The notes below the pieces were generated by a model. That model ran no database searches. It was not told where the DNA came from and saw only the letters and a program-made list of their open reading frames with translations. Both the position numbers and the translations under genes were made by a program. This document shows positions 1 through 64,000 of a DNA stretch of 64,000 nucleotides, piece by piece. How positions within the stretch are numbered: the first letter of the stretch is position 1; the number at the start of each line of letters is the position of its first letter. The DNA lies in the NCBI GenBank assembly GCA_964385825.1, contig CAYLPX010000004.1, positions 4,986 to 68,985 of the forward strand, given 5' to 3'. The DNA comes from an uncultured Candidatus Saccharibacteria bacterium (lineage in GTDB: Bacteria > Patescibacteriota > Minisyncoccia > Phycocordibacterales > JAKFXT01).

Positions 1-267
1 CTGGTGCATGATAGTTGAGTGCCACCCGCGCTTTTTAAAATAGCCCTCATACATGTCGTAGAGCATACGAGCGAAGTCCTCCGCATCGTCCCCTCCAGCA
101 CCTGCAAAAAGCGTCATAATGGCTTCTTTACCATCATAGCCAAGACTGGGATTTTTGAGCACTTGGAGTTCTTTAATGAGTTCTTGGGCGCGATTCTTAT
201 CAAGCCAAAAATCGGGGTCACTCATTTGCCCCTCGATTTCCGCTATACGTTCCTCTCGTTCATTCAT
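1..267 (-). CDS. peptide chain release factor (RF1/RF2 family), N-terminal part; the gene continues past the window start
   Basis: Minus-strand translation from the ATG at 265-267 gives MNEREERIAEIEGQMSDPDFW...TLFAGAGGDDAEDFARMLYDMYEGYFKKRGW. This matches the conserved AG(S/T)GG..A..FA..L.RMY block of class-I release factors. There is no stop inside the window, so the ORF track shows only the plus-strand shadow at 19..276. Confidence 0.6.
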   Translation of the reverse strand, partial: MNEREERIAEIEGQMSDPDFWLDKNRAQELIKELQVLKNPSLGYDGKEAIMTLFAGAGGDDAEDFARMLYDMYEGYFKKRGWHSTIMHQ

Positions 268-297
268 AAAGAATAGTATAGCAAAATGAAAATTCTT

Positions 298-373
298 TGG
301 AGCCAGCGACGAGGATCGAACTCATGACCTTTTCGTTACGAGTGAAATGCTCTACCAACTGAGCTACGCTGGC
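298..373 (-). tRNA. tRNA-Thr (anticodon CGU)
   Basis: Reverse complement is GCCAGCG TA GCTC AGTTGGT AGAGC A TTTCA CTCGTAA CGAAA AGGTC ATGAG TTCGATC CTCGT CGCTGGC T CCA. It forms a canonical cloverleaf with a 7-bp acceptor stem, a GTTCGATC T-loop and an encoded CCA. The anticodon loop is CU-CGU-AA. Confidence 0.8.
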
Positions 374-398
374 ACTCCGAATCATTTTTTATGATTCC

Positions 399-667
399 TG
401 GAGCCGAGACCGAGGATCGAACTCGGGACCTCATCCTTCGCTTACACCTCTTCTTTATCTATACAAGAGGGCTAGACTGTATCTTACACTTACACAAAAG
501 TGCCCCTTGTCAGTCGTTCGGGCCCTAATTTTTATTAGTGCCACGGTCTTAACCATTTTTATAGGCCGTTAACCGTTATTCAGGATTCATCAAAGCGTCA
601 CCGCTTTAATGGGCAGGAAGCTGTGCGCCCCACCATGGATGTGCTCTACCAACTGAGCTATCTCGGC
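399..667 (-). tRNA. tRNA-Thr (anticodon GGU) interrupted by a ~193-nt intervening sequence in the anticodon loop
   Basis: The 5' half is GCCGAGA TA GCTC AGTTGGT AGAGC A CATCC AUGGU (revcomp of 632-667). The 3' half is AA GGATG AGGTC CCGAG TTCGATC CTCGG TCTCGGC T CCA (revcomp of 399-438). The two halves give a perfect cloverleaf only if 439-631 is removed. The 5' exon ends in U and the insert ends in G. Confidence 0.7.
439..631 (-). ncRNA. candidate self-splicing (group-I-like) intron inside tRNA-Thr(GGU), inserted after anticodon position 36
   Basis: The intervening sequence contains no ORF. Its boundaries are inferred from the reconstruction of a 7-nt anticodon loop AUGGU|AA. There is a U before the 5' splice site and a G as the last intron nucleotide. 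At ~193 nt it is short for a group I intron, so the class is uncertain. Confidence 0.45.
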
Positions 668-1275
668 ATATTAAATACTTCTAAGAACTTTCTTTCTCCC
701 AACAGATTTACTAGATTATCACGCATTTTCCTATTATGGAAATAGACGATCAAAACGCCATACTGCGTCTTTTTCCTATAAGTCCCAATAGATCTTTGTG
801 GGGTTATAGTTGTTTTATAAAACTGACTCTTGCTAATTTTAAGCTTTTTTGTCCAAAAATCTAGAGCTGCGCCCTCTCCCATATCAGAAAATATTTGCAA
901 GCTAAAATGTAATTGCTTTCTCTTTACTGTAAAAATCTTCTCGAGAAAAAGGATGAATGAAAGTATAAGCTCTGGATCTGTATTACCAAGTCGTACTGAA
1001 GTTTTGTTTGCCTTAGTTCCCTCACCCCAATACAAACCCAAACCCAATCCAAACAATACTGCATCCTCAATTGTTTTTGGTTTCGTGAAATTAAACGGAT
1101 CTCCTTTAGGATTTTTCTTAAGATACACAGCATCACTGATAGAGCGTGTTTTAATAAAATATTTCTCCATCCAATAACTAACTTTGTGCACAGAGCAATT
1201 AAGCTTATTTGCTATTTCCTGTTGGGAAAATTTCTCATTTATATATAATTCAATCAACACTTTTTTATCTATCAT
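658..1275 (-). CDS. HTH + LAGLIDADG-like protein; possible free-standing homing endonuclease. The 3' end overlaps the tRNA 5' exon by 10 nt.
   Basis: It is a 205-aa ORF. The N-terminus (EKFSQQEIANKLNCSVHKVSYWMEKY) is a sigma-70 region-4-like HTH. The central LFGLGLGLYWGEGTK followed by a hydrophobic strand resembles a single LAGLIDADG motif. It lies immediately upstream of the intron-containing tRNA. Confidence 0.4.
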   Translation of the reverse strand: MIDKKVLIELYINEKFSQQEIANKLNCSVHKVSYWMEKYFIKTRSISDAVYLKKNPKGDPFNFTKPKTIEDAVLFGLGLGLYWGEGTKANKTSVRLGNTDPELILSFILFLEKIFTVKRKQLHFSLQIFSDMGEGAALDFWTKKLKISKSQFYKTTITPQRSIGTYRKKTQYGVLIVYFHNRKMRDNLVNLLGERKFLEVFNMPR

Positions 1276-1352
1276 GCTTTAATTATATCAGTATCTATGG
1301 TTGAGTAAACTATTTACAGTATATAACTAATCCACAAACTACATAAACAAAA

Positions 1353-1387
1353 CCCCGCTGTCGCGAAGCGACAGCGGGGTTTTGTTT
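1353..1387. terminator. bidirectional rho-independent terminator
   Basis: Perfect 11-12 bp GC-rich stem CCCCGCTGTCGC-GAAG-CGACAGCGGGG. It is flanked by an A-run upstream and TTTTGTTT downstream. Confidence 0.75.
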
Positions 1388-1392
1388 ATAAA

Positions 1393-1635
1393 TTACTGAA
1401 CTTCGCAGTTCTTGCAGTTACCACAATTGCAGTTACACCCACCCCTGTGCCCACCTCGGCACCAACCCATAGAACATCCTACGCAATGCCCTTTTTTAAA
1501 GAGTGCACTAACACCGAGTAAGATAATAATAGATGGCCAAATAATGTCCCAGCTCACAAACGCCGTGAATCCAAGAGCCTTAGCGAGAAAAATTACACCA
1601 ATAAGAATAATAAGAAGTCCTCCAAACATAAACAA
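1393..1635 (-). CDS. small membrane protein with a Cys/Gly-rich C-terminal tail
   Basis: 80 aa with two predicted TM helices followed by CVGCSMGWCRGGHRGGCNCNCGNCKNC. Confidence 0.5.
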   Translation of the reverse strand: MFMFGGLLIILIGVIFLAKALGFTAFVSWDIIWPSIIILLGVSALFKKGHCVGCSMGWCRGGHRGGCNCNCGNCKNCEVQ

Positions 1636-1676
1636 AGTGTTACCTAAATAATATACCTATTATACGATGAAGCTTC

Positions 1677-2222
1677 CTATTTCAAAGTTTCCTGTAAGTA
1701 GGTGAACATAGTACTTGCGTCCGAAACCTCGAAAGGATCTTCTTCACAATTATCAGAAAACTGGTCCTCCACAAACATCTTCTTGATAACCCCATCATCT
1801 ACAAACATAGAGTACCTCCATGAACGTTCACCGAATCCAAGATTCTCTTTCTTCACCAGCATACCCATCTTACGAGTAAACTCACCGTTACCATCTGGTA
1901 ACATAAAAACTTTTTTGATCCCCAAATCATCGGCCCACTTTTTCATCACAAAAGCATCGTTAACCGAAAGACAAATGACTTCGTCCACACCAAGCTTTTT
2001 CATATCATCATAGTGGGCTTCGTATCCTGGGGCATGAGTTGAGGAGCAGGTTGGTGTGAAAGCGCCAGGGAGCGCAAAAAGAACGATTTTCTTGCCCTTA
2101 AAAATATCATCGGTAGTTTTGTCTTGCCAGCGGTAGGGGTTTGGACCTCCAACTGACTCGTCCCTTACACGAGTCTTAAATATAACATCAGGAACTTTCT
2201 GATTTACGAGTGTATGTGCCAT
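1677..2222 (-). CDS. peroxiredoxin (Prx5-like thiol peroxidase)
   Basis: LFALPGAFTPTCS peroxidatic-Cys motif, plus a resolving-region fold of ~180 aa. Confidence 0.8.
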   Translation of the reverse strand: MAHTLVNQKVPDVIFKTRVRDESVGGPNPYRWQDKTTDDIFKGKKIVLFALPGAFTPTCSSTHAPGYEAHYDDMKKLGVDEVICLSVNDAFVMKKWADDLGIKKVFMLPDGNGEFTRKMGMLVKKENLGFGERSWRYSMFVDDGVIKKMFVEDQFSDNCEEDPFEVSDASTMFTYLQETLK

Positions 2223-2285
2223 AGTTTTTTTAATTAATTTTTGTACCTAGAGTAAAACACAGAGAAACTTAAAGGGCAACTTATT

Positions 2286-2747
2286 TTAATCTATCCCCTT
2301 ATAACGAGTGAACTTACCCGCATAAATACCACCTGTTAAAACAATAGTGTCATTATCTATCACCATAAAAGCTTCATTACTTGAACCGCCCGACTTGTCA
2401 CAGACCACATGTAGTGTAGTAGAACTCAGGCTCCATGAACAATTACTGAATTCCGGCCTAGAATGGAGCCAAGAGTTAAACGCATGTCCCCCCTTACCAC
2501 TTTCAAAACTAATCTCCACCACTGTAGTGGGTACACAATCAGGATTGTGACCAGCTTTACAAGCAGGATCGTCGTTAGGAATTGTCATTTGCCAATTCCC
2601 GAGTAAATCTTGATCGGTGAATACCTTTGCACTGTGCATACGTTGTCCCCCTACATACTGTAATAACACATGCCCTACACCGAGTAACAAGAAAAGCGCA
2701 CCAAGACCGAGTAGTAGTTTAGCTTTACTTTGAGGGGTCGTAAACAT
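2286..2747 (-). CDS. hypothetical secreted/membrane-anchored protein
   Basis: N-terminal hydrophobic anchor and several Cys. No recognisable motif. Confidence 0.4.
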   Translation of the reverse strand: MFTTPQSKAKLLLGLGALFLLLGVGHVLLQYVGGQRMHSAKVFTDQDLLGNWQMTIPNDDPACKAGHNPDCVPTTVVEISFESGKGGHAFNSWLHSRPEFSNCSWSLSSTTLHVVCDKSGGSSNEAFMVIDNDTIVLTGGIYAGKFTRYKGID

Positions 2748-2777
2748 AGTACTAAAAATTATTTTATCGCATCAATA

Positions 2778-3305
2778 CTAGAGAAAACTAATTGACTTCA
2801 AATCCTCTGTTCTTTGTTTTGCTGACCTCCCCATACACCCAGCAATAATCATAGGTTGAGCTGATCCCCCCTCCCAGTTACGACCTTCAGCAGCGCATTG
2901 CTTTTCTCTATAGTTAGACCACGCCTGTTGTGAATCAAGTAATACCTTGATGTAGGTAGTTTTGAAACGACGGTATTCAGCGGAGGGGTCGTACCCATCT
3001 TTATCATTTTTCTTTGCCACTTCTTTAGCTTTTTCTAGTGTCGCAAGCATTATTTCTTCTTCCTTTGCTGCGTGTCGCACCGCACACTCATTAAGTTCAC
3101 CCTGCGTTACACCACAGTCATCATCAACGGTTGAAGTTACCGCCTTCGTTCCAGACAGCCCAGAAAGTAACTCGTTCTCCTTAGTAAGCGCTTGTATCTC
3201 CTCGTATCGAACTCCAATATAAAAAGTGAGAGCAGGTATAGCACCCACAAAAAGAAGGATGGCTCCTAGCTTTGAATACCATGTTACTTCGTGCCATTTG
3301 ATCAT
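2778..3305 (-). CDS. membrane-anchored DUF1311 (LprI-like, lysozyme-inhibitor-type) domain protein
   Basis: ELNECAVRHAAKEEEIM...YIKVLLDSQQAWSNYREKQCAAEG fits the DUF1311 pattern. The start is placed at MIKWHEV (3305), because the longer ORF would run across the island att repeat. Confidence 0.5.
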   Translation of the reverse strand: MIKWHEVTWYSKLGAILLFVGAIPALTFYIGVRYEEIQALTKENELLSGLSGTKAVTSTVDDDCGVTQGELNECAVRHAAKEEEIMLATLEKAKEVAKKNDKDGYDPSAEYRRFKTTYIKVLLDSQQAWSNYREKQCAAEGRNWEGGSAQPMIIAGCMGRSAKQRTEDLKSISFL

Positions 3306-3337
3306 GCACAAATAATAACATGGTTCTTTGTTGATTT

Positions 3338-3358
3338 TGCGCGGCTGACCGGACTTGA
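3338..3358 (+). repeat. attL-like 21-bp direct repeat (copy of the tRNA-Asp 3' end) at the left end of island 1
   Basis: TGCGCGGCTGACCGGACTTGA is identical to 12685-12705, which overlaps the 3' end of tRNA-Asp. Confidence 0.8.
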
Positions 3359-3620
3359 GGGTCAAGTTTCTAAGCTCGTAGACTCGCTAAGAACTTCCTC
3401 CCCGGGCTCGCCGTCGCTTTGCGACATGGCTCCGCCTGTTCAAGTCCGGACGAAAATGAAGCAGTTCATTTTCTTCAGCCGCGCAAGCAAAAATCCCCTT
3501 TCGGGGATTTGCTTGCGCGGACTAGTGGATGATGTTAGAACTGGATTTGAGAGTAGAAATGACGCTACAATCTACATTCCAAACTTCAAATCACTAGAGT
3601 TATCATAATTAAACTCTATT

Positions 3621-4022
3621 TTAACTTTGAAAGTTAACCTCAAATGGATACATACCCATTCCACAAGTTCCTTGAAGTATGCCGAGTTTTTGATTTCCTA
3701 AATCTATATCAGTTGAGCCAGAGTTAGGGAGAGCTTTCGTGATATTCATACTTGGAATACGGATTGATGATGAGCAGTCAAAAGTTCCATTCGTATCAAA
3801 CCGTAAAACAGTTGGTATGTTTGCTTTTGCAACGCTTACTCTTGGCGTATAACCACCCTTTGCTTTGATTTCAATGATTTGTTTTCCATCTACAATACTT
3901 ACATTCTGCACATTTCCAGCTTCTTGTGTTGTATTTTGAGTTGTCGTGCCACCACCTTTAGTGAGCAGAATACCTCCTCCAATAAATACTCCTGCGATGA
4001 TAATAGCTATGGTTGTTTTCAT
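3621..4022 (-). CDS. secreted cupredoxin-like (putative copper-binding) protein
   Basis: Signal/TM MKTTIAIIIAGVF, then a beta-rich domain with the Cys/Met cluster GTCGMGMYPF. It is the last gene of the cop operon. Confidence 0.4.
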   Translation of the reverse strand: MKTTIAIIIAGVFIGGGILLTKGGGTTTQNTTQEAGNVQNVSIVDGKQIIEIKAKGGYTPRVSVAKANIPTVLRFDTNGTFDCSSSIRIPSMNITKALPNSGSTDIDLGNQKLGILQGTCGMGMYPFEVNFQS

Positions 4023-4035
4023 AAATGTAATTATA

Positions 4036-5055
4036 CTAAAAATTAAATACTGGCGGTATAGCTCCAATAACAACCAGTGCGTTAACAAGATTAAACAGTG
4101 CAAATAATATCACAATAAGTCCTGCGGATTTGAAAAATACGCCAGACTTTTTGCTATTTTGGATACTAAATGAACTAAAACTAATAAGGGCAAGTACTGG
4201 TAATGTGCCTAGAGCAAATGAGAGCATTGTAAGACCGCCTTTCAAAAAACTACCTGTAGTGAGAGTGTAGAGTTGCATTGACTGGGTAAACCCACAGGGC
4301 AAGAAGAATGTCCCAATGCCAACCAACAGGGGTGTTAGTGTGTGGTTCAAGTTTGAAATACTGTGAGCACGCTTTGAAATAAACTTTGGCATTGATGGTT
4401 GTAATTGTTTTGCCCAAGGAAATACATCAAGCAAGTTGATACCAAGTATAATCATTACAACTGCGATAATAAGACCGAGTATAAATGTTCCTGTTGTGCC
4501 AAGTGTAAACGCAGAGCCAATCGCACCTATAACACCCCCAAGAATGAAAAAGGCGACAATACGCCCTCCGTGAAACATAAGCTGTGGTTTTATTTTGTCT
4601 CCCTCTTTAGCAAATGTTGCAGACATAGAAAGAACTAATCCTCCTACAACCGCCATACAAGTAGAAAGTGAGGCAATGATACCTACAAAGAATGCCGTGC
4701 CATAAGTTACATTACCACCACCAACAAGATTGACGATGCCAAGTTTTTGTAGAAGCACAAACAAGAACGCAAAACCCACCGCAATGGGTATCGCAATTTT
4801 GAAATCAGACCACCTCTTTTGAATTAAATGCTTCTCAACTGATATTGTATATCCGTTATCTTTAACAAGCATAGTAAGTTCTTCTGCAATTTCTATGTCT
4901 GTTTTGTCTCCAAAATCACCAACAATTTCTACTGAATGATTTTTGAGTTTTGATATAACTTTACTTACATTCGGCAAGTCGCCAATTTTACTCTCTGTCA
5001 GAATGACGCAAGCGTTACAATGCATACCGTGAATGTGAAATGTATATGTTTTCAT
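4036..5055 (-). CDS. HMA-domain fused to a DsbD_2/CcdA-like polytopic membrane protein
   Basis: N-terminal GMHCNAC metal-binding motif, then ~8 TM segments carrying STCMAV and FLPCGF Cys motifs. Confidence 0.55.
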   Translation of the reverse strand: MKTYTFHIHGMHCNACVILTESKIGDLPNVSKVISKLKNHSVEIVGDFGDKTDIEIAEELTMLVKDNGYTISVEKHLIQKRWSDFKIAIPIAVGFAFLFVLLQKLGIVNLVGGGNVTYGTAFFVGIIASLSTCMAVVGGLVLSMSATFAKEGDKIKPQLMFHGGRIVAFFILGGVIGAIGSAFTLGTTGTFILGLIIAVVMIILGINLLDVFPWAKQLQPSMPKFISKRAHSISNLNHTLTPLLVGIGTFFLPCGFTQSMQLYTLTTGSFLKGGLTMLSFALGTLPVLALISFSSFSIQNSKKSGVFFKSAGLIVILFALFNLVNALVVIGAIPPVFNF

Positions 5056-5057
5056 AA

Positions 5058-7349
5058 TTACAGTTTCATATTTTTAATTCGCAATGAGTTTACAACGACC
5101 GTTACACTCTCAAACGCCATAATTGCTCCTGCTATGGCAGGACTTAATGTCCAGCCAAAGAAAGGAAAGAGTATGCCACCTGCTATCGGTATACCTACAG
5201 AGTTGTATCCGAAGGACCAGATAAGGTTCTGCCAGATTGTTTTATTCGTTCTCTGTGCAAGGTGTATAGCTTCGGCGACTTTTACAATATCGCCCTTTAA
5301 TATAACAATGTCGGAACTTTCAATGGCAATGTCCGAGCCATCACTCATAGATATAGCTACATCGGCTTGAGCAAGTGCGGGGGCATCATTTACACCATCA
5401 CCAACCATCGCTACTTTGAGACCTTTCTTCTGCAATTCTTTTACAATGTTCAACTTATCTTCTGGTTTTACATCAGAATACACTTCGTCTATACCTAGAC
5501 CCTTGGCGATTGCCTCACTTGTCGCTTTATGGTCGCCAGTTGCCATCACTACTTTTAATCCCAGCCCTTTTAGTTTAGTGATTTCATCTTTTGCCTCTGA
5601 TTTTATTGTGTCGTGTATTTTAATCAAAGAAAGAACTTCATTATCATCAGCGAGATAAAGTTCACGACCGCTTTCAAAACGAGTGTCATCGAAATCTTTT
5701 TTTACGGTTTCCTCAGATTGTTTGAGTACACTTGCAATATAGGCACGAGAGCCGAGATAGTATTTTTTGCTTTGATATATTGCAGTTACTCCCTTACCAG
5801 CAATTTCACTCAAATCATTAATAGGGAGTGGGGAGATATTATTTTCTTTGAGCCATAGTGCGACACTTTCGGATACTGGATGTTTGGAAGATTTCGTAAT
5901 TGCATAAATAAGTGATTGATTAAATGAAATATGCTCTGGTTCACAAATATGATTTTTATCCCTACAATACACACCCTCAATAGCGAGTTTATTGTGAGTA
6001 AGAGTGCCTGTTTTATCAAATACAATCGCAGTAACTTTTGCAAGCTTTTCCAAGCTCTCTGCATTTTTAATGAGTATTCCTCTCTCTGCTCCACGTCCTA
6101 CGCCTGTAATGATAGCTGTTGGAGTAGCGAGCCCTAGCGAACACGGACACGCAATAACAAGCACCGCCATTGTCGTAGAAATTGCATAAGCAAATGCTTT
6201 AGTAAGCCCTAAACTGGCAGGTCCAAATATCATCCAAGAGGCGAAAGTAAGTATTGCAATTCCAATTACTACATACACAAACACTCCCGATATTCTATCT
6301 GCTGTACGTTCAATCGGAGCTTTTGAGTTTTGTGCGTTTTCAACGATTGAAATTATATGAGCAAGTGCAGTATCTTTCGGGTCTTTAGTTACTTTGATAT
6401 GCAATATACCTTGAAAGTTTTGCGTGCCTGCAAAAACAGTATCATTTACTCCTTTATCTACGGGAATTGCTTCACCTGTGAGCGTTGCTTCATCAATTGA
6501 ACTTGAACCCTCTATGACTATGCCATCAAGTGGTATGCGTTCATTTGGTTTTACAATTACAACGTCCCCGATGTTCACCTTTTCAACAGGAACTTCAATT
6601 TCTTTACCATCACGAACAACCAGTGCTGTTTTACTAGCAAGTCCTGCAAGTTTTTGTAATGCTTCGTTGGTTTTTTTCTTTGCTTTTGCTTCAAGGTGTT
6701 GCCCGAATGCAATCAAACCTATAACAACAATCACGACATCGTAAAAGTTAGAAGTAGTATTTATGTAGGGTGCGAGCACTTTATCAAAAGCAGTGATAAT
6801 AAATGAATATATAAAAGCAACGATAGTTGAAATACCAACTAAGGTATCCATATTTGCTGTGCGAGTTTTCAAGAATATCCAAACAGCCCTTATATATTTT
6901 CTGCCGATACCAAACAGTATAAAAGTGGCAAAGATGGGCATTAAATGGTGAAAAACCTCATACACATTTTCAGACATAGCCCCAATAACATTATTATCAG
7001 CTAGAACCTGCCAGAGCATCATAATGAATGAAAAACCAACCATTGGTAGCACAAACTTCATCTCAAGACCCATATCTTTTTGTTCGTTTTCGGCCATCAT
7101 TTTCATATGGTCGTGCACATCACTTCCATCTATTTTTTTATCGGTATCTTCAAGGGTATAGCCAAATGGAGAAATAACACTACTTAGTGTTTTTGTATCA
7201 ATCTGGTTATTTTCAAAATTAATAACCGCTTTTTCTTGAGCTAATTTTACCGATACAGTGCTAACCCCTGCAACCTTCTTAAGTTTATCTTCTATAAGCA
7301 CGACACAACTCGCACAGTGCATACCTTTTACTTTGTATATATGTTCCAT
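5058..7349 (-). CDS. copA: copper-translocating P1B-type ATPase
   Basis: GMHCASC HMA motif, CPC in TM6, DKTGTLT phosphorylation site, GDGVNDAP hinge. 763 aa. Confidence 0.9.
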   Translation of the reverse strand: MEHIYKVKGMHCASCVVLIEDKLKKVAGVSTVSVKLAQEKAVINFENNQIDTKTLSSVISPFGYTLEDTDKKIDGSDVHDHMKMMAENEQKDMGLEMKFVLPMVGFSFIMMLWQVLADNNVIGAMSENVYEVFHHLMPIFATFILFGIGRKYIRAVWIFLKTRTANMDTLVGISTIVAFIYSFIITAFDKVLAPYINTTSNFYDVVIVVIGLIAFGQHLEAKAKKKTNEALQKLAGLASKTALVVRDGKEIEVPVEKVNIGDVVIVKPNERIPLDGIVIEGSSSIDEATLTGEAIPVDKGVNDTVFAGTQNFQGILHIKVTKDPKDTALAHIISIVENAQNSKAPIERTADRISGVFVYVVIGIAILTFASWMIFGPASLGLTKAFAYAISTTMAVLVIACPCSLGLATPTAIITGVGRGAERGILIKNAESLEKLAKVTAIVFDKTGTLTHNKLAIEGVYCRDKNHICEPEHISFNQSLIYAITKSSKHPVSESVALWLKENNISPLPINDLSEIAGKGVTAIYQSKKYYLGSRAYIASVLKQSEETVKKDFDDTRFESGRELYLADDNEVLSLIKIHDTIKSEAKDEITKLKGLGLKVVMATGDHKATSEAIAKGLGIDEVYSDVKPEDKLNIVKELQKKGLKVAMVGDGVNDAPALAQADVAISMSDGSDIAIESSDIVILKGDIVKVAEAIHLAQRTNKTIWQNLIWSFGYNSVGIPIAGGILFPFFGWTLSPAIAGAIMAFESVTVVVNSLRIKNMKL

Positions 7350-7353
7350 AGAA

Positions 7354-7629
7354 TTATTTTCGCTTAAGCTTATACACTTTTAATACTTCTTCTTTTGCTT
7401 TACCGACCTGCCCAGAAGACATCTGATGATGCACACAATGACTCAGATGGTTTTCAAGAAGAGCATCCTCAATACTTGAAAGACCTTGCTTTACTGCAGA
7501 GGTTTGAGTTATGACATCTATGCAATAGGTATCATTCTCAATTAATTTTTGTAACCCTCTTACTTGACCTTCAATCAGCTTAAGACGGCGAGTCATTTTT
7601 GCTTTATCTTTTTTGTCCATATATTTCAT
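7354..7629 (-). CDS. csoR: CsoR/RcnR-family copper-sensing repressor
   Basis: 91 aa with the Cys/His/Cys W-X-Y-Z signature (C...HCVHH). It lies directly upstream of copA. Confidence 0.8.
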   Translation of the reverse strand: MKYMDKKDKAKMTRRLKLIEGQVRGLQKLIENDTYCIDVITQTSAVKQGLSSIEDALLENHLSHCVHHQMSSGQVGKAKEEVLKVYKLKRK

Positions 7630-7641
7630 ACGGACAAGTTT

Positions 7642-7659
7642 ATACCCCTAGGGGGTATA
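7642..7659. promoter_or_regulatory. candidate CsoR operator (GC-tract palindrome)
   Basis: ATACCCC-TAG-GGGGTAT is a 7-bp inverted repeat of the TACCC..GGGTA type bound by CsoR repressors. It sits 15 nt upstream of the csoR start, in the divergent intergenic region. Confidence 0.6.
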
Positions 7660-7749
7660 TGTCAAAAATCACTTTAAGAATAACAGAAGCGATGATTTTT
7701 TTGTTATAAAAATGCTAAAATGACTAGGTTTTTATGAATTACTATTACT

Positions 7750-9030
7750 ATGAATAAATCTGTCTACAGTTACAAAGTACTTGAACTTATAGCCAAAGAA
7801 GTTGGTGGTTACTTCACTGGTTACGAAATTGTAAAAATCTTGGAAAAGATGGGGATACCCCGTGAAAAGATACAGTACCCAAATACAAAGTGGTGGACAA
7901 TAAATGAAGCTTTCAAATACATTAAGGAAACTGACACTGACCCCGAGAACACAATATCAAAGCTGATAATGGATTTTCTCCATCCACTAAACCATAATCT
8001 AAATGAGGAAAGTGCTGGAAAGCTGGCAGACAAACTTCAAAAATATCTGAAGTATGACAATTTTTATATAGAAGATACGGGTAGTGAATATCTGGTGCTT
8101 TCTGATGAAGAGATGGAGGAAATGCACGCTCACTCCCCAGAGGAAGAAGAGCGAAGTGATAAAGACAGAAAACTCTATGAAAAAAAGATAAAAGAAAGTG
8201 GAGATATTATAAAAGAACTTAGAGATAGCCATCAGATGTATATGGATATTGTTGAGATTTTTTGCCAAAACATCAAAAAACCAACAAAGGACCTAAACGA
8301 TGCGTATCTATTTCTCTCAAAAAACATTGAGGATGCGGTCAATAATTTGAGCTTTAAGCATTTCAAGTTACCTTTTTATAAACCCTTCAAAAATGATTTG
8401 TATTCAGCAGAGCTTGAATGGAATGGTACTGGCAATTTATCCGACTTACGACTGGGACCTCGCCTATCTTGGGATGTAGTGAGACCCTCTTTATATAGAA
8501 TGCATAGTGAAATAATAAAAATACAAAATCTTTCTGAAAGAGACACAGTATTGACTGACGAGGAAAAGAGACGGGAGGAAATAATAGAACTAATTTCTCA
8601 AAAAAGAGTGCAGAAAATACCCACAAATGAAATTGTTAAAAAAATGGAGATTTTGCACAAGTACGAAAAAACTACCCCAAGTTCGTTTTACGTTACAAAA
8701 AAAGACGATGACTTTTATTATAAAGGTCTTCACGTACTCGCTTCCAAGAAAAAAAATGACTACTACAAGGTCTTCTGCGCCCTATATGCAAAACTTCCCG
8801 AAGGTGGAGAAGTGCAATATAAGGAACTTATCGCCGAAATAAAAAGTCGTATGCCTGAACAGAAGAATAAAACTGTTGATGAGATGCGGAAGTTCATCCA
8901 AAGAAACCTCACGGATAGAAGTAATGGATTTATGAGATACGCCAAAATAGCTGAAACAGAAGATAACGGGAAGCCATTGATTTCTATATCTCGTGGCTCT
9001 GGCGTTGTCTTTAACAACAAGATGGGGTAA
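7750..9030 (+). CDS. hypothetical protein (426 aa) of unknown function; island 1 cargo
   Basis: Long ORF with an acidic low-complexity linker (SDEEMEEMHAHSPEEEERSDKDRK) between two domains. No recognisable motif. Confidence 0.5.
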   Translation: MNKSVYSYKVLELIAKEVGGYFTGYEIVKILEKMGIPREKIQYPNTKWWTINEAFKYIKETDTDPENTISKLIMDFLHPLNHNLNEESAGKLADKLQKYLKYDNFYIEDTGSEYLVLSDEEMEEMHAHSPEEEERSDKDRKLYEKKIKESGDIIKELRDSHQMYMDIVEIFCQNIKKPTKDLNDAYLFLSKNIEDAVNNLSFKHFKLPFYKPFKNDLYSAELEWNGTGNLSDLRLGPRLSWDVVRPSLYRMHSEIIKIQNLSERDTVLTDEEKRREEIIELISQKRVQKIPTNEIVKKMEILHKYEKTTPSSFYVTKKDDDFYYKGLHVLASKKKNDYYKVFCALYAKLPEGGEVQYKELIAEIKSRMPEQKNKTVDEMRKFIQRNLTDRSNGFMRYAKIAETEDNGKPLISISRGSGVVFNNKMG

Positions 9031-9205
9031 ATCCAACCTTTTCCTTAAAAATAAATAACTTGCCCTGAAAATAACGCCCAAAACAATGGGTGTTTTTTCA
9101 TTTTCAAGAAATCAAAAGAAATACGCAGAACACCCTAAAACAGCAAAAATCAAGATAGTGCATTAGTCGTTATGCACTGTCATTACAAACAATTACCCAA
9201 CCTAT

Positions 9206-9496
9206 ATGGCGAACAGGAAAGCAAAAAAGTCATCGGGGAATAACCAGTCATACCTTGATGACCCGTCTGTTGTTTTTACAACTTACGACCTCGGAGTATC
9301 AACCGCACTTTTATGTGCGGGTTTTGAGCTTTTGTCAGTAGATAGAAAGAACCAAAAGAAAGCGTTGTTCATCTTCAAAAAAGAAGAAGGGATTGAGGAG
9401 ACGGCAAACCGCTACTTCTCGGATAGATTAGATGTCAAAGCAAGGTCGTTCTTTGACCACCTCAAAGCACTCAAGAATAAACTCTATAGCGAATAA
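9206..9496 (+). CDS. DUF5659-like small protein
   Basis: TYDLGVSTALLCAGFELLSVDR...ALFIFKK resembles the DUF5659 family that is common on Patescibacteria mobile elements. Confidence 0.45.
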   Translation: MANRKAKKSSGNNQSYLDDPSVVFTTYDLGVSTALLCAGFELLSVDRKNQKKALFIFKKEEGIEETANRYFSDRLDVKARSFFDHLKALKNKLYSE

Positions 9497-9500
9497 CTCT

Positions 9501-9701
9501 ATGGTGTTGTCGGACGAAAACATTGTTAAGTTCCAAGCTCTCTACAAAGAGCATTTTGGAAAAGAAATCGGCAAAGAAGATGCCTACGAGCAAGGTATGA
9601 AACTTTTGCGATTAACTTCACTTTCCTATCGTCCAATGACGCTCACAGAACTTGAAGCAGTAAAAGCACGGCAAGCAGAACTTTTGCAAAAACAAAAATA
9701 A
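9501..9701 (+). CDS. small hypothetical protein with a homolog on island 2 (35185..35388)
   Basis: MVLSDENIVKFQALYKEHFGKEIGKEDAYEQGMKLLRL aligns with MLSPQAIEKYREIYKAEFGTDLTFDEASEQAQRFLNL. The start is set at the ATG at 9501, so as not to overlap the upstream gene. Confidence 0.5.
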   Translation: MVLSDENIVKFQALYKEHFGKEIGKEDAYEQGMKLLRLTSLSYRPMTLTELEAVKARQAELLQKQK

Positions 9702-9747
9702 ACTGCCGTGCAGGATTCCTTGAAATCCACCGCCAACAAAAATTACT

Positions 9748-10935
9748 ATGGATACAGTCATTATCAAAATATACGGACCGCATAAGTTCAAGATTTTGGA
9801 TAAATCACAATTTGTCCCTGAAATCGTAAGGCGAGAATATAACGACCTTTCGGCTACGGAAAAAGTATCACCAGTAAACCGAACTTACTTACGCCGTTTT
9901 GTACTTCATCCGAATTGGCACGAGCAATATCTGCCACGCGTTGAGATTTTTGAAGCATTAACCGAGGACCGAAAAAACATACGTTATATTCTCAAAGCTA
10001 CGTTTTCTGTCGCAAAATTGCTCTATTGGAATAGCTTGCAAGAGGTAGGCGAGAATGACAAACAAAAGGTAGTTTCTGCCTTAAAATCTGCGCTTGAGAT
10101 GGTTGGCATCATTGTAGACGTTGAAATAATTGAAAATGCCACAGTAGAAGCTGTGCACGCTTGCAAGAATATACCCTTGCCAAAAACAATGCAGATGCGA
10201 GAGATAATCAATGAACTTGCAAAAATAGATATAAATAAAGCATTTGATATAAGCGAGAAACAATGCAAAAAAGGTGCGCGAGTGCTTAATATCTACTCTG
10301 GAACTATAGATTGGTCTTTTTACGATAAGATTTCTGACTCATTGCGACCAAAAAACAAACGGAACGATAAGAGCCATATAGGCCACGAAAGAAGCGTAAT
10401 TGAGCGATACAACTTACAAGAGCGAGAGGTATTTCGGTATGAATATCGCATAAAGAAAACTCAAACAACTAAGCGAGAGATAAATACCCTGCTCGGTAGA
10501 GAATACTCAACACAAGTCGTTTTCAAAGACCTCTTCACTCCAAATCTTCTGAAAACACTTGTTCTTAATTCTTGGCACGCGCTCATAGAAAGACCTGAAA
10601 ACCAGATTTCACTTTTTAGCACTATTGATAAACTTGGACTTTTCCTACACATACTCTCCGAAGCAAAGAAGCGAGGTGAAAAAGCCCACAGTATGAATAA
10701 TGCTCTTATATCCTACGGACTGGCAACGGCAATACGGGACCACGGAGCAAAGGAAGTGCGAGGGGCGATATTTGATGTGTGGAGTAACAGTCATTCCGAA
10801 CGATTGACCAAAAAAATAGAGCTATCATCAGAATTAACAAAGAGGTTGCCATATTCAAACAACATAACTTTCATTGATACAGCTCTTGAAAGATACGAGC
10901 TTATCACCTTAACTTCACTGGAAAATGGCGTATAA
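9748..10935 (+). CDS. hypothetical protein, possibly a rolling-circle replication initiator (Rep_trans-like)
   Basis: 395 aa. FYDK and FRYEYRIKK elements are reminiscent of the Tyr-containing catalytic motifs of Rep_trans proteins. The assignment is weak. Confidence 0.3.
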   Translation: MDTVIIKIYGPHKFKILDKSQFVPEIVRREYNDLSATEKVSPVNRTYLRRFVLHPNWHEQYLPRVEIFEALTEDRKNIRYILKATFSVAKLLYWNSLQEVGENDKQKVVSALKSALEMVGIIVDVEIIENATVEAVHACKNIPLPKTMQMREIINELAKIDINKAFDISEKQCKKGARVLNIYSGTIDWSFYDKISDSLRPKNKRNDKSHIGHERSVIERYNLQEREVFRYEYRIKKTQTTKREINTLLGREYSTQVVFKDLFTPNLLKTLVLNSWHALIERPENQISLFSTIDKLGLFLHILSEAKKRGEKAHSMNNALISYGLATAIRDHGAKEVRGAIFDVWSNSHSERLTKKIELSSELTKRLPYSNNITFIDTALERYELITLTSLENGV

Positions 10936-11084
10936 TGTACTTGTTGACCCAGTTAGGCATAATAAACGCGAGGTATTTTTATTGGACGAAATAGTACCCG
11001 AAAGGGGCGGTCTGCCAACTATCCGTTCAATCCTCGCGATTGCCTATAGCTGGGTCAACCAGACCGTCCCTTTCGGGTTTTTAT

Positions 11085-12695
11085 ATGAATACAGATAAAA
11101 CAAAAATTAAATACTTTCTCTATGCTCGGAAATCGTCCGAGAGTGAGGACAGACAAGTCCAATCAATCGGCGACCAAACAGACCGCATTACAAAACTTGC
11201 GGAAGACGAAAAGTTGGATGTTTTTGAAATCCTCTCGGAAGCTAAGTCAGCGAAAAATCCAAACAATCGTCCTATTTTTGACAAAATGCTTGAGCGGATT
11301 GAAAAAGGAGAAGCGAACGGCATTTTATGTTGGGAAATCAATCGTCTTTCACGCAATCCAGTTGATAGCGGAAAAATACAGTGGCTATTACAACAAGGAA
11401 TTATAAAATCAATCAGAACTATAAATCGTGAGTACAAACCAGACGATAATGCTCTACTTTTGAGTGTTGAGAGTGGGTCAGCTAATCAATTTATTCTGGA
11501 CTTAAAGAAAGGGGTAAAGAGAGGTATTGATAGCAAACTTGAAAAAGGGATGGCTCCTATAATGGCACCTCTTGGATACCTCAATACAAAGATAGAAATA
11601 CGCGGTGAGAATTACATTACAAAAGACCCAGAACGTTTCGCTATCTTGCGCAGAATGTGGGATATGATGCTTACAGGAAACTTTACTCCACCAAAGATAC
11701 GCGACATTGCAAATAATGAGTGGGGCTTACGAACACGCAAGATGAGACGAAGAGGTTCAAAGCCAATTTCCCGAAGTACCATTTATCGCATTTTCACAGA
11801 CCCATTCTATATAGGACTTTTTCAATACGGCGGAAAAACATATCAAGGAAAACATGAAGCGATGGTTACACTTGAAGAATATGACCGAGTGCAAATACTT
11901 CTTGGCAGAGAAGGCAGACCACGACCAAAGGTACACGAGTTTCCTTATACTGGCGTTATACGATGTGGCGAGTGCGGAAGTATGATTACTGCGATTGAAA
12001 AAACAAAGATAATAAAAAAGACGGGGGAACTAAAAACGTTTACTTACTATTATTGCTCCCGCAAAAAAGAAGGTGTGCCGTGTACACAGAATGTATACGT
12101 GAATGGTGAATTGATGAGTGAGCAAATTGAACGAGAAGTTATGAAGATTTCTATTCTGCCCGATTTCAAAAACTGGGCTTTGGAAATCCTAAACCAAAGC
12201 AACGATAAAGAAGTTGACGAGAGAGCCAAAGTATACGAAACGCAACAAAAAGCTCTTGCGGAAACTCAACGTCAACTGGATACGCTAACTAAGATGCGTT
12301 ATCGCGAACTTATTGATGACAACTCATTTATAAAAGAACGAGACGAACTAAAGGCAACAATCACCACACTCAAAAAGAACTTGCTTGAAACCGAAAGCCG
12401 AGCCGACAAGTGGTTAGAACTTACGGAAAAGACCTTTGTATTTGCCCTCTACGCACATAGCTCATTCCTAAACGGCGACATCCAAACCAAAAAAGAGATA
12501 CTTATGGCACTTGGGCAGAACTACACGCTAAAAGACCAAAAACTCGTTATAGTGCCTAACGAATGGCTGAAACCAATCATTGAACAGTATCCAGCGATGG
12601 AAAAAGAATATAAACGGCAAGAACTGAAAAATAACAAGAAACCATATAGACAAAAAGACGCTTTCGCGTCTCTTCGTCCCTTACTGCGCGGCTGA
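11085..12695 (+). CDS. large serine recombinase (resolvase N-domain + recombinase domain + zinc ribbon)
   Basis: YARKSSESEDRQVQSIGDQ catalytic-Ser N-terminus, ILCWEINRLSRN, and a CGECGS...YYYCSRKK zinc ribbon. The stop TGA lies inside the att repeat and the ORF overlaps the tRNA-Asp 3' end by 9 nt. Confidence 0.85.
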   Translation: MNTDKTKIKYFLYARKSSESEDRQVQSIGDQTDRITKLAEDEKLDVFEILSEAKSAKNPNNRPIFDKMLERIEKGEANGILCWEINRLSRNPVDSGKIQWLLQQGIIKSIRTINREYKPDDNALLLSVESGSANQFILDLKKGVKRGIDSKLEKGMAPIMAPLGYLNTKIEIRGENYITKDPERFAILRRMWDMMLTGNFTPPKIRDIANNEWGLRTRKMRRRGSKPISRSTIYRIFTDPFYIGLFQYGGKTYQGKHEAMVTLEEYDRVQILLGREGRPRPKVHEFPYTGVIRCGECGSMITAIEKTKIIKKTGELKTFTYYYCSRKKEGVPCTQNVYVNGELMSEQIEREVMKISILPDFKNWALEILNQSNDKEVDERAKVYETQQKALAETQRQLDTLTKMRYRELIDDNSFIKERDELKATITTLKKNLLETESRADKWLELTEKTFVFALYAHSSFLNGDIQTKKEILMALGQNYTLKDQKLVIVPNEWLKPIIEQYPAMEKEYKRQELKNNKKPYRQKDAFASLRPLLRG

Positions 12696-12705
12696 CCGGA
12701 CTTGA
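12685..12705 (+). repeat. attR-like 21-bp direct repeat (the genuine 3' end of tRNA-Asp)
   Basis: Identical to 3338-3358. Confidence 0.8.
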
Positions 12706-12760
12706 ACCGGCAACCTCTCGCGTGACAGGCGAGTGCTCTAACCAGTTGAGCTACAACCGC
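12687..12760 (-). tRNA. tRNA-Asp (anticodon GUC)
   Basis: GCGGTTG TA GCTC AACTGGTT AGAGC A CTCGC CTGTCAC GCGAG AGGTT GCCGG TTCAAGT CCGGT CAGCCGC G. CCA is not encoded. Confidence 0.85.
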
Positions 12761-12797
12761 ATTTTTTTCCGAATGCCCTATGCTTTCGCATAGCTCG

Positions 12798-12871
12798 GGT
12801 GCCGATGGGTGGAATCGGACCACCGTTTAGGGCTTATGAGTCCCTCGTTCTAACCATTGAACTACACCGGC
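12798..12871 (-). tRNA. tRNA with CAU anticodon (elongator Met or Ile2) and an unusual T-loop
   Basis: GCCGGTG TA GTTC AATGGTT AGAAC G AGGGA CTCATAA GCCCT AAAC GGTGG TCCGATT CCACC CATCGGC A. G1-C72 pairs, so it is not an initiator. The T-loop has C at position 55 and there is one A-G mismatch in the anticodon stem. Confidence 0.6.
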
Positions 12872-12967
12872 AAAGTAAAACAAAACTAACACGAAAATGG
12901 GGATAATTCAATTGGGCGGCTCAGCGACAAGCACTCGCTCCGCTCGTCTTGTATACCGCTTCCGTCT

Positions 12968-13081
12968 TGCAAGTCCAGTCGTAAAAAGCCTTAGCTTTTT
13001 ACTCCTCTCCGCAACAAGTATGTAAAATGCCTTCATGTTATGAAGGCATTTTACATACTTGTTGCGGGGGCTGGACTTGCA
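12968..13081. repeat. nested palindromic structure: an 11-bp outer inverted repeat enclosing a 9-bp hairpin and a 28-bp perfect hairpin
   Basis: TGCAAGTCCAG (12968-12978) pairs with CTGGACTTGCA (13071-13081). Inside are GTAAAAAGC-CTTA-GCTTTTTAC (12982-13003) and the 59-nt perfect hairpin at 13009-13067, with 28-bp arms and a 3-nt loop (arms CCGCAACAAGTATGTAAAATGCCTTCAT/ATGAAGGCATTTTACATACTTGTTGCGG). Confidence 0.8.
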
Positions 13082-13140
13082 CCAACATCTCAAGGTTATG
13101 AGCCTTACGAATTACTATTACTCTACCCCGCTATATGTGA
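13069..13140 (-). other. degenerate tRNA-like element (CAU anticodon stem-loop and T-arm intact; D-arm and acceptor not canonical)
   Basis: Revcomp is GCGGGGTAGAGTAATAGTAATTCG TAAGG CTCATAA CCTTG AGAT GTTGG TGCAAGT CCAGC CCCCGCAAC. Its T-arm forms one arm of the outer inverted repeat above. Confidence 0.4.
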
Positions 13141-13193
13141 GGACTCCCTCTTGAGAAGCCCATAGTAACAGAAAAGTGCGTTTTGGCAACCCT

Positions 13194-13814
13194 CTATATA
13201 TACTGAAACTCCCGAAACACCTCTTCGTATAGATTTAAAATATGTCGCATTTCACGCTCGGAAAGTTCAAATGAAGATCCCTCATGGGCTATGGCGTTAC
13301 GTGTACGATGGGCCTCCCAGGCCTTATCAATAGTCTTAAAATCTCCTCGATCAACCCTTTTCAAACGCTCGCCGAGCGTATCACCAAGTTCAGAAAAACG
13401 CTCATACACTAACTCATCTAGAATAATATCTGCCTCAAGTATGGCCAGTCTCCATTCATGGGGATTTTGCGAAGCCACGTGCCCTTGTACCTGCTGCCAC
13501 TTATGGAACCCTGGCGCAAAATTACTTTCTCCATGTGCCTCCAAACGATGCCAGTAATTATGCTCAGCATCGTGCATAGCTATATTTTCAGCAGTACGAA
13601 TCTGATACAACCTAAATAAGCTGTAGAAAATAGCAATAAGAAGAAAAATGGAAGCGCAGGTAGAAACAAAAGCAAAAGTAAGGTACGCGTTTTTCCAAAC
13701 CGCTACTATTTCTTCTTTGTGTGCGAGAGCGTCACTTCCACCTGTAGTGAAAAGACCGTAAATCCACACAAAAATAGATTCAATATCGAGGGACGGAACA
13801 TTGGTAATTTCCAT
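13194..13814 (-). CDS. membrane-anchored protein with a C-terminal DUF4145/HEPN-like domain
   Basis: Two TM helices, then a C-terminal region with the R-x4-H motif (HRTRNAIAHEG) that is diagnostic of the HEPN/DUF4145 fold. Confidence 0.4.
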   Translation of the reverse strand: MEITNVPSLDIESIFVWIYGLFTTGGSDALAHKEEIVAVWKNAYLTFAFVSTCASIFLLIAIFYSLFRLYQIRTAENIAMHDAEHNYWHRLEAHGESNFAPGFHKWQQVQGHVASQNPHEWRLAILEADIILDELVYERFSELGDTLGERLKRVDRGDFKTIDKAWEAHRTRNAIAHEGSSFELSEREMRHILNLYEEVFREFQYI

Positions 13815-13833
13815 ACCCCTATTCTACCAAGAC

Positions 13834-15258
13834 TTAGGCCTCTCCGAGAAATTTTTTACCCATATCAAAAAGGGTAGTTTCAGTAAGTGGAGCTCCCATA
13901 AGTTGAACTCCGAGTGGAAGTTGCTTGCCAGCAATTGCAGCAAAGCCAGAGGGCACGGAAAGAGCGGGGATACCAGCGATGTTTGCAGGCGTCGTGAATA
14001 TATCAGCCAAGTACATAGTTACCGGATCGTCGATCTTCTCCCCTATTTTAAATGCTGGAGCTGGAGTTGTAGGAGTGAGGACCACATCAACCCCACTATC
14101 AAACACTTTTTTAAAATCTTGCTTAATAAGTTCTCGCACCTGAAGAGCTTTGTAGTAATATGCATCATAGTATCCTGCCGACAGCACGTAGGTACCAAGA
14201 AGAATGCGTCGTCGCACCTCCTGTCCGAAACCTTCGCCGCGTGACTTTTTGTAATCATCTAGCAGTGTCTCGCTTTCAACATGAAGTCCATAGCGTACTC
14301 CATCAAAACGTGCCAAGTTAGTAGAGCTCTCAGCTGGCATAATGATGTAATACACTGGCAACGAATAATCTATATTTGGCAATTCAATATCACGCACCTC
14401 ACAGCCAAGCGCTTTAAAGCGGTTAATCGCTTCTTTAAAATTAAGTAGCACCTCTTCACTCAATCCCTTTTCCAAAAAATGCCAAGGCACTCCGATAGTA
14501 TACGAACTTTTAACTTGTGCCTTTTCATACAGACTATCACTAAGTGAAGTGCTGTCTTGTGGATCTTCCCCCTTCAAAATATCAAAAAGTAGTTCTGCAT
14601 CCGCCACACTAGTAGTCATGGGACCAATCTGATCAAGCGAAGACCCCATCGCCATAAGACCAAAACGAGAAATAGCTCCATACGTTGGTTTAAGCCCCAC
14701 AAGTCCACAAAAACTAGCTGGCTGACGTACTGACCCACCCGTATCTGAACCAAGTGCAGCGAGGGCTCCGCCCATAGCAACAGCCGCGGCTGATCCGCCA
14801 GAGGATCCCCCTGAAACCCTTTCTCTATCATGTGGGTTCCGAGTCACACCGTAGGCAGAGTTCTCTGTTGAGCCACCCATGGCGAATTCGTCCATATTTG
14901 TCCGCCCGATAAAAATAGCTCCCTCAGCCTTTAGTTTCTTAATAGCAGTAGCGTCATACGTTGCAACATAATTTTCCAAAATCTTGGAGGAAGCCCCTGC
15001 ATGCTTCCCCTCAATTAAAATATTGTCTTTAATAGCAAGTGGTATACCCAAAAGGCGCCCCTTATTACCCTCTTTCCTCTTTTGATCAGCCTCTATAGCC
15101 TGCTCCCTTGCATCAGCAAAAACTTCTCGGTACGCATTAATATCCGGATTATCTTTAGCAAGTACCTCAAGGTACTGCTCCATGAGCGAAAGCGCAGTAA
15201 GGCTACCTCCTTCAAGTAAGGCTTTTGCTTCAGTAATTGTCTTAGGAATCGTGGCCAT
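13834..15258 (-). CDS. gatA: Asp-tRNA(Asn)/Glu-tRNA(Gln) amidotransferase subunit A
   Basis: Amidase signature GGSSGGSAAAVA and Ser-cisSer-Lys triad context. 474 aa. Confidence 0.9.
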   Translation of the reverse strand: MATIPKTITEAKALLEGGSLTALSLMEQYLEVLAKDNPDINAYREVFADAREQAIEADQKRKEGNKGRLLGIPLAIKDNILIEGKHAGASSKILENYVATYDATAIKKLKAEGAIFIGRTNMDEFAMGGSTENSAYGVTRNPHDRERVSGGSSGGSAAAVAMGGALAALGSDTGGSVRQPASFCGLVGLKPTYGAISRFGLMAMGSSLDQIGPMTTSVADAELLFDILKGEDPQDSTSLSDSLYEKAQVKSSYTIGVPWHFLEKGLSEEVLLNFKEAINRFKALGCEVRDIELPNIDYSLPVYYIIMPAESSTNLARFDGVRYGLHVESETLLDDYKKSRGEGFGQEVRRRILLGTYVLSAGYYDAYYYKALQVRELIKQDFKKVFDSGVDVVLTPTTPAPAFKIGEKIDDPVTMYLADIFTTPANIAGIPALSVPSGFAAIAGKQLPLGVQLMGAPLTETTLFDMGKKFLGEA

Positions 15259-15261
15259 GGT

Positions 15262-15546
15262 TTACAATATTTTTTTCACTACCACATAGGATTCCCTACG
15301 CCGTGGGGCCTGTCCCACAATAGCCTCTGTATAAAGTCCTGCTTCATGGGGGTCAGTATCGTCCCGTAATACATTTTTAGGGATAATAGTATCTGTTATG
15401 GTAACCTCCGCACTTGGGGCATTTTGTAACATAGAAATATAGGCCACGATAGACTCAATGTCCTTGCGTAGTTTTTCCTTTTCCCCCTCTTCTATGTGCA
15501 ACCTTGAAAGGAGTGCTATTTTATCTAGTTCTTTTGGATCAATCAT
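15262..15546 (-). CDS. gatC: amidotransferase subunit C
   Basis: 94-aa protein immediately upstream of gatA with GatC-like MIDPKELDKIALLSRLHIEEGE. Confidence 0.75.
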   Translation of the reverse strand: MIDPKELDKIALLSRLHIEEGEKEKLRKDIESIVAYISMLQNAPSAEVTITDTIIPKNVLRDDTDPHEAGLYTEAIVGQAPRRRESYVVVKKIL

Positions 15547-15596
15547 TGTGGGCTATCATAGCGTACTTCAAAATATCTCGCTAGCTAGACCTCTAC

Positions 15597-17627
<2,031 letters not shown>

Positions 17628-17660
17628 TTAGCGAATTCAGAGACTAAGTGCCAGAAAGGA

Positions 17661-18206
17661 CTATTGAAGGATAATCTGAATCGTACGCTCCACACGTCGC
17701 GGGTTAGTGGTATCACAGGTGTTATAGCCACGGGAGGTTACGGTGGTTACCACCACTCCCCCTGTGTACTGCTTTAAAACCTCAACAGAAGCACAGTATC
17801 TACCAGTAATAAGATTAAAAGCTGAATTCGTAATAGTACCTTTTGAAGCGATAGCAATCGGTCCGCCAAGACATTGTATAGTTGGCAGGCTTGCGCCGAC
17901 TATTTTCTGTCGATTACTATTCGCGTAATCAATAGCTGTTCCCCCCGATGGTATACCTGGCTCTCCAGTAGCGTCTCCCACATTAAAAGCGCTACCTGAC
18001 CCATCGTCTCCCCCAGGGTAATACTTACGCTCCCAATAAAGAGCACATTCAGCTCCCGTATCAGCTGAGTAAAAAGCAGCTTGAGAATCTTTACCAATGG
18101 AAGAAAGGGTTAGTTGTGTGTACGCAATTTTAAAAATAGTAGCTCCAATAACCAAAAAGAGGCTGGAGGTCAGAATTGCAATAAGTAATGTAAAGCCTTT
18201 TTTCAT
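17661..18206 (-). CDS. pilin-like (minor pilin/pseudopilin) protein
   Basis: N-terminal MKKGFTLLIAIL resembles a class-III prepilin signal peptide (G|FTL) followed by a hydrophobic helix. Confidence 0.5.
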   Translation of the reverse strand: MKKGFTLLIAILTSSLFLVIGATIFKIAYTQLTLSSIGKDSQAAFYSADTGAECALYWERKYYPGGDDGSGSAFNVGDATGEPGIPSGGTAIDYANSNRQKIVGASLPTIQCLGGPIAIASKGTITNSAFNLITGRYCASVEVLKQYTGGVVVTTVTSRGYNTCDTTNPRRVERTIQIILQ

Positions 18207-18207
18207 A

Positions 18208-18828
18208 TTAATTCCATTTGAATATTTTTTCGCGAGCTGAAACCGTATGACTATAGTTGCCCGTCTTCCAAGTCACGATGGAAGAAACTTCCGCTTCTTG
18301 ATCTGCCACCTGCTCAACTACGCTAATAGAGCGAACAAAAGTAGTCTGACCCCAATTAGCATTCCCAGCAGCTGTATCATAGCCATACTCTCTTATACCT
18401 CCTTCCCCTGTTGAATCGAAGATATTGAGCGCAGGGCAGGTACTACTGTCGAGTGGGTTAGTACAAGCAGTGGCAGGGTTAGAGAGAATATTTTTCTGAT
18501 TGATGTAACAAAACTTTTCTTGTTCATTGTTATATGATTTAGCAACACAGTTACTAAACCCTGTATTTAAACTACTACTAAGCCAAGTACTCCCATTTAA
18601 AATATTTGAATCACGGATTAAGCGGACCATTTCAACCCCCTCTTGAGCCAAATACTGAGCGGTTACTTGATCCTTAGCCACATTCGCTGTTGCGATACTA
18701 TCTGACACCATGGTAAGTGGCGCCACCACCGCAAGCAGCAGTACTGAAATGGCAACCAATGTTTCAACTAAGGTGAAGGCTTTCTTATGCTGCGTTGGTG
18801 TTTTGAGCTTATACATATTAGATATCAA
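18208..18828 (-). CDS. prepilin-type N-terminal cleavage/methylation domain protein (minor pilin)
   Basis: KAFTLVETLVAISVLLLAVV prepilin signature. Confidence 0.65.
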   Translation of the reverse strand: MISNMYKLKTPTQHKKAFTLVETLVAISVLLLAVVAPLTMVSDSIATANVAKDQVTAQYLAQEGVEMVRLIRDSNILNGSTWLSSSLNTGFSNCVAKSYNNEQEKFCYINQKNILSNPATACTNPLDSSTCPALNIFDSTGEGGIREYGYDTAAGNANWGQTTFVRSISVVEQVADQEAEVSSIVTWKTGNYSHTVSAREKIFKWN

Positions 18829-19462
18829 GGTTACGCTGTGTAGCTCGTGTTTGAATTGCGAAATTTACGCGACGAGGATCACCACTCGCTGCGGAAGTTA
18901 CAAAAGCATAACCAGAAAGATTTATACGAACACTGGCTTGAATCTTATCGCCATTACCTGATCCCTGGAGGTCAAAATTAAGAAATTGAATTTTAATTTC
19001 AGGGGCAGTAATAGGCGCAAACACGCAGTTACCACTTGCTGGATCCTGCCTACATCGAAGTACTGTATTGTTAGTAGCATCAAACGCGTACGCAATAACA
19101 GGATTAGGAAAGGCTGCATTAGTAACATCATCTGACTTAAAAGCGAGGAGATTTCCGCCGACTGGATTCGCACAATTGTTAGGATTTGTTCCGCCAGTAT
19201 AGATAGAACCCGCAACGTAAGTTGCTCCTACTTCACAATGATAACTAGTTCCCGTACGAATATTGCGCACCATACTTTCCATAGTAGAACTTAAGTTATT
19301 AATAGCTGATTGTTGTGCCTGCGACTTTTTGTTTAAATTCACAATAGAAAGTAGTGCCCCCGTTGCTATAAACATAACGACCGCAAAAAGGCCGACCGCC
19401 ACAATGAGCTCAGCTAACGTAAAACCTCTTTGTTGTAACTGTTTACTCCACATACCTAACAA
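18818..19462 (-). CDS. prepilin-type minor pilin
   Basis: RGFTLAELIVAVGLFAVV prepilin signature. Confidence 0.65.
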   Translation of the reverse strand: MLGMWSKQLQQRGFTLAELIVAVGLFAVVMFIATGALLSIVNLNKKSQAQQSAINNLSSTMESMVRNIRTGTSYHCEVGATYVAGSIYTGGTNPNNCANPVGGNLLAFKSDDVTNAAFPNPVIAYAFDATNNTVLRCRQDPASGNCVFAPITAPEIKIQFLNFDLQGSGNGDKIQASVRINLSGYAFVTSAASGDPRRVNFAIQTRATQRNLDI

Positions 19463-20109
19463 TTACCACCCGACTTAACGGAAGTCTGTCCAATACTATT
19501 AATTATCACGCACCGGGACTCTGAAGCGCTTGAATCAGCTTTTAATACAATTTTAATACTTGAAATGCCGGCTATGTTCGTAGTGTTTTTAAACACCAGC
19601 GGTTCTGGGTTCGGGCGCCTAAAAATAATAGTAGCCTTATCGTACGTACCCACCGTGTTGCACTGATATGCTCCCCCATTAATAGAGAAGCAGATATCTG
19701 AGATACGTATATCGCGTACAAAAGTAGAAGTGGTCATAATTTCAGAAACATCATAGTTAGAGTCACTGTTTACATCAGCAAAGAGCGTAAAGCTTTTAGA
19801 ATTTGCCTTATCAAAATACATGCCATACCCGATCTGGTATGCAGTCCTACCACTGACTGTTGCTCCCTCAGTACCAAAGGCACCTATAGTTACTTTGCGT
19901 GAAGCCACACCGAACACCTGTGCCTGGCGGATAGTAAGCGCCACCTCATAAGCAGAGTTAGTAAGAAGAATGCTGGAATTAAACTTAGAGTTCTGATAGA
20001 GCACCACTGACGTAATAATCATAAAAATAGAGACCGTCACCATAAGCTCAACTAAGGTAAAAGCCTTTTTGTCTTTGTATGTGCGAAACATGGTTAGTGG
20101 TAGGTGCAT
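19456..20109 (-). CDS. prepilin-type minor pilin
   Basis: KAFTLVELMVTVSIFMII prepilin signature. Confidence 0.65.
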   Translation of the reverse strand: MHLPLTMFRTYKDKKAFTLVELMVTVSIFMIITSVVLYQNSKFNSSILLTNSAYEVALTIRQAQVFGVASRKVTIGAFGTEGATVSGRTAYQIGYGMYFDKANSKSFTLFADVNSDSNYDVSEIMTTSTFVRDIRISDICFSINGGAYQCNTVGTYDKATIIFRRPNPEPLVFKNTTNIAGISSIKIVLKADSSASESRCVIINSIGQTSVKSGGNC

Positions 20110-20118
20110 ATATACTAA

Positions 20119-20955
20119 CTAAAACCCAAGCGCATGAAGCGAGAAAATATCTAGCGGGTAGAAAAATACTAGTATCGTTGCACCAATAAGGAATGGCGCA
20201 AAGGGTACCTCACTTTTCATTGTAAGGTGTAAGCCCTGTAAGAACAAGAAAGATATCCTCCTTTTCTCACTTAGTTTAGCTAGGCCAAGAAAAGCAAGTG
20301 TCACAATCGCACCAACCCAAAAAGCTATAGCAAAAGCCGAGAGGCCTCCTGCAATTCCCAATAAGAATCCCATGCCAATGGCAAGTTTCCCATCCCCAAG
20401 TCCGATCAGCCGGCCGTTTGAAAAAAACCAGAGCAAGAAGAAGGGTAGGAAAAAGAGTGGACCAGCTATAAGCTGATCGTATTGCACAATAAAATCATAT
20501 CCACCACGATAAAAATAAACATTCCAAAGTGCTAACAATAAAGTTAGGCCATTAAAGGTCCAGACAAGTCCATCGGGTATTATTTTGTGCCGAATATCGT
20601 ACACAGTAATAACAATAAGAATCGGAAATATAATGAAATATAGTGGGGCAGTAAAAAGTGAAAAGCTGTGATAGGCCTCCCAAGCAAGCACATAAAAAAG
20701 AATCCCTGTTACAAGTTCAACCAAGGGGTACTGCCAAGAAATTTTGGCATGACAATTACTACATTTGCCTTGTAAAACTAAGAAGCTAAAGAGGGGAAAA
20801 AGCTCCCAAAAATGTAATATTTTGCCACAGGTAAAACATTGGGAGCGACCAGAAAAGAAAGACAGTCCAGTCCCGTAACGGAGTATGACCACATTAAGAA
20901 AGCTCCCCACACAAAGCCCGAGTGCAAAAAAGAATATATAGTAGATCGAAAGCAT
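20119..20955 (-). CDS. pilD: type IV prepilin peptidase (A24 family)
   Basis: N-terminal CxxC...CxxC zinc knuckle (CFTCGK...CSNCHAK), polytopic membrane protein, conserved Asp-containing motifs. 278 aa. Confidence 0.85.
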   Translation of the reverse strand: MLSIYYIFFFALGLCVGSFLNVVILRYGTGLSFFSGRSQCFTCGKILHFWELFPLFSFLVLQGKCSNCHAKISWQYPLVELVTGILFYVLAWEAYHSFSLFTAPLYFIIFPILIVITVYDIRHKIIPDGLVWTFNGLTLLLALWNVYFYRGGYDFIVQYDQLIAGPLFFLPFFLLWFFSNGRLIGLGDGKLAIGMGFLLGIAGGLSAFAIAFWVGAIVTLAFLGLAKLSEKRRISFLFLQGLHLTMKSEVPFAPFLIGATILVFFYPLDIFSLHALGF

Positions 20956-21010
20956 TGCCCTAAGTATAACCTTTAACCAACTACAAAAGAATATCTGTAA
21001 AAAAACAAAA

Positions 21011-21042
21011 ACCGAAGGGAATCCTTCGGTTTTTGTTTTTTT
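21011..21042. terminator. bidirectional rho-independent terminator between pilD and the pilin array
   Basis: ACCGAAGG-GAAT-CCTTCGGT stem followed by TTTTTGTTTTTTT and preceded by AAAAACAAAA. Confidence 0.75.
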
Positions 21043-21053
21043 AGACTTGAAGT

Positions 21054-21509
21054 TTAATCACAGACAGGCCCAGTTGGTCTATGATCAAGTGCAACCCCCT
21101 TACTTGACTCATCAACACACCAGAACTGTGCAGGATCCGTTTTAAGCGGCACTGCGATAGCATATGCTGAGTCAGTAATCTTACATGTCGCATCCCCCCC
21201 ACCACTCTTAGCCACCGCATCACCAATAGCACTACTTATATTTACCTGTTCTAGAATTGTATTGGCAGTTGTAAGTCCATTACAGGTATCAGTATCAACA
21301 TCAGTCCCTGATTTATTATAGGTGTTACCCATCTCATCGTACTTAAGAGTAGCAGAAGCCCGAATCCCTTCTAAGTTTGATTTAATATTAGCGTCAGCTC
21401 CCTTGTCACGCGCAGAATTAAGTGCAGAAAGTATAACCTGAGAAAGAATGCCAATAATAGCTATAACCACTAACAGCTCAATAAGTGTAAAACCTCTTCT
21501 CGAAGACAT
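21054..21509 (-). CDS. type IV major pilin paralog 1
   Basis: RRGFTLIELLVVIAIIGILS canonical prepilin leader plus N-terminal helix. 151 aa. Confidence 0.8.
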   Translation of the reverse strand: MSSRRGFTLIELLVVIAIIGILSQVILSALNSARDKGADANIKSNLEGIRASATLKYDEMGNTYNKSGTDVDTDTCNGLTTANTILEQVNISSAIGDAVAKSGGGDATCKITDSAYAIAVPLKTDPAQFWCVDESSKGVALDHRPTGPVCD

Positions 21510-21528
21510 ACTTCTAGATAATTAATTA

Positions 21529-21987
21529 TTAAGGGCAAAAAGTCTGGTTAGCAGGTATATAAGTAGTACCATTATTTCTAGAAACACCTGTACTGTCCAC
21601 ACACCATACATTTGTAGTATTGGACTTAAGTGGAGCCTCAGCTGCCCAAGCCCCCCCAGCATCATGACAAGTAGCAGTGCTTGCTCCACCCCCCACACCT
21701 ATAGCAATATTCATGCCAGCTCCAGTAACATTAGCCGCCGCCCGAAGCATGTTATTAATAGATTTAACGCCCCCAACCACTACTGCTGTACAAACAGTAC
21801 TGTAACTATTGCCATTAACATTATAGAAAAGCTCAGCTTGAGAACGAAGCGAAGCCATCTGACTTTTTACCGCCCCATCACCCCCCTTACCACGAGCATT
21901 ATTTAAGGCGCCCAAAACAATTGTGGACAATAACGTTATAATTGCCATAACCACCATCAACTCAATAAGCGTAAAGCCTCTATTCAT
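21529..21987 (-). CDS. type IV major pilin paralog 2
   Basis: NRGFTLIELMVVMAIITLLS. Confidence 0.8.
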   Translation of the reverse strand: MNRGFTLIELMVVMAIITLLSTIVLGALNNARGKGGDGAVKSQMASLRSQAELFYNVNGNSYSTVCTAVVVGGVKSINNMLRAAANVTGAGMNIAIGVGGGASTATCHDAGGAWAAEAPLKSNTTNVWCVDSTGVSRNNGTTYIPANQTFCP

Positions 21988-22032
21988 ATATTAAAAGTAT
22001 ACTACGTAGTACTAAAAAGGACTGTGGATAAA

Positions 22033-22509
22033 TTATGGACACTTATACTGATTAGTCCCCCCTGTTCCGTCTATGTTAACTGCACCGCTAGATTGAGAGA
22101 CACCTGAATTATCTACACACCACATAATGCTTGGATTGGACTTAAGAGGGGCTTCGGCTACCCAACTACCTACAGTGGCATGACAAGTCACTGTATTAGC
22201 CGCTCCAGCTGTTGCTGCGTTGGTAACAATGGATGAAGCTGTTATGTTAGCTGCTCCGACCAGCATAGTATAAATCCCCTTCGTGCCATTAGGGGCAGCT
22301 GCACCCAAATTACATACATTGGCGTAGCTGTTTCCGTTCGCATCATTATACAACTCGGCCTGTGACCTAAGGGTGGCCATTTGTCCCTTAATAGCAGAGT
22401 CAGCACTTTTGTTCCGAGCACTATTTAAAGATCCTAAAACTATTGTTGAGAGCAAAGTAATAATCGCAATAACCACAATAAGTTCTATGAGAGTAAAACC
22501 TTTCCGCAT
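22033..22509 (-). CDS. type IV major pilin paralog 3
   Basis: MRKGFTLIELIVVIAIITLLS. The start is moved to the internal Met that gives a normal prepilin leader. Confidence 0.75.
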   Translation of the reverse strand: MRKGFTLIELIVVIAIITLLSTIVLGSLNSARNKSADSAIKGQMATLRSQAELYNDANGNSYANVCNLGAAAPNGTKGIYTMLVGAANITASSIVTNAATAGAANTVTCHATVGSWVAEAPLKSNPSIMWCVDNSGVSQSSGAVNIDGTGGTNQYKCP

Positions 22510-22580
22510 AGAAAAATTATAACAGCTTATTAACCAGTAAAACAAGTTTTTAATGCACAGTGCTTTACTAAAAACAAAAA

Positions 22581-22605
22581 CTCCAAGCACATGCTTGGAG
22601 TTTTT
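22581..22605. terminator. rho-independent terminator between pilin paralogs
   Basis: CTCCAAGC-ACAT-GCTTGGAG stem followed by TTTTTGTT, with an A-run on the other side. Confidence 0.7.
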
Positions 22606-22625
22606 GTTACTAAACTAAGAAAAAT

Positions 22626-23129
22626 TTAGTTACAAGCAGCACCAGTGATAACACCAGTTACACCTGCCTGGTCTTGAGTAGCCATAGTCTCAGCCTTTGA
22701 AGCTCCAGTACTATCAGCACACCATGCCTGAAGAGCTGTCTTTGTAGGTACAGCCACAGCCCAAGCACCACCATTAACTGTTGCTGCACAAGAGTTGTAT
22801 GCAACACCCGAAGTAGTAATAGCAGCTTGGATCAAGCTATAAAACTTGGTATCAGCAAAAATAGTGTTTGCAGCTGCAGAACATACACCAGAAGCCTTAG
22901 CAACAGCAGCAGCACAAGTACCACCAGTTGCTACGTAACATTGTGGTGTGTCGTAAAGAATCTCGGCTTGAGCACGAAGACCAGCAAGCTGACTCTTAAT
23001 AGCAGCATCAGCACCCTTGTTACGAGCGGTGTTAAGACTAGCCAAAACTACTGAAGAGAGGATACCGATGATGGCAATAACCACCAAGAGTTCAATAAGG
23101 GTAAAACCTTTATTTGTTGTTTTTATCAT
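22626..23129 (-). CDS. type IV major pilin paralog 4
   Basis: NKGFTLIELLVVIAIIGILS. 167 aa. Confidence 0.8.
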   Translation of the reverse strand: MIKTTNKGFTLIELLVVIAIIGILSSVVLASLNTARNKGADAAIKSQLAGLRAQAEILYDTPQCYVATGGTCAAAVAKASGVCSAAANTIFADTKFYSLIQAAITTSGVAYNSCAATVNGGAWAVAVPTKTALQAWCADSTGASKAETMATQDQAGVTGVITGAACN

Positions 23130-23365
23130 AATTTACTAATACTAATAATTCTTTTGTGTCCAAAGGTTCATTGTTTCATTTCTAACAACTTTCGTGGGAA
23201 ATAAAGTGATTAGAAAATCAAAACGAAACTTTGTACTGACCCCGCTCCCCCAGTAACTAAGCTGCTAGTTGTTGCGGGGTGCATAGTCGTTTAAGACCTA
23301 TCCCGTATTATATACCACTCTAAGCTCCACAAGAAATAGGTTGTGGATATCCCAAAGTAAGAGAA

Positions 23366-24580
23366 TTACTGAATATTGTTGGTAATGTTGTAAATAGGGA
23401 TAAGTACAGACGCAAGAAGCGTTCCAACACCCAAACCAAGCATCACAATCATGACCGGCTCGATAAGGTCTACGAGCGTATCCACCGCATTCGCTACTTC
23501 ACGATCGTAGAACTTGGCCAATGTTTTCAAAATAGAATCGAGCTCTCCTGACTCCTCACCCACACGCATCATCTGTATCACTACCCCTGGGATTTCTGGT
23601 ATACGAGGAAAAGCATCCGAAAGCGTGGAGCCAGCGCGTACCTTATCTACTGCCACATGAATAATGTCGCCATATATTTTGTTATCCACCACCTCCCCCG
23701 TGATTTCAAGCGCTCGCACAATAGGAATACCGCTACTTAACATAGTACTAAGGTTGTCCGTAATACGTGCAAGATAGAGCTTCTTGTACAGATCTCCCAC
23801 ATACGGAATACCGAGCTTGAAGGCCGAGAGAGCAATTCCGCCACTTGTGGACTTGGCATACCGGAAAAGTACAAAGCCCATAAACACAAGGAGGGCAGCA
23901 AAAATGAGGCCGTAGTTTATGAGAAAATTACTGATTCCGATAACTATTTTCGTGTAGGTTGGAATCTCCTGACCTGATTCAGTCAAAATACCGCTAATTT
24001 TCGGAATAACTAACGTAAGCATGAGCACCATCACCGCAACGAAAGTGAAAATAACGAAGGCTGGGTAAATGAGGGCATTCTTAGCCTTAGAGGTTAGTTC
24101 GTAGTTACGATCAAGGTAATCAGCAAGGTAAGAGAATACGTCGTTAAGCTTTCCAGACTCCTCACCAGAGCGCACCATGTTCACATAAAAGGGGCTAAAA
24201 GCATCGGGATGCTTACTTAGCGCCTTAGAAATAGAACTACCCGCCTGCAAATCATCAGTAACCGTGGCAAGTCTCTTAGCAAGAGTCTTGTTAGGAGTTT
24301 CTGAGGCTAGCATACGAAATGTACGAAGTGCTGAAACCTGCGCCTCAAAAAGGGTGGCGATCTGCCGAGAGAGAATCACTATATCCTTGTTAGAAATCCC
24401 CTCAAAAAGAGAGAACTCCCCGCCACTGCTTAGGAAACCCTTTTTATCAGCTTCATTCACAGAAGAAACTACCAACCCTCGGCGCTGCAGTGAGGAAATA
24501 GCAACATCAACATTAAGCGCGTCTATTGAACCAACAGACTCGGTACCATTTCCATCAATTGCTTTATAGTTAAACAGCAT
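23366..24580 (-). CDS. pilC: type IV pilus platform protein (GspF/PilC family)
   Basis: Two T2SSF repeats, 404 aa, 3-4 TM. Confidence 0.85.
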   Translation of the reverse strand: MLFNYKAIDGNGTESVGSIDALNVDVAISSLQRRGLVVSSVNEADKKGFLSSGGEFSLFEGISNKDIVILSRQIATLFEAQVSALRTFRMLASETPNKTLAKRLATVTDDLQAGSSISKALSKHPDAFSPFYVNMVRSGEESGKLNDVFSYLADYLDRNYELTSKAKNALIYPAFVIFTFVAVMVLMLTLVIPKISGILTESGQEIPTYTKIVIGISNFLINYGLIFAALLVFMGFVLFRYAKSTSGGIALSAFKLGIPYVGDLYKKLYLARITDNLSTMLSSGIPIVRALEITGEVVDNKIYGDIIHVAVDKVRAGSTLSDAFPRIPEIPGVVIQMMRVGEESGELDSILKTLAKFYDREVANAVDTLVDLIEPVMIVMLGLGVGTLLASVLIPIYNITNNIQ

Positions 24581-24585
24581 AAGAA

Positions 24586-25704
24586 TTAAAGTAGACGATC
24601 CAAAATACGGGGGTTAGCACTATGCAGGTACGCACTCTCGGCCGTGATTTCTCCCCGACGCACAAGGTCAGCCAAGGCACGGTTAAGGTCAATCATACCC
24701 TGATCCATTCCTGTCTCAATCACCGTGTTAATCTCATGCGTGCGACGCTCGCGGATAAGGTTACCAACAGCGCTATTGTTGATAAGAAGCTCATAAGCCG
24801 GTACAAGACCTCCTGAAATGCGAGGAATAAGACGTTGGGAGAAAATACCCGTCATGGAGCTAGAAAGTTGAATGCGGATCTGATCCTGCTGCTCCGCAGG
24901 GAATGAGTCAATAATACGATCAATGGTCTGTGCTGCGTTGTTGGTGTGAAGCGTTGAGAATACTAAGTGTCCAGTCTCTGCAGCGGTTACCGCAGTTCCC
25001 ATAGTCTCAGCCCCGCGCATTTCACCAATAAGACCTACGTCCACATCCTGACGGAACATAGAATGGAGCGCAGTACCGAAATCAGCCGTATCCACACGCA
25101 CTTCACGCTGATCAATAATGCATTTCTTTTGCTCATAGATATACTCAATCGGATCTTCAATCGTAATGATATGCTCAGCCCGCTCGTTGTTAATCATTTC
25201 AATCAAAGCGGCGAGTGTTGTGGTCTTACCCTGTCCTACCGGTCCCACTACAAGGAAGAAGCCTTGAGGTTTGCGGGCAAAAGTTTCGAGGATGGGAGGA
25301 AGTGCAAGTTCTTGAAGTGTGCGAATACGCTTTGGAATGAGACGCATTGCAATACTGATGGTGCCCTGCTGGAAGTAAGCGTTACCACGAAAACGAGCCA
25401 CCTCACCATGCTGATAGGCGTAATCACATTCCTTCGTTTCTAGGAATTTTTCACGCACTTCCTTACTTACCATCGCGCTAAAAAGCCCAAGCGTGTGTTC
25501 TTTGGTCAAAACCGGCATTTTTACGAGTGGAACAAGGAATCCGGCTACACGAATAGTCGGGTTTCTACCTTCGGAGAGATGGAGATCAGAAGCGTTCTCT
25601 TGAACCACAATGGTCACAAGCTCATCGAGCTCTTTGCCATAATCAAGTGCTCCGCCACTTTTAACTGCTCGACCGATTACGCTATCAACATCTAGTTCTG
25701 CCAT
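24586..25704 (-). CDS. pilT: twitching-motility/retraction ATPase (PilT family)
   Basis: Walker A GPVGQGKTTT, Asp box, His box. 372 aa with no N-terminal GSPII_E_N extension. Confidence 0.85.
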   Translation of the reverse strand: MAELDVDSVIGRAVKSGGALDYGKELDELVTIVVQENASDLHLSEGRNPTIRVAGFLVPLVKMPVLTKEHTLGLFSAMVSKEVREKFLETKECDYAYQHGEVARFRGNAYFQQGTISIAMRLIPKRIRTLQELALPPILETFARKPQGFFLVVGPVGQGKTTTLAALIEMINNERAEHIITIEDPIEYIYEQKKCIIDQREVRVDTADFGTALHSMFRQDVDVGLIGEMRGAETMGTAVTAAETGHLVFSTLHTNNAAQTIDRIIDSFPAEQQDQIRIQLSSSMTGIFSQRLIPRISGGLVPAYELLINNSAVGNLIRERRTHEINTVIETGMDQGMIDLNRALADLVRRGEITAESAYLHSANPRILDRLL

Positions 25705-25712
25705 AATAAATA

Positions 25713-26102
25713 TTAGTTACCTTGCTTCTTTTTTAAAATATCGAGCACCTGGTCCAGTACTTCCGACGGAATGGTGTTAGCCTTCACGATATATCCATCT
25801 ACCCCTATCTTCTTAGCCTCATCAATATCACTCTTCTGGCCTTGATTAGAGAGCACCACGAGCGCCGCATTCGGTGCCAACTTCTCACGATGGATGGCTT
25901 CCAGAAGCTCAAGTCCGCTCATGCCCGGCATAATCATGTCAAAAAGGACAAGGTCGGGCGAAAATCCAGCTTTTAACTTCTCAAGGGCATCTTCGCCAGA
26001 GAAAGCTGGAGTTATTTCAAAATTAGCCGCCTTGAACTTGACGGTGTACATATCAAGGAGGAATTTATCATCATCAACTAATAAAACTTTTTTTGTATCC
26101 AT
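25713..26102 (-). CDS. single-domain response regulator (CheY-like receiver) embedded in the pilus operon
   Basis: LLVDDD acidic pocket, phospho-acceptor D in LVLFDMIMP, conserved K in GYIVKA. 129 aa. Confidence 0.8.
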   Translation of the reverse strand: MDTKKVLLVDDDKFLLDMYTVKFKAANFEITPAFSGEDALEKLKAGFSPDLVLFDMIMPGMSGLELLEAIHREKLAPNAALVVLSNQGQKSDIDEAKKIGVDGYIVKANTIPSEVLDQVLDILKKKQGN

Positions 26103-26127
26103 ATGAAGTATCTCTAGTATAACCTAC

Positions 26128-27864
26128 CTATGCGAGCGTGTTTACTTCTTCAAAGGGTATAAGTCCCGCAGCACATTTCATAATAGCGTCTTCTTGAAGA
26201 CTAATCATACCTTTCTTACGAACGAGTGCCCGAATTTCAAGTTCGGTCGCATGTTTAAGTACCGCCTCTTCTATTTCCTTGTCCATTTCATACATTTCGT
26301 ATACCGCCATACGACCACGCGTACCATTTGGACACTCTGGGCTCGGCTCTATCTCATAGAGCTTATCTGTTGGCATAATCTTCTCGCGCAAATTCTCTGG
26401 CAAATCATTAAAACGACTCTCCACGAAACTTTTAATGGAGCCTTCTATAGGGACCTCCTTTCCACTATGAGGGCAAAGTGTACGTACCAAGCGCTGTGCA
26501 ATAGTGAGCGTTAGGGTTGGCGCAATAAGGTACGGGTCTACTCCCATATCAATGAGACGTGGGATTACTCCCACTGCGTTATTAGTGTGGATGGTTGAGA
26601 ATACCAGGTGACCAGTTAGCGCCGCCTGTACGGCAAGCTGTGCTGTTTCCTTATCTCGGATTTCCCCCACCATTATCACGTCTGGATCCTGACGAAGTGT
26701 GGTTCGGAGTCCTGTTGCAAACGTATAGTTAATTTCAGGACGAATCTGTGACTGGCTTATGCCTTCAATGTTAAACTCCACCGGATCCTCAAGCGAAAGT
26801 ACGTTTTTTGTTTCTTTATCAAGCTCGTTAAGCATAGCGTACAGCGTTGTTGATTTACCGCTACCAGTAGGACCCGAAATAAGCACGATGCCGTACGGGC
26901 GCTTCAAAGCACGACGAACCATCGCCAAATGTTCGGGTGAAAGTCCTGAAGACTCGAGCTTACGCACACCTCGCTCTTTATCCAAGATACGCATCACCAC
27001 CTTCTCGCCGTAGTAAGTTGGAAATGTAGACACACGGAAATCAACGCCACGCCCATCAATTTTTGCTGAGAAACGGCCATCCTGTGGCTTGCGATGCTCA
27101 TCCAGTTTCATATTGGAAAGGATTTTAATACGCGCCACTACAGAACGATGAACGTTAGCTGGTAACACCAAACTAGTATGGAGCTCTCCATCAATACGGA
27201 AACGAACGCGCGTTTTTTCGGCCAACGCTTCTATATGGATATCTGATGCTTGTCCCTCAATCGCGTAGCGCAAGATAGTGGCTACGATTTTTGTAACCGG
27301 TGCATCTTCTATAATTTTCGCTTCCCCTGACTTCTTGGACCCCGTGAGATCCTGTGTCTGCTCCTTACCTAGATCAGCCTCTTCATTCCCAGCGTCTCCC
27401 GAAATTTCAGAAAGAGCCTTGGTTACTTCTCCCGAAAGCCCTTTGTACGTATCAAGTACTCCCTTAAAATCTTCTTCCGAAATAAGAAACAGTTTGAATG
27501 GCAGGTTTATCTTGGAGGAAATGAAATACAGGGCATCACGGGCCTCAATATTGTCTGGCTCCACAATTCCCACCTCAAGGGCGCCATCGGCAAGTCCAAT
27601 CGGCACAAACCCGTAATGCGCAGCTGACTCCTCTGGGATATAGCGCAAAATTTCAAACGGAATGTTCGTACTTTCTATGCTACGAGTAGGAATACGCAAA
27701 TACTCCCCCTTAGCAGCCAAAATATCAGTTTCTGCAACACCACGCTTACGCAGTGTTTCTTCTACAGAAACACCTGCTTCACGAGCCTCGGTTTCAATTG
27801 AAGAAACATCATTAGCACTAATGATGTTTTTGCCGGCCAATATAGAAAGTAAGGGTTGTGCCAT
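26128..27864 (-). CDS. pilB: type IV pilus assembly ATPase (GspE/PilB family)
   Basis: N-terminal GSPII_E_N domain, Walker A GPTGSGKSTT, CxxC...CPxG tetracysteine. 578 aa. Confidence 0.9.
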   Translation of the reverse strand: MAQPLLSILAGKNIISANDVSSIETEAREAGVSVEETLRKRGVAETDILAAKGEYLRIPTRSIESTNIPFEILRYIPEESAAHYGFVPIGLADGALEVGIVEPDNIEARDALYFISSKINLPFKLFLISEEDFKGVLDTYKGLSGEVTKALSEISGDAGNEEADLGKEQTQDLTGSKKSGEAKIIEDAPVTKIVATILRYAIEGQASDIHIEALAEKTRVRFRIDGELHTSLVLPANVHRSVVARIKILSNMKLDEHRKPQDGRFSAKIDGRGVDFRVSTFPTYYGEKVVMRILDKERGVRKLESSGLSPEHLAMVRRALKRPYGIVLISGPTGSGKSTTLYAMLNELDKETKNVLSLEDPVEFNIEGISQSQIRPEINYTFATGLRTTLRQDPDVIMVGEIRDKETAQLAVQAALTGHLVFSTIHTNNAVGVIPRLIDMGVDPYLIAPTLTLTIAQRLVRTLCPHSGKEVPIEGSIKSFVESRFNDLPENLREKIMPTDKLYEIEPSPECPNGTRGRMAVYEMYEMDKEIEEAVLKHATELEIRALVRKKGMISLQEDAIMKCAAGLIPFEEVNTLA

Positions 27865-27891
27865 AATGAACGTAACTCACCCCCCGAAAGC

Positions 27892-28269
27892 TTAATTGCT
27901 ACGAAAGGCTTTGATAACTATATTGTTGTTCCCAGTCGGCTGCGCAGGACCGATTAGGGGGGCGAAAGGATTATCCCTTCCTGCTTCCTCTGGAGTAAGC
28001 TGTACTCCAAAATTTTGTAACGAATTGAATGCGGGGTCAGTGAAAAACGAGTTGTCTAACCGAATGCTTTTTATAGCGAGTAATACAGGAAGTATATCAT
28101 CTCCTACCCCAGCCCCAGTACTCCCCATCAACTCACCCGAAGGGCTTGCCACAGTTACTACCTCACTCCCGCTTGGCGATCCGAAAAAGTAGCGGTAGCT
28201 GAAAAAAATACCGATAAGCAGCACTACGAAGATAATGATATTTTTTAATTCTGATTTAATAAAGTCCAT
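27892..28269 (-). CDS. hypothetical membrane-anchored protein (possible PilP-like pilus component)
   Basis: Single N-terminal TM helix. Its position is between pilO and pilB. Confidence 0.3.
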   Translation of the reverse strand: MDFIKSELKNIIIFVVLLIGIFFSYRYFFGSPSGSEVVTVASPSGELMGSTGAGVGDDILPVLLAIKSIRLDNSFFTDPAFNSLQNFGVQLTPEEAGRDNPFAPLIGPAQPTGNNNIVIKAFRSN

Positions 28270-28273
28270 ATAA

Positions 28274-28870
28274 TTAACGTAACCAATAGGTCTTAAGGGT
28301 CACACTGAAATCATAAAAATCAGTTTTATCAAGCGGTTTCATAGATACAATAGTAACATCTAGAAGACGCAAAGAACTTTCTAACTTCTTGATGAATTCC
28401 TTAAAGACATTGTACTGAGCCGTTACATTAAAACTGAGAGTAACACTACCTACAGTTTGGTCTCCTCCAATTGCAATTTCGCGGGAATCACCACTTCCTG
28501 ATGCTGTACTTCCTCCACCCTTACTGTCCCCACCGGTAAAACGTAGGTTCTTGAGTACCAACCCAAGTGGCTGAGCGATATTGTTAATATCAATAATAAG
28601 GCGGATGTTATCAATAGAGTCTGGAAGGAGTTTAGCGAGGTTTGCTAGCTGTGTAGCATCAATACTGTTCTTACTTGCTACTAGTTTATTCTTTGCATCA
28701 TTTAGTTGCTGCGACTTGTTGATAGCTTCATCATACTTAGCGATTTCCGCTTGGATGGCTTTAATACCAGGTTTTGCCGGATCTTCGCTAGTGTACAGTG
28801 GGTTAACTACAGTAAGGAAAAGCCCTACTGAGATAACTACCAACACGATTTGAAAAATAATATTGTTCAT
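28274..28870 (-). CDS. pilO: PilO-like pilus assembly protein
   Basis: N-terminal TM, coiled-coil, periplasmic domain. Size and position match PilO. Confidence 0.55.
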   Translation of the reverse strand: MNNIIFQIVLVVISVGLFLTVVNPLYTSEDPAKPGIKAIQAEIAKYDEAINKSQQLNDAKNKLVASKNSIDATQLANLAKLLPDSIDNIRLIIDINNIAQPLGLVLKNLRFTGGDSKGGGSTASGSGDSREIAIGGDQTVGSVTLSFNVTAQYNVFKEFIKKLESSLRLLDVTIVSMKPLDKTDFYDFSVTLKTYWLR

Positions 28871-28875
28871 AAAAT

Positions 28876-29604
28876 TTAGCGCGTAGTATTAGTTGGAGCG
28901 GGAATGGTAGGTGTTCCATCAGTAGTTGAACTGGCAGTTGTATTCTCTGGTGTAGCCTGTTTAATCGCAGCCCGCAGGTCATTAACGGCTCGGTAGCGCA
29001 AAACCCCTGGATCAATAAGCGCTGAAACGCTAAAAGTAATATTCCCCGCTTCGTTTAGGTTAATGTTAGAAAAAATTGGCTCCTTGATTCCCTTTGTTTT
29101 AGAGAGTAGATCTGACTGAAGCGCAACGCTGTTATAACTCTTAGCAATACCGTTCATTTTAAACTGTATACCCCCCGCTTCCCCTGCTGCACCAGAAGCA
29201 TCCCCTGCGTCACTATTGGCAGCTGAAGTTATATCAAAACTAGAATAACTAATAGTCTTAAGCGTAGCTTGCTGCAAAATATCAAACACGCCAGAAATTG
29301 CGATATGTTTATCAAGTAATCCCTTTGCGGTTTCTATACGAGTATCAAGACGCTTTAATTCCTTAATAGTATCAATATCAAATCCCTTACGCGCCTTTTC
29401 AAGAGTTTCCTTTTTACCAACGAGTACTCCGGTGAGGTAATTTTGATAAAAATACGAACCAGCTGAAAGCGCAATCGCCCCCAAAAAAAGAATAACCGTA
29501 ATAACCGTAACGACACTAACGCCACGGTGCTCATACGAGGAAGTTCCTTCTGAAGGAACAAGGGGTCGCTTTGGAATAAAAGATGTTTGAGCGTTTCCGT
29601 CCAT
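28876..29604 (-). CDS. pilN: PilN-like fimbrial assembly protein
   Basis: Bitopic protein with a TM helix at ~40 and a coiled-coil, immediately after pilM. Confidence 0.55.
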   Translation of the reverse strand: MDGNAQTSFIPKRPLVPSEGTSSYEHRGVSVVTVITVILFLGAIALSAGSYFYQNYLTGVLVGKKETLEKARKGFDIDTIKELKRLDTRIETAKGLLDKHIAISGVFDILQQATLKTISYSSFDITSAANSDAGDASGAAGEAGGIQFKMNGIAKSYNSVALQSDLLSKTKGIKEPIFSNINLNEAGNITFSVSALIDPGVLRYRAVNDLRAAIKQATPENTTASSTTDGTPTIPAPTNTTR

Positions 29605-29682
29605 TACTTATTAGTATAGCAACAAAATGCGAACTCTCTATAAAAAAAGGAGTGAATAACTCTATGCCAGAAATCAGAAGGG

Positions 29683-30843
29683 CTAATTGTTTGTGGAAAG
29701 TTTGCGCAAGGCTATTCCAACCGCCACGGCAAACTCCGGACCAACGATTTTTAGTGTCTGTGCCAAAAAAGCTGGAGCAACTGTCTTACTAAACGGATCT
29801 GCTGCTACCACACTAGCTTGGAAATGTACCTTGGCAGCTTCTGCGAATCCACGCATAACTGCCCCGCCACCACAGAGTACTACTTTAGAAATAGTTCGAT
29901 TGTACTTTTTCTCATAGCTAAGAAGCATTTGATTTGCTTCAGTGAAGACATAGTCAAGTGTGAAAGAAATACTATCACTCACCTGTCTATGAGCTGGGTC
30001 AGTTGAGAGACCGATGGTTCGCTTAGCCTCTTCAGCCTTTTCTACCGCCATACCGAGTGACTCAGCGATCGAGAGTGTGATGTCCTGCGAACCACGGTTA
30101 ATGATGTGTGAGTCTTTAATAATGCCATGCTCCACTAGGTAGAGTTTTGTGGAACCTGCCCCCATGTCTAAAATCATAACTGGTTCTATACCCTGATCGA
30201 GGGATGAACGAGTAGTACTGAAAAGCTCTATTTCATATACTGGGTCAACCAAATCTAGTTCTTGAACAATAGTACGATTTTTCTCAAGAGCATCATTAAG
30301 GATAGCAACAAGGAGCACGTTAACCTTTTTAACGGACTTGTCATTTTTGTCGTCTTTTGGCTTTTCACTTTCGGGACGCTCGCCAGGACTATGAAGCCCC
30401 GCATCTTCTTTCGGAATAATCCACCAATCAAGAGTTACTTCTGAGATAGCAACGGGAATATACCGACGAGCCTCAATCGGTATCATTTCAGCCATACGTT
30501 TTTCACCTAAGTCTGGCATTTCAACAAGTGAAGTGAGACTGGAGGAAAGTGGTATCGCAATGCCAACATCACGCGCTGTAATATTGGCCTCACGGAGTAA
30601 GTCACCGAGGGCTTCTTTGATCTTATCAGGTGGTAAGTTAGTGGCTCGTCCCAATTCAAGTCCAGCATAGGGGCCGAGCGCTATTTCTCCATAACTCTCG
30701 AGCACTGCTCGGTTAGCCTTTTTGCGGAGCTGCACAACCTTAATAGCTGAAGCCCCAATATCAATGCCAACCACACTACCCCCTCCTCCGCTATTTTTAA
30801 AAAGCCCACTTACTAGTTTTTTGAATGAAAAGTCTATAGCCAT
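29683..30843 (-). CDS. pilM: type IV pilus assembly protein PilM (actin-like ATPase fold)
   Basis: VGIDIGASAIKVVQL phosphate-1 motif and MILDMGAGSTKL phosphate-2. 386 aa. Confidence 0.85.
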   Translation of the reverse strand: MAIDFSFKKLVSGLFKNSGGGGSVVGIDIGASAIKVVQLRKKANRAVLESYGEIALGPYAGLELGRATNLPPDKIKEALGDLLREANITARDVGIAIPLSSSLTSLVEMPDLGEKRMAEMIPIEARRYIPVAISEVTLDWWIIPKEDAGLHSPGERPESEKPKDDKNDKSVKKVNVLLVAILNDALEKNRTIVQELDLVDPVYEIELFSTTRSSLDQGIEPVMILDMGAGSTKLYLVEHGIIKDSHIINRGSQDITLSIAESLGMAVEKAEEAKRTIGLSTDPAHRQVSDSISFTLDYVFTEANQMLLSYEKKYNRTISKVVLCGGGAVMRGFAEAAKVHFQASVVAADPFSKTVAPAFLAQTLKIVGPEFAVAVGIALRKLSTNN

Positions 30844-30891
30844 GCGACAAAATTACTGCGAAAATATGACTACAGTATAGCATAAGGCCCT

Positions 30892-31560
30892 ATGAAGGAT
30901 TTATTAAGCAAAGTGGTACTCGTGGGTAAAAGTACTTCGGAAGTACTGATCAATTTTGTTTTTCCACGAAGAGAAAGTGCTGCCCTTTTCGTGGCACTAA
31001 CTGAAACTGATATTGCTAAGCGGGCAAAACACTCTGAAAGCTCGTTTGCCCTCTTTGACTATCACGACCCACTTATTCACAGTCTCATCTGGCATGCCAA
31101 ATACAAGGGAGATGCTTTGGCTATCGAGCTGATTGGAGGGCTCATGCGAAACAACCTCTATGAAGAGATCTCCGAGCGACTAGCTTTCAACGGAGGTGGT
31201 AAGGCCCTACTTATTCCGATTCCAGAAAGCAAGAAACGTCATCTTGAAAAGGGATTCAATCAAGTGGCGCTCATTGGGGAGGTTATAGCGGCAAAAGAGG
31301 GTAAAGAAATTTTTGAGCTTAACACCACCCTTTTAAAGCGGCAAAAGGAGGTGGTGCGTCAAACCGATCTTAAAAAGCGCACAGAGCGCCTCAAAAATAT
31401 GAAGGATGTGTTCACCGTAACTGACCCTGCCGTACTAAAAGACCGTGTAGTTGTTTTGATAGATGATGTGACCACAACCGGTGCCACACTTAACGAAGCT
31501 AGAAAAGTGCTAGAAAAATGTAAGCCAGCCCACATAGAAGTACTGGCCTTCGCGCATTAG
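30892..31560 (+). CDS. comFC: ComF-family phosphoribosyltransferase-like competence protein
   Basis: C-terminal PRTase motif VVLIDDVTTTGATLNEA. 222 aa. Confidence 0.6.
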   Translation: MKDLLSKVVLVGKSTSEVLINFVFPRRESAALFVALTETDIAKRAKHSESSFALFDYHDPLIHSLIWHAKYKGDALAIELIGGLMRNNLYEEISERLAFNGGGKALLIPIPESKKRHLEKGFNQVALIGEVIAAKEGKEIFELNTTLLKRQKEVVRQTDLKKRTERLKNMKDVFTVTDPAVLKDRVVVLIDDVTTTGATLNEARKVLEKCKPAHIEVLAFAH

Positions 31561-31563
31561 AAC

Positions 31564-32388
31564 TTATTTTGCGTAAGCTTCCTTTTCAGCTTGTATTATC
31601 TTTATTTGCTCTGCCGCACTCACTCGCACTCCTGCCGAAGCGTCAGTGGCCATAACTGTTTTAGCTAATGCTTGGGCATCACTATTACCAGTTGCTAAAG
31701 CCCCATCTACGGTAACCACAACAAAATTAGAGTGAGTTATGGGGATAATGACATTAGCCCCGAAACGCTGTGAACCATAGAACAGCGGGAGGCCTCCCAT
31801 AGTAGTGTGTGAAATATCAGCTGGCCTTGGCCCTTCAGGAACCCCATCGCTTGGATAAGGATACTCAAGCATCCATATCTTTTGTTTTGTATCAAAATAA
31901 TAATGCATAACATTACAAACAGGGCAGGCTCCTACTCCACTACTATCAACGATAGAAAATTCTGGTGAAACTACTTCCTCTATGAAAATTCGCTTTGATC
32001 CATCGGTTACCACCAACTTCTTTTTAATCTTCCCGCCCGGTATCCCCATAGCCTCTGCATACTTATTATCCAAATCTCCTATCTCTGTCATGTTTGTGGG
32101 CTTCACTTCTTTGACCTGCCAAGTACTAGGGTAAGCGAAAGAAAAACCAAAGTCAGTGTCAGTATAAATATTCATACCAGCAACTGATGAGGTGCTTATA
32201 TTAGCCTCAGGAACTAGAACATCTGTGGGTGTATTAATGGTCTCTGTTTTTATAGTTTGGACAGTCAACTGCTCATTACTTGTTTTTAAAGATCGCGCAT
32301 ACAAAGTGGCAATTGCTCCCAGTACAAGTAGGACCAGAACCGTGGTTAACAAAATCTTACTCACAAACATTCCTTTTTGGTAATTCAT
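31564..32388 (-). CDS. hypothetical secreted protein
   Basis: N-terminal TM/signal anchor. No motif. Confidence 0.4.
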   Translation of the reverse strand: MNYQKGMFVSKILLTTVLVLLVLGAIATLYARSLKTSNEQLTVQTIKTETINTPTDVLVPEANISTSSVAGMNIYTDTDFGFSFAYPSTWQVKEVKPTNMTEIGDLDNKYAEAMGIPGGKIKKKLVVTDGSKRIFIEEVVSPEFSIVDSSGVGACPVCNVMHYYFDTKQKIWMLEYPYPSDGVPEGPRPADISHTTMGGLPLFYGSQRFGANVIIPITHSNFVVVTVDGALATGNSDAQALAKTVMATDASAGVRVSAAEQIKIIQAEKEAYAK

Positions 32389-32545
32389 AGATACAAAGTA
32401 AGTAACTTATAGTAACAATACAACACCTATTTGTTTTATAAAAGGAAACCAACCCCTCTTTGAAAGAGCCAATTTTTGGTGTAAAGTGGCCAAGTAAATT
32501 ACGTTTGGAGACATGGTTATATACGCCACGTCTCCGATGAAATAC

Positions 32546-32633
32546 GGAGACGTGGCTGAGTGGTCGAAAGCACCTCACTGCTAACGAGGCGTCCCTTTAA
32601 AGGACCGTGGGTTCGAATCCCACCGTCTCCGCA
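32546..32633 (+). tRNA. tRNA-Ser (anticodon GCU), long variable arm
   Basis: GGAGACG TG GCTGAGTGGTCGAAAGC A CCTCA CTGCTAA CGAGG CGTCCCTTTAAAGGACC GTGGG TTCGAAT CCCAC CGTCTCC G. Type-II variable arm. CCA not encoded. Confidence 0.85.
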
Positions 32634-34341
32634 AACTTGGAATATCTACCGCAAAAGGTAGATATTCTGCTTTATTAGAGCCATCATTTTTAGGTTCGAA
32701 CGCTTTTGTCGTGTTCGGGTATCTCACTGCTATCGCTGCGTAGAGATCGAGCGGATTCCTCAAGGAAATACTCAACTTTTTATCTTTTAGGATTATGTTC
32801 GATCGCGATAGTGATGCGAAGATGTCTCGCTTCTGTTCAGGAGCACCTTCTTCAAACCACAATCGTGCTGCTGTGGCGAAACTGAATGAGTTCTCGGCCC
32901 AGTCCACCCACTCGTCGATCTTGCGTCCGGTATTTTGCCGTGAAGCCTCAATCGCATGCTTTTCATCCATAAGCACTTTTCGTTGTGGCGTGTATTCCTC
33001 AAGAGATAGCAAAGACTGATCTGCGTTTTCCGGTGATGTGTAGAGTCGTGTGAGATTTTGGAGTTGCTGCACGATATCCTTGTAGCGCTTTTCCTGCACG
33101 TCGATTGTTACGTTTTGGTTTTTGATTTGCTGATCGTTATCTTTTGCAAGTTCTTCCAATGCCCATTTCGTAAATGCGCTAGAGAGTTCTATTTTTGAGA
33201 GAGCGGAATCGAGAAGAAATTCAAGATCTTCGGCTCGGACCGATGTTTGCGTACACTTTGGATTTTTACGCTTTGTACAGTGATAATAAACATAATGTAG
33301 CGTGGTTGGATTCACCATATCCGCGATCTTTCTTTTACACTTGGGGCAGGCGTCTTTATTTGGAGAGGCGAACTTATGTTTGCATGAATCACAGATGATC
33401 TGATGTTTTTCTTCTGCTGTAACCATTGAGCCGCATTCGCCGCACTCCGTTCTGCCTGTGAATGGAAAGAAGTGACCGTTGCGAGGGTGTGCTTTTCCTT
33501 TGCGACCCAGTTTCTGCTGTATAAGTTCAAATTGATCCATCGTGATCATCGGCTCATGCGCTCCTTTCACCAATTCCTTCTCACCGGTGTCATGATTCCG
33601 TGCCTCAAAGTATCCAGTGTAAAAGGGTTCGGTAAGTAAGCGATAGATGCCCGCCATGGATACTATTTTGCCGCCTTGCCGTTTTGTTTGCCGCGTTCGC
33701 AAGCCCCACTTCTTCGCTTGAAGATAGAGTTGTCGCACCGAATAGTGCCCGGCAAGATATTCCTCGAAGATCCGCTTCACTAGATCAAATCGCTCGGGAT
33801 CTGGAACGATTGTTTTCTCTCCCTTGAGAGTGTGGATATTGTTGAGATAGCCGATCGGTGCAACTCCATTTCTCCACCCTTGCAGCGTTTTTGCACGGAG
33901 TCCTCTCTTCACGTTCGTGCTCAAATCGCGGATGTACTGATTTGCCATGCCGAACTCGAGCGAGGCAAGAAGCACGTTGTCCTCCGGATAGTAATCGCGT
34001 TCGACTGTTTTGATGTGTTGGATGATACCTTTTTGAAGCATCCAACTTATGCGTCCGGCATCAACCGGATTGCGGGCGAGACGATCCATCTTCCAACAGA
34101 TAATGCCTCGCGCTTCACCTTTCTCGATCCGATCGAGTACGTCATTGAAGACCTTTCGTCCCGGGGCCTTCGCTGACATTGACTCAAAAAGAGGTTCACC
34201 GACTATCTTCAGATTGAGTCGCTTTGCTAGTTTTTTGAGTTCATCAATCTGCGAAGACAAACTCAAAACCTGCCGATCCTCGTCCTCCGTGGACTTTCGG
34301 CAGTAGATGAAGTATTTCAGATTTGGATTTGCTGTTTTCAT
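32581..34341 (-). CDS. large serine recombinase (homolog of the island 1 recombinase); ORF overlaps ~50 nt of tRNA-Ser
   Basis: YCRKSTEDEDRQVLSLSSQ, IICWKMDRLARNPVDAGRISWMLQKGI, a CGECGS zinc ribbon, and a second Cys cluster CDSCKHKF...CPKCKRK. 586 aa. Confidence 0.85.
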   Translation of the reverse strand: MKTANPNLKYFIYCRKSTEDEDRQVLSLSSQIDELKKLAKRLNLKIVGEPLFESMSAKAPGRKVFNDVLDRIEKGEARGIICWKMDRLARNPVDAGRISWMLQKGIIQHIKTVERDYYPEDNVLLASLEFGMANQYIRDLSTNVKRGLRAKTLQGWRNGVAPIGYLNNIHTLKGEKTIVPDPERFDLVKRIFEEYLAGHYSVRQLYLQAKKWGLRTRQTKRQGGKIVSMAGIYRLLTEPFYTGYFEARNHDTGEKELVKGAHEPMITMDQFELIQQKLGRKGKAHPRNGHFFPFTGRTECGECGSMVTAEEKHQIICDSCKHKFASPNKDACPKCKRKIADMVNPTTLHYVYYHCTKRKNPKCTQTSVRAEDLEFLLDSALSKIELSSAFTKWALEELAKDNDQQIKNQNVTIDVQEKRYKDIVQQLQNLTRLYTSPENADQSLLSLEEYTPQRKVLMDEKHAIEASRQNTGRKIDEWVDWAENSFSFATAARLWFEEGAPEQKRDIFASLSRSNIILKDKKLSISLRNPLDLYAAIAVRYPNTTKAFEPKNDGSNKAEYLPFAVDIPSLRRRWDSNPRSFKGTPR

Positions 34342-34667
34342 ACTTTTGTTTCGTTATCGTTATCAGGTAAATAGTCCGGAGAAGTCCAGAAATCTCCAGA
34401 TCGCATATCTTTTCGGATCTTGCGAATCATTGTCGACATTTCTGCAACGCTCTGCGTTTTCGACACATTATGCCCACTTTTCATTTTCCGATTTGGGAAC
34501 AAAATTGCCATTTTTTGTTCATATTCAAGGTTATTTTGCTCTCGCTCCTTCTTCAAGAGTAAAACCGCCTTATCTCCCAATCGGGAGATGGTCATTCCTC
34601 TTTCCGACATCTCCTTTAGGATCGCGTGCGACTCCCTGCTTATGCGTATTTGGACGGTATCTCTCAT
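34338..34667 (-). CDS. ribbon-helix-helix (CopG/Arc-like) DNA-binding protein; translationally coupled to the recombinase
   Basis: N-terminal TVQIRISRESHAILKEMSERGMT beta-strand plus two helices. A 4-nt overlap with the recombinase start. Confidence 0.5.
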   Translation of the reverse strand: MRDTVQIRISRESHAILKEMSERGMTISRLGDKAVLLLKKEREQNNLEYEQKMAILFPNRKMKSGHNVSKTQSVAEMSTMIRKIRKDMRSGDFWTSPDYLPDNDNETKV

Positions 34668-35200
34668 GTTTTTTGGCTTTTATTGATAGAAAACTTATTT
34701 GCTAAATCCTTGCTAGCGGCGCTTATATCGAAGTTTTGGGCGCGCCGCATTGTTTGTAAAACAAAATCTCTGGAAGTATTCTCATTGGTACTCTCTGTAA
34801 TAGAATGCTCGCCTGTGCAAGCCAGTTTGTTAGATTCGACAGAATGATTTGCTCGACCCGTTTCAAGGCATGCTAGAAGCCGGATGATTATGATTTTGAA
34901 GTGGCGTTTTTGTGGGATCCCTCGTTTCTCAACCACGAGCACACCCAACTCTTTCCATCGTCTTATTGCTCGATCTTGTTCGCTTCGGGTAAGGGAGGTT
35001 TCTTCCTGTATTTCGGCGATTGTTTTGTAAATCCAGTCCGGTTTACGTCCTTTGCCCCACCAGTAGAGAAGTTGCGACAGAAAGAGTCCTGCTCCTGCAC
35101 TTTTCGCAATCCGCGCTAATGCAGGATTGAAAGCAATCGGTCTTTCCGAGATATGTTCGATCAAAGCGGAGTTATAGTTTTTGCTTACTTTTTTGGACAT
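34664..35200 (-). CDS. winged-helix DNA-binding protein (DnaD/replisome-organizer-like); possible element replication or regulatory factor
   Basis: KTIAEIQEETSLTRSEQDRAIRRWKELGVLVVEKRG wHTH. 178 aa. Confidence 0.35.
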   Translation of the reverse strand: MSKKVSKNYNSALIEHISERPIAFNPALARIAKSAGAGLFLSQLLYWWGKGRKPDWIYKTIAEIQEETSLTRSEQDRAIRRWKELGVLVVEKRGIPQKRHFKIIIIRLLACLETGRANHSVESNKLACTGEHSITESTNENTSRDFVLQTMRRAQNFDISAASKDLANKFSINKSQKT

Positions 35201-35388
35201 GGTTTCTTTTGCTCTTTGAGCATCTCGAGATATCGGGGGAGCATACGCTTCGGCATCGGCTGCATCACGATCCGAGCCAAGTTCAAAAACCGCTGCGCCT
35301 GTTCCGACGCTTCATCGAAGGTGAGATCCGTGCCGAACTCGGCCTTGTAGATCTCGCGGTATTTTTCGATGGCTTGAGGTGAGAGCAT
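35185..35388 (-). CDS. small hypothetical protein, homolog of island 1 gene 9501..9701
   Basis: See 9501..9701. The start is placed at the internal Met (MLSPQAIEKY). Confidence 0.45.
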   Translation of the reverse strand: MLSPQAIEKYREIYKAEFGTDLTFDEASEQAQRFLNLARIVMQPMPKRMLPRYLEMLKEQKKPCPKK

Positions 35389-35525
35389 GTAAAACGAAAT
35401 CTGCACACTCACGGGGGTGAAATGTGCAGATTCCGTCCCCCGTGAACTGATTGATTCCGTACACTGATTGTCTGAAAAGTCTGGGGTGCTTGGTATCGCT
35501 AGTTTGTAGAAACACAAAATAAAAA

Positions 35526-35545
35526 AGCCCGCATTTGCGGGAGAG
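35526..35545. terminator. rho-independent terminator
   Basis: GCCCGCA-TT-TGCGGGA stem with an A-run on the plus strand (a T-run for minus-strand transcripts from 35592..36152). Confidence 0.6.
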
Positions 35546-35591
35546 AATTGATCGCGAAAAAAGTTATCCCCTAGCAGGAACTAGCGATGAA

Positions 35592-36152
35592 CTATCCGAC
35601 TGTAGGATTTCTCAAAATGACACCTTTTCCTTCGAGAATCTCAATCAGTTTTTCACCTGTCGGAACGGTCTTTGGTAGATCTGAATATCGATAGATATCG
35701 CGAATCATGTTTTGTATCCTTTTTATTCCTTGATCAGGCATATCCTTTGCCTTTACACCATGTGCTTGTAGGTGTCGTTCTATTTTTGTGTAAGGCGCAT
35801 ACCCAAGTCCCACATCTTGAGAACGGAAAATTGCGTGGAATGTTTTTGCGTAAATTGCGTCATTATTTTGGAAAGTAACGGGATTGCCGTTGTATTCGAA
35901 TATGCCATCGTTTCTCTGTATGAGTAATTGATGTGATTTTTTTCGAATCAAACCTATTTTCTTTTCTTCATCTTGCCTGATTTTATCCATTCGAACATTG
36001 AACCGCATTGCTGTTCCGGCTGGATCTGTTAGGTCGAACCAAGGTGATTTATTTTTCTTATTCCCCCGTGATTTCATGGGTATATTATGCGCGTTTTTTC
36101 TGTGATTTGAAACTTCCAATGGCGTCGCGATTGCGGTATTATTGAAAGACAA
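35592..36152 (-). CDS. hypothetical protein (186 aa)
   Basis: No motif recognised. Confidence 0.4.
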   Translation of the reverse strand: MSFNNTAIATPLEVSNHRKNAHNIPMKSRGNKKNKSPWFDLTDPAGTAMRFNVRMDKIRQDEEKKIGLIRKKSHQLLIQRNDGIFEYNGNPVTFQNNDAIYAKTFHAIFRSQDVGLGYAPYTKIERHLQAHGVKAKDMPDQGIKRIQNMIRDIYRYSDLPKTVPTGEKLIEILEGKGVILRNPTVG

Positions 36153-36360
36153 CTGAATAGCCCGTGAGGGCAGGACCTAACCCATCAAGAACAACTTGGC
36201 GGCACGGTCTAGTTAGTCGATCAAGCATAAAAAACCCGTCATGGGGTTGCTTGATCGCCGTATGGGGAAACCTGTACGAGAGGGTTCGCCCTCTACCCGT
36301 GGCGGGCTTTTTGTGTCTCGCTACAGGTTTTATCAGGTTGATCAGCGATCAAGCCAACCT

Positions 36361-36780
36361 ATGAAAACAAAACATGATGTCATTTTGCCCGGACGCGGGA
36401 TTTACTGGATTATCGGCTCCATTGTCGGAGTCTGCGCCCTACTCGCGTTTACGGGCCTAGTTTTGGTGAACACGCCCGATTCTCGAGATGGATATGTTCA
36501 GCCATCAGAGTCGAAGACGACCATAACGCCTGATCGTCAGCAGGAAGCGGTTAGAGCGATGGCAGATTTTATGGTGAAAGATAATAACGTGATCGGCCTT
36601 CGAATGTGGGCACGATCGCTTGGAATATCAAGCCCGGAGTTTTCAAGTACAGCAACCCTCCGTGAGGAGATTAGGCGTGCTTCAAGCGACTTTATGATTT
36701 ATCGCGACAAGAACGAGATGCTGCGTCTTGTTGAATTGTTAGGTAGTGATGCTGCTACTCTCAACGAAGTTGTTCGCTAG
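36361..36780 (+). CDS. hypothetical membrane-anchored protein
   Basis: One TM helix after MKTKHDVILPGRGIYWIIGSIVGVCALLAF. Confidence 0.4.
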   Translation: MKTKHDVILPGRGIYWIIGSIVGVCALLAFTGLVLVNTPDSRDGYVQPSESKTTITPDRQQEAVRAMADFMVKDNNVIGLRMWARSLGISSPEFSSTATLREEIRRASSDFMIYRDKNEMLRLVELLGSDAATLNEVVR

Positions 36781-39257
36781 CCAATCTTTGTGCGGATGCG
36801 GCGCTCCTCGTCTCCTTGCGGTACGAGTTCGAACTCAAAGTTCTCATTCAATTTCACGGTGGTTGTTTTTACTTTCACCTGCTCGATACTGCCTTTCATT
36901 GCTGTCATGCGATTGAGCACAGCGTCTTTGTACTCCGTATCTTCGTTACCCGCGAGTTGTTCTCCTTTGCTTTCGATAACGTACACAAACTCGAGTTCGT
37001 CTTTTTCATTTTTTCTTGCAATTACGAAGTCTGGGCGGATCTTGTTTCTTTGCCATCCTTGAATTGAGTACCAACCTTTTTGTGTTTTATTTCGTGCCCA
37101 CCAGATCACATTCGGACTCTGTTCGATGATCTTTGCGACGGTATGTTCGAGTGTGTTCATCGAGGCAATCTCGACGTCTTCATAGAGATTGAAAGAGAAT
37201 GCTGCTTGCACAGTGTTTGCAACAATATCTTTTTGCGGCATTTCGAAGCCGATTACATCATCATCAGACACAACAAGTATGAGAGTGTTACTTTTGACAA
37301 GATCTTCGAAGATCCCTTGTTCTTGTTTTCGTTTATGCTCGAGGAGGTGGCGCTCAAGTTCGCGAGCAACATATCCTGCATTTTGATCAAGGAGTTCTGG
37401 AGAGAACTTTTTGCCGAGAGTATCAGCAGCGATAGCGGCAATCGAGTGTGAGATAAAAGCATTGTCGATTGTTTCTGAAATACGGCGCGTTAGATAGAGT
37501 GTGTCGAACTTGAGTGATGCGAGAGATTCTGTCTGTCGTGCCACGCCCTTACCTTCAAGATCGATCACAATCTCAAGAGGATTTTCGCGTCGTTCTCCGA
37601 TCGTCGGCATGAGATCCTCGAGCCACTTGTTCAAGAGTTTACTAACGTCCCATGAGATCTTCGGCTTGATGTCGATATCGTATGAGAACTTACGATACTT
37701 GCGGGGGCCGTCTTTGATGAGCCATACGGGAAGGAAGAGTGACTCCGGGTATTTCTTACGGATATCTTTTTTGATTGAAACCACCTTCACAGGATTTACG
37801 ACGTTTCCTTGATGGTCGCGTATTTCGATACCCATCGATACATCGCCGAGTCCTTCGTCCTCAAATCCTTTTTTCACATTCTCGACGACTTCCTGCGTGT
37901 GTCCGGTGGCAAAGAAGACATAACTCTCGTCGAGATCTGCGACGCCGGTTTTCTTTGCGTAAGGTTGGCGGAGTACACGGCCAACGAGTTGTGTCATCGA
38001 TGAGTTTGTTCGAGCGTTCGGGATCACTCCGAGAATGTATGCGAATGAACAATCCCAACCTTCTTTGAGTGCTTCTTTCGTAATGATGTAGCGGATCTCG
38101 CTTTCGCGTGAGAGAAGTTTTTGCTGCTTTATTTCATCGATCGAACTCGATTTGACAGCGATCTCATGTTTTGGAACACCGAGATCGATCAAAAGTTCAC
38201 GGACATCTTCACTGTGAACGAGTCCTTGTCCGCGTTGATCTTTGCCCGTGCGCTCGACTTGAATGAGTGCGATCGGACGGATATAGGTGCCGTTATTTTG
38301 CTCAAGTTTCTTTGCCTTCTTTTGGAGATCATCGCGCTTTGTTTTGATTGCACCGATCATAGTGCGCCAATCCCCGGAGTGGATCGGGGGGATGAGGTGC
38401 ATATCAAGTTTGATCATATCCTCGGCCTTCAAGTCCTTTCCGGTAACGGTCGAAAGGATGTTCATACCACGTTTTGGGGTAGCAGAGAGGCCCATGATTG
38501 CCGTTGCGTTGAGGCCGTCGAGAGTAGACCGGGCAATATCCGTCCACATCGTGTGGAACTCGTCCACAATGATAAAAGGGTTGAGTGTGCGTATTACGTT
38601 GCCCAGAGAGGTTTTTACGAGGGTACGATCGAAAAGAGAGTCCTCGGTGCGGTCGAGATTCGGGACAAGTTTCAAAAGTTCGGCATGGAGGTCGTACCTG
38701 TTCTCCGGTGGAAAGAAATCCATATAGCCGCCACTATCTTCGAAGATCTTGTTTGTATCGCGTGTAGCCGACTGGATCATGAGCATGAGGACGACAAGGT
38801 TTTCTTGTACATCTTGCTGCCGGAGTGATTGACCCTTTTCGATGATAAGTGTGCGATTGCCGCTCGCTTGATCGAGGAGTTGTCGGTATGGATGACTTTT
38901 ATTTTGGAGATTCTCGATCGTTTGTCGGTAAATCTGATCGCGGTGTGTAATCCAAACCACAAGCCCGGTGCGTTTCTTTGCGAGAAGGTTTTGATATGAG
39001 CGGATTGCTTCGATAGCGACGAGCGTCTTTCCACCGCCGGTTGGCATTTTGATACACACGCGCGGATAGAGTCCATTAGCACCAGTTTTTGGACGATCTT
39101 GAAACTGTTCGTATTTCCCAACAAAGGCGACGTTGATCGGACTACCGAGCACTGATTGTAGATCCGGACTCGCGGCAAACTTTTGACGCGCAGAATCAAT
39201 GTCGCTGAAGAACGATTCGATATCACGCACTACACGTTGTTGATAGTTCTTGAGCAT
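36777..39257 (-). CDS. res: Type III restriction enzyme Res subunit (SF2 helicase-nuclease)
   Basis: Motif I MPTGGGKT and motif II VDEFH. 826 aa. Immediately downstream of the mod gene. Confidence 0.8.
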   Translation of the reverse strand: MLKNYQQRVVRDIESFFSDIDSARQKFAASPDLQSVLGSPINVAFVGKYEQFQDRPKTGANGLYPRVCIKMPTGGGKTLVAIEAIRSYQNLLAKKRTGLVVWITHRDQIYRQTIENLQNKSHPYRQLLDQASGNRTLIIEKGQSLRQQDVQENLVVLMLMIQSATRDTNKIFEDSGGYMDFFPPENRYDLHAELLKLVPNLDRTEDSLFDRTLVKTSLGNVIRTLNPFIIVDEFHTMWTDIARSTLDGLNATAIMGLSATPKRGMNILSTVTGKDLKAEDMIKLDMHLIPPIHSGDWRTMIGAIKTKRDDLQKKAKKLEQNNGTYIRPIALIQVERTGKDQRGQGLVHSEDVRELLIDLGVPKHEIAVKSSSIDEIKQQKLLSRESEIRYIITKEALKEGWDCSFAYILGVIPNARTNSSMTQLVGRVLRQPYAKKTGVADLDESYVFFATGHTQEVVENVKKGFEDEGLGDVSMGIEIRDHQGNVVNPVKVVSIKKDIRKKYPESLFLPVWLIKDGPRKYRKFSYDIDIKPKISWDVSKLLNKWLEDLMPTIGERRENPLEIVIDLEGKGVARQTESLASLKFDTLYLTRRISETIDNAFISHSIAAIAADTLGKKFSPELLDQNAGYVARELERHLLEHKRKQEQGIFEDLVKSNTLILVVSDDDVIGFEMPQKDIVANTVQAAFSFNLYEDVEIASMNTLEHTVAKIIEQSPNVIWWARNKTQKGWYSIQGWQRNKIRPDFVIARKNEKDELEFVYVIESKGEQLAGNEDTEYKDAVLNRMTAMKGSIEQVKVKTTTVKLNENFEFELVPQGDEERRIRTKIG

Positions 39258-39260
39258 GGT

Positions 39261-40871
39261 TTATGCAGTTCTCTCAAAGAGGTTATAGGGAATGCTCACG
39301 AACTTGATGTTGTATTGCTCGAGCGCTTCATCGTCCAAGAAACATGCCGGGGCATAGACGATCTTTTTCCCGGAATCTTTCTTATGCACTTTCTGTGCCC
39401 AGTCGAGAGTGATCGCTAGTTTTTTCAACTTCTCCGTGTCCTTTTCGTAAATGAGATAGATCGATTCACGATCTGCTGCACCAACGAACGAATCATCTTC
39501 CTTGATCTTTGATTCTGCCGGATGATTTTTGCCGGTTGCTAGGTAGTAGACGTACTTTGCAAACTCTTTGTATGTTGGGAGTTTGCCGGAGAGTATTGTT
39601 TCTGCATCGATTGCGGGGCCAAGTTTTGAGTAAGTGAATCCTGCTTTGTAAGAGTATTTCTTTGCGGCACGGCGAATCCGTTCTGCTGTTATTTCTTGAG
39701 CGTACTCCTCCATTTCAACAAGGATGAACTTCCTATCTCCTTGATCGGCTTTGTTGAGGTCGAGTACAGCGTGTGCTGTTGTTCCTGATCCTGCGAACGA
39801 GTCGAGGATGATTGAATCCTTGTCAGAAACAATCTCAATGAGGTGTCTTACGAGTTCTACCGGCTTCGGGTTGTCGAATATCTCTTGCTCGCCAAACAAA
39901 TCGGCGAGTTCGTCACCTGCTGATTTTGTTGTTCCGGCATCTTCCAAAACTAAAAGGAGTGGCTGTGCCGATTCTGTATCTTTGTCTTCAAAATCATAGA
40001 TCTTTCTTTTCACGACTCCTTCGTCGATAACAAGACGGCCTTTCGCTTCAAGATCTCGAGCGAGATCTTCACCGATCTGCCATCGCTTACCTTCACGAGG
40101 TTTTTGCCCCAAAATCTCAAATCGCATTGATTCTCTCCGGTATGAACCTGCGTTCTTTTTCTCAATGATTGCGAGGCGGTATTTACCCTCTGCATCGCTC
40201 AATGGATAACTGCGAGTTGTTGCGTACCTTACACGCGGCTTGATTCTGCCTTCCGGAGTTTTTGAGTAGCAAAGTGTGTAGTCAGTCAGACTGCTTACTT
40301 GTGCTCCCTCTACGTTTGTTGATGTTGACTTCTTTTTCCACTGAAAATCACCAATAAAGTTTTCTTCTTTGAAAATCTCATCCATCAATGAACGGGCATG
40401 GTGGACTTCGTTCGCATCAATGCTCACAAAAATCAAACCGTCAGATGCAAGCAATTCTCGCAAGAGTTTGAGTCGAGGTGTCATCATGCACAACCATTTA
40501 TCATGTCGTGAAAGATCGTCTTTTCCGACTGCCTTACCGATCCACTCTTGTATAGTTGGGCTGCTTACATTATCGCTGTATACCCACTCCTCGTTTCCAG
40601 TGTTGTAGGGAGGATCGATGTAGATACACTTTATTTTTCCTTGATACTTCGGCAGCAAACTCTTGAGTGCGAGGAGGTTGTCGCCTTCAATGATGAGGTT
40701 CTCGTCGGCATTATCGCCTTTGAGCGAGAGTTTGGCGTCCTTTTCTAGTGTATGATATGGCACCGAAAGGTGGTGGTTCCAGACTGCCGATTTTCCTTTG
40801 AAGTTTAGTGATGCCATATTGTTATTTGTTTTTTGCTTTGTTGATAAATTGTTCAAACTCACTACGCTCAA
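39261..40871 (-). CDS. mod: Type III R-M Mod subunit, N6-adenine (or N4-cytosine) DNA methyltransferase
   Basis: IYIDPPYNTG catalytic motif IV, FAGSGTT AdoMet motif I. 536 aa. Confidence 0.85.
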   Translation of the reverse strand: MSVVSLNNLSTKQKTNNNMASLNFKGKSAVWNHHLSVPYHTLEKDAKLSLKGDNADENLIIEGDNLLALKSLLPKYQGKIKCIYIDPPYNTGNEEWVYSDNVSSPTIQEWIGKAVGKDDLSRHDKWLCMMTPRLKLLRELLASDGLIFVSIDANEVHHARSLMDEIFKEENFIGDFQWKKKSTSTNVEGAQVSSLTDYTLCYSKTPEGRIKPRVRYATTRSYPLSDAEGKYRLAIIEKKNAGSYRRESMRFEILGQKPREGKRWQIGEDLARDLEAKGRLVIDEGVVKRKIYDFEDKDTESAQPLLLVLEDAGTTKSAGDELADLFGEQEIFDNPKPVELVRHLIEIVSDKDSIILDSFAGSGTTAHAVLDLNKADQGDRKFILVEMEEYAQEITAERIRRAAKKYSYKAGFTYSKLGPAIDAETILSGKLPTYKEFAKYVYYLATGKNHPAESKIKEDDSFVGAADRESIYLIYEKDTEKLKKLAITLDWAQKVHKKDSGKKIVYAPACFLDDEALEQYNIKFVSIPYNLFERTA

Positions 40872-41007
40872 TCCGGAACTCTTTGCCGATCTTGAACGCC
40901 TTGAGCCGTTTCGCCTTGATGTATCGGTAGATCGTCATGATGTTCACCGATAACATCTCCGCTAACTCTTTAGCGGTGTAATAGGGTTTGTCATTTTGCA
41001 TGGCCAT
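40822..41007 (-). CDS. excisionase-family / MerR-like HTH DNA-binding protein
   Basis: YYTAKELAEMLSVNIMTIYRYIKAKRLKAFKIGKEFRI. 61 aa. Confidence 0.65.
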   Translation of the reverse strand: MAMQNDKPYYTAKELAEMLSVNIMTIYRYIKAKRLKAFKIGKEFRIERSEFEQFINKAKNK

Positions 41008-41458
41008 TTTGATGTTTCTTGATATCTGCGGGCTTGTACCAAATCACTTTGCCGTTGTCATCGACTGAAAAAATGTGCAGGCATACTGCTACTGCAAACG
41101 CATACGGGATACGACGTATCGCGATATCAGCACTTTTTTTCGGAAGTGCGATACCGAAATAGTAACGTGCCTTCAAACTTTTCATTCGGGTAACTATCTG
41201 CCCGAGGGAATAGACGAAGGCAACCTCAAAACCCGATCGATAACTTGATGCACCTTTTGCTTCTATGAAAAAAGTCCGGCTGTATTGCGAGTTCGTTACC
41301 TTGATGTCGACCCCCGGCATTCGGAGGTCGTCATAGGTAAGGTTCTTGCTCCAACCGAGGTTCGCAAGATGCCGGATCACGGCCCGCTTCACAAACTCCT
41401 CGGATATGATTTTTGCCTTCACAGCCATGCTTTTATGATACTTTACTTTTGTTGACAT
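40991..41458 (-). CDS. PD-(D/E)xK nuclease-fold-like hypothetical protein
   Basis: PGVD...FFIEAKG (D...E-x-K) arrangement. 155 aa. First gene of the overlapping operon with xis, mod and res. Confidence 0.35.
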   Translation of the reverse strand: MSTKVKYHKSMAVKAKIISEEFVKRAVIRHLANLGWSKNLTYDDLRMPGVDIKVTNSQYSRTFFIEAKGASSYRSGFEVAFVYSLGQIVTRMKSLKARYYFGIALPKKSADIAIRRIPYAFAVAVCLHIFSVDDNGKVIWYKPADIKKHQNGHAK

Positions 41459-41496
41459 TACAATCCACAGAGGAGTACAATCAGGATGAAGAAACT

Positions 41497-43359
41497 ATGA
41501 AATACGTCGCTTTCAGTATCAAGAACTACAAAGGCATCGAGAAACTCGAACTCGATCTTTCAGGCAGCCAAAAGATCTTCACTCTAGTCGGACTAAACGA
41601 GAGTGGTAAAACTACCATTCTCGAAGCGTTGGATTTCTTTCAGGGGGATTTTGCAGATGGAGAGGAGCACACGATCATCCCCAAAAGTAAAAAGGGCAAC
41701 TTCAACGATTCTGTGTCAGTAACGGCCACCATTGAGGTTGATGCGGAGGACGAGAAGTCGATCAGGGAGGCAGCAAAGAAAGCAAACTTCAAGATAAAGG
41801 AAGGATACTTCCCGAAGACCATAAAAATCGAAAAGCGTTACGTTTTTGCTAGATCCAGTTTTGATACCACGAAACCCACTTCCTACTGGACGCTTGGAAT
41901 TGTGGGTGTAGATAAAGGAAAGAAGAAGGAGAAAAACGTGGACGGAGAAGCACTGAAGGCCATCATAAAACACATCCGTGAAAATTTACTCCCACCAATC
42001 ATCTACTATCCGAACTTTCTAACAAAGTTTCCACGGAGGATCTATCTTCAAGCGCAACCGAATGAAGATGACGAGCAGAGTTTTTATCGTGAGGTATTGC
42101 AAGATATTCTCGATTCACTCGAACAGGGCCTGAACATCGAGGAGCATATCGTCGCTCGTATCCATAGCACCGCGGAGCAAGATAAGGCATCGCTTGATGT
42201 CGTACTAAACAAGGTGGCCGCGAAGATCACCACGACTGTTTTCAAAGAGTGGGAGGAGTTGTTCGCATCACGGGGTAAAAAGATCGTAATTGAGAAAGGA
42301 AAAGAGAGGATCACTGAAACGGACTACCCCTATATCGATATCAAACTGGAGGAAGGATCTGATGTTTATTTTATTGCGGAGCGAAGTTTGGGATTCACTT
42401 GGTTCTTCTCTTTCCTGCTTTTCACAGAGTTCAGAAAGAACCGAGTGAAAGATCGCGGTGAGATTCTCTTCCTTATCGATGAACCGGCGTCGAACCTCCA
42501 CTCGACGGCGCAGTCAAAGTTACTTGGCACGTTTGATCGTATCGTTTCAAAAAGTAAATTGCTCTACACCACTCATAGCCACCACCTCATCAACTCCGCA
42601 CTACTCGAAGGTGCATACATTGTGAAAAATAAAGCCGTCGACTACGAAGAAACATCACTTGATTTTGATGCGCAGAAAACCGATATCACAGCGACTCCGT
42701 ACAAACAATTTGCGGCCGAGCATCCAGATCAACACACTTATTTTCAGCCGATTCTCGATACCCTTGAGTACCAGCCGAGCAACCTCGAACTAGTGCCAGA
42801 GATAGTAGTCGTGGAAGGAAAAAATGATTTTTACACTTTCAAATACATTCACGATTTCATATTGAGTGAGGAGAGCCGTAGTAAACTCAATCTACATTTT
42901 TATCCCGGAAACGGGGCCGGACAGAACGATCGCGTGATACGCCTATACACCGCATGGGGCAGAAAGTTTGCAGTGCTTATTGACGGAGACAAGGCCGGAC
43001 GAACTGCAAAAGCAAAATACATAGAGGAGATAGGAGTGTTCATGGAGAAGCGATGCCTACCACTGAACGACATCGATACTAAATGGAAGGATCAAAGCAC
43101 AGAAGACTTGTTCACTGATGCGGAGCGATTGAGAATCATAAAAACTGTATTCCCGAAGGAAACGAAATACACGAAAGGCCATTTCAATGAAGCCATTCAG
43201 AGTTTGATCGGGAGCCGGACCGTGGTATCGATAAATGAGGGTACGATCAAGAAGTTTGAAAAGGTATTCGCAAAAGCGCGAGAGGCACTTGATGTGGTCG
43301 ATCATGTGGCTCAAACAGTGGAGAAATCAGGGAACGCTTCCCAAGCGCCCACTGTATGA
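41497..43359 (+). CDS. OLD-family ATP-dependent endonuclease (ABC-type ATPase fused to Toprim), class-1-like
   Basis: Walker A GLNESGKTT, ABC signature/Walker B region ILFLIDEPASNLH, C-terminal Toprim (IVVVEGKNDF...LIDGDKAG). Transcribed divergently from the R-M operon. Confidence 0.7.
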   Translation: MKYVAFSIKNYKGIEKLELDLSGSQKIFTLVGLNESGKTTILEALDFFQGDFADGEEHTIIPKSKKGNFNDSVSVTATIEVDAEDEKSIREAAKKANFKIKEGYFPKTIKIEKRYVFARSSFDTTKPTSYWTLGIVGVDKGKKKEKNVDGEALKAIIKHIRENLLPPIIYYPNFLTKFPRRIYLQAQPNEDDEQSFYREVLQDILDSLEQGLNIEEHIVARIHSTAEQDKASLDVVLNKVAAKITTTVFKEWEELFASRGKKIVIEKGKERITETDYPYIDIKLEEGSDVYFIAERSLGFTWFFSFLLFTEFRKNRVKDRGEILFLIDEPASNLHSTAQSKLLGTFDRIVSKSKLLYTTHSHHLINSALLEGAYIVKNKAVDYEETSLDFDAQKTDITATPYKQFAAEHPDQHTYFQPILDTLEYQPSNLELVPEIVVVEGKNDFYTFKYIHDFILSEESRSKLNLHFYPGNGAGQNDRVIRLYTAWGRKFAVLIDGDKAGRTAKAKYIEEIGVFMEKRCLPLNDIDTKWKDQSTEDLFTDAERLRIIKTVFPKETKYTKGHFNEAIQSLIGSRTVVSINEGTIKKFEKVFAKAREALDVVDHVAQTVEKSGNASQAPTV

Positions 43360-43417
43360 AAGTAAGTTCTAACAGCATCTAACTCTCGCCGCAAAGTCTT
43401 GAGTGAAGCAAAAGCTT

Positions 43418-43466
43418 TGCGGAGACGAGGGATATGCATAAGCATATTCCGTGTGGGATTCGAAAG
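43418..43466 (-). pseudogene. fragment of tRNA-Ser 3' half (T-loop, T-stem and acceptor) with a 23-25 nt hairpin insertion, inverted relative to the intact tRNA-Ser
   Basis: Minus strand is TTCGAATCCCAC[ACGGAATATGCTTATGCATATCCCT]CGTCTCCGCAAAG. Two exact 12-nt matches to tRNA-Ser (TTCGAATCCCAC and CGTCTCCGCAAA) are in the correct order. The insertion contains the inverted repeat ATATGC-TTAT-GCATAT. Confidence 0.6.
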
Positions 43467-43562
43467 ACGGAGCTCGCAAAGGCGAGCGAGTCGGGGTCGC
43501 GGAAAATTTCACCGGAAATTTATCTGTGACCGACCCCCCCATCGTCCCCACCCGCCACACAA

Positions 43563-43593
43563 CCCCTCTTTTTTTATATACTGTAGCCATGAA
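43563..43593 (+). repeat. 31-bp perfect direct repeat, copy 1 (contains the start codon of 43589..43981)
   Basis: CCCCTCTTTTTTTATATACTGTAGCCATGAA is identical to 43995-44025. Confidence 0.9.
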
Positions 43594-43981
43594 ACTTACA
43601 CTTAATAAAAAGACACCGGTAAAAATTGCAACTTTTAAAAGAATTAAAACACTTTCTAAGCCAACAAAATCTTACATGCTGGGGACTATTTCTCTGTCAC
43701 CCGCAAAGATTATAGAAAACTTTGGCAAACCAACCTCATTGTTACCAGATACTTTCGGTGAGTTTATTTTTCTTTCCTCTGACAAAAAAACTATTTTCAC
43801 GATTTATGATTATAAAAGCAAAGAAGTGAACAAGCCCTCATCAAACCCCTGGACTAAAACACGGTCTCAAGAATTCTATTTTGGAGGAAAGAAAACATCA
43901 AAAACTGCAGTCAATATAGAAGCTTTTGTAAGTTTTTTAGCCTCACTTAGTATAAAAGCAACTGTCAAAACTAATTTTTAA
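43589..43981 (+). CDS. hypothetical protein (130 aa), flanked by the 31-bp direct repeats
   Basis: Lys-rich. No motif recognised. Confidence 0.4.
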   Translation: MKLTLNKKTPVKIATFKRIKTLSKPTKSYMLGTISLSPAKIIENFGKPTSLLPDTFGEFIFLSSDKKTIFTIYDYKSKEVNKPSSNPWTKTRSQEFYFGGKKTSKTAVNIEAFVSFLASLSIKATVKTNF

Positions 43982-43994
43982 CTAGGCGACAGTT

Positions 43995-44025
43995 CCCCTC
44001 TTTTTTTATATACTGTAGCCATGAA
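43995..44025 (+). repeat. 31-bp perfect direct repeat, copy 2 (contains the start codon of 44021..44266)
   Basis: Identical to 43563-43593. Confidence 0.9.
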
Positions 44026-44266
44026 GCCCGCTCTCTCGTTTAGCTTTGGCCTTGTACTTACCCTCCTTTTTGCAGGGGCTTTTTACTTCTATTTCAAAAC
44101 CCCCTCTCCTATTATTCCCGAGCAAATCACCGAAACATTGTTAAACCAAGTAGCGCCCACCACAACCTCAACCACAGTCTCTACTCCTTCAAAGGAAGAT
44201 TCCACTTCTACCGCCACCTCAACAGCAACTAGCACCAAAGCAACTACTACTAAAAAAACTAACTAA
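44021..44266 (+). CDS. small membrane protein with a Thr/Ser-rich tail
   Basis: TM helix, then TTSTTVSTPSKEDSTSTATSTATSTKATTTKK. Confidence 0.4.
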   Translation: MKPALSFSFGLVLTLLFAGAFYFYFKTPSPIIPEQITETLLNQVAPTTTSTTVSTPSKEDSTSTATSTATSTKATTTKKTN

Positions 44267-44271
44267 CCACT

Positions 44272-44802
44272 ATGGTAGACAATCCACGAATTTTTATTGT
44301 GATGATAATTGCGATTATCCTTGGTCTAAGCGGTCTACTGTTTGCTGGACGAACATACTTTAGTTTAGTTACAGAAAACAACTCATTTTCACTCTCACTT
44401 AAAGACGGGTTACCTAAAACCAAAAGTACAACCCCGATCTATAGTGGAACCAACCAGACAAACAATGGTGAAACGAGTTCTGTAAGTAAGCCTCCTACAA
44501 ACAATACCGTTACTCCAACAACCAAAGCTGACCTACTCATTACCTATACTGACAAAGGATTTACTCCTCAGCGCTCAACTATAAAAGCAGGGCAGATTGT
44601 TCGTTTTCTCAATCTTAATTCTAGTAAATCACTCTGGGTTGCCGCCGCCTCAGGTCCTTCTGGATTCCCGCTCACTGAATTTAATGAGGGACGCTCTATT
44701 GGTAACTATGGTACGTATGATTACACCTTTAGTAAACGCGGAACTTACGTCTATTACAATGTTAATTTTAAAAATGATGTTGGACTCATTGCAGTAGAAT
44801 AA
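44272..44802 (+). CDS. hypothetical secreted protein (beta-rich, cupredoxin-like C-terminal domain)
   Basis: N-terminal TM helix and a Thr/Asn-rich linker. No metal ligands recognised. Confidence 0.35.
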   Translation: MVDNPRIFIVMIIAIILGLSGLLFAGRTYFSLVTENNSFSLSLKDGLPKTKSTTPIYSGTNQTNNGETSSVSKPPTNNTVTPTTKADLLITYTDKGFTPQRSTIKAGQIVRFLNLNSSKSLWVAAASGPSGFPLTEFNEGRSIGNYGTYDYTFSKRGTYVYYNVNFKNDVGLIAVE

Positions 44803-44811
44803 CTCTATACC

Positions 44812-46971
44812 ATGGAAGGAGCGACTCCATTAAGTAAAGTCCTGCGACTTTCTGAAGATCAAAAGAAGGCTCTTACTAGGCTCAATCTAAATACCGTAGA
44901 AGACCTGCTCTATCATTTCCCCGCTCGCTATAGTCAGTATGTGGAAAGTAGCAATATCGCCGAGGCACCGCTTGGAGAAAAAGGCAGCTGGTATGGCGTG
45001 ATACGTGACCTCAAACTAGGGAGTACTTTCAAACGGCATCTGCGCAAGGCTGAAGGGTCACTTGAAACCGTGAACGGTAAGGTCCGGCTCATCTGGTTCA
45101 ACCAGCCCTACTTAGCCAAAATGTTTAAAGAAGGCGACACCGTCCGTGTGTCCGGTAAACTCCAAGAGTACAATGGTGCGCGGAGTATTAGTAATCCTGA
45201 AATAGAAACCGTTCCTGAATTACCCCCTGAAGAAAAAGGTTCACTTTTTGGAAAGAAAAGTAATGAGTACTTTGCTTTCCCTATCTACCCTGAAAGTCGC
45301 GGTATTACTTCCCGTTTTTTCTATCACCATATCCAAAAGATTTTAAAAAGTGGTGTAGTAGACACCCTTCACGATCCTATACCAACTGATATTTTAGAAA
45401 CCTACAATCTTCCAACTCTTAAAACCGCACTCATCTGGGTCCACAGTCCCAAAAAAGAAAAGGATGCTGAAGTGGCGCGCAAGCGGTTTGCTTTTGAGCA
45501 AGTTTTCTACATTCAACTCCAAAAACAAAAAGATAGGCAACTGTATGAACAGAGTAGTGGGTTCAAACTAGATGCCCCCAAGGCAGTTATAGACACCTTC
45601 CTCACCCGCTTCCCCTTCTCTCCTACCAATGCACAAAAGAATGCTATCGCGAATATTTTAACTGATATGAAAAGTGGTAACCCCATGTCGCGTTTACTTG
45701 AGGGAGATGTGGGGTCGGGCAAGACAGCAGTAGCTGCCACGACGGCGTACGCCGTCGTGGCAGGGGTCCCAGAAAAAGATAGCCGCCTTTCACGCCTCCA
45801 AGTAGCTTACATGGCACCAACTGAACTTCTGGCCACACAACATTTTGAATCCTTCATTGAATACTTCAAACATTTGCCTATCAACATTGGGCTACTTACA
45901 GGAAGTGGCTGCCGCAAATTCCCCTCCAAAGTAGATCCGAGTGGCCATACCGCTGTTTCGCGTGCACAGTTACTAAAGTGGGTCAAAGAAGGTGATATTT
46001 CTATCCTTATCGGTACACACGCACTCATTCAAAAAAGTGTGCATTTCAAAAACCTCGCCTACATCATCATAGATGAACAACATCGCTTCGGGGTGAAACA
46101 ACGAAAAGAATTAACTCGCAAAGACGATCGTCTCCCCCATTTATTATCCATGACGGCCACCCCTATTCCGAGAACCCTCGCGCTTACCATTTTCGGCGAC
46201 CTAGATATTACCCTGCTCGATGAAATGCCGGCCGGTAGAAAGAAGATTGATACCCGCATTGTGCCGCCGACAAAACGTAAAGAAATGTATGACCATATTA
46301 AACGTGAATTGAAAGAAGGACGGCAAGCATACATCATTTGCCCACGCATAGATGAACCGGATCCCGAAAAAGAATTGGCCATTCAAGCCAAATCAGTGAA
46401 GGCTGAAGCTATCCGCCTCAAAAGAGATATTTTCCCTGAAGCTCGCATTGAAATACTGCATAGCAAAATGAAACCGAAGGAGAAAGACGAGATCATGATC
46501 GCGTTTAAAGCGCACAAAATAGATATTCTCGTTGCTACCTCAGTGGTTGAAGTGGGGGTGAACGTGCCGAATGCGACGAATATTGTTATTGAAGGCGCAG
46601 AGCGTTTCGGCTTAGCCCAACTCCACCAACTGCGCGGTCGTGTTATCCGTAGCAACCACCAAGCCTACTGCTTCTTACTTAGTGAAAGTGCTGGGGATAA
46701 GACTATGGAACGCCTCAAGGCCCTTGTAGAGGCTGAAAATGGCTTTAAACTAGCCGAACTAGACTTAACTATGCGCGGCACAGGAGGCCTTCTTGATAGC
46801 AAGCAATGGGGTATGTCTGATATCGCCATGGAAGCCATTAAAAATATCAAAATGGTAGAAGCCGCCCGCACTGAAGCCTCCCGTATCATAAAGACTGACC
46901 CAGACCTTACAAACTACCCCGCTCTTAAGGCTACCCTTACTCAGAAACTCACGCATTTGCACTTTGAGTAA
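44812..46971 (+). CDS. recG: ATP-dependent DNA helicase RecG
   Basis: Wedge-domain N-terminus, Walker A GDVGSGKT, DEQHRFG motif II, TATPIPRT, and helicase C-terminal motifs. 719 aa. Confidence 0.85.
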   Translation: MEGATPLSKVLRLSEDQKKALTRLNLNTVEDLLYHFPARYSQYVESSNIAEAPLGEKGSWYGVIRDLKLGSTFKRHLRKAEGSLETVNGKVRLIWFNQPYLAKMFKEGDTVRVSGKLQEYNGARSISNPEIETVPELPPEEKGSLFGKKSNEYFAFPIYPESRGITSRFFYHHIQKILKSGVVDTLHDPIPTDILETYNLPTLKTALIWVHSPKKEKDAEVARKRFAFEQVFYIQLQKQKDRQLYEQSSGFKLDAPKAVIDTFLTRFPFSPTNAQKNAIANILTDMKSGNPMSRLLEGDVGSGKTAVAATTAYAVVAGVPEKDSRLSRLQVAYMAPTELLATQHFESFIEYFKHLPINIGLLTGSGCRKFPSKVDPSGHTAVSRAQLLKWVKEGDISILIGTHALIQKSVHFKNLAYIIIDEQHRFGVKQRKELTRKDDRLPHLLSMTATPIPRTLALTIFGDLDITLLDEMPAGRKKIDTRIVPPTKRKEMYDHIKRELKEGRQAYIICPRIDEPDPEKELAIQAKSVKAEAIRLKRDIFPEARIEILHSKMKPKEKDEIMIAFKAHKIDILVATSVVEVGVNVPNATNIVIEGAERFGLAQLHQLRGRVIRSNHQAYCFLLSESAGDKTMERLKALVEAENGFKLAELDLTMRGTGGLLDSKQWGMSDIAMEAIKNIKMVEAARTEASRIIKTDPDLTNYPALKATLTQKLTHLHFE

Positions 46972-46994
46972 CAGCCGTTTAGTATAGGACCATT

Positions 46995-47067
46995 GCGGGT
47001 ATAGCTCAGTTGGTAGAGCAGGCGTCTTATACACGCCCGGTCCTTGGTTCGAGTCCAAGTACCCGCA
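46995..47067 (+). tRNA. tRNA with UAU anticodon (predicted tRNA-Ile, rare isoacceptor)
   Basis: GCGGGTA TA GCTC AGTTGGT AGAGC A GGCGT CTTATAC ACGCC CGGTC CTTGG TTCGAGT CCAAG TACCCGC A. The anticodon loop is CU-UAU-AC. CCA not encoded. Confidence 0.65.
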
Positions 47068-47214
47068 CAAAGGATTTATCATCCATATACATAGACACCG
47101 AAGTCTCTAGTCAAATCCAGTACATACGATGCATAATTCTGTATTACTACTAATTAAATAGACCTCAATCAAACCTCGAGTAATAAAGTAGAGTTATTTT
47201 TAAATTTAAAAAAT

Positions 47215-48714
47215 ATGAAAAAAAGTCTTTTTTTTGAAGAAAATTTAGCAAAAGGAGGGGTTAAAAAATTTATTGAAACAGAAAAAAACGGTTCTTATAC
47301 CTACCTTGAAACAGAAATTTACACCAATCAAATTGCAAATTTTCTAAAAAACGAGGGTTTAAAAAAAGGTGATCGAATTTGTATCATAGCAACAAAATCT
47401 CCAGCAACAATCTTTTACTATCTAGCAATACTAAAAATAGGGGGGGTGTACACTCCTATTAGTCCAGATAGTAATATAGGAGAAATAGATTACATACTTG
47501 AAGATACTGAAGCAAGTGCTCTCATCTTTCCCTCTTCAGCAAAATCTTTTATTTTAAATAATTCCCGAAATACAAATACTGTAAAATATTTAGAACAAAT
47601 TAACCCCGGTTTAAAATTAGCTTTTTCATTTAGTCCCTTCTTTAAAAATAAAACTCCTACCCCCTCGGATACAGCACTTATTCTCTACACTTCAGGTACC
47701 ACAGGCAAACCTAAGGGGGTAATCCTTGATTATGCGCAAATAACCAGATTAGAATCATTAATAACAGTCTGGAAAGTTAGAGAGACTGATAAGATATTTT
47801 TAGCGCTTCAACTCAGCCATATTCATGGGATAATGCTAATCAATATTAGTCTTCATGCTAGATGTGGTCTTTTTCTTTATCCCAACCCTTTTTCCCAAGA
47901 TACGATAAAAATATTACAAAAAGTTTCGATCGTTTCCTTAAGCCCAACGCATTACAAAATTTTAAATGAATTATTTAAACAAACACCGATTAGAAATCCT
48001 ATCCCCCGGCTTTTTATTAATGGATCAAATAGCCTCCCCAACAAAACAGCTGAGGATTTCAAGATATTTACCAAAAAAAATATTGTTAATAGATATGGCT
48101 CGACAGAGCTAGGAATTCATACAACAAACATTCCTGATAAAGAAGTACTAGGAAGTTGTGGTAAACCATTATCGGATCTTTTAATGCGCATCGTGGACGA
48201 TAATGGAAAAATACTTCCTCCAGGAGTAATCGGAAACATTGAAGTAAAAAGTCCTCATATGTTTTCAGGATACTGGAGAAACAAAGAAAAAACCTCACAG
48301 TCAATAACACCTGATGGTTTTTTTAAAACTGGAGACATTGGCAAATTTGATAAAAATAAAAATTTATTTATTACAAGCCGAGCTATAGAAGTGATTACCG
48401 GGGAATTCGGCTTTAAAATTTACCCTAAAGAAATTGAATCCTATATTGAAGAGATAGAAGGACTTGAAGAAATCGCAGTAATTGGGATTCCTTCAAAAGA
48501 CAATTACGAAAAAATCTCTCTTTTTGTTTCAATCAAAAAAGGTTTTGAAAAAGTACTTCCTCCAGAAGTAATTAAAAATCTTATTGCGAAAAAGGTCTCT
48601 CGTAAAAAAATCCCTTCATGTGTACACATCCTAGATTCACTACCAAAAAATAAAGCTGGTAAAATTACAAAGGAAGAATTGAAAAAAATCCACTTAACTT
48701 TTCCGCTTCATTAA
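47215..48714 (+). CDS. AMP-dependent synthetase/ligase (acyl-/aryl-CoA ligase or adenylating enzyme)
   Basis: LYTSGTTGKPKGV AMP-binding motif, plus TGD motif FKTGDIG. 499 aa. Very AT-rich codon usage. Confidence 0.75.
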   Translation: MKKSLFFEENLAKGGVKKFIETEKNGSYTYLETEIYTNQIANFLKNEGLKKGDRICIIATKSPATIFYYLAILKIGGVYTPISPDSNIGEIDYILEDTEASALIFPSSAKSFILNNSRNTNTVKYLEQINPGLKLAFSFSPFFKNKTPTPSDTALILYTSGTTGKPKGVILDYAQITRLESLITVWKVRETDKIFLALQLSHIHGIMLINISLHARCGLFLYPNPFSQDTIKILQKVSIVSLSPTHYKILNELFKQTPIRNPIPRLFINGSNSLPNKTAEDFKIFTKKNIVNRYGSTELGIHTTNIPDKEVLGSCGKPLSDLLMRIVDDNGKILPPGVIGNIEVKSPHMFSGYWRNKEKTSQSITPDGFFKTGDIGKFDKNKNLFITSRAIEVITGEFGFKIYPKEIESYIEEIEGLEEIAVIGIPSKDNYEKISLFVSIKKGFEKVLPPEVIKNLIAKKVSRKKIPSCVHILDSLPKNKAGKITKEELKKIHLTFPLH

Positions 48715-48765
48715 ATAACTTAAAATTAAATTTCAAAATTTCTTGCAAATTTTTCAATAAAAAAA

Positions 48766-48787
48766 GAGGGGGATTGCTCCCCCTCAC
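48766..48787. terminator. rho-independent terminator for the GC-rich minus-strand gene
   Basis: GAGGGGG-ATTGC-TCCCCCTC stem with a run of 7 A on the plus strand (a T-run on the minus strand), immediately downstream of the 48801..49403 stop. Confidence 0.7.
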
Positions 48788-48800
48788 TTGTCGCGCCCGG

Positions 48801-49403
48801 CTATTCACCAGCCGAAGCGCTTTTCATCGGCGGCCAGACGTTGGTCTCGACGACTTCGTAGGTCTGGACCGGCCCGAACCGCGACACGCACTTGCCGGGC
48901 CGCTTCAGTTCCGGCACATACCAGCAGGTAACCGGGCCGCGGTCGTAGCCGTTGTCGAAGTTCACGACGACCTTCATGGCCGAGAACTTGCCGATGGACA
49001 GCACGACTTCCTCGACGCCCACAACCTCGGTTGCAACCTTGAGCTTCCCGGAAGCAGACCCGCGGTAGAACATCACCTCGTCGTTCTTCCACTTGTTCCC
49101 CGCAACGAGGGGGAACCGGAAGTACGGAATGTACGGGGAATACTGGGTGAAACTTTGCCCAGCCGCCCCCTTCATTTCCGCAGTGTTGGAAACGGGGTTC
49201 CATTCATTCGTGAGCACGTGACGATACCCGCCGTAGAGGATGTCGATCTTGGAGTCGTTGACCCCAGTCACCACGACCTCCTTGAAGGAATCGCCGACCT
49301 TGATTTTCCAGGCGTCACCCACCTGCACTTCAGGCCGGTTGAAATCTGCGGCCATTGCCACCCCCCCGACAAGGAGGAGCGCCAAAACAAAGCTCTTGAA
49401 CAT
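48801..49403 (-). CDS. secreted protein of unknown function encoded by a strongly GC-rich (~60%+) insert in an AT-rich region
   Basis: Signal peptide MFKSFVLALLLVGGVAMAADF. GC3-rich codons (GCC, GGC, CCG). The flanks return abruptly to AT-rich sequence. Confidence 0.6.
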   Translation of the reverse strand: MFKSFVLALLLVGGVAMAADFNRPEVQVGDAWKIKVGDSFKEVVVTGVNDSKIDILYGGYRHVLTNEWNPVSNTAEMKGAAGQSFTQYSPYIPYFRFPLVAGNKWKNDEVMFYRGSASGKLKVATEVVGVEEVVLSIGKFSAMKVVVNFDNGYDRGPVTCWYVPELKRPGKCVSRFGPVQTYEVVETNVWPPMKSASAGE

Positions 49404-49536
49404 GTCAATCTCCCTCCCCACTTAAGGGGTTAATACTACATTGAACTCCAACTTAAAGTATACATATATTTATAAAAAAAGCAAGTCCATGTGAATAAAG
49501 ATTGCGAAGCTTTACACCCTAAGATATCATGGATGC

Positions 49537-50436
49537 ATGTTAGTAAAATTCATAGCACACGCTGGAATAGCAATAGAAGAAGACGGATTTTTACTCCTCA
49601 TTGACCCCTGGTTTTTTGATAGTACCCCAGAAAATCCAATAATAGAAAGCATAGGTGGGGGATTTAAAACAATTGATTTTCAAATCCCAAAAACAACTGA
49701 AGATATTACCCTTTACAAACCTGATGCCATCCTTGTATCCCATTTCCATCCCCACCATTCCCCTGTACGTGATATTACGGAACTATTTACAAATACGTTG
49801 GATAGTAACAAGGAAATCCTAATCGGGTACCCTACGCCCAACGATGAAATGGAGCGTATGCTCATGAAAAATATTCCCTCTTCGGTGAAGAAAAAGGCTG
49901 TACGCCCCAATGATGAGATCCTCATCGGACCGTTTAAAATTACTGCCAAAAAACACACTGTCCCCTTTCATACTAGTTGGTACATCACCTCAAAAACTGG
50001 TTCCGTGTTGCATATCGCTGATGGGAGAATAAATAAAGATATTATGGACCGACGAATAGATGATACGTGGATAGAATTACAAGGCTTAAAACCATCGATT
50101 CTCTTTATAAGTAGCGGAGGTCATAGTCAACTTCAAAAAAATAAGGAGGGGGAACGAGTGGTAGTAGAAGCTGGTATTTTTACCGCAGTTGAAGCAGCGA
50201 AAGTAACAAGATTAATTAACCCTACCGCTGTAGCCCTAATAGGAATGTACAATCACAGTATTTGGAAAAATAGAGTTGAATACATACGACAGTCCTCTCA
50301 GGTTGAGGAGGAGTTTTTGTGGGCACTAACTTATCTTGACCCAAACATTAAGAAGCTTTTTATCAACCCGGGTTTTAGTATTGGATTATCAGAAAAGGAT
50401 CTAGAAGGAAAATGCAATTATTTCTCAAAAAACTAA
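49537..50436 (+). CDS. MBL-fold-like metallo-hydrolase (tentative)
   Basis: ILVSHFHPHHS resembles the HxHxDH metal-binding motif. 299 aa. Confidence 0.35.
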   Translation: MLVKFIAHAGIAIEEDGFLLLIDPWFFDSTPENPIIESIGGGFKTIDFQIPKTTEDITLYKPDAILVSHFHPHHSPVRDITELFTNTLDSNKEILIGYPTPNDEMERMLMKNIPSSVKKKAVRPNDEILIGPFKITAKKHTVPFHTSWYITSKTGSVLHIADGRINKDIMDRRIDDTWIELQGLKPSILFISSGGHSQLQKNKEGERVVVEAGIFTAVEAAKVTRLINPTAVALIGMYNHSIWKNRVEYIRQSSQVEEEFLWALTYLDPNIKKLFINPGFSIGLSEKDLEGKCNYFSKN

Positions 50437-50963
50437 AACTTAAGCTAATTTTATTTTTCTTAAAAGTACACCAAACCGACAAAATTGCACATAGAAAGAG
50501 CAGTTTTTTAGAGCATTTACTAGGTACTTATAACCTACTGGTAAGCTGGGAACTGGAGGAAAGTATTTGTCTTGCTGGTCTATTTCATAGTATTTATGGT
50601 ACAAAATTTTTCACTCACGCAACAGTAAGACAAGAGTTCCGTTTTTTGATTAAAATCTTGATCGGTGGAAAAGCTGAAAAACTTGCCTACCTTTTTTCTG
50701 TTTCAGAAAGACCTAGTGGATTTTTAAAAGGACTCGAAACTGGCTTTTTAGAAAATAGAATAACCCATAAACTTGAACAATTTCCACCTGAAATTATCCA
50801 TAATTTAGTTGCTATTGAGTGTGCGAACCTAATCGACCAAGGAGGTGGAGTTGAATTCCTAAAACAGATTATTCAAAAATTTTCAGCATTAAATAGCGGC
50901 TTCCTTAATGATAAAATTTTTAACACAATTAATGCTTTTTTAAACCAAAAACTAACTAATTGA
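50412..50963 (+). CDS. hypothetical protein (183 aa)
   Basis: His-rich helical protein. No firm assignment. Confidence 0.35.
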   Translation: MQLFLKKLKLKLILFFLKVHQTDKIAHRKSSFLEHLLGTYNLLVSWELEESICLAGLFHSIYGTKFFTHATVRQEFRFLIKILIGGKAEKLAYLFSVSERPSGFLKGLETGFLENRITHKLEQFPPEIIHNLVAIECANLIDQGGGVEFLKQIIQKFSALNSGFLNDKIFNTINAFLNQKLTN

Positions 50964-52532
50964 GTATCGATCCTTAGATAATATACCGTTCTTATCAAAA
51001 AATTTCTTTAATGCATCAACTAACTTCCAGTACTGAAGATTGCCCTCATTTCTTAGTCCAACATTCCTGATATCCCCCCTATTTAAGTAAAAATTCTTGA
51101 CTTCCCCCTCTTTTACTAGTGCCTCATAACACTCAAAGGCTTTCTTAGCTTCAGCATCATTCTTCTTATTAAAAGCGAAAAAGATCGTTGCTTTAAAATA
51201 GGTACTACGATAGCCTGTAAACTGAAAATTAAACGGAAATCCGTACTGTAAACAAATTTTCTCCATACTTTGTATCGCCTCAAAAGCTATTTCTGTATTT
51301 GCCGAAAAGGTACATGAGAAAAAAAGAAAACCGAGATTTTCATCTATATCAGGATTTAGATTTGACCGAAGAAAATTATTCCAAGAATCTGAAGAGTAAT
51401 CGTCTCTCACCCTAGATGAAAACACTACTTTGTTAGTCTCTCGTATGGGGAACCCCATGGCAAGCCTAAGTGACCCTAATAAAAAAATATATTTTTCTTT
51501 CAAAATAAATGGGAGCGGAAATCTAGCAGAACTCAGAATATTCAAATTTTTTTCTGAAAAGAAAAATAATGGTAACTCACTAATACTTTTAAATTTACTT
51601 TTTAGAACCTTCTCTGCCGCCCCCACTAGGACTGAATTAGCTGAAATAACTCCGACCACAAGCCATTTCCCCTTAGCGTCAGCAGTATAGAGGTTCGAAA
51701 AATAGTCCTTTTTAGCTTTTACTCGTTGCCTTCTACTCACTAATCTATCATCCGAGAAGATTTTTAAATAAACCAAAATATGAGGTAACTCCTCTAGGGA
51801 TTCCCTAATTTTAAAAATAACTTTCTTCAAATCTTTTCGTGAATCAAATTCGAAAGAAAATATTCTGCTTTTTTCAGTTTTTTTACTAAGCAATAATGTA
51901 GCATTTAAAACTATCCCAAAGTTACTCTGCATAAAGAGTCCGTCGAAATAGGGACCCAGTTTCCACTTAGAAGGAAGATTTGGTGAGTTACTTTCAAAAA
52001 TTTCTCCATTACCCAAAACAACGCGAAGGGAACAAACCGACTCAAAATGCTCCATATCAACGGATGATCCCATCCCATACTCAAGAAAATTACCTATAAT
52101 GCTACACGTCCCATGTGCCCCCGTTGTTGGAGTACTAAAGTTAAGATCCCTTTTTGCTAAAAAATCTGCGAGTAAATTTTGCGTCACCCCTGGCCCAACT
52201 GAAATCAGTCCCGTATCTTCATCAAGGATTTTAATGTCGAGCAACTGTGATAAATCCAAAATCACAGAATTTTGGCTTGTTGGCACGGCACTGCCATACC
52301 CCCAATTTTTTCCTGTACTAATAGTATAAAGAGAAATATGGTAACGATTCGCGATAGCTACAATAGATACAACCTGCTCTTCGCTCTTTGGTCTTAATGC
52401 TAAAAGAATTTCTTTTTTGATCCCCAAAGTTGAATTGCCATATTTATTTTGAGCAGTTACAGAGTCCAAAACACCCTCATTACCCAAAAGAAGCTTAAAC
52501 TCTGAAAGAGCCTGGTTGAAGCCCTCTTTCAT
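50952..52532 (-). CDS. FAD-binding PCMH-type oxidoreductase (FAD_binding_4 family)
   Basis: N-terminal FAD-binding domain pattern (...PKSEEQVVSIVAIANRYHISLYTISTGKNWGYGSA...). 526 aa. Confidence 0.55.
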   Translation of the reverse strand: MKEGFNQALSEFKLLLGNEGVLDSVTAQNKYGNSTLGIKKEILLALRPKSEEQVVSIVAIANRYHISLYTISTGKNWGYGSAVPTSQNSVILDLSQLLDIKILDEDTGLISVGPGVTQNLLADFLAKRDLNFSTPTTGAHGTCSIIGNFLEYGMGSSVDMEHFESVCSLRVVLGNGEIFESNSPNLPSKWKLGPYFDGLFMQSNFGIVLNATLLLSKKTEKSRIFSFEFDSRKDLKKVIFKIRESLEELPHILVYLKIFSDDRLVSRRQRVKAKKDYFSNLYTADAKGKWLVVGVISANSVLVGAAEKVLKSKFKSISELPLFFFSEKNLNILSSARFPLPFILKEKYIFLLGSLRLAMGFPIRETNKVVFSSRVRDDYSSDSWNNFLRSNLNPDIDENLGFLFFSCTFSANTEIAFEAIQSMEKICLQYGFPFNFQFTGYRSTYFKATIFFAFNKKNDAEAKKAFECYEALVKEGEVKNFYLNRGDIRNVGLRNEGNLQYWKLVDALKKFFDKNGILSKDRYSIS

Positions 52533-52541
52533 ACAAATAAC

Positions 52542-53624
52542 CTAAAAATTTTGTCCAATGGTCTGAAGATATTTCTTGAAATCAGGTGAAACTTTAGCCA
52601 AAATAAATACTTGCTGCTTTACAGGATAAGTATCAGGTTGCTTAAGTAAAGATTGGTAATAATTTTTAAGTGTATCGGAACTAATAGCCTCCTCAGTACT
52701 ATAGGGCTTTAGTATTTGAACAATATCATTTACCCTATCCTCTCCAAAATTTTTCTTAACGAAAGTAGCGTAGTAAAACCTAATTCGATACAAATTTTTA
52801 ACACCATACACACTTACAGCATATTTTTCCCCCTCTGATAAGGCCAATTTATAAGCATCCTCCTGCTCGGCGAGAGTATAGTTCTTTAATATCTTGGCTA
52901 CATTCCCGATACCAATGGCCCTATACATATACATCTCAATCATTCGAGAATTTTCATATATTTTATCCTTAAGCAATCCATTACCATCAACTATAGTTTT
53001 GTTGAGCTCATTTGCAAAGGCAATTTTATCAATACTTTTAGGAAGAGAATCACTTATGAAAAGATGGCTTTGAGTATAAACAATTGAAAACTTAGCGAGA
53101 GCATTCGGATAGAGCTCATCAGAATATTTCCAAAGTCCGATAGCAAATACTCGGGAATTAAAAGGCTCGCCTAATTTCGGAAAGTATGTTGAGTATGGTG
53201 CTTCATTAAAATTCTCGCGAATAAATTCTTCACTACTAAAAGCCAGTAAATCTGCCAAATCATCTAGCACAATAGCTCTAGCAAGAGGTGGATTTTTAAG
53301 ATCACCTATAAGGTCCTTATAAATTTTAACTGCTTCAGCTCTATCGGAACCTTCATTGCGAGCAAAAAGCTGGTAAGCAATCATGGCCTTAGCCCGAATG
53401 TTATCCATTAGGCTCAGTTTATCTACGAGCTTTTCATAGGTAGCAATCGTCTTTGAACGATCACCTGAATTATAAGCATCGAGCGCCTCTTTTCTAGCTT
53501 GTGTAATTTCAGCCTTTTTTGAATCTGTACCAGATTTGAAAAAAGTCAATTTATCTCTAAACATAAAAGTCCCCAGTATTAAAATCAATACAAAAATTAA
53601 ACCGAAAGTTTTTCTTAAATTCAT
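52542..53624 (-). CDS. hypothetical membrane-anchored helical-repeat protein
   Basis: N-terminal TM. TPR-like helical content. Confidence 0.35.
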   Translation of the reverse strand: MNLRKTFGLIFVLILILGTFMFRDKLTFFKSGTDSKKAEITQARKEALDAYNSGDRSKTIATYEKLVDKLSLMDNIRAKAMIAYQLFARNEGSDRAEAVKIYKDLIGDLKNPPLARAIVLDDLADLLAFSSEEFIRENFNEAPYSTYFPKLGEPFNSRVFAIGLWKYSDELYPNALAKFSIVYTQSHLFISDSLPKSIDKIAFANELNKTIVDGNGLLKDKIYENSRMIEMYMYRAIGIGNVAKILKNYTLAEQEDAYKLALSEGEKYAVSVYGVKNLYRIRFYYATFVKKNFGEDRVNDIVQILKPYSTEEAISSDTLKNYYQSLLKQPDTYPVKQQVFILAKVSPDFKKYLQTIGQNF

Positions 53625-53664
53625 AAATCAATTAAAATACTAAGGAACTAATTATCGCAAAATA

Positions 53665-53913
53665 CTAGCAGTCACTCCCACCTGGGTCTGGGTCTGGACA
53701 AGATGACCCACACGGGTCAGGGAATGGTGATGGGCCGCCAGGTACATCTGCAAATGCAGTTGGAACGGTCAGCGCATCTCTAATACTGAGACCCTTTTTT
53801 TGACTCTTAAGATTATCTGACTGGTTTTCCTCACCCTTTTGAAAGAAATTGATAAAAACCATAGCTAAGGTTAGGCCAAAAATATAGGTGAATTTAAATA
53901 TTTTTTTAAACAT
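53665..53913 (-). CDS. candidate RiPP precursor peptide (Cys/Ser/Gly/Pro/Asp-rich C-terminal core)
   Basis: 82 aa with a hydrophobic N-terminus and a C-terminal ...PGGPSPFPDPCGSSCPDPDPGGSDC. It lies directly downstream of ycaO on the same strand. Confidence 0.5.
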   Translation of the reverse strand: MFKKIFKFTYIFGLTLAMVFINFFQKGEENQSDNLKSQKKGLSIRDALTVPTAFADVPGGPSPFPDPCGSSCPDPDPGGSDC

Positions 53914-54013
53914 ATTCTTTACTTATTGAACTCATTTTACACCTCGACTCTTGTAAAAACAAGACCACTAATGTTGATAACAAAAAAACGGGTGACTTAA
54001 ATACTGTGCTAAT

Positions 54014-55585
54014 TTATGGGAATGGGTGTGGTAGCTTATTTATTAAATTTTCACACCCTGATGCGTCCTGACCCAACTCTTCCCACAGTCGTGGATGAGT
54101 TAACGGAGCATGTACTTCCTTTAAATACAGAGGGATGAGCGTAGGGATTATAACCCTAACAACATGATACCCCAACGCATCCAAAATTTTATTTTTTACT
54201 TCATATACATATATATCACTCTCACGATTCTGAGATCTCAGAATATATAAAACATGCTCTAACTCGCTCTTTGAATCCCCAAAAGACCTTTCTTCACCTA
54301 CTAGATCGACCTCTTTTCCTGAGATAAAAAAATTAATGTTTGAAGAAAAAGTTCCAGGCTCAGCCCAAAGTCTTTGTCTATTTAAATGATCAACTGAAAT
54401 GTCAAAAAATGGTTTGTAGTCCTGGGGTAGTTGAAACTTATTTTTGAAACCAACAGTTCGGTACCATTTTCTAACAGAAAGTGCTTCTACAACTGCCTTA
54501 TGAATCGCCTCCTGCTTATTCCAGCCACATCCTCCACCCATTGCAACTGCGACTCCATTAAGCGAAGTATCTAAAATTACAACAATAAAAGAGGGTACTT
54601 GCAGGTTAGTTGTCACATCCATAATCTCTACTTGAAGGCCGTAGCGTTTGCAATTTTCCAAAATCCTTTTCAAATTTTGGGCCGTTAGTGATTTGTGACT
54701 TATCCTAGGTGGAGTCTTAGTTTGCATCCAATACCAAAGAAATGAATCCCGCTGTATAACCTCATAAGCACCACTTAAAACTGCTTCCTCATAAGTAAAA
54801 TGCCCACTTGCTCCGTTTGTATTTGACTCTCGTATGAGCGGCTCCATACCCTCTCTTTTATAAGTCCAGAAAACTAATTGAGCAGGAATTAAAATCTTCT
54901 TCTTTGTCGCCAGAGAGTATCCTTCCACCCAACCAAAAGGACTATGTTCGTCGGAGACAAAATGTTTAAATTCTTTTTTCTGTATGTCAGAAAAGTTGTT
55001 AAGTATTTTGGGATTTAAAACATTTTTACCCTGCAGATTTAATTCCTTAAATGATCCATGTATTAATTTATTTCTTTTATATACTAGTAAAAAATACCTC
55101 TCCAAAAACTCACCTAATGCCTTTGATACTGAAATATCTGGATCATCAAAATGAGAGGAACATAAAACAGGTAAGTCCTTAGCGTACCCATCAGTAACTA
55201 CCTTTAATTGGAAAAGATTAAAGCCATAAAGTCTTGGCTCATCATTTAAATTTTCTCGACAAAAAAAGTGTGGGTCGCTAATTAACTGATTACTATGGAG
55301 ATAATTTAATACGGGCTGCCAATAGTAAAGGTTAGGGTAATGCGGATTATACGCAAATGAATACATGTTTCCTAATCTAAAAAAACTTAAGAAATACTCT
55401 TTAAATATCTTTACCATTTTTTCAGAAAAAGTAAGTGGTTGTTTAAACCTTCCTCGTCGTCCATTAAGTGACTCATTGAGTAGATGATCCGCCCTAAAAA
55501 AACCAATTTCATTGGTTAAAAAAAACATTTGACCATTTCTATCTTCTTTTTTTAATTCTGAACTCATATCTTTACCCAACAACAA
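54014..55585 (-). CDS. ycaO: YcaO-domain protein (ATP-dependent cyclodehydratase/amide-activating enzyme) with a ~160-aa N-terminal extension
   Basis: SKALGEFLERYF (ATP-binding E-x-x-E-R) and ESNTNGASGHFTYEEAVLSGAYEVIQRDSF, matching the conserved YcaO core. Confidence 0.75.
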   Translation of the reverse strand: MLLGKDMSSELKKEDRNGQMFFLTNEIGFFRADHLLNESLNGRRGRFKQPLTFSEKMVKIFKEYFLSFFRLGNMYSFAYNPHYPNLYYWQPVLNYLHSNQLISDPHFFCRENLNDEPRLYGFNLFQLKVVTDGYAKDLPVLCSSHFDDPDISVSKALGEFLERYFLLVYKRNKLIHGSFKELNLQGKNVLNPKILNNFSDIQKKEFKHFVSDEHSPFGWVEGYSLATKKKILIPAQLVFWTYKREGMEPLIRESNTNGASGHFTYEEAVLSGAYEVIQRDSFLWYWMQTKTPPRISHKSLTAQNLKRILENCKRYGLQVEIMDVTTNLQVPSFIVVILDTSLNGVAVAMGGGCGWNKQEAIHKAVVEALSVRKWYRTVGFKNKFQLPQDYKPFFDISVDHLNRQRLWAEPGTFSSNINFFISGKEVDLVGEERSFGDSKSELEHVLYILRSQNRESDIYVYEVKNKILDALGYHVVRVIIPTLIPLYLKEVHAPLTHPRLWEELGQDASGCENLINKLPHPFP

Positions 55586-56309
55586 GTGTATAGACTAAAG
55601 ACTCGCCAACACCGTCTATATCAAGTATTTCATCTTCTACCATGACATCCTCAGTTGCTGCCAGAGCGCAGCAGTTGAGCCCCAGTGCCTTTGAATTTAA
55701 ATAAAAACCCTGGCCGACATGCCCCGCCTCAATCAACACCATACGGTAGCCTCGTTCGCCATATTTTAATTGATTTCGTTCAAAAGTTGCTGTGATAAAA
55801 AAAATTAAGGAACCTCTTTCAATCCAAGAAACTCCTAAATATTTTGAAATTTCCGCCTTCTCAAAATCCCGCTCCCATAGAACTGTTGCTCTATGATTTT
55901 CTACATCATAATGATAAAGTCCTGGTGCTATATCGGTATCAATAGTCTCCGTTACTAAAAAATAGACTTCTAGAGGATAACGTGCCCCCCCAGAAGGGTA
56001 TGCTCGGTGATTCATCCCATTTACAAATGAAGTAATACCTGCACTATACTCCAAAAGGATGGAAAGTTGGTTTAATGTTATTTTTTTGCCATTAATTATC
56101 CTACTTGTAACCCTCTCTCTTATTGCATCAAACATATTAAAGGCGGGGTTTATTTTTAACAAATTTACCTGTCTAAACCTTGGATACTTTTTATAATAGA
56201 CAGTTCTCCATTCTTCAGGCCAATCCCGAAAATCTACGCTAATAGGGGGGTGTCCCCTACCCTTATCTTTTGAAATCTTGTGGAAAAAAGTAGAAAAAAG
56301 TTGATTCAT
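55572..56309 (-). CDS. SagB/ThcOx-type FMN-dependent dehydrogenase (nitroreductase superfamily)
   Basis: RAYPSGGARYPLEVY signature. 14-nt overlap with ycaO. Confidence 0.7.
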   Translation of the reverse strand: MNQLFSTFFHKISKDKGRGHPPISVDFRDWPEEWRTVYYKKYPRFRQVNLLKINPAFNMFDAIRERVTSRIINGKKITLNQLSILLEYSAGITSFVNGMNHRAYPSGGARYPLEVYFLVTETIDTDIAPGLYHYDVENHRATVLWERDFEKAEISKYLGVSWIERGSLIFFITATFERNQLKYGERGYRMVLIEAGHVGQGFYLNSKALGLNCCALAATEDVMVEDEILDIDGVGESLVYTLVVG

Positions 56310-56338
56310 TTTTAGTACAACATCTAATCAAAGGTTGG

Positions 56339-57124
56339 TTACCAAGTTGGATTAACATGAAACCACTGGACTATAGTTACTCTTGGTTTTTTATTACCCT
56401 GGAAAGCATGGAATGACTTAGGGCTAATGTGGAAACCAAAAAGTCTATTCTGTTTTGGATCTACAACTTCACATGGCTCAGAATTTTTTGAAAGGTATAT
56501 ACCTGTCCCTCCTCCATCCCCTTCCTGCCAATCATCACCAAAAAGATACATAATAATGGCAATAACCCTCCGAGCACCAAAACTTGCGCCCATCTGATTA
56601 TTTTCTTCTTTTGTGCGAGTGACTATAGGAACTACAGAATTTGGGAGGCTGTCGCCCTTAAAAAAATACTTTACGGCATAATCATGATGCACAAATCCGG
56701 TTCTGTCTCCCGATGGGTGATAGTGTATTGCCAAATCAGTAGCAAAACCAGTTGATTGATTAAAAATCTTTGAAATAAATTGATTCCAAGTAACTGAAAA
56801 GAAGAAATTCAAAACTTGATGTTCATCAGCCCTCGGGACATACAGATAACCATCATATGCAAATTCTCCAGTAAGACTAAAGGGGTGTAGTCGTGAAAGA
56901 TCTGCCTGTTCACCAAAACCACGGTCAATAACAGATTTCACATATGCCTCTATATCGCTATAAAAACTGGGGGTAAAAAAATTATCAACTACTATATGGG
57001 GAAACGGTTCTTGGTTAGGGACTACTATTTGTGGAGTAACATACTCCTCAAGGCGGATACTCTCTTTAAGTTCTGTGCTTTTTTTCTCAAGATTATTTTT
57101 GATTTTATCTAGAAAGGTAATCAT
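56339..57124 (-). CDS. putative 2OG-Fe(II) oxygenase-like tailoring enzyme (paralog A)
   Basis: PFPHIVVDNFF N-terminal motif and His/Asp clusters (HYHPSGD...HHD). Paralog of 58407..59276. Confidence 0.45.
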   Translation of the reverse strand: MITFLDKIKNNLEKKSTELKESIRLEEYVTPQIVVPNQEPFPHIVVDNFFTPSFYSDIEAYVKSVIDRGFGEQADLSRLHPFSLTGEFAYDGYLYVPRADEHQVLNFFFSVTWNQFISKIFNQSTGFATDLAIHYHPSGDRTGFVHHDYAVKYFFKGDSLPNSVVPIVTRTKEENNQMGASFGARRVIAIIMYLFGDDWQEGDGGGTGIYLSKNSEPCEVVDPKQNRLFGFHISPKSFHAFQGNKKPRVTIVQWFHVNPTW

Positions 57125-57168
57125 GTTGCTATAGTACCAAGACCAATACCATTCGCAAGTTTTGAAAC

Positions 57169-57873
57169 TCAGTAGCTTTTCTCTATTGAAAAATTAGAGT
57201 CACTTTCATCAACCATACTCCAAAAAGTGTCAACGGTTTTTTGTGCTGTTTTTTCATCCCTAATAGAACCAGGGGCCAGCACCTTGGTGGGAATTTTATA
57301 CGTATCAAAAAAGAAGTCGTGTGCATATGCGGCTAGGATATGAAGTGCAGCCTTAGCGGCACTATAACTAGCCAACTCTTTTCGTGCTGTTTTTCCAGTA
57401 CCAGCGCCACTACCAATAAATATAATCTTTTTATTATTTTTGGCATTCTCCTCACTATTATTGAAGAAAATTGGAGCGCACTGTTTTGAGAATTCGATGG
57501 GTACATATACATCAAGCAGCATTTCATACAAAAAAGATTCTTTCTTTAGATCTTGAATAGAGGCAAAACCGTTGTAATATGCTCCCAGCACCAAAACATC
57601 CACCCGACCTAAAACCTTACCCAAATAACTTACAGTTTTCCCAAGATCTTTACCTATATCGAAAAAAATATTAACTACACCCTCCCCGAGCAAGGGGGTG
57701 CGCCTTGAAATATTTACCAAAAGTACATCATTGGGTTTATGCTTTAAAAAAAGCCTGCCTAAAGCTCCACCAGCCCCGGTCATAAGAACAACCTTCCTGT
57801 ATCCATCAATATCAATTGATTTCAGGGGATTCTTTGTTGAAAAAGATGGCCATTTCATGCTTTTACTATACAC
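57169..57873 (-). CDS. short-chain dehydrogenase/reductase (SDR)
   Basis: TGAGGALG Rossmann motif. YSAAKAAL catalytic YxxxK. Confidence 0.7.
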   Translation of the reverse strand: MYSKSMKWPSFSTKNPLKSIDIDGYRKVVLMTGAGGALGRLFLKHKPNDVLLVNISRRTPLLGEGVVNIFFDIGKDLGKTVSYLGKVLGRVDVLVLGAYYNGFASIQDLKKESFLYEMLLDVYVPIEFSKQCAPIFFNNSEENAKNNKKIIFIGSGAGTGKTARKELASYSAAKAALHILAAYAHDFFFDTYKIPTKVLAPGSIRDEKTAQKTVDTFWSMVDESDSNFSIEKSY

Positions 57874-57920
57874 CTTTCACCCTCTCGCAAGTAATAAAAA
57901 TGATGTTATACTAATTTCAT

Positions 57921-58403
57921 ATGGAAAATACTATTGTACAAAACACCCCAAAAAAGTGGTTAATTATAGGCAAAAAAATAGCTCCTTTTTTCTTTACAGC
58001 GCTTATCACAGCTTTGGTAATTTATCTTACCCCGCTTAAACACATAGCGCTCATAGAACCAACTATCAGAGACATTGATGCGCAAAAAATCTACACCGAA
58101 ATGACGGCTAATCCCGACAAATATATTTTTATTGACGTCCGACCTGTTGCAGCTTATACCAAACTCCACGCACAAGGTGCCATGAATATTGAGCTATACA
58201 AAATGTATTATGAAAGAAAGAATCTTCCTAAGCATGGCAAAAAGATAGTACTTATCTGTAGTGGAGGCGTTGCTTCTGGCGTAGCGTTTAGTTATCTAGA
58301 ACACTATGGTTTTTTTAATATTTACCGAGTTGAGGGAGGAATAGAAAATTGGGTTAAAGCAGGACTACCTGTTGTAAGTGCTGCACAAAATCAGAGTTCA
58401 TAG
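57921..58403 (+). CDS. membrane-anchored rhodanese-domain sulfurtransferase
   Basis: FIDVRP...IVLICSGGVASG, with the active-site Cys in a CSGG loop. 160 aa. Confidence 0.65.
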   Translation: MENTIVQNTPKKWLIIGKKIAPFFFTALITALVIYLTPLKHIALIEPTIRDIDAQKIYTEMTANPDKYIFIDVRPVAAYTKLHAQGAMNIELYKMYYERKNLPKHGKKIVLICSGGVASGVAFSYLEHYGFFNIYRVEGGIENWVKAGLPVVSAAQNQSS

Positions 58404-58406
58404 CCC

Positions 58407-59276
58407 CTACCGATCGTTAAAAGTATATCCAATATTTTTTGAAGGGTCTCCGTAGAACCACTGTGTTACAGTTGAGCGTGGGGTGTTGTTTTCTTCAACA
58501 GCATGATACCCCCCTAAAGATACTTCGAAAGCAAGGATTCTATTTCGTAGCGGCTCTATCTTCTTAATAGGAGTTGATTTTTGCATTTTATCATAAAGTT
58601 CTTCTCCATTCCCTCGCGCCACCTCTTTGGTAGGACTAGAAATTATTTTTTTTATATCGCCAATTGGTGCCTTGTATAACAAAGTTCTTCCAGCATCTTC
58701 TTCTTTCCAATCATCATTAAAAATGTACATTACCAGAGCGATAATTCTAACCCCTCCCACTAATGAAATATCTTGGTTGTTAGTCTCAAGCAACTTTTTC
58801 TTTTTATAAATAACACCATTTGATAGACGGCTGCTCTCTAAAAAAGAGTCGTGAATAAAATCTGTATGAGCATGACTAGTTTTATCTCCCACCTTATGAT
58901 GATGAAGTGCAAATAAGGTCAGTAAATTTGTTTGTTTTTTAAAAATTTCGGCAAAATAATTATTCCACCCAACCGAATAAAAAAGGTCTAAAATTGAATT
59001 TTCACTAGGAGCCGGTGAATAGCCTTCTACGGTAAACTTCCCCTTGAAGCCTTCTAGGTTTGTAAATGAACCATTCTCATATTTCTGTTTATGGAATTTC
59101 TCTAATTGTGCTAGAAAATCCTCCTTAAAAAAATTGTCCACGACTATGTGCGGAAATGGCTCGTTAATTACCTCAATTGGCTGCTTGTTGATATATTCAA
59201 ATATATCGAAATCCTCAGCAAGAAGAGCTGCTTTCCTTTGCAACTTATATTTGAGTTCTGAAAAATCAGGAAACAT
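58407..59276 (-). CDS. putative 2OG-Fe(II) oxygenase-like tailoring enzyme (paralog B)
   Basis: EPFPHIVVDNFF, HHHKVGD...HTD. Aligns with 56339..57124. Confidence 0.45.
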   Translation of the reverse strand: MFPDFSELKYKLQRKAALLAEDFDIFEYINKQPIEVINEPFPHIVVDNFFKEDFLAQLEKFHKQKYENGSFTNLEGFKGKFTVEGYSPAPSENSILDLFYSVGWNNYFAEIFKKQTNLLTLFALHHHKVGDKTSHAHTDFIHDSFLESSRLSNGVIYKKKKLLETNNQDISLVGGVRIIALVMYIFNDDWKEEDAGRTLLYKAPIGDIKKIISSPTKEVARGNGEELYDKMQKSTPIKKIEPLRNRILAFEVSLGGYHAVEENNTPRSTVTQWFYGDPSKNIGYTFNDR

Positions 59277-59319
59277 GTCTCCAGTATATCAAACTCCAAC
59301 CGCCTTTAACTAAGACGGG

Positions 59320-60012
59320 TTAGACAACTATTTCTCCATCAGAAAGGCGGACAATACGATCGGCGAGGTGTCCGTATTCTTCTTCGTGGGTCACCATAAT
59401 AATGGTCTGGCCGTTTTTATTTAAATCAAGAAGAAGATCAAGTACAAGTTTGCCAGAATAAGTATCCAAGTTAGCTGTTGGCTCATCAGCAAAAATTATT
59501 TCGGGGGCATGTGCTACAGCGCGGGCTACCGCTGCACGCTGCTGCTCACCTCCTGAAAGGCCCGAGGGTAAATTATTCTGACGTGACTCAAGTCCAATAC
59601 GGGAAAGTGCTTGGAGGGCCTTCATACGCGCTACAGGAGTCTTATAACCCTGCATGAGTAGTGGAACCATGATGTTTTCAATGGCAGTCAATTCTGGGAT
59701 AAGCGCATAGTCCTGAAACACGTATCCAAGCTTATTGAGACGGAATGTTGTTTTCTCCTCTTCGGTAAGTGCACTTACTTCATGTTCTTCTATTTTAATA
59801 ACCCCTGAAGTAGGTTTATCGAGCAAACTCATCTGGTAGAGAAAGGTACTTTTTCCAGCCCCCGAGCGTCCCATGATGGCCACAAACTCTCCGCGATAGC
59901 AGGTGAAATTAAGTCCGCGTAGTACTCGTGTCTCTACCCCGCCCTTATCAGTATAGGTTTTAGTGAGCCCTGAAACTTCAATTATTTTTTTTGTTGTTGG
60001 AGTTGGAATCAT
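59320..60012 (-). CDS. ABC transporter ATP-binding protein (MacB/LolD-type)
   Basis: Walker [10 protein letters not shown], signature [14 protein letters not shown], Walker B IIFADEP. Confidence 0.9.
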
Positions 60013-60018
60013 ATATGT

Positions 60019-61281
60019 TTATCGGCCCAAAATGGCATTAAGGGTGTTACGGCGAACAATGAGTTTAGCGGGAATATATCCAGCGATAACCGTAGTCACC
60101 ACAAGAATTGCCACCCTGATCAAAGTCTCATCAAGTGGGGCGACCAAAATACCATCACTAAATGGGAAGTTGATAGGGTGCGCATCAAGTGCTGGTTTTA
60201 TAAGCCCATACACCACCACAAGTCCAAGCCCCGATCCTACCACTGCGTAAAAAATAGACTGAAGCACATAAGATATTTCAATAGCAGCTTCACTAATACC
60301 AATACCCTTGAGGATTCCAATATACCGTCTTCGAGTAATGGCGTTAATGAAAATCACAATAAAGAGCGTAACAGCTGCCACCACAAGACCAATACTGGAA
60401 ATCGCATTACCAAGGAGGGCGAATGTATTCTTAATATCTATCAGAAACTTCGGCTGAGCCTCTATCCACGTCTTAATATCTGCCCCTTTTGCAAAATCAT
60501 TATTAATAAGTACACCCTTTACATAATCAGCCTTATTAATATCGTTGAGGAATACCGCGATCTCAGACCCATCGAAATTATGTGCATTGGAAAGTGCACG
60601 AAGTTCGTGGTCGGTCATGAAGATTTTGAAAGCAATATCATCAACCTTAGCCTTCAGAATACCTTTCACGGTATATTCTTTAGTCACATTCCCAACTGTG
60701 AGCCTAACCTTACTTCCAATACTCACTTTTTTTAGCAGTGTAAAAACTTGATCAGGTACCACGCTATACTGCTCCAAAAAGTTATATCCAATAATAATTT
60801 GATCGCTATCCTTAGGATCTAAGTACTCCCCTTCAATGATGTGTGATGAGAGATTAGTTGCCTCATCTTCCGCCACAGGATCAATACCTGCTATATTTGC
60901 CCCGAGTCTATTAGGCGCCTCATCAAAATGTCGCTCACGATAGTTAGCTTCAACAGTTCCGCCTGAAATTAAGCGAACTGAATAATGCTTAACTTCGGGC
61001 AAACTCTGTAGTACCGCTGAGATCTCACTTGTATGTTCTATAGTTTCTTTGTTCTTAAGATTCTTCACATACACATGCCCTGAGTACTGTTCACGGTAGG
61101 CTGATACTGATCCTTCGATTAGCCCCACAAGCACCCCCGAAACCACTACCAAGTTAAGGAAGGTCAATGTCATTACGAAAATAATAAGTAATGTAGTCCA
61201 AAGACTCGCACGACGTATCTGTCGAAGCGCTAAGAAAAATCCTACCTTAAATATTACCCCTCTATTTTTTAGTGTCTGCAT
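60019..61281 (-). CDS. ABC transporter permease (FtsX/MacB-like, 4 TM with a large periplasmic loop)
   Basis: 420 aa. N-terminal TM, ~220-aa periplasmic domain, 3 C-terminal TMs. Confidence 0.8.
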   Translation of the reverse strand: MQTLKNRGVIFKVGFFLALRQIRRASLWTTLLIIFVMTLTFLNLVVVSGVLVGLIEGSVSAYREQYSGHVYVKNLKNKETIEHTSEISAVLQSLPEVKHYSVRLISGGTVEANYRERHFDEAPNRLGANIAGIDPVAEDEATNLSSHIIEGEYLDPKDSDQIIIGYNFLEQYSVVPDQVFTLLKKVSIGSKVRLTVGNVTKEYTVKGILKAKVDDIAFKIFMTDHELRALSNAHNFDGSEIAVFLNDINKADYVKGVLINNDFAKGADIKTWIEAQPKFLIDIKNTFALLGNAISSIGLVVAAVTLFIVIFINAITRRRYIGILKGIGISEAAIEISYVLQSIFYAVVGSGLGLVVVYGLIKPALDAHPINFPFSDGILVAPLDETLIRVAILVVTTVIAGYIPAKLIVRRNTLNAILGR

Positions 61282-62812
61282 TTTGTATCACAACTACTTG
61301 CCCTGCAACAAGCCCACTTAGTACCTCAACCTCCCCCTTATCACCATGCGCACCAATAGTAATTAAGACTTCCTTAGTTTGATCGCCCTCTTTCACATCC
61401 ACATATTTCTTACCATCGCGGCTCGTAAGCGCATTCGCTGGTACGGTGAGTACGCCTTCCTTAATAGCAGTTGTGATATACACATTAGCGGTGAGACCAC
61501 TCTTAATACGTGCGTCATCACTCTGTATAGCTAAAGTCACTTTATAAGTCGGCACATTATCAACCAATGTTTCAGCTGGATCCACAAGCGCTACCTCAGC
61601 AGGGAAAAGTGTCTCTGTTCCGAGTGCATCAAAAGAAATACTAGCCTTGTCCCCCTTCTTAATACCAGTACTATCAAGCTCCGGAACCTGCACTTCAATC
61701 TTGTAACTATTTTTTGAATTCACCGTAATAAGTGCTGTATTGGCATACGCAATCTCGCCACTCTTCGCATCCATCTTGGTCACTACTCCATTAAGTGGAG
61801 AGATAATCTGGTTAGTCCGAACTGTAGCTTCTGCATCTCGAACACGAGCTTCTTGTGCTGCGATCTCTTCTGGGTCAGATCCTGCTTTTATAAGCGCGAG
61901 GGCTGATTCACTCTTTTTAACCGCCACCTTAGCGCTCGCAATAGCATTTATCTTATCTGAGAGTGTGGCTAGAACTGTAGCAACACTATTGTTAGCTGTA
62001 CTTGCATTTGTTCTGTAGGTATCAAAGTTACTGTCCCCAAGCATACAATTCTCGTTGAGTAGCGCGGTGATATTCTTAAGCAAATCGCGAAATACAAGCA
62101 TCTGTAAACGTGCGTCACTCAACGCTGTCTCTCTATCTTGATCAGTAGTTGCGCTTGCTGCTGCACTAACTGAAGCACGGAGTGCAACTAGCGCATCTTC
62201 GCTTTTAGCGCGAAGCGTAAGTATGGTGTTAGTAAGATCATTATCACAGGTAGTAAAGTTAAGCTTGTAGCCACTTTTCATAGTCCCGTTGAACATACCT
62301 GAAAGCTTAACTCGCACCGCATCTTCTGATTTTGCAAGTGCATCATTAACCACATCAAACGATGTATTATACTCTGCAGTCAAAGCCTGCCTGGCTACAT
62401 CAACATCTGCTTGTTTTACACTGACTTCCTCGGGACGACTACCGCGCTTCAACTGATCTAGCTTAGATTGCTCTTCTTTAAGTTTTGCGAGCGCGGAAGA
62501 GAGGTCGAGGCTAGCGAGCGCAGTACCAACATATACCTGATCCCCCACGCTCACATACGCCCCCTGTATACGGCCAGTTTTTTCGAACGCAAGAGAAACT
62601 TCATCATAAGGCTTAACCCGACCAGTCACTGCTACCTGCTCACGAAGCTCTTGTGGAGCAACGGTAAAGTACTGATTGGTATCCCCCGTACTACTCTTAA
62701 ACCCAAAATAAAAAATGCCCAAAGCCACTACCACAATAAGTAATGTCTTCTTTTTATGCTCACGAACAAAAGCCAAAACCCCCGAACCGTATTCTTTAAT
62801 TTTTGTAAACAT
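61262..62812 (-). CDS. HlyD-family periplasmic adaptor (membrane fusion protein)
   Basis: N-terminal TM, long coiled-coil, C-terminal beta-barrel. 516 aa. Overlaps the permease gene. Confidence 0.75.
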   Translation of the reverse strand: MFTKIKEYGSGVLAFVREHKKKTLLIVVVALGIFYFGFKSSTGDTNQYFTVAPQELREQVAVTGRVKPYDEVSLAFEKTGRIQGAYVSVGDQVYVGTALASLDLSSALAKLKEEQSKLDQLKRGSRPEEVSVKQADVDVARQALTAEYNTSFDVVNDALAKSEDAVRVKLSGMFNGTMKSGYKLNFTTCDNDLTNTILTLRAKSEDALVALRASVSAAASATTDQDRETALSDARLQMLVFRDLLKNITALLNENCMLGDSNFDTYRTNASTANNSVATVLATLSDKINAIASAKVAVKKSESALALIKAGSDPEEIAAQEARVRDAEATVRTNQIISPLNGVVTKMDAKSGEIAYANTALITVNSKNSYKIEVQVPELDSTGIKKGDKASISFDALGTETLFPAEVALVDPAETLVDNVPTYKVTLAIQSDDARIKSGLTANVYITTAIKEGVLTVPANALTSRDGKKYVDVKEGDQTKEVLITIGAHGDKGEVEVLSGLVAGQVVVIQNADTKK

Positions 62813-62871
62813 AATGCTAGAAAAAAGTATTAGATACTATCTATCCTACTAAAAAATAATAAAATCCGCTA

Positions 62872-63423
62872 TCACTCGACTTTACCGCTCCCTATCCCAT
62901 ACCTTGTTAAGTACACTCCCTGTGCTACCACAAAGAAAACTAAGAGGCCCAGTATTCCAAAAACTTTGAAGTTAACCCACACTGCTGTCTCAAAGTGGTA
63001 CGCCACCACAATATTGAGTATCGAAACTATCAAAAAGAATCCAGCCCAAGCATAGTTCAATTTTCGCCACAGTATGTCAGGCAGTGCCAACTGCTCAGCC
63101 CCGGCTCCGGAGAGCATTTTAATAAAGTTCTTGTTATAAAACTTCTGCCCAACAAAAAGGATACTAGCAAAAAGTAAGTAGAGCACGGTGGGCTTCCACT
63201 TTATAAACCATTCATTATGAAGGAATAGCGTTGCAGCTCCTAAAACAACAATAATTCCCCCGTTTATATAAAGCGTAACTGGTACAGTGCGCTTCTGTAC
63301 TACGAAAAAACTTATCTGCAGTACTGAGAGCACCATAGCAACCCCCGTTGCAACGTAAATACCCCAAAACTTAAAAGCAATAAAAAAGGCAAATAGTGGT
63401 AAGAAATCAAAAAGTATTCCCAT
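62872..63423 (-). CDS. ispZ: intracellular septation protein A (YciB/IspZ family)
   Basis: 183 aa, 5 TM, LFDFLPLFAFFIAFK N-terminus. Confidence 0.65.
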   Translation of the reverse strand: MGILFDFLPLFAFFIAFKFWGIYVATGVAMVLSVLQISFFVVQKRTVPVTLYINGGIIVVLGAATLFLHNEWFIKWKPTVLYLLFASILFVGQKFYNKNFIKMLSGAGAEQLALPDILWRKLNYAWAGFFLIVSILNIVVAYHFETAVWVNFKVFGILGLLVFFVVAQGVYLTRYGIGSGKVE

Positions 63424-63436
63424 ACATGCACAATAA

Positions 63437-64000
63437 CTATGCCTGATGCTCTATATCAAGCTTCTTTTTTGGAGTAATGCCATTAGTGATAAGAATTTTC
63501 TCAAAGTCATCACGTTCTATAGTTTCAACATCCATGAGGACCTTAGCAATATGATCAAGGGCCTTACGATGTGTGGTGAGTATTTCTTCACCCTTTTTGT
63601 AGGCCTCATCGATAATACGTGATACTTCTGCATCGATTTCACTTGATACTTTCTCTGAATACGAACGCTCTTCAGCTCCCCGCCCAAGCAGAATCTGCCC
63701 ACCATCACTTTCCATAGCAACTGGTCCCATTTTCTCTGACATACCAAAACGAGTTACCATGCTCCGTGCGAGCGAGGTTAACACCTGCAAATCATTAGAA
63801 GGACCAGTAGTTAAATCACCAAAAACCATTTTCTCAGCAATATATCCACCGAGTGATACCGCAATGTCGTCCAAGAATTCACGTTTTGACTGCATCTTCC
63901 TATCCTCAAGTGGAAGGTGGAGCGTGTATCCAGCAGCACGACCACGAGAGATGATAGAAATCTTATGTACCGGATCAGCATACGGCAACACTGAAGCAAT
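63437..64000 (-). CDS. ftsH: ATP-dependent zinc metalloprotease FtsH, C-terminal (M41 peptidase) part; the gene continues past the window end
   Basis: ISIISRGRAAGYT...VTRFGMSEKMGP...EIDAEVSRIIDEAYK is characteristic of the FtsH protease domain. Confidence 0.8.
   Translation of the reverse strand: MASVLPYADPVHKISIISRGRAAGYTLHLPLEDRKMQSKREFLDDIAVSLGGYIAEKMVFGDLTTGPSNDLQVLTSLARSMVTRFGMSEKMGPVAMESDGGQILLGRGAEERSYSEKVSSEIDAEVSRIIDEAYKKGEEILTTHRKALDHIAKVLMDVETIERDDFEKILITNGITPKKKLDIEHQA

What the first reader, a model, noticed from the sequence alone, without database searches (positions are those of the whole stretch)
32546..43466. Island 2: tRNA-Ser-targeting serine-recombinase element carrying a Type III R-M system and a divergent OLD-family nuclease
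An ~11-kb block with visibly higher GC than its flanks sits precisely at the 3' end of tRNA-Ser(GCU). It begins with a large serine recombinase whose ORF reads into the tRNA. It carries: (i) a four-gene, translationally overlapping operon of a PD-(D/E)xK-like protein, an Xis-like HTH, Mod and Res; (ii) a divergent single-polypeptide ABC-ATPase+Toprim (OLD-family) nuclease; (iii) several unknown small genes, an RHH and a winged-helix protein. Combining two defense modules with unknown genes on a mobile element in a reduced-genome lineage makes the unknown genes prime candidates for new defense or anti-defense functions.
Basis: partly seen in the sequence, partly recalled or inferred. Interest (0 to 1): 0.8.

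Follow-up and report, generated by a model that had tools for sequence, protein, structure and literature searches.

The report
Defence island with self-splitting recombinase gene
A 10.8-kb mobile element sits exactly at the 3' end of a tRNA-Ser gene in a Patescibacteria genome; it carries a Type III restriction system and an OLD-type nuclease, and its serine recombinase gene spans its own attachment site, so integration swaps the enzyme's last 25 residues.

Summary
The island is real and mobile. I refine it to 32633-43392, bounded by a shared CCGC core at the tRNA-Ser 3' end (attL) and at 43389-43392 (attR). The same element occurs at 82% nucleotide identity in a host whose PilM is only 41% identical. 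Relatives insert at tRNA-Trp or another tRNA-Ser and carry different cargo, but share a backbone and a conserved ~65-nt far terminus.

Type III Mod/Res, the HTH_17 protein, the PD-(D/E)xK protein (p155) and the ABC-ATPase+Toprim OLD-like protein are confirmed. The GC contrast is weak; tetranucleotide usage is strongly deviant.

The "unknown small genes" are not cargo. They form the conserved backbone, which also holds a LOOT RNA (Rfam RF03000).

The main new result is that attP lies inside the recombinase ORF. The far terminus (43311-43388, minus strand) encodes, in frame, the conserved C-terminal 25 residues. These are contiguous in 70 of the 120 best-scoring relatives. Differences between elements fall mostly at third codon positions. 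In the integrated state the tail is replaced by 15 residues of antisense tRNA.

Gene-splitting integrases were reported only for archaeal tyrosine recombinases, and tRNA targeting by serine integrases was essentially undescribed. What the tail swap does is inferred, not shown.

The parts
32546..32632 (+). Host tRNA-Ser(GCU), the integration target. The whole gene is host DNA.
   Evidence: ARAGORN and Rfam tRNA, 59.7 bits. Element homology with L034 (tRNA-Trp) and L035 (a different tRNA-Ser) stops exactly at the tRNA 3' end.
32629..32632 (+). attL core CCGC (tRNA positions ~71-74: end of the acceptor stem, discriminator, first C). The crossover lies within it.
   Evidence: [quoted passage not shown]
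32633..43392 (.). The integrated element (10,760 bp).
   Evidence: Left end. Right end from the end of L114 homology at 43394 and from the conserved terminus shared with L034, L035 and L036. Tetranucleotide correlation with the rest of the window is 0.19.
32581..34341 (-). Large serine recombinase, integrated form (586 aa). Residues 1-571 are element-encoded; residues 572-586 (RRWDSNPRSFKGTPR) are encoded by antisense tRNA.
   Evidence: Pfam Resolvase 2.7e-18, Recombinase 3.3e-13, Zn_ribbon_recom 2.8e-6. PHROG 95 integrase 6.7e-71. Tail analysis.
34338..34667 (-). p109, a possible ribbon-helix-helix protein whose stop overlaps the recombinase start by 4 nt. Backbone gene.
   Evidence: No HMM hit. 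ORFs of the same size and position occur in L034 (112 aa) and L035 (82 aa). The RHH assignment is an inference from the sequence pattern only.
34664..35200 (-). p178, similar to the N-terminal domain of replication initiators (O-like / DnaD-like).
   Evidence: PHROG 9773 'replication initiation O-like' 1.2e-25 and PHROG 6493 DnaD-like 1.7e-12. L034 has a 61%-identical homologue.
35185..35388 (-). p67, a small conserved partner of this recombinase family. Candidate directionality factor or regulator.
   Evidence: tblastn hits just upstream of the recombinase gene on the same strand in about 30 of 80 related loci. Sequence. No family match.
35592..36152 (-). p186, a backbone protein of unknown function.
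   Evidence: 46% identical in L035/L036; only an N-terminal remnant in L034. No HMM hit.
36174..36294 (+). LOOT RNA (Rfam RF03000), about 65 nt upstream of the probable p179 start.
   Evidence: 69.7 bits against a gathering score of 46.4, full length 1-121. Same position in L034 (71.3 bits) and L035 (74 bits).
36361..36780 (+). p179, a membrane-anchored protein (the ORF as listed starts at 36241; the probable start is 36361). Hypervariable between co-occurring strains.
   Evidence: A hydrophobic (putative transmembrane) segment is visible in the sequence. 70-74% identical in L034/L114 and 43% in L035. 187 differences fall in 36250-37000 between the window and L003, which are otherwise about 99-100% identical.
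36777..39257 (-). Type III restriction subunit Res (826 aa).
   Evidence: PADLOC REase_III 1.2e-132 over residues 64-786 and Pfam ResIII 1e-15. A C-terminal PDF...ESK motif is visible in the sequence.
39261..40817 (-). Type III methyltransferase Mod (518 aa from the ATG at 40817).
   Evidence: PADLOC MTase_III 1e-136 full length and Pfam N6_N4_Mtase 1.4e-36. 96% identical in L114 but 54% in L035.
40822..41007 (-). HTH_17 (MerR/Xis-type) DNA-binding protein, travelling with the R-M genes.
   Evidence: Pfam HTH_17 5.2e-15. PHROG 66 'excisionase and transcriptional regulator' 5.7e-11. 90-93% identical in L035 and L114.
40991..41458 (-). p155, a small PD-(D/E)xK nuclease-fold protein associated with R-M systems.
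41497..43359 (+). OLD-like ABC-ATPase + Toprim protein (620 aa), a single-gene cargo.
43311..43388 (-). Displaced 3' exon of the recombinase gene (RELDAVRTYFHTVGAWEAFPDFSTV*), which is also the P arm of attP. It overlaps the last 49 nt of the OLD ORF antisense.
   Evidence: In frame with ...VDIPSLR once the element is circularised. Conserved in L034, L035, L036 and L114 whatever the cargo. Differences fall mostly at third codon positions. Aligns without gaps with the contiguous C-terminus of P0208, 21/34 identical.
43389..43392 (+). attR core CCGC.

Best explanation
This is an integrative mobile element of Patescibacteria. A large serine recombinase (LSR) recombined a site inside its own 3' coding region (attP) with the last four bases (CCGC) of a host tRNA-Ser(GCU) gene.

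Shown:
- The element spans 32633-43392.
- The tRNA is entirely host DNA.
- The element has a conserved backbone: LSR, an RHH-like protein, a replication-initiator-like protein, a 67-aa LSR-associated protein, p186, LOOT RNA and p179.
- It has an exchangeable cargo bay. Here that holds a p155-HTH-Mod-Res Type III restriction operon and a single-gene OLD-like ATPase-Toprim nuclease.
- It has a conserved far terminus.
- Integration splits the LSR gene. The free form encodes a 596-aa protein ending in ...LRRELDAVRTYFHTVGAWEAFPDFSTV. The integrated form encodes 586 aa, with the last 25 residues replaced by 15 residues read from antisense tRNA.

Inferred:
- The enzyme recognises the universal geometry of tRNA 3' ends. 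The T-loop motif TTCGAAC lies 11 nt from the core in the tRNA arm and 16 nt from it in the attP arm. This is the 5-bp shift described for zinc-ribbon-domain motifs of serine integrases, and it would explain why close relatives use different tRNAs.
- The tail swap distinguishes the integrating from the resident form of the enzyme, possibly limiting excision or re-integration.
- The cargo protects the host and element against phages through methylation-dependent restriction (Mod/Res, perhaps tuned by the HTH protein and p155) and ATP-dependent Toprim nuclease activity (OLD).
For: Domains.

Left boundary: three related elements at three different tRNAs lose homology exactly at ...AAGTTT|GCGG.

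Right boundary: L114 carries the same R-M + p155 + OLD block at 82% nucleotide identity (proteins 87-96%), in a host whose PilM is 41% and ComF 31% identical. Homology ends at 43394. The ~65-nt terminus is also present in L034 (Type II R-M cargo) and in L035/L036 (Type III R-M plus MBL-fold cargo, no OLD).

Split gene:
- The in-frame tail is present at the far end of all five elements.
- Differences by codon position are 0,0,5 / 1,1,6 / 3,2,8.
- Of the 120 best-scoring family representatives, 70 have a contiguous ...L(D/N)xVRT(Y/W)... tail, 22 have a tRNA-antisense tail, and many of the rest stop right after ...LRR.
- The junction peptide aligns without gaps to P0208.
- L099, only 41% identical, has its tail exon 8.7 kb upstream on the same strand.

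tRNA targeting: in 27 of 80 loci a tRNA (Ser, Trp, Asn, Leu, Ala or Gln) lies antisense over the LSR 3' end.

attP motif: GAYATTCC-N3-TTTGCGG-N16-TT(C/A)GAAC is found in the reconstructed window attP and in the intact L120 attP. The 5-bp shift precedent is in PMC3783163.

Intact-tail relatives sit among plasmid-type genes (Replic_Relax, DUF87/TrwB-like) and defence genes.

Composition.
Against: No excised circle and no empty attB was found for this lineage. Every contig from the same population (nine or more samples) carries the island. One variant has a frameshifted LSR (L006).

The relatives used as 'empty sites' are distant (RecG 56-62% identical) and carry tRNA-Ser in the opposite orientation, so an exact empty-site comparison is missing.

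The P and P' arms show no obvious dyad symmetry, and the 5-nt shift rests on two attP sequences.

No function of the 25-residue tail is known. It may be dispensable.

Confidence: 0.8

Rival explanations
1. The island is a fixed, decaying remnant. It integrated once, can no longer excise because the recombinase gene was truncated, and is now simply a chromosomal defence locus.
For: All contigs from the same population carry it and no empty site was seen. One population variant has a 2-bp frameshift in the LSR (L006). The integrated LSR lacks its native tail.
Against: The LSR ORF is otherwise intact and identical in other samples. The displaced tail exon keeps its frame, its stop codon and a third-position substitution bias. 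The same element reached a distant host. This rival concerns present-day activity and is compatible with the origin described above.
Confidence: 0.3
2. The conserved far terminus is only a DNA site (the P arm of attP). The apparent 25-codon 'exon' is a by-product, and the functional recombinase ends at the junction.
For: LSR attP arms are protein-binding DNA and would be conserved anyway. Many integrated relatives stop 1-3 codons after the junction, so a tail-less enzyme exists in the resident state.
Against: Conservation extends about 65-78 nt, more than a 25-bp half-site, and ends at the stop codon. Substitutions concentrate at third codon positions, including in L034 and L035 where no OLD gene overlaps. 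The tail motif VRT(Y/W)...FPxF is conserved as protein in relatives only 45-55% identical.
Confidence: 0.1
3. The small unknown genes (p109, p67, p186, p179) are new defence or anti-defence cargo.
For: They have no family match. p179 is hypervariable between strains, as expected for a protein under conflict. Defence islands do accumulate unknown systems.
Against: They are retained in the same order next to the LSR in elements with unrelated cargo (L034, L035). p67 accompanies the LSR in about 30 loci. None matches PADLOC.
Confidence: 0.12
4. p155 and the HTH_17 protein are excision-control factors for the recombinase (XisH-like plus Xis-like) rather than parts of the restriction operon.
Confidence: 0.1
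5. The OLD-like gene is not part of the element. It is a neighbouring host gene or an independent insertion.
For: L035/L036 carry the same R-M block without OLD. OLD is transcribed divergently from the R-M operon.
Against: The conserved element terminus lies beyond OLD and overlaps its last 49 nt. L114 has R-M and OLD together at 82% nucleotide identity in another host. Only 38 bp separate the p155 and OLD starts. OLD is best seen as exchangeable cargo inside the element; a 73% homologue is near a different tRNA-Glu-associated LSR in L115.
Confidence: 0.04

Closest known systems
Large serine integrases of phages and integrative elements (phiC31, Bxb1, A118/LI, SPbeta SprA, XisF, SCCmec Ccr)
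   Same: The domain order is the same: Resolvase, Recombinase, zinc ribbon. There is a short crossover core with no long direct repeats. The recombinase gene sits at the element edge. The distal motif lies 5 nt closer to the core in the host arm than in the element arm, as described for LI integrase (PMC3783163).
   Different: The target is the extreme 3' end of tRNA genes. Mageeney et al. 2020 state that tRNA use by serine integrases 'has not been reported previously' and found only 14/297 candidate cases (PMC7192596). attP lies inside the recombinase ORF, so the C-terminal tail changes on integration. NCBIfam scores are far below the cut-offs for XisF and Ccr, so this LSR is not a member of those named subfamilies.
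'Suicidal' SSV1 / pTN3 / pT26-2-type integrases of archaea
   Same: [quoted passage not shown] The target is a tRNA gene (the tRNA target of these archaeal integrases is from my own knowledge, not from a tool result).
   Different: Those are tyrosine recombinases. [quoted passage not shown] Here the enzyme is a bacterial serine recombinase and only the last 25 of 596 residues are displaced, so the resident protein keeps all recognised domains.
Integration-dependent immunity of mycobacteriophages (attP inside the repressor gene; from my own knowledge, not checked here)
   Same: Integration changes the C-terminus of a phage-encoded protein because attP lies in its 3' coding region, giving different protein forms in the free and integrated states.
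   Different: There the affected gene is the repressor and the recombinase is a tyrosine integrase. A degradation-tag mechanism is documented there and is only a hypothesis here.
OLD-family nucleases, class 1 (P2 Old, Thermus/Burkholderia OLD) and Gabija GajA
   Same: An N-terminal ABC/SMC-type ATPase is followed by a C-terminal Toprim domain with invariant E...DxD acidic residues in one polypeptide. The location is a mobile defence island.
   Different: Sequence similarity to solved OLD proteins is limited to the P-loop region. The Toprim domain is below Pfam's threshold. There is no adjacent UvrD/GajB-like helicase, retron or AriB partner. The protein belongs to its own family of >3000 proteins of about 590 aa. 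Activity is untested.
Type III restriction-modification systems (EcoP15I-like)
   Same: Adjacent mod and res genes in that order. Mod is an N6/N4 methyltransferase with a variable central region. Res has helicase motifs and a C-terminal PD...ExK motif.
   Different: The operon is preceded by two extra conserved genes: a small PD-(D/E)xK protein and an HTH_17 protein. These are 90-94% conserved together with Res in three elements.
LOOT RNA motif (Rfam RF03000). From my own memory it comes from the Weinberg et al. 2017 survey of candidate structured RNAs; the main text I could read does not describe it.
   Same: Full-length match above the gathering score in the window, L034 and L035.
   Different: Here it has a defined context, which I could not find described: the backbone of tRNA-targeting LSR elements, about 65 nt upstream of a membrane-protein gene.

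Membership tests
Large serine recombinase (serine integrase) | N-terminal Resolvase catalytic domain with the nucleophilic serine | tested here: met
   Pfam Resolvase 2.7e-18 over residues 11-155. The YCRKSTEDEDRQ motif is present.
Large serine recombinase (serine integrase) | C-terminal Recombinase domain plus zinc-ribbon domain | tested here: met
   Pfam Recombinase 3.3e-13 and Zn_ribbon_recom 2.8e-6, both above their gathering scores.
Large serine recombinase (serine integrase) | Short att sites with a small shared core and no long flanking direct repeats | tested here: met
   The shared core is 4-7 nt (CCGC/CCGCAAA). No repeat of 14 nt or more was found.
Large serine recombinase (serine integrase) | Catalyses attP x attB integration; excision needs a directionality factor | not testable with these tools
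   Needs recombination assays. p67 and p109 are only candidates.
Integrative genetic element / genomic island | An integrase gene plus identifiable attL and attR | tested here: met
Integrative genetic element / genomic island | An uninterrupted attB in a related genome | tested here: inconclusive
   Only distant relatives (RecG 56-62% identical) have tRNA-Ser near RecG without the island, and there the tRNA is in the opposite orientation. No empty site was found in the same population.
Integrative genetic element / genomic island | Evidence of horizontal transfer | tested here: met
   L114 has island proteins 87-96% identical while host PilM is 41% and ComF 31% identical. Tetranucleotide correlation is 0.19.
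Self-splitting ('suicidal') integrases | The recombination site lies within the integrase gene, which is partitioned on integration | tested here: met
Self-splitting ('suicidal') integrases | Tyrosine recombinase of the SSV/pTN3/pT26-2 superfamily, archaeal host | tested here: not met
   The domains are those of a serine recombinase and the host is Patescibacteria. It therefore works like these integrases in one respect but is not a member.
Self-splitting ('suicidal') integrases | The split leaves an inactive enzyme | not testable with these tools
   Only 25 of 596 residues are displaced and all Pfam domains are retained.
Type III restriction-modification | Mod: an N6/N4 DNA methyltransferase matching Type III models | tested here: met
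   PADLOC MTase_III 1e-136 over 19-531 of 536. Pfam N6_N4_Mtase 1.4e-36.
Type III restriction-modification | Res: a helicase-motif ATPase with an endonuclease motif, adjacent to and downstream of mod | tested here: met
   PADLOC REase_III 1.2e-132 and Pfam ResIII. A 3-nt gap separates mod from res.
OLD-family nuclease | N-terminal ABC-type ATPase (AAA_15/AAA_21) | tested here: met
OLD-family nuclease | C-terminal Toprim domain with conserved Glu and DxD | tested here: inconclusive
   E440, D444, D496-x-D498 and E536 are invariant. The model has beta-alpha-beta elements at 435-522. Foldseek aligns about 670-710 columns with GajA and TsOLD. However, Pfam OLD-like_TOPRIM reaches only 9e-4 (20.1 bits against a 23.2 cut-off) and hits 7 of 27 members.
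OLD-family nuclease | Class 1: no partner helicase, retron or AriB gene | tested here: met
   No such gene among the called neighbours in the window, L114 or L115. The gene is called single-gene on this basis.
PD-(D/E)xK nuclease superfamily (p155) | An alpha-beta-beta-beta-alpha-beta core with D...ExK | tested here: met
LOOT RNA (RF03000) | Covariance-model score above Rfam's gathering threshold | tested here: met
   69.7 bits against 46.4, covering model positions 1-121.

The most novel reading that the evidence does not exclude
A large and widespread family of bacterial serine integrases (more than 5600 proteins at E<=1e-30, found in Patescibacteria and several other phyla) carries attP inside its own 3' coding region and recognises the invariant geometry of tRNA 3' ends (CCGC core plus T-loop at a fixed distance).

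Integration would then act as a built-in switch. It replaces a conserved 25-residue C-terminal tail by host-encoded residues, and this distinguishes the integrating from the resident enzyme (control of directionality, stability or expression). The same recognition mode would let close relatives hop between different tRNA genes.

This would be the first self-splitting integrase outside archaeal tyrosine recombinases, and a natural source of serine integrases aimed at universally conserved tRNA sequences.
Probability: 0.35. Interest if true: 0.8.

Novelty: new variant of a known kind. Interest (0 to 1): 0.64.

Why it matters
As a defence island on an integrative element, the finding is ordinary, and the R-M and OLD genes are new members of known kinds. 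The recombination module is what stands out.

- Serine integrases were not known to favour tRNA genes. Here about a third of 80 related loci sit on tRNA 3' ends.
- The integrase gene crosses its own attachment site, a layout reported only for archaeal tyrosine integrases.
- This gives a concrete, testable hypothesis for how such an element tells its free and integrated states apart.
- It also provides predicted attP/attB pairs for enzymes that read sequences conserved in all tRNAs. Serine integrases are widely used for genome engineering, so this may be of practical use.
- It places the orphan LOOT RNA motif in a genetic context, and shows how defence cargo (Type I, II and III R-M, OLD, MBL-fold and pAgo-associated nucleases) is shuffled among reduced-genome bacteria.

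Tried and rejected
1. I searched for a direct repeat of the tRNA 3' end as attR. Nothing of 14 nt or more was found, as expected for a serine recombinase.

2. I first took the inverted copy of the tRNA end at 43412-43434 as attR. This was rejected. Its score equals the maximum seen in shuffled controls, other elements lack such a copy, it lies outside the region conserved between elements, and L114 homology ends earlier.

3. Three Logan contigs break at 32575 and two at about 43996. I considered these as signs of presence/absence polymorphism and rejected that. I attribute the first (by inference, not tested) to the tRNA 5' 31-mer being shared with other tRNA genes. The second falls in the 40-nt repeat at 43554/43986.

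4. Empty site or excised circle in the same population: not found.

5. Close relatives of the LSR in viral contigs: none.

6. Circularity of intact-tail contigs: no terminal overlaps.

7. XisH membership for p155: no Pfam signal and no PDB sequence hit.

9. Rfam search of the host flank at 43300-43700 for a structured RNA: nothing credible.

10. No description of the LOOT motif in the main text of Weinberg et al. 2017, and no supplements are held.

Full report
**1. Observation**

ARAGORN and Rfam place tRNA-Ser(GCU) at 32546-32632 (+). A 586-aa ORF at 32581-34341 (-) has Resolvase, Recombinase and Zn_ribbon_recom domains and overlaps the tRNA antisense by 52 nt.

Downstream on the same strand lie the remaining island genes.
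- Small ORFs come first.
- Res (36777-39257) and Mod (39261-40817) follow. They match PADLOC Type III models almost full length, at 1e-132 and 1e-136.
- An HTH_17 protein (40822-41007) and a 155-aa protein (40991-41458) complete this strand.
- On the other strand is an AAA_15 ATPase with a sub-threshold OLD-like Toprim hit.

The source is a 127-kb Patescibacteria contig.

The GC difference is small: 0.458 in the island against 0.443 and 0.438 in the immediate flanks. Tetranucleotide usage is clearly foreign. Its correlation with the rest of the window is 0.19, against 0.72-0.91 for other 10.8-kb windows.

**2. Boundaries and mobility**

No direct repeat of the tRNA end exists. I therefore used related elements found with the recombinase (566 relatives confirmed, 80 loci kept).

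Left boundary.
- L034 has a 93%-identical recombinase and sits at a tRNA-Trp.
- L035/L036 (84% identical) sit at a different tRNA-Ser.
- Aligned with the window, element homology runs up to ...CCAAGTTT|GCGG. It then follows each host's own tRNA.
- The whole tRNA is therefore host DNA, and the left boundary is 32633.

Right boundary.
- L114 comes from an NCBI MAG whose PilM and ComF are only 41% and 31% identical to the window's.
- It carries p179, Res, Mod, HTH, p155 and OLD at 82% nucleotide identity (74% protein identity for p179, 87-96% for the others).
- Homology stops at 43394.
- The last ~65 nt before that point are also conserved in L034 and L035/L036, whose cargo differs.
- Comparison of attL and attR in these elements leaves CCGC (tRNA sense) as the only block always shared. 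It lies at 32629-32632 and 43389-43392.

The element is thus 32633-43392, or 10,760 bp. It has moved between distant hosts, and OLD lies inside it.

**3. The recombinase gene spans attP**

Read on the minus strand, 43388-43311 encodes RELDAVRTYFHTVGAWEAFPDFSTV*. This is in frame with ...VDIPSLR once the element ends are joined. Several lines of evidence support this as a real coding segment.
- The same peptide is encoded at the far end of L034, L035, L036 and L114.
- Differences between these copies fall mainly at third codon positions: 0,0,5; 1,1,6; 3,2,8. This holds even in elements with no overlapping OLD gene.
- Of the 120 best-scoring representatives of the family, 70 have a contiguous tail with the motif L(D/N)xVRT(Y/W)...FPxF. 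Another 22 have a tail that is a translation of antisense tRNA (...(R/W/Q)(D/E)SN(P/L)R...). Many of the remaining 28 stop one to three codons after ...LRR.
- The reconstructed junction peptide aligns without gaps to the contiguous C-terminus of P0208, with 21 of 34 residues identical.
- L099 is only 41% identical and sits at tRNA-Ser(UGA). Its tail exon lies 8.7 kb upstream on the same strand.

The free element therefore encodes a 596-aa enzyme. The integrated element encodes a 586-aa enzyme whose last 15 residues come from the tRNA.

Relatives with intact tails sit among plasmid-type genes (Replic_Relax, DUF87/TrwB-like) and defence genes. No tRNA was found in the 148 kb of intact-tail loci scanned. 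This fits the unintegrated state, although circularity was not shown.

**4. Target recognition (inference)**

In 27 of 80 loci a tRNA lies antisense over the recombinase 3' end. The tRNAs are Ser with four different anticodons, Trp, Asn, Leu, Ala and Gln.

In recombinase-sense orientation, the reconstructed window attP reads GATATTCC-AAG-TTTGCGG-N16-TTAGAAC. The intact attP of L120 (53% identical) reads GACATTCC-TAC-TTTGCGG-N16-TTCGAAC. The tRNA arm reads GCGG-N11-TTCGAAC, which is the T-loop.

The motif is therefore 5 nt closer to the core in the host arm. This is the arrangement described for the zinc-ribbon-domain motif of LI integrase (PMC3783163).

Every tRNA places its T-loop 12 nt from the discriminator. 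That offers a simple reason why close relatives use different tRNAs. This part is inference from two attP sequences, and the P and P' arms show no obvious symmetry.

**5. Backbone and cargo**

L034 carries two C5 methyltransferases and a restriction enzyme. L035/L036 carry the same p155-HTH-Mod-Res block, with a Mod only 54% identical, plus a membrane protein and an MBL-fold protein in place of OLD.

All of them retain the following genes next to the recombinase.
- An RHH-like ORF.
- The 67-aa protein, which is also found just upstream of the recombinase in about 30 loci.
- p186, though only a 28-residue remnant of it is left in L034.
- p179.

p178 matches replication-initiator/DnaD-like PHROGs at 1.2e-25. 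Rfam finds a full-length LOOT RNA at 36174-36294. It occupies the same position in L034 and L035, about 65 nt before the probable p179 start. These genes are therefore the element's own machinery, not cargo.

**6. Cargo proteins**

p155 belongs to a small family found mostly in Patescibacteria.
- D51 and E66-x-K68 are invariant.
- The model is confident (pLDDT 85.8) and has a PD-(D/E)xK core.
- Pfam gives weak NOV_C and Mrr_cat signals.
- A 47%-identical homologue follows HsdR in a Type I system.

The OLD-like protein belongs to a family of more than 3000 proteins of about 590 aa, conserved over their full length.
- E440, G441, D444, D496-x-D498 and E536 are invariant.
- The model (pLDDT 85.6) aligns over about 670-710 columns with GajA and Thermus OLD in Foldseek.
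- Pfam's Toprim model stays below threshold.
- None of the called neighbouring genes is a helicase, retron or AriB partner.
- A 73% homologue lies near a different recombinase that overlaps tRNA-Glu (L115).

**7. Comparison with what is known**

Mageeney et al. 2020 wrote that tRNA use by a serine integrase had not been reported, and found 14/297 candidates (PMC7192596). [quoted passage not shown] My literature searches found no description of a serine integrase whose ORF spans attP. The library is incomplete, so prior description cannot be excluded.

**8. Limits**

- I found no excised circle and no empty site in the same population.
- One variant has a frameshifted recombinase.
- The orientation of tRNA-Ser plus island is opposite to that in L114 and in distant relatives.
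- The tRNA is flanked by inverted copies of its own ends, which I could not explain.
- The role of the tail swap is a hypothesis.

**9. Verdict**

The island and its defence cargo are confirmed and are of known kinds. The integration module is a new variant. It belongs to a large family of tRNA-3'-end-targeting serine integrases, in which attP lies inside the gene and the C-terminus changes on integration.

Noticed in passing
window 36174-36294 (+); L034 4473-4592; L035 8252-8370: A full-length LOOT RNA (Rfam RF03000, 70-74 bits) is a conserved backbone part of these recombinase elements. It lies about 65 nt upstream of the membrane-protein gene p179. It was absent from 13 more distant intact-tail loci.
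   Followed up: partly
window 36250-37000 and 40750-41460, compared with L003: Two short stretches differ by about 25% and about 6% between co-occurring strains that are otherwise about 99-100% identical. The first covers the LOOT 3' part, p179 and the Res C-terminus; the second covers p155. This suggests recombination or diversifying selection at the backbone/cargo joint. The L114 contig also breaks inside p179.
   Followed up: partly
window 33157-33158 (L006) and 33000-33663 (L005): Population variants of the recombinase gene. One sample has a 2-bp deletion that frameshifts it. Another has a segment about 19% divergent in the middle of the gene.
   Followed up: partly
window 32526-32536, 43420-43434, 43453-43464: The tRNA-Ser gene is flanked by inverted copies of its own 5' and 3' ends, outside the element. 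Other tRNAs in the window and tRNA-Ser in relatives lack this. tRNA-Ser plus island are also inverted relative to the arrangement in L114 and in L023/L024/L026. This may be the trace of an inversion or of an older event. Unexplained.
   Followed up: partly
window 46995-47068 and 47215-55600: tRNA-Ile(UAU) is on the opposite strand compared with five relatives. It is followed by a low-GC stretch (0.33-0.39) with genes for an AMP-binding enzyme, DUF6817, an FAD-binding oxidase and YcaO. This may be another island, with a RiPP-like cluster.
   Followed up: no
window 43554-43593 and 43986-44025: A 40-nt direct repeat (90% identical) ends at the ATG of two consecutive small host genes (p130 and p81). 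It looks like a shared promoter or 5' leader, and it explains the contig breaks in Logan assemblies.
   Followed up: no
L049 10001-11728 and about 16760: A related recombinase ORF is interrupted at the attP core. The sequence after the junction resembles antisense tRNA, but ARAGORN calls no tRNA there. Its conserved tail exon lies about 5 kb downstream on the same strand, as if another DNA segment had been inserted into this element's attP.
   Followed up: no
L115 5931-7476 and 10001-11860: A different large serine recombinase (503 aa, 25% identical) also overlaps a tRNA gene (tRNA-Glu) antisense. About 2.5 kb beyond its 5' end lies a 73%-identical OLD homologue. If both belong to one element (its boundaries were not mapped), tRNA-end targeting and OLD cargo recur in a second recombinase lineage.
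   Followed up: partly
L116-L119 (about 7001-7417): A 47%-identical p155 homologue lies directly after the HsdR gene of a Type I restriction system. Two other family members carry an N-terminal HARE-HTH domain. The p155 family thus appears to be a general accessory of restriction systems in Patescibacteria.
   Followed up: partly
L052, L064, L120, L121: Intact-tail relatives of the recombinase are surrounded by other defence-type genes: a pPIWI-associated nuclease, an OLD-family protein with a clear Toprim hit, an MBL-fold protein, a PD-(D/E)xK/Cas4-like nuclease, a TPR-PIN protein, GmrSD and HsdM. This suggests that the recombinase family commonly carries defence cargo.
   Followed up: partly

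Follow-up and report, generated by a model that had tools for sequence, protein, structure and literature searches.

Organization of the locus

The window, by which we mean the whole 64,000-nucleotide stretch of DNA analyzed here, contains a mobile element of ~10.9 kb (about 32.55 to 43.40 kb). The element carries a type III restriction-modification (R-M) system, and its last gene (41497 to 43359, plus strand) encodes a predicted OLD-family nuclease. The left end and integration site is a tRNA-Ser(GCT) gene (32546 to 32632, plus strand; ARAGORN and Rfam, 59.7 bits) that overlaps the 3' end of the reading frame of a large serine recombinase (32581 to 34341, minus strand; XisF/CcrB-type matches in NCBIfam). 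A homologous locus, L085, has the same layout with a tRNA-Glu. The right end (43392 to 43464) is defined by the end points of blastn alignments to loci L081, L082, L083, and L086. Homology with three other contexts breaks off at 43392 to 43395, and at 43416 to 43464 part of the tRNA-Ser 3' end recurs in inverted orientation, as two 12-nt matches separated by a 25-nt palindrome. A search for simple direct att repeats flanking the element recovered this inverted, interrupted copy alone.

The R-M genes are on the minus strand, in an operon transcribed divergently from the OLD gene in the order p155, HTH_17 protein, Mod, and Res. The first gene (40991 to 41458) encodes an R-M–associated accessory protein of 155 amino acids (p155), and the second (40822 to 41007) a 61-residue excisionase/MerR-like DNA-binding protein (PF12728, 55.9 bits). 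These are followed by the type III methyltransferase Mod (39261 to 40871; PF01555; PADLOC MTase_III, E = 1e-136), whose likely true start at 40817 would yield the 518-aa product of the gene calls in its relatives L081 and L082, and by the restriction subunit Res (36777 to 39257; PF04851; PADLOC REase_III, E = 1.2e-132). An earlier note on this DNA had described an R-M operon divergent from the OLD gene across a gap of ~40 bp. The divergent arrangement stands, and the gap measures 38 bp (41459 to 41496), but the operon begins with two additional genes, those for p155 and the HTH_17 protein.

A promoter-like sequence, TTGACA-18-TACAAT (41452 to 41481, plus strand), precedes the OLD gene and matches 11 of 12 consensus positions. 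Its −35 box overlaps the start codon of p155 (41456 to 41458). The OLD gene is followed, as first described, by a 130-aa open reading frame without matches (43589 to 43981), which falls outside the element. A housekeeping RecG gene (44812 to 46971) lies beyond the end of element homology.

An ATPase and a Toprim domain in one polypeptide

The OLD gene comprises 620 codons plus a stop, as established from the open reading frame, its translation, homolog starts, and profile matches. All homologs begin at the methionine of MKY..., and we therefore take the ATG at 41497 as the true start; a longer TTG-initiated frame from 41413 was dismissed for the same reason. The frame, its coordinates, and the motifs within it are all as the earlier note gave them. 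The product joins an N-terminal ABC-type ATPase to a C-terminal Toprim domain in a single chain. Annotation pipelines name proteins of this clade “AAA family ATPase.” Conservation was assessed across 72 homologs that share 30 to 72% identity and come from many phyla.

The ATPase region spans residues 1 to 365 (41497 to 42591) and includes an inserted helical/β domain. It matches Pfam AAA_15 over its full length (87.6 bits against a cutoff of 32.1) and has Foldseek matches to the heads of GajA, TsOLD (the OLD protein of Thermus scotoductus), Rad50, SMC, and PtuA. The Walker A motif, GLNESGKT (G32 to T39, with lysine K38; 41590 to 41613), aligns to GPNGAGKT of TsOLD, and G32, N34, E35, G37, K38, and T39 are invariant. 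A signature-like motif, RSLGF (R296 to F300; 42382 to 42396), has invariant S297 and G299, with R296 and F300 conserved in at least 90% of sequences. Walker B, LFLIDE (residues 324 to 329; 42466 to 42483), aligns to the Walker B motifs of TsOLD and P2 Old; its D328 and E329, together with P330 and A331, never vary. The H-loop, THSHH (residues 359 to 363; 42571 to 42585), aligns to the THS of the same two proteins, and T359, H360, and S361 are invariant. The Walker A lysine, Walker B acidic pair, and H-loop that characterize OLD-family ATPases are thus all present.

The Toprim domain covers about residues 430 to 540 (42784 to 43116) and is delimited by the OLD-like_TOPRIM match and a model of the isolated C-terminal region. 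The Pfam OLD-like_TOPRIM score over residues 436 to 498 is 20.1 bits, under the gathering cutoff of 23.2, and the assignment therefore required profile and structural evidence. E440, G441, D444, D496, D498, and K560 are invariant among the 72 homologs. Metal-ligand roles were assigned by comparison with TsOLD (PMC7049728). E440 and D444 lie in EGKND (42814 to 42828), within VVVEGKND, and would serve as ligands of metal A and, at position E+4, of metal B, respectively. E440 aligns to E377 of TsOLD, in LLVEGYGD, and to LLVEGKTE of P2 Old. D496 and D498, putative metal-A ligands, form the DxD motif of LIDGD (42982 to 42990) and align to HDED of TsOLD (D431/D433) and ADCD of P2 Old.

A candidate second metal-B ligand is E536 (43102 to 43104), conserved in at least 90% of the sequences. 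Its spacing and its S-T-E context, similar to S478-x-E480 of TsOLD, point to a possible equivalence with E480 (PMC7049728). Four helices follow the Toprim domain in the AF2 model. The first of these, directly after the domain (residues 560 to 573), begins with K560 (43174 to 43176), a candidate equivalent of BpOLD K562 and TsOLD R487. The protein therefore has the metal-A glutamate and DxD and, for metal B, the acidic residue at E+4 and an S/T-x-E motif. The Toprim acidic residues, on whose absence the earlier note would have abandoned its assignment, are present on alignment.

A divergent clade of the OLD family

A profile built from the 72 sequences finds TsOLD (6p74) as its top sequence match in the PDB (E = 3.5e-10), with the Walker A, Walker B/H-loop, and Toprim stretches aligned collinearly. 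Comparison with P2 Old by hhalign gives 97.3% probability (E = 2.7e-11) over a region that extends from Walker B to the Toprim glutamate and DxD. The AF2 model of the 620-aa protein (pLDDT 84.6) has GajA and TsOLD as its top full-length Foldseek matches. The eight best matches of the isolated C-terminal domain all contain OLD-type Toprims: the C-terminal regions of BpOLD and XccOLD, the retron Eco2 Toprim, GajA, and TsOLD come before any other fold. Among these, the Class 2 C-terminal regions match slightly better (E = 1e-3) than TsOLD (6e-2), with similar TM-scores (0.39 to 0.41). The proposal that this is a single-polypeptide OLD-family protein is thereby borne out by invariant catalytic residues, profiles, and folds, including through the profile search and structure prediction suggested at the outset.

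Could the resemblance be superficial, with a noncatalytic C-terminal region appended to an AAA_15-type ATPase? The subthreshold Pfam Toprim score invites the question, as do low TM-scores (about 0.3 and about 0.4 for the whole protein and its C-terminal domain, respectively). In addition, a single-sequence phmmer search of PDB sequences aligned the ATPase motifs and not the Toprim, which was reached with the 72-sequence profile. Yet E440, D444, D496, D498, and K560 are invariant, the glutamate and DxD align in the right order to TsOLD and P2 Old, and OLD-type Toprims fill the top of the C-terminal fold list. We consider this reading largely refuted and its remaining probability negligible. This is an intact, if divergent, member of the OLD family of ATPase–Toprim proteins, and its motifs predict nuclease activity.

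Curated models do not capture this protein. No NCBIfam model scores above its cutoff (the Eco8 effector model reaches 32 bits against 250), and PADLOC yields partial matches, none of which spans the whole protein; the best are AriA (94.9 bits, covering residues 1 to 365 only), Old, AbiLi, and ATPase-Toprim_I-B. Because no curated OLD, Toprim, or defense model reaches threshold, we regard the clade as divergent. It comprises about 365 clusters at 50% identity and spans Patescibacteria, Bacteroidota, Proteobacteria, Cyanobacteria, Firmicutes, and one Nanoarchaeota bin. A tblastn search of 50,697 phage records returned no match at E ≤ 1e-3, and a plasmid search returned only “AAA family ATPase” genes of 23 to 28% identity. 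Comparison with YbjD produced an alignment at Walker A only (79% probability).

No conserved partner gene

We surveyed 77 genomic loci of homologs and scored 105 immediate neighbors for Pfam families. No conserved partner emerged: recurring neighbor families are each present in at most 9 of the 77 loci, and those that recur are R-M subunits. Helicases, reverse transcriptases, and separate Toprims are absent from the families found in at least two immediate neighbors. A UvrD/PcrA/Rep-like GajB gene is likewise absent beside the OLD gene in the window and in the 77 loci, and the only helicases in the surveyed 34 to 50 kb are the Res subunit and RecG. Protein-family searches detected no reverse transcriptase domain in 18 neighboring open reading frames or in the element. 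Rfam searches of 18 kb (E ≤ 1) returned two tRNAs and a LOOT RNA, on which a literature search gave nothing useful, and no retron RNA. Retron, Gabija, and PARIS readings of the locus are thus ruled out by gene content.

Three further candidate partners were rejected. The 130-aa downstream gene has no matches and lies outside the homology block common to L081, L083, and L086. A downstream gene of ~190 to 220 aa seemed to recur among loci; sensitive all-against-all phmmer comparison joined the copies of L001 and L006 only. The third candidate, p155, has a PD-(D/E)xK-like motif (GVDIKV...FIEAKG), read by eye, and no match in Pfam, PADLOC, or NCBIfam. Of its 59 homologs, those with a name come from Patescibacteria, and some carry a PF05066 fusion. 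The homologs occur in type III and type I R-M operons that lack OLD, and p155 is missing beside the 81% identical OLD relative in L083.

The 620-aa protein works without a dedicated partner gene, in agreement with the original observation that neither GajB nor any other partner is adjacent. Since no helicase, reverse transcriptase, or split Toprim is conserved across the 77 loci, it is Class 1 by genomic context. The match to Class 1 that had been proposed holds in this contextual sense; in sequence, the protein is far from the canonical members.

An exchangeable slot beside a type III R-M cassette

In L081 and L082, as in the window, the OLD gene and the type III cassette are transcribed away from each other. 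L083 has the same backbone (serine recombinase 84% identical) and layout with an 81% identical OLD protein, and its type III system is very different (Mod 43% and Res 27% identity). L086 combines the backbone and R-M cassette of the window with other occupants of the OLD slot, namely genes for a 202-aa protein and an MBL-fold, PDC-M48B/LmuA-like protein; 47 bp from the 3' end of OLD remain there. Homology between the window and the OLD-less cassettes of L086, L089, and L090 stops at 41464 to 41465, inside the p155/OLD spacer. A −35 box and a TAnnAT −10 box at equal spacing are found in L081 to L083 and, with other genes in the slot, in L086 and L089. The HTH_17 gene is kept beside Mod in L081 to L083, L086, L089, and L090.

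The OLD gene is therefore terminal, exchangeable cargo of an element that a large serine recombinase has inserted at tRNA-Ser, probably in the genome of a member of the Patescibacteria. The p155-HTH-Mod-Res cassette is a separate defense module whose back-to-back promoter region is common with the OLD slot. A shared control region, which the earlier note had read into the short divergent spacer, is upheld as architecture, in that the promoter is kept whatever cargo fills the slot, but the two modules are separable. Neither needs the other, because R-M–free OLD relatives and OLD-less R-M cassettes both occur.

Association with restriction systems

The commonest Pfam families among the 105 immediate neighbors are R-M and type IV restriction domains. 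Homologs recur inside type I, IIG, and III operons, in the same orientation as the R-M genes, and an HsdS homolog lies at most three genes away in 9 of the 77 loci (one or two genes away in 8). These associations raise an alternative in which the OLD protein is not autonomous but forms a second line of defense tied to R-M, similar to PrrC or PARIS. It would then stay silent while R-M is intact and fire when an anti-restriction factor disables R-M or mimics its target, with the back-to-back promoter and HTH protein co-regulating both modules.

The overlap of the OLD −35 box with the first start codon of the R-M operon fits such coupling, as does the pairing of the same OLD gene and backbone with an unlike type III system in L083. 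Furthermore, PARIS, PrrC, and Gabija are reported in the literature to be triggered by anti-restriction factors. Nevertheless, most loci have no R-M gene beside the homolog, and the closest R-M–free relatives (73 to 77% identity) stand alone in other serine-recombinase or primase elements. The same R-M cassette is also found at loci whose slot contains unrelated cargo in place of OLD, and the embedding of unrelated defense genes in R-M and Hma operons is a widespread occurrence. On balance, we consider coupling unlikely for the window protein, while noting that the recurrent linkage may leave room for it.

Discussion

We conclude that this protein is probably a stand-alone ATPase with a two-metal Toprim nuclease, Class 1 by context and carried as element cargo, with predicted nuclease activity and a predicted role in defense. 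It is a plausible, if fairly ordinary, anti-phage gene. We infer its enzymatic activity, trigger, substrate, and defense phenotype by analogy with characterized relatives. By that analogy, the ATPase, which probably dimerizes through the domain inserted into its fold, would act as a sensor or switch, and ATP binding or hydrolysis would license the Toprim site. There, E440, D496, and D498 would serve as ligands of metal A and D444 and E536 as ligands of metal B, and K560 could act as a transition-state or leaving-group residue. The resulting nucleic acid cleavage would halt phage replication, either directly or via abortive infection. DNA nicking or degradation seems somewhat more likely than tRNA cleavage.

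Single-gene OLD proteins are established defenders in a few cases: P2 Old (PMC12445682), Vc OLD of Vibrio cholerae (PMC12392090), and HEC-04; phenotypes have also been reported for YbjD. The protein described here shares with Class 1 OLDs the ligands of metal A (E, DxD) and metal B (D at E+4, xE), and its gene, similar to P2 old, rides on a mobile element. However, Class 1 members are very distant from it in sequence, and its fold alignments show only 10 to 15% identity. Class 1 proteins are shorter than those of Class 2 and lack the Class 2 C-terminal helical domain (insert 3). At 620 aa, the present protein exceeds the typical Class 1 length, compared with 525 aa for TsOLD (PMC7049728), 586 aa for P2 Old, and at most 626 residues in deposited GajA chains. 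Its Walker B has the canonical D-E pair, whereas E276 replaces the aspartate in TsOLD, and its S-x-G signature is well conserved, whereas that of described Class 1 members is degenerate (PMC7049728). The basic residue is also placed differently: K560 lies in a helix 24 residues past the second metal-B glutamate, while its TsOLD counterpart lies 7 residues past. Moreover, a published description places Class 1 OLD genes away from other defense genes (PMC10568477), contrary to this clade, which is often beside or inside R-M operons; this feature is descriptive and not defining.

Likeness to other classes is uneven. GajA (PDB 8SM3 and 8U7I) gives the top full-length Foldseek match and the Class 2 proteins BpOLD and XccOLD (6NK8 and 6NJW) the top C-terminal match, and the invariant K560, in a helix C-terminal to the Toprim, recalls BpOLD K562. 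In contrast, PADLOC GajA models match short N-terminal stretches only, and no GajA sequence is among the best 60 profile matches in the PDB. PARIS (AriA/AriB, Class 4), AbiL (AbiLi/AbiLii), and type I-B retrons (Class 3) have in common with the window protein the combination of an AAA_15-type ABC ATPase and a Toprim. PARIS and AbiL divide the two between separate genes, whereas they are fused here, and retron I-B effectors need a reverse transcriptase and msr-msd RNA, neither of which was found at this locus.

HEC-04 offers a closer parallel in organization. It is an ATPase-Toprim fusion with validated defense activity that is embedded in Hma systems, the setting that led to its identification, and requires its Walker A lysine and E/DxD residues (bioRxiv 10.1101/2024.01.29.577857). 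The present clade likewise fuses an ABC ATPase to an OLD-like Toprim in one protein and is embedded in other defense operons, namely those of type I, IIG, and III R-M systems, although the window gene itself is divergent from its R-M operon. HEC-04 is not among the best 25 PADLOC matches, and its Toprim residues (E319/D375/D377, compared with E440/D496/D498) suggest a shorter ATPase region.

A function in the service of the element or the cell, such as maintenance or addiction, exclusion of competing elements, or a Cran1-like part in replication or the cell cycle, appears very improbable. The gene does reside on integrative or plasmid-like elements, a nondefense role is described for Cran1, an archaeal ATPase of the OLD family (PMC12796447), and YbjD phenotypes are independent of its Toprim domain. 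The patchy distribution over many phyla, the enrichment of restriction genes among neighbors, and the replacement of OLD by a defense-candidate module in an otherwise identical element (L086) all argue against it. The nuclease residues are also strictly conserved, which would not be necessary if the protein had only a structural or ATPase role.

More speculatively, the clade might be a distinct OLD class that evolved as an R-M–linked backup, with genes that recurrently lie within type I, IIG, and III operons or diverge from them. Such proteins could be silenced by the restriction complex, or sense its inhibition, and would thus resemble PrrC or PARIS while consisting of one fused polypeptide. 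Among Patescibacteria they would be swapped as cassettes behind a fixed promoter, in the defense slot of tRNA-integrating serine-recombinase elements. We think this scenario doubtful.

The OLD family is already known, and our findings leave the current view of how its members work unchanged. What the window protein adds is a divergent, widespread clade that falls under the thresholds of existing models. The cassette-swap slot beside the type III R-M system provides a clean natural comparison of OLD, an MBL-fold module, and unknown genes, which is of use in finding defense genes. Naming the clade would improve defense-system annotation, particularly in the small genomes of the candidate phyla radiation.

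Catalytic motifs and relationship to known OLD nucleases

The OLD gene extends from an ATG at 41497 to a stop ending at 43359 on the forward strand and encodes 620 aa. There is a longer reading from a TTG at 41413, and one database entry calls the protein at 635 aa. Because homologs begin at the same MKY... methionine, we place the start at 41497. All the ATPase and Toprim motifs listed in the earlier note can be read in the translation: Walker A (GLNESGKT), a signature-like motif (RSLGF), Walker B (LFLIDE), and the Toprim glutamate (VVVEGKND) and DxD (LIDGD) motifs. An H-loop (THSHH) is present as well.

Database models recognize the protein in part. Pfam AAA_15 covers residues 1-365 (87.6 bits), and OLD-like_TOPRIM matches residues 436-498 at 20.1 bits, under its 23.2 cutoff. 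PADLOC gives only partial matches, first to AriA (94.9 bits, ATPase), then to Old, AbiLi, ATPase-Toprim_I-B, and GajA. No NCBIfam model scores above any cutoff, and phmmer against PDB sequences aligns only the ATPase motifs. The family is widespread: a word-indexed search returned >3,139 homologs, each about 590-620 aa long, and when 1.84 billion representatives were searched exhaustively with phmmer, 365 clusters matched at E ≤ 1e-30. A genome scan located 80 loci in Patescibacteria, Bacteroidota, Proteobacteria, Cyanobacteria, Firmicutes, Zixibacteria, and one Nanoarchaeota bin.

Among 72 aligned family members (30-72% identity), the invariant ATPase residues are G32, N34, E35, G37, K38, T39, S297, G299, D328, E329, and H360. 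Those of the Toprim and C-terminal region are G441, K560, and the four catalytic acidic residues E440, D444, D496, and D498, whose absence would have counted against the initial assignment. E536 is conserved in ≥90%. The alignment thus indicates that the ABC ATPase and the two-metal Toprim site are intact and under strong purifying selection.

A profile of these 72 sequences finds TsOLD (6P74, Class 1) as its best match among PDB sequences (E 3.5e-10), in three collinear stretches, the third of which pairs vEGksD with LLVEGYGD and LDsD with VHDED. With hhalign, P2 Old matches at 97.3% probability (E 2.7e-11) in a single 173-column alignment spanning Walker B, the H-loop, and the Toprim E and DxD. 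The TsOLD ligands are E377, D431, and D433 for metal A and D381, S478, and E480 for metal B, and its R487 takes the role of BpOLD K562 (PMC7049728). The corresponding metal A ligands would be E440, D496, and D498. For metal B they would be D444 (E+4) and, by spacing and conservation, the S534-T535-E536 motif. K560 is, on the same grounds, the candidate basic residue.

The AlphaFold2 model of the full protein (mean pLDDT 84.6) has its best Foldseek matches in GajA (8u7i, 8sm3, 8x5i) and TsOLD, and its ATPase part matches Rad50, SMC, and PtuA heads. Modeled separately, residues 398-620 (pLDDT 85.1) match, in order, the C-terminal regions of BpOLD and XccOLD, the retron Eco2 Toprim, GajA, TsOLD, and then DnaG. 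TM-scores are low (0.3-0.4), and the clade is therefore structurally divergent, but no competing fold besides the OLD type emerged from these searches. Profile comparison and structure prediction, the two computational checks proposed earlier, both back the OLD-family call.

Genomic neighbors and class assignment

We called ORFs in the 80 loci, clustered the neighbors, and analyzed the 77 loci (window included) with a recognizable OLD-family ORF. No neighbor family lies near OLD in more than 9 of the 77. The recurring families are HsdS, HsdM or type IIG enzymes, HsdR, and Fic. The commonest Pfam domains among 105 immediate neighbors are Methylase_S (7), ResIII (6), HSDR_N (5), and Fic (4), followed by N6_Mtase (3) and N6_N4_Mtase, GmrSD_N, and HTH_17 (2 each). 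Neither a UvrD-type helicase nor a reverse transcriptase family occurs in two or more of these neighbors, in keeping with the earlier description of a stand-alone gene lacking a GajB/UvrD-like partner, and an Rfam search of 30-48 kb of the window (E ≤ 1) found no retron RNA. Since genomic context reveals no partner gene, we assign the gene to Class 1; the same context rules out Gabija, retron, and PARIS readings.

In a Patescibacteria relative (L003 9798-11800; OLD 55% identity), a 62-aa homolog of the window's HTH_17 protein lies 14 bp upstream of OLD on the same strand, which hints that this small HTH can go with OLD and not only with restriction-modification (R-M).

The divergent operon and its control region

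The operon facing away from OLD comprises p155 (155 aa, 40991-41458, reverse strand), a 61-aa HTH_17 protein (40822-41007; PF12728, 55.9 bits), and type III Mod and Res. The 59 p155 homologs (E ≤ 0.001) are from Patescibacteria wherever they carry a name, and a few are fused to a HARE-HTH domain (PF05066). Homologs with 80-92% identity lead the same p155-HTH-Mod(-Res) operon without OLD (L086-L090), and remoter ones come after HsdR in type I operons or adjoin an HsdR fragment. Thus, p155 belongs to the R-M module, and we reject it as an OLD partner. By eye, it has a PD-(D/E)xK-like motif (GVDIKV...FIEAKG); its role may be that of an accessory nuclease or of a regulator.

The intergenic gap, earlier put at ~40 bp, measures 38 bp. 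A predicted near-consensus promoter (TTGACA-18-TACAAT, 41452-41481, 11/12 consensus positions) is directed into OLD, its -35 overlapping the p155 start codon. TTGACA and TAnnAT are kept at the same spacing in three close OLD relatives (L081-L083) and, despite other cargo, in L086 and L089. The promoter persists whatever the cargo; therefore, the back-to-back architecture is real and belongs to the slot, and the shared control region suggested by the earlier note stands as architecture; the HTH protein or another factor may co-regulate both sides.

The terminal TGA of a four-codon mini-ORF (ATG AAG AAA CTA TGA, 41486-41500, forward strand) overlaps the OLD ATG. In L081 and L082 the corresponding position begins with GTG, and in L083 with TTG. 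As transcription is predicted to start just upstream, the mini-ORF might serve as a leaderless coupling ORF or be due to chance.

A mobile element with an exchangeable cargo slot

On the left, a large serine recombinase (32581-34341, reverse strand) overlaps with its 3' end, by about 50 nt, a tRNA-Ser(GCT) on the opposite strand (32546-32632); L085 is arranged alike, with tRNA-Glu instead. On the right, DNA homology with L081, L082, L083, and L086 (OLD identity 87%, 90%, and 81% in the first three) ends at 43392-43395, 33-36 bp past the OLD stop. Other genes follow in L081 and L086, and the contigs of L082 and L083 stop there. This makes OLD the final gene of an integrative element of ~10.9 kb, and, going by these homology limits, the 130-aa ORF and RecG lie outside it. 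At 43416-43464, the 3' end of tRNA-Ser recurs in inverted orientation (TTCGAATCCCAC ... CGTCTCCGCAAA), interrupted by a 25-nt palindrome.

Two further RNAs were recorded. A LOOT RNA (RF03000, 36174-36294, forward strand; 69.7 bits, gathering score 46.4) is found within the element, between p186 and the 179-aa ORF (p179), whose annotated start it overlaps. L083 and L086 both conserve this region. A tRNA-Ile (TAT anticodon, 46995-47068, forward strand) directly follows recG.

L083 shares the window's backbone (recombinase 84%, p179 78%, HTH 70%) and OLD (81%), whereas its type III system is far off (L083 3582-7575 against window 36777-41007; Mod 43%, Res 27%) and p155 is missing. The R-M cassette appears to have been swapped with the layout kept. 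In L084 and L085 (OLD 77% and 73%), the gene is carried by different elements, which have a recombinase or primase but no R-M. Conversely, the Kaiserbacteria-like contigs L086-L088 carry the backbone and the p155-HTH-Mod-Res cassette, with window 41466-43312 replaced (L086 4325-5942) by genes for a 202-aa protein with a weak Csx27-like match and a 335-aa metallo-β-lactamase-fold protein with PADLOC matches to PDC-M48B, LmuA, and Avs1a. They keep the final 47 bp of OLD and 36 bp beyond. The occupants in L089 (228 aa) and L090 (262 aa) are unassigned. As the cargo varies between these elements, the position is a defense-cargo slot with OLD as one interchangeable occupant; these comparisons describe a variable defense slot behind a conserved promoter.

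The main rival explanation is that OLD is coupled to restriction in a PrrC- or PARIS-like manner. The recurring R-M linkage supports it: in such loci, OLD lies within the operon on the same strand, ordered for example HsdM-HsdS-OLD-HsdR (L009, L010), Mod-OLD (L012), or IIG-OLD-HsdS (L037, L043). However, the modules are separable, which argues against an obligate relationship.

Proposed function

OLD is thus a putative single-gene nuclease, without a partner gene and in a mobile-element and defense-slot context. From characterized relatives, a dimeric ATPase would control Toprim cleavage through ATP binding or hydrolysis, and cleavage would block phage replication or kill the infected cell. 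Known OLD proteins, single-gene or related, do not share one substrate: Vc OLD is a DNA-nicking enzyme that blocks replication of ICP1 (PMC12392090), TsOLD degrades DNA (PMC10568477, PMC7049728), P2 Old, once activated through ATP hydrolysis, cleaves the anticodon stems of tRNA (PMC12445682), and PARIS AriB cuts tRNA. We lean slightly toward DNA as the substrate here, with tRNA the less likely candidate.

The window protein probably works like Class 1 OLD and fits the context definition of that class, but it is very remote in sequence, as tblastn at E ≤ 1e-3 matched no phage record, and it is longer than described members. [quoted passage not shown] Its invariant lysine in the post-Toprim helix recalls Class 2, and, unlike Class 1 as published (PMC10568477), its clade often adjoins R-M systems. 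HEC-04, an ATPase-Toprim fusion embedded in another defense system, has been shown to defend (bioRxiv 10.1101/2024.01.29.577857), and the concept of such an embedded fusion is therefore not new. The window OLD is not surprising, but it is of use in annotation and as a candidate for experiments.

Follow-up and report, generated by a model that had tools for sequence, protein, structure and literature searches.

The block and its genes

The window is a stretch of 64,000 nucleotides of Candidatus Saccharibacteria (CPR) DNA. Near its right end, a 12 kb block lies between a tRNA gene and an exporter operon. The first-pass annotation, made from the letters of the sequence, had described this block as an AT-rich, horizontally acquired biosynthetic island directly next to a tRNA. 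The features of the block and its direct neighbours are:

46995..47068, +: tRNA-Ile(UAU), left island border, 3' end towards the island (ARAGORN; Rfam 70.6 bits)
47069..47214, no strand: left junction, AT-rich spacer upstream of the AMP-ligase gene (comparison with the Patescibacteria MAG L003)
47215..48714, +: acyl/aryl-AMP ligase (ANL superfamily), tailoring or activation enzyme (PF00501 at 6e-66, plus AMP-binding C-terminal domain)
48766..48785, -: hairpin terminator of the GC-rich gene (GAGGGGGAGCAATCCCCCTC, then a T-run), between convergent genes
48801..49403, -: GC-rich gene, predicted exported protein of 200 aa (GC 0.59, GC3 0.80)
49537..50436, +: weak metallo-beta-lactamase (MBL)-fold protein (PF13483 at 1.8e-4, below cutoff)
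50412..50963, +: DUF6817 protein (PF20680 at 7e-22; also in L023 and L031)
50952..52532, -: FAD-linked (VAO/PCMH-type) oxidase (PF01565 at 1.4e-22; also in L023, L027 and L049)
52542..53624, -: membrane-anchored TPR-repeat protein, putative cognate precursor partner (N-terminal hydrophobic helix; family profile)
53665..53913, -: candidate precursor peptide, 82 aa (sequence, family comparison)
54014..55585, -: YcaO cyclodehydratase (PF02624 at 5.5e-53)
55572..56309, -: SagB-type FMN dehydrogenase, predicted to turn azoline into azole (TIGR03605; PF00881)
56339..57124, -: 2OG-Fe(II) oxygenase a, probable peptide hydroxylase (PF13661, PF13640)
57169..57873, -: short-chain dehydrogenase/reductase (SDR; PF00106)
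57921..58403, +: membrane-anchored rhodanese, sulfur transferase (PF00581 at 4.7e-14)
58407..59276, -: 2OG-Fe(II) oxygenase b, paralog of a (PF13640, PF13661)
59277..59319, no strand: right junction, 43-bp spacer ahead of the ABC ATPase stop (comparison with L003)
59320..62812, -: MacB/DevA/DarD-type tripartite exporter of ABC ATPase, FtsX permease and HlyD adaptor (normal GC)

All enzymes named earlier are indeed there (AMP-binding, weak MBL-like, FAD_binding_4, YcaO, SagB-type nitroreductase, SDR, rhodanese and two 2OG-Fe(II) oxygenases), and the tRNA is where it was said to be. The block also has internal repeats, D1 and D2, which follow from the paralogy of the two oxygenases.

Base composition

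GC is 0.370 in 47100-59300, versus 0.430 for the remainder of the window, which confirms the AT-richness described in the first-pass annotation. In steps of 500 bp, GC falls from 0.48 to 0.33 across 46.5-47.0 kb, just past the tRNA, and goes from 0.39 to 0.45-0.47 at the right edge at 59.3 kb. The edges are sharp, with the tRNA on one side and the stop codon of the ABC ATPase gene on the other. Mean GC is 0.367 in 12 island genes and 0.428 in the 49 others (Mann-Whitney p = 6e-6), and mean GC3 is 0.301 versus 0.390 (p = 4e-5). The set of 12 leaves out the GC-rich gene. The block is heterogeneous in this respect: 48.77-49.42 kb, which is one self-contained gene, has a GC of 0.59.

The AT-richness of the block is moderate. 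A second stretch of the window, at 3.6-12.7 kb, is about as AT-rich (GC 0.376). In addition, of 18 long loci with biosynthetic gene clusters (BGCs) of the same family, from many different genomes, 14 have a cluster that is AT-richer than its flanking DNA. This means that composition alone is weak evidence for recent transfer.

Insertion site and assembly support

RecG of the L003 MAG is 62% identical to that of the window, and its flanks match in order and orientation: cupredoxin, RecG, tRNA-Ile(UAU), ABC, FtsX, HlyD, IspA and FtsH. Identities are 71% for ABC, 81% for FtsX, 49% for HlyD and 83% for FtsH. Where the window holds 12 kb, L003 has a spacer of 472 bp. In L004, L005, L007 and L010, RecG and tRNA-Ile likewise run to IspA or FtsH without the block. 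The five block-free relatives span 51-62% RecG identity. The block is therefore not conserved among relatives, and the empty site in L003, along with the lack of the block in four more genomes, supports the earlier reading of an acquired island.

At the left junction, similarity to the flank of a tRNA fragment in L003 extends for some 10 nt past the 3' end of the tRNA and then ends. At the right junction, it picks up again inside the ABC gene. This right junction was found again in four other assemblies.

The abrupt jump in GC, from 0.30 to 0.59 and back inside 1 kb, might suggest a chimera, produced in assembly or binning, that comprises either the whole block or just its GC-rich insert. Independent assemblies have already refuted this, and there is practically no chance of it being true. 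Assemblies from ENA, JGI and Logan, which come from several samples, contain both junctions and the interior at 99.3-100% identity. In these sources, at least 8 contigs that were assembled independently carry this sequence along with the GC-rich gene and the two outer junctions. A diverged copy of the island, L016, moreover keeps the order of AMP ligase, GC-rich ORF and MBL protein.

The Pfam and NCBIfam domain annotation of the block holds no integrase or transposase. A search for flanking direct or att-type repeats found none, which bears out the first-pass annotation on both counts. It had also suggested looking for a partial tRNA repeat near 59 kb, and no tRNA-derived repeat was found there or elsewhere at the block.

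The absence of mobility genes would also fit an ancestral block at this locus that the sampled relatives lost in separate events, with a high AT content that is intrinsic to weakly expressed accessory or secondary-metabolism genes and does not point to a donor. The AT shift of family BGCs against their flanks points the same way. So does L006, the closest relative (RecG 85%): directly after RecG it has different AT-rich cargo, with an APS-kinase fusion and with a sulfotransferase that is 47% identical to the sulfotransferase of the related cluster L001. A related cluster may occupy the same site in L006, in which case the locus could be old in the lineage, and lost or replaced elsewhere. Even so, an ancestral block is unlikely. 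It needs several independent clean deletions to explain five block-free relatives and the perfect flank synteny of L003. The nearest YcaO outside the window's own population is only 38-39% identical. The tRNA itself provides further arguments against it.

Compared to its ortholog in each of the five informative relatives, the tRNA-Ile of the window is inverted, being on the opposite strand relative to RecG. The spacer in L003 contains 5' and 3' tRNA halves around L003's own full tRNA, and these halves share the exact acceptor-stem sequence of the window's tRNA. L031 has a tRNA that is 100% identical to that of the window, plus a degenerate copy of the 3' half, and these lie directly against a BGC that belongs to the same family but is only distantly related. 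The polarity of the core operon relative to the tRNA is the same in L031 and in the window. The fragments in L003 and L031 mark this tRNA as a recombination hotspot.

Taken together, the block from 47,069 to 59,319 is probably a lineage-specific insertion in this CPR chromosome, with a cargo that consists entirely of one RiPP cluster of the linear azol(in)e-containing peptide (LAP/TOMM) type, predicted to yield a ribosomally synthesized peptide with azoles. The DNA would most likely have come from another CPR-like bacterium and recombined into the tRNA locus, although this mechanism is putative. Either tRNA and BGC arrived as a unit, or the whole segment of tRNA and island was inverted following integration.

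YcaO and SagB

Public gene callers start the YcaO gene at 55567, giving 517 aa. The protein has its own conserved N-terminal extension of around 150 aa. The C-terminal PHPFP and the ExxER/QRD motifs are invariant in a comparison of the YcaO family. A PxPxP C-terminus is reportedly characteristic of azoline-forming enzymes (Dunbar et al. 2014). Top Foldseek matches of the AF2 model (pLDDT 82) are LynD, MusD, TruD, MjYcaO and McbD; as modelled, the fold agrees with that of LynD, TruD and McbD, which are azoline-forming heterocyclases. Against the TIGR03604 SagD family, YcaO scores 199 bits, below the curated cutoff of 219, which speaks against the LAP/TOMM reading.

SagB scores 131 bits on TIGR03605, where the cutoff is 78. 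It adjoins YcaO in 56 of 84 family loci, and here the two are translationally coupled. A bona fide SagB, above cutoff and coupled to YcaO, implies azoline substrates.

It could be argued that this YcaO mainly makes thioamides or other backbone modifications, with the rhodanese giving the sulfur, which would place the cluster nearer to thioamitide-like than to LAP chemistry. Of the accessory genes, the rhodanese is conserved best, with homologs in L001, L027, L031 and L072 that are 48-53% identical. The annotation of the island with Pfam and NCBIfam found no E1-like or Ocin-ThiF-like partner, which tells against the LAP/TOMM reading. The best PDB sequence match of YcaO is the thioamidating YcaO of M. 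jannaschii, and two YcaOs each in L001 and L031 leave room for two chemistries. The second-best NCBIfam match is the McrA-glycine thioamidation YcaO, but its 91 bits are far below the 199 of the SagD family. Given also the SagB gene, the PxPxP C-terminus and the absence of TfuA from the block (Pfam and NCBIfam annotation), thioamide chemistry is improbable here, and azoline formation is the preferred reading.

Candidate precursor peptide and TPR partner

The N-terminus of the candidate precursor is basic and includes a hydrophobic helix; a linker, an AFAD motif and the core VPGGPSPFPDPCGSSCPDPDPGGSDC follow. Comparable ORFs are present in about 28 loci. A non-circular test took 35 small ORFs that lie upstream of a TPR partner gene: 20 of them contain A-x-A-D/E, versus a background of 3.4%. 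Cores in the family are hypervariable and Gly/Ser/Cys-rich, with Cys in 23 of 26, and some tails resemble microcin B17. The core in the window is Pro- and Asp-rich. The leader is signal-anchor-like, and the positive-inside rule would put the core outside the cell, apart from the ATP-dependent enzyme, which speaks against the RiPP pathway.

The profile of the TPR partner family matches PDB TPR proteins and BamD, as well as Pfam TPR families. The partner is present in 36 YcaO loci, always immediately downstream of the precursor ORF. In L064, L082 and L092, precursor and TPR gene are duplicated as a unit.

An N-terminus of this kind would also suit a small membrane protein. The ORF would then not be a precursor at all, YcaO and SagB would have a different substrate, and the island would serve metabolism or the cell envelope. 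Membrane or exported proteins are also encoded by the TPR gene, the rhodanese gene and the GC-rich ORF, and the small ORF matches no Pfam or NCBIfam RiPP precursor family. A hypervariable, Gly/Ser/Cys-rich tail past a conserved motif is however a hallmark of RiPP cores. The place of the ORF between YcaO and the TPR gene is fixed in dozens of loci, and precursor and partner are duplicated together. All this makes a mere membrane protein very unlikely.

Accessory genes and exporter

The GC-rich gene has its own RBS and terminator, and the terminator sequence is near-identical in L016. Its product combines a Sec signal (AMA|ADF) with a YmcC/DUF3108/LolA-like beta half-barrel; Foldseek matches of the AF2 model (pLDDT 77) are YmcC and BF2203. 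The family counts around 20 proteins. In homologs from L016, L021, L022, L031, L040 and L097-L099, GC3 is always raised versus their own locus. As an accessory gene, it is conserved across this BGC family.

The best NCBIfam matches of the AMP ligase are malonyl- and fatty-acyl-CoA ligases, none reaching cutoff; its homologs adjoin the GC-rich-ORF family in L016, L097 and L098. MBL-fold protein and DUF6817 co-occur beside related YcaOs in L023 and L031 (53-55% identity). Oxygenase a weakly matches the RiPP-maturation oxygenase YhhC family in NCBIfam and has 32% identical homologs in L001 and L031. In L001, an SDR is in the matching place after the oxygenase. Overall, MBL, DUF6817, FAD oxidase, AMP ligase, rhodanese, 2OG oxygenase, SDR and GC-rich ORF are recurrent companions of this YcaO clade in L001, L023, L027, L031 and L098. 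The word 'biosynthetic' was therefore correct and can be narrowed: judged by gene content, the block is not a mix of enzymes but a single coherent LAP/TOMM-type RiPP cluster of precursor, YcaO with PxPxP C-terminus, SagB, TPR partner and tailoring enzymes.

The exporter operon is present at the empty site in L003, and is an ancestral neighbour outside of the insertion. In NCBIfam, it resembles LolD as well as export ATPases for bacteriocins and darobactin, never reaching the cutoff.

In the proposed pathway, the adjacent membrane-anchored TPR protein would recruit the precursor by its hydrophobic leader and A-x-A-D motif. YcaO would then use ATP to cyclodehydrate Cys and Ser of the core to azolines, which the SagB flavoprotein would oxidize to azoles. 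The two 2OG-Fe(II) oxygenases (hydroxylating the Pro/Asp-rich core), SDR, FAD oxidase, rhodanese and acyl-AMP ligase could tailor the peptide. The leader may be cut at or near A-x-A|D, and the product would exit via Sec or, possibly, the neighbouring MacB-type pump.

Comparison with known systems

This kind of cluster is already known from other CPR bacteria, so the find is good but not unprecedented. Sharrar et al. 2020 (mBio, PMC7298704) described LAP clusters with YcaO, nitroreductase and an ~84-aa precursor from 93 CPR genomes. That survey lists Microgenomates, Parcubacteria, Peregrinibacteria and Katanobacteria, and no Saccharibacteria LAP. The likeness lies in the CPR host, in YcaO beside nitroreductase/SagB, and in a precursor of similar size with a Ser/Cys-rich core next to YcaO. 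The example cluster has a peptidase, which the present cluster lacks; conversely, only the present cluster has the TPR partner, two 2OG oxygenases, SDR, rhodanese, FAD oxidase, AMP ligase, MBL/DUF6817 and the exported YmcC-like protein. Its leader architecture and island context are undescribed in that work (PMC7298704). Clusters related to this one are widespread in metagenomes rich in CPR.

With McbBCD (microcin B17) and SagBCD (streptolysin S), the cluster shares a YcaO cyclodehydratase, whose fold matches McbD, and a SagB/McbC-type FMN dehydrogenase, as well as Gly/Ser/Cys-rich cores in several family members. It differs in having a TPR partner instead of an E1-like scaffold (McbB/SagC), in the N-terminal extension of YcaO, in the membrane-anchor-like helix of the leader, and in its Pro/Asp-rich core.

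Like other tRNA-associated genomic islands, the block sits at the 3' end of a tRNA, deviates in composition, is lacking in relatives and has accessory cargo. Unlike these, it has no integrase and no att direct repeats, its tRNA is inverted versus relatives, and tRNA fragments are present only in other genomes.

Phazolicin and klebsazolicin-type LAPs, which PMC7298704 cites, are azole peptides that target the ribosome. Their clusters have an E1-like partner, fused or separate, and a dedicated exporter, in which the window's cluster differs. Going by the literature, the two would be alike in the linear peptide, the pairing of YcaO and dehydrogenase, and the narrow-spectrum antibiotic logic. The sequence relationship is limited to the YcaO and SagB domains, and no plasmid-borne Rhizobium YcaO exceeds 29% identity to the YcaO of the window.

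Gene content and composition

An AT-rich block occupies window positions 47,069-59,319, between a tRNA-Ile(UAU) gene and the genes of an ABC exporter. The first-pass annotation had taken 47100-59300 for a horizontally acquired biosynthetic island, and all the enzyme classes that it listed are found in the block by Pfam and NCBIfam.

Features of the block and its edges. Enzyme and domain assignments are from Pfam/NCBIfam.
46995-47068, + strand: tRNA-Ile(UAU) (ARAGORN and Rfam)
47215-48714, + strand: AMP-dependent ligase
48801-49403, - strand: GC-rich 200-aa ORF, without family match as a single sequence
49537-50436, + strand: weak MBL-fold protein
50412-50963, + strand: DUF6817 protein
50952-52532, - strand: FAD_binding_4 oxidase
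52542-53624, - strand: 360-aa ORF (TPR partner), without family match as a single sequence
53665-53913, - strand: 82-aa ORF (precursor), without family match as a single sequence
54014-55585, - strand: YcaO
55572-56309, - strand: SagB dehydrogenase
56339-57124, - strand: 2OG-Fe(II) oxygenase, paralog 1
57169-57873, - strand: SDR
57921-58403, + strand: rhodanese
58407-59276, - strand: 2OG-Fe(II) oxygenase, paralog 2
59320-62812, right of the block: ABC ATPase, FtsX permease and HlyD adaptor, a MacB/DevA/DarD-type exporter of normal GC

Neither the precursor nor the GC-rich ORF matched anything in Pfam or NCBIfam, and the TPR partner queried singly did not either; for these three, only family profiles and structure prediction were informative. 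The tRNA is the sole known RNA element that Rfam finds in the block, which rules out a known structured RNA as the source of the GC-rich stretch. A promoter scan returned no more matches than the shuffled expectation.

In a sliding-window profile, GC falls from 0.46-0.48 at 46-47 kb to 0.33 directly past the tRNA, stays at 0.32-0.40 up to 59.3 kb, and is 0.43-0.47 beyond that. Overall, 47100-59300 has a GC of 0.370 versus 0.430 in the remaining window, so the block is indeed more AT-rich than its surroundings. The genes follow: mean GC is 0.367 in 12 island genes and 0.428 in the 49 others (Mann-Whitney p = 6e-6), and mean GC3 is 0.301 versus 0.390 (p = 4e-5), where the island averages exclude one outlier, the GC-rich gene at 48801-49403. 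With both p values below 1e-4, this is the deviant composition or codon usage expected of a genomic island. The block is not uniform, as a 650-bp segment at 48.77-49.42 kb has a GC of 0.59. Another segment of the window, 3.6-12.7 kb, is roughly as AT-rich as the block.

An insertion relative to related genomes

Relatives were retrieved with RecG, encoded directly upstream of the tRNA, as the probe; they are annotated as Candidatus Saccharibacteria or Patescibacteria MAGs, which assigns the window to a CPR bacterium. The most informative locus is L003, where RecG is 62% identical. It reads cupredoxin, RecG, tRNA-Ile(UAU), ABC (71%), FtsX (81%), HlyD (49%), IspA and FtsH (83%), with gene order and orientations of the flanks the same as in the window, and there RecG and ABC are separated by just a 472-bp spacer. 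This is an empty site with its flanks kept. In four further relatives (L004, L005, L007 and L010), RecG and tRNA-Ile are followed by IspA or FtsH, and the synteny comparison thus finds the block absent from all five.

The closest relative, L006 (RecG 85%), is a 4.8-kb contig with no tRNA past RecG. What follows RecG there is AT-rich DNA (GC 0.36, versus 0.44 in RecG) with genes for an APS-kinase fusion and for a sulfotransferase. The latter is 47% identical (E = 3e-52) to the sulfotransferase that ends a related cluster, L001, and this cargo may be the edge of the richer cluster subtype of L001 and L031 described below. The site past RecG is variable, because it is empty in L003, without the block in four relatives and filled with other AT-rich cargo in L006. 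The window's 12 kb is an insertion versus every informative relative.

The RecG of L006 (L006:835-3471) is longer than the window's, with 878 versus 719 aa. The helicase is split by about 160 inserted residues between the parts aligning to window residues 436 and 441; these may represent an additional domain or a mobile insertion.

An assembly chimera could produce such a block, but this is ruled out by independently assembled contigs (one ENA sample, four JGI samples, one Logan run), which reproduce its interior and its two outer junctions at 99.98-100% identity. A slightly diverged strain matches the block at 99.3%.

A phage or plasmid origin is not backed either: megablast of the 12 kb against 50,697 phage records gave no match, and plasmid YcaOs are at most 29% identical to the one in the window. 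Pfam and NCBIfam detect no integrase, transposase or phage gene in 47.07-59.3 kb, so the earlier remark that no integrase was seen holds.

The block is a lineage-specific, probably horizontally acquired cluster inserted at tRNA-Ile(UAU) in a Saccharibacteria genome. The empty site in L003, the composition shift and the adjacency to a tRNA all support the island interpretation proposed from the sequence.

The tRNA-Ile(UAU) locus

The tRNA ends at 47068 and the island starts at 47069, adjoining the tRNA 3' end. The window holds no second copy of the tRNA 3' end with up to 3 mismatches, and a tRNA-derived repeat is likewise absent from the island's far end at that tolerance; no flanking repeat had been noticed at first reading. 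A generic search for direct and inverted repeats found no flanking direct repeat; apart from chance matches, it picked up just the similarity between the paralogous 2OG oxygenases. Three marks of a genomic island are present (tRNA adjacency, composition, absence from relatives), and two, an integrase and att repeats, are missing.

In the window the tRNA is on the same strand as RecG; in five of five relatives (L003:3229-3302, L004, L005, L007 and L010) it is on the opposite strand. The tRNA has therefore been inverted, with its 3' end toward the island. The inverted segment is the tRNA alone, or the tRNA plus the island.

The spacer of L003 contains its own full tRNA and two tRNA fragments. 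The 3'-half fragment is 95% identical over 39 nt to the window tRNA plus the first bases of the window's 3' flank, and the 5'-half fragment is identical to the window tRNA over 25 nt. Both bear the window's acceptor-stem sequence, and the pair flanks the full L003 tRNA. L003:3160-3515 looks like a tRNA gene split by an insert of about 290 bp that carries a replacement tRNA.

Such tRNA-half fragments were found only in L003 and L031. The latter is a metagenomic contig with a distantly related two-YcaO cluster, in which identity to the window is 36% for YcaO, 45% for SagB, 52% for rhodanese and 55% for MBL. Its tRNA-Ile(UAU) is 100% identical to the window's. The cluster adjoins on the tRNA's 3' side, with a degenerate copy of the tRNA 3' half in between, and the TPR-precursor-YcaO-SagB series runs the same way with respect to the tRNA as it does in the window. 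Elsewhere, the cluster adjoins tRNA-Arg(GCG) in L023, L049 and L073, and most loci have no adjacent tRNA.

The inverted tRNA and the fragments in L003 and L031 fit recurrent recombination at tRNA-Ile(UAU). Two routes are compatible with the tRNA evidence: the tRNA and the biosynthetic cluster may have been acquired as a single module, or the island may have integrated at the tRNA 3' end, after which the whole tRNA-island segment would have inverted. A role for this tRNA as a helper for AUA codons in the island does not fit, since it is conserved in five island-free relatives and AUA use in the island is ordinary.

Past the tRNA, the AT-rich background of L031:12400-13900 is interrupted by two further cassettes of high GC (0.53-0.57). 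Their products are small and bear signal peptides; one is rhodanese-like by eye with no Pfam match. No known RNA elements were found in that stretch. GC-rich secreted-protein cassettes may be a recurring trait of these loci.

A LAP/TOMM-type cluster

The YcaO protein carries the YcaO domain (PF02624, 5.5e-53). Its best NCBIfam match is TIGR03604, the SagD-type TOMM cyclodehydratase, at 199.4 bits, just short of the 219.25 cutoff. An AlphaFold2 model from a 23-sequence alignment (pLDDT 82) resembles the azoline-forming heterocyclases LynD, TruD and MusD as well as McbD (Foldseek E of about 1e-21 to 4e-13), and also the M. jannaschii YcaO. Across the family, the ExxER and QRD motifs vary little or not at all. 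A proline-rich PxPxP C-terminus is a mark of azoline-forming YcaOs, and this protein ends in KLPHPFP: all 23 family members share P519, H520, F522 and P523, and at least 90% of them also have P521. Public gene calls start the gene 6 codons downstream of the start of the 523-aa ORF.

The nitroreductase passes the curated SagB cutoff (TIGR03605, 131 bits versus 78), and its gene overlaps that of YcaO by 14 nt. SagB adjoins YcaO in 56 of 84 family loci. The YcaO relatives comprise 44 word-sharing sequences from the protein database and 194 confirmed ones on metagenome contigs, none above 39% identity. Many come from groundwater and sediment samples, and two named ones are from Ca. Kaiserbacteria and Ca. 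Niyogibacteria.

The rest of the block's enzymes recur in these loci. The window shares FAD oxidase, MBL and DUF6817 with L023; AMP ligase, FAD oxidase and rhodanese with L027; rhodanese, 2OG oxygenase, MBL and DUF6817 with L031; and rhodanese, 2OG oxygenase and SDR with L001. The accessory genes thus travel with this YcaO clade, and the 12 kb is therefore one coherent cluster. L001 and L031 represent a richer subtype, in which there is a second YcaO and, between SagB and YcaO, a protein of about 620-630 aa; L001 additionally has a thioredoxin-like gene and a sulfotransferase.

By Pfam and NCBIfam, no island protein matches an E1-like (ThiF/E1, SagC) or RRE family. The TPR protein and the N-terminal extension of YcaO are candidate substitutes for that partner.

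With a YcaO, a SagB above cutoff and a precursor family, the term "biosynthetic" used at first reading can be sharpened. Judged by its genes, the block is a LAP/TOMM-type RiPP cluster with a predicted azole product.

Precursor peptide and TPR partner

The 82-aa precursor is MFKKIFKFTYIFGLTLAMVFINFF...TVPTAFAD followed by VPGGPSPFPDPCGSSCPDPDPGGSDC, a 27-aa tail with 3 Cys and 4 Ser. Comparable ORFs occur in about 28 loci. They share a basic N-terminus with a hydrophobic helix, a linker, and A-x-A-D/E, usually followed by V/A and then P, with the motif 39-56 residues from the start. The tails are 19-51 residues long and hypervariable (30% Gly, 18% Ser, 8% Cys); 23 of 26 contain Cys, and some resemble microcin B17.

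As A-x-A-D/E was one criterion in the ORF search, a separate, non-circular test was made. For 35 genes of the 360-aa TPR family, the nearest small upstream ORF was taken; 20 of these contain A-x-A-[DE], versus 3.4% of all small ORFs, and several of the remainder have V-x-A-D.

An iterative HMM search places the 360-aa TPR partner in 36 loci, and in every one it lies immediately downstream of the precursor. L064, L082 and L092 each carry the gene pair duplicated as a unit inside a single cluster, which suggests that every precursor is served by a cognate partner of its own. Searched as a family profile, the protein matches TPR repeat proteins and BamD among PDB entries, as well as Pfam's TPR families, and the N-terminus is a hydrophobic helix. 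We infer that this is a membrane-anchored, peptide-binding scaffold cognate to its precursor, and it may do the work of the E1-like or RRE partner that the island does not have.

The precursor's A-x-A motif is similar to the sites cut by type I signal peptidase, although it follows the hydrophobic helix by about 30 residues. Cleavage at that position is hypothetical.

The GC-rich exported-protein gene

The ORF at 48801-49403 (- strand) has a GC of 0.59 and a GC3 of 0.80, in flanks of GC 0.30-0.34. It is self-contained, with a ribosome-binding site of its own (GGAGGGAG), a Sec signal peptide (AMA, then ADF) and a hairpin terminator, and it is found in all independent assemblies.

The gene also occupies this position in L016, a diverged copy of the island (AMP ligase 74%, MBL 92% identical); there it has a GC3 of 0.79, and the product is 69% identical in amino acids. 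Between the two copies, dS is 0.84 for the GC-rich gene and 0.80 for the adjoining AMP ligase; the gene has therefore descended together with the island. Recent horizontal transfer is insufficient as an explanation for the composition, given a dS of 0.84 and yet a GC3 of 0.79-0.80 in both. Of 43 synonymous third-position differences in the gene, 16 are G<->C swaps, versus 0-1 in flanking genes.

More remote family members in L021, L022, L031, L040 and L097-L099 neighbour related YcaOs or AMP ligases, and each has the top or a near-top GC3 of its own locus. Counting L016, at least 8 other loci have a homolog richer in GC3 than its surroundings. Values are 0.64-0.81 in L021, L022 and L031 (overall locus GC 0.39-0.44), and 0.49-0.51 in L040 and L097-L099 (0.42-0.43), where neighbour genes in L097-L099 have a GC3 of 0.33-0.45. 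GC-richness is thus a maintained property and not the fading trace of a recent transfer. One gene that stays GC-rich within AT-rich islands is an oddity in its own right.

The intergenic stretches 48715-48800 and 49404-49536 are nearly identical between the window and L016, conserved beyond synonymous sites (dS of neighbouring coding sequence is 0.5-0.8). They contain the terminator hairpin, the ribosome-binding site and a putative divergent promoter, and are either strongly constrained regulatory DNA or recombination flanks.

The product is modelled (pLDDT 77) as an all-beta half-barrel, with structural matches to YmcC, BF2203 (DUF3108-like), LolA, RseB and LppX, which are exported and bind hydrophobic ligands. 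One might speculate from this model that the protein and its conserved neighbour, the acyl-AMP ligase, handle a lipidated product or provide immunity.

Relation to published clusters and wider reading

LAP clusters in CPR bacteria are already known as a kind. Sharrar et al. 2020 (PMC7298704) described one in a Microgenomates MAG, with YcaO, nitroreductase, peptidase and an 84-aa precursor, and reported 110 LAP clusters in 93 further CPR genomes, the nitroreductase being beside YcaO in 89. Their list names no Saccharibacteria LAP, and no other paper tying Saccharibacteria to YcaO was found in the literature searched. New here are the Saccharibacteria host and island context; a precursor family defined by a hydrophobic leader and the A-x-A-D motif; the cognate TPR partner and the lack of an E1-like one; the accessory gene set; and the GC-rich exported-protein gene.

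These parts could be joined into a wider reading, which as a whole we consider rather doubtful. The YcaO clade would then be a distinct, membrane-tethered azole-peptide branch typical of CPR episymbionts. The precursor leader would be a signal-anchor helix, and the conserved A-x-A before D, signal-peptidase-like, would take the place of a dedicated leader protease. A membrane-anchored TPR protein, co-duplicated with the precursor, would replace the E1/RRE partner, while the exported YmcC/LolA-like protein and the acyl-AMP ligase would handle a lipidated product. The module would travel with tRNA-Ile(UAU) or target it, and the exported-protein gene would owe its persistently high GC (GC3 up to 0.8) to selection, against an AT-rich genomic background.

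With genomes of about 1 Mb, Saccharibacteria and other CPR bacteria are regarded as epibionts that have next to no biosynthetic capacity. That a 12-gene peptide-modification pathway takes up more than 1% of such a genome suggests that its product matters in interactions with hosts or competitors. What was an AT-rich enzyme block is now a defined, testable cluster with a precursor sequence. Precursor, YcaO, SagB and TPR partner form the minimal set for heterologous reconstitution, and about 200 metagenomic relatives are available to compare. The locus also documents tRNA-Ile(UAU) as a hotspot of gene flux; for this lineage, mechanisms of horizontal transfer are poorly known.

Other features of the window

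Window 3600-12760 (GC 0.376) encodes a cupredoxin, a DsbD-like/HMA protein, a heavy-metal P-type ATPase and two unknown proteins of 426 and 395 aa. It also holds the window's only recombinase, a large serine recombinase of XisF/Ccr-like type (11040-12695), 34 kb from the block. The recombinase gene's 3' end overlaps tRNA-Asp (12686-12760), beside two tRNA-Met genes, and the segment resembles a classical integrative island for metal resistance.

A 110-aa ORF at 35185-35517 (- strand), with no convincing family match, ranks second in the window for GC3 (0.62).
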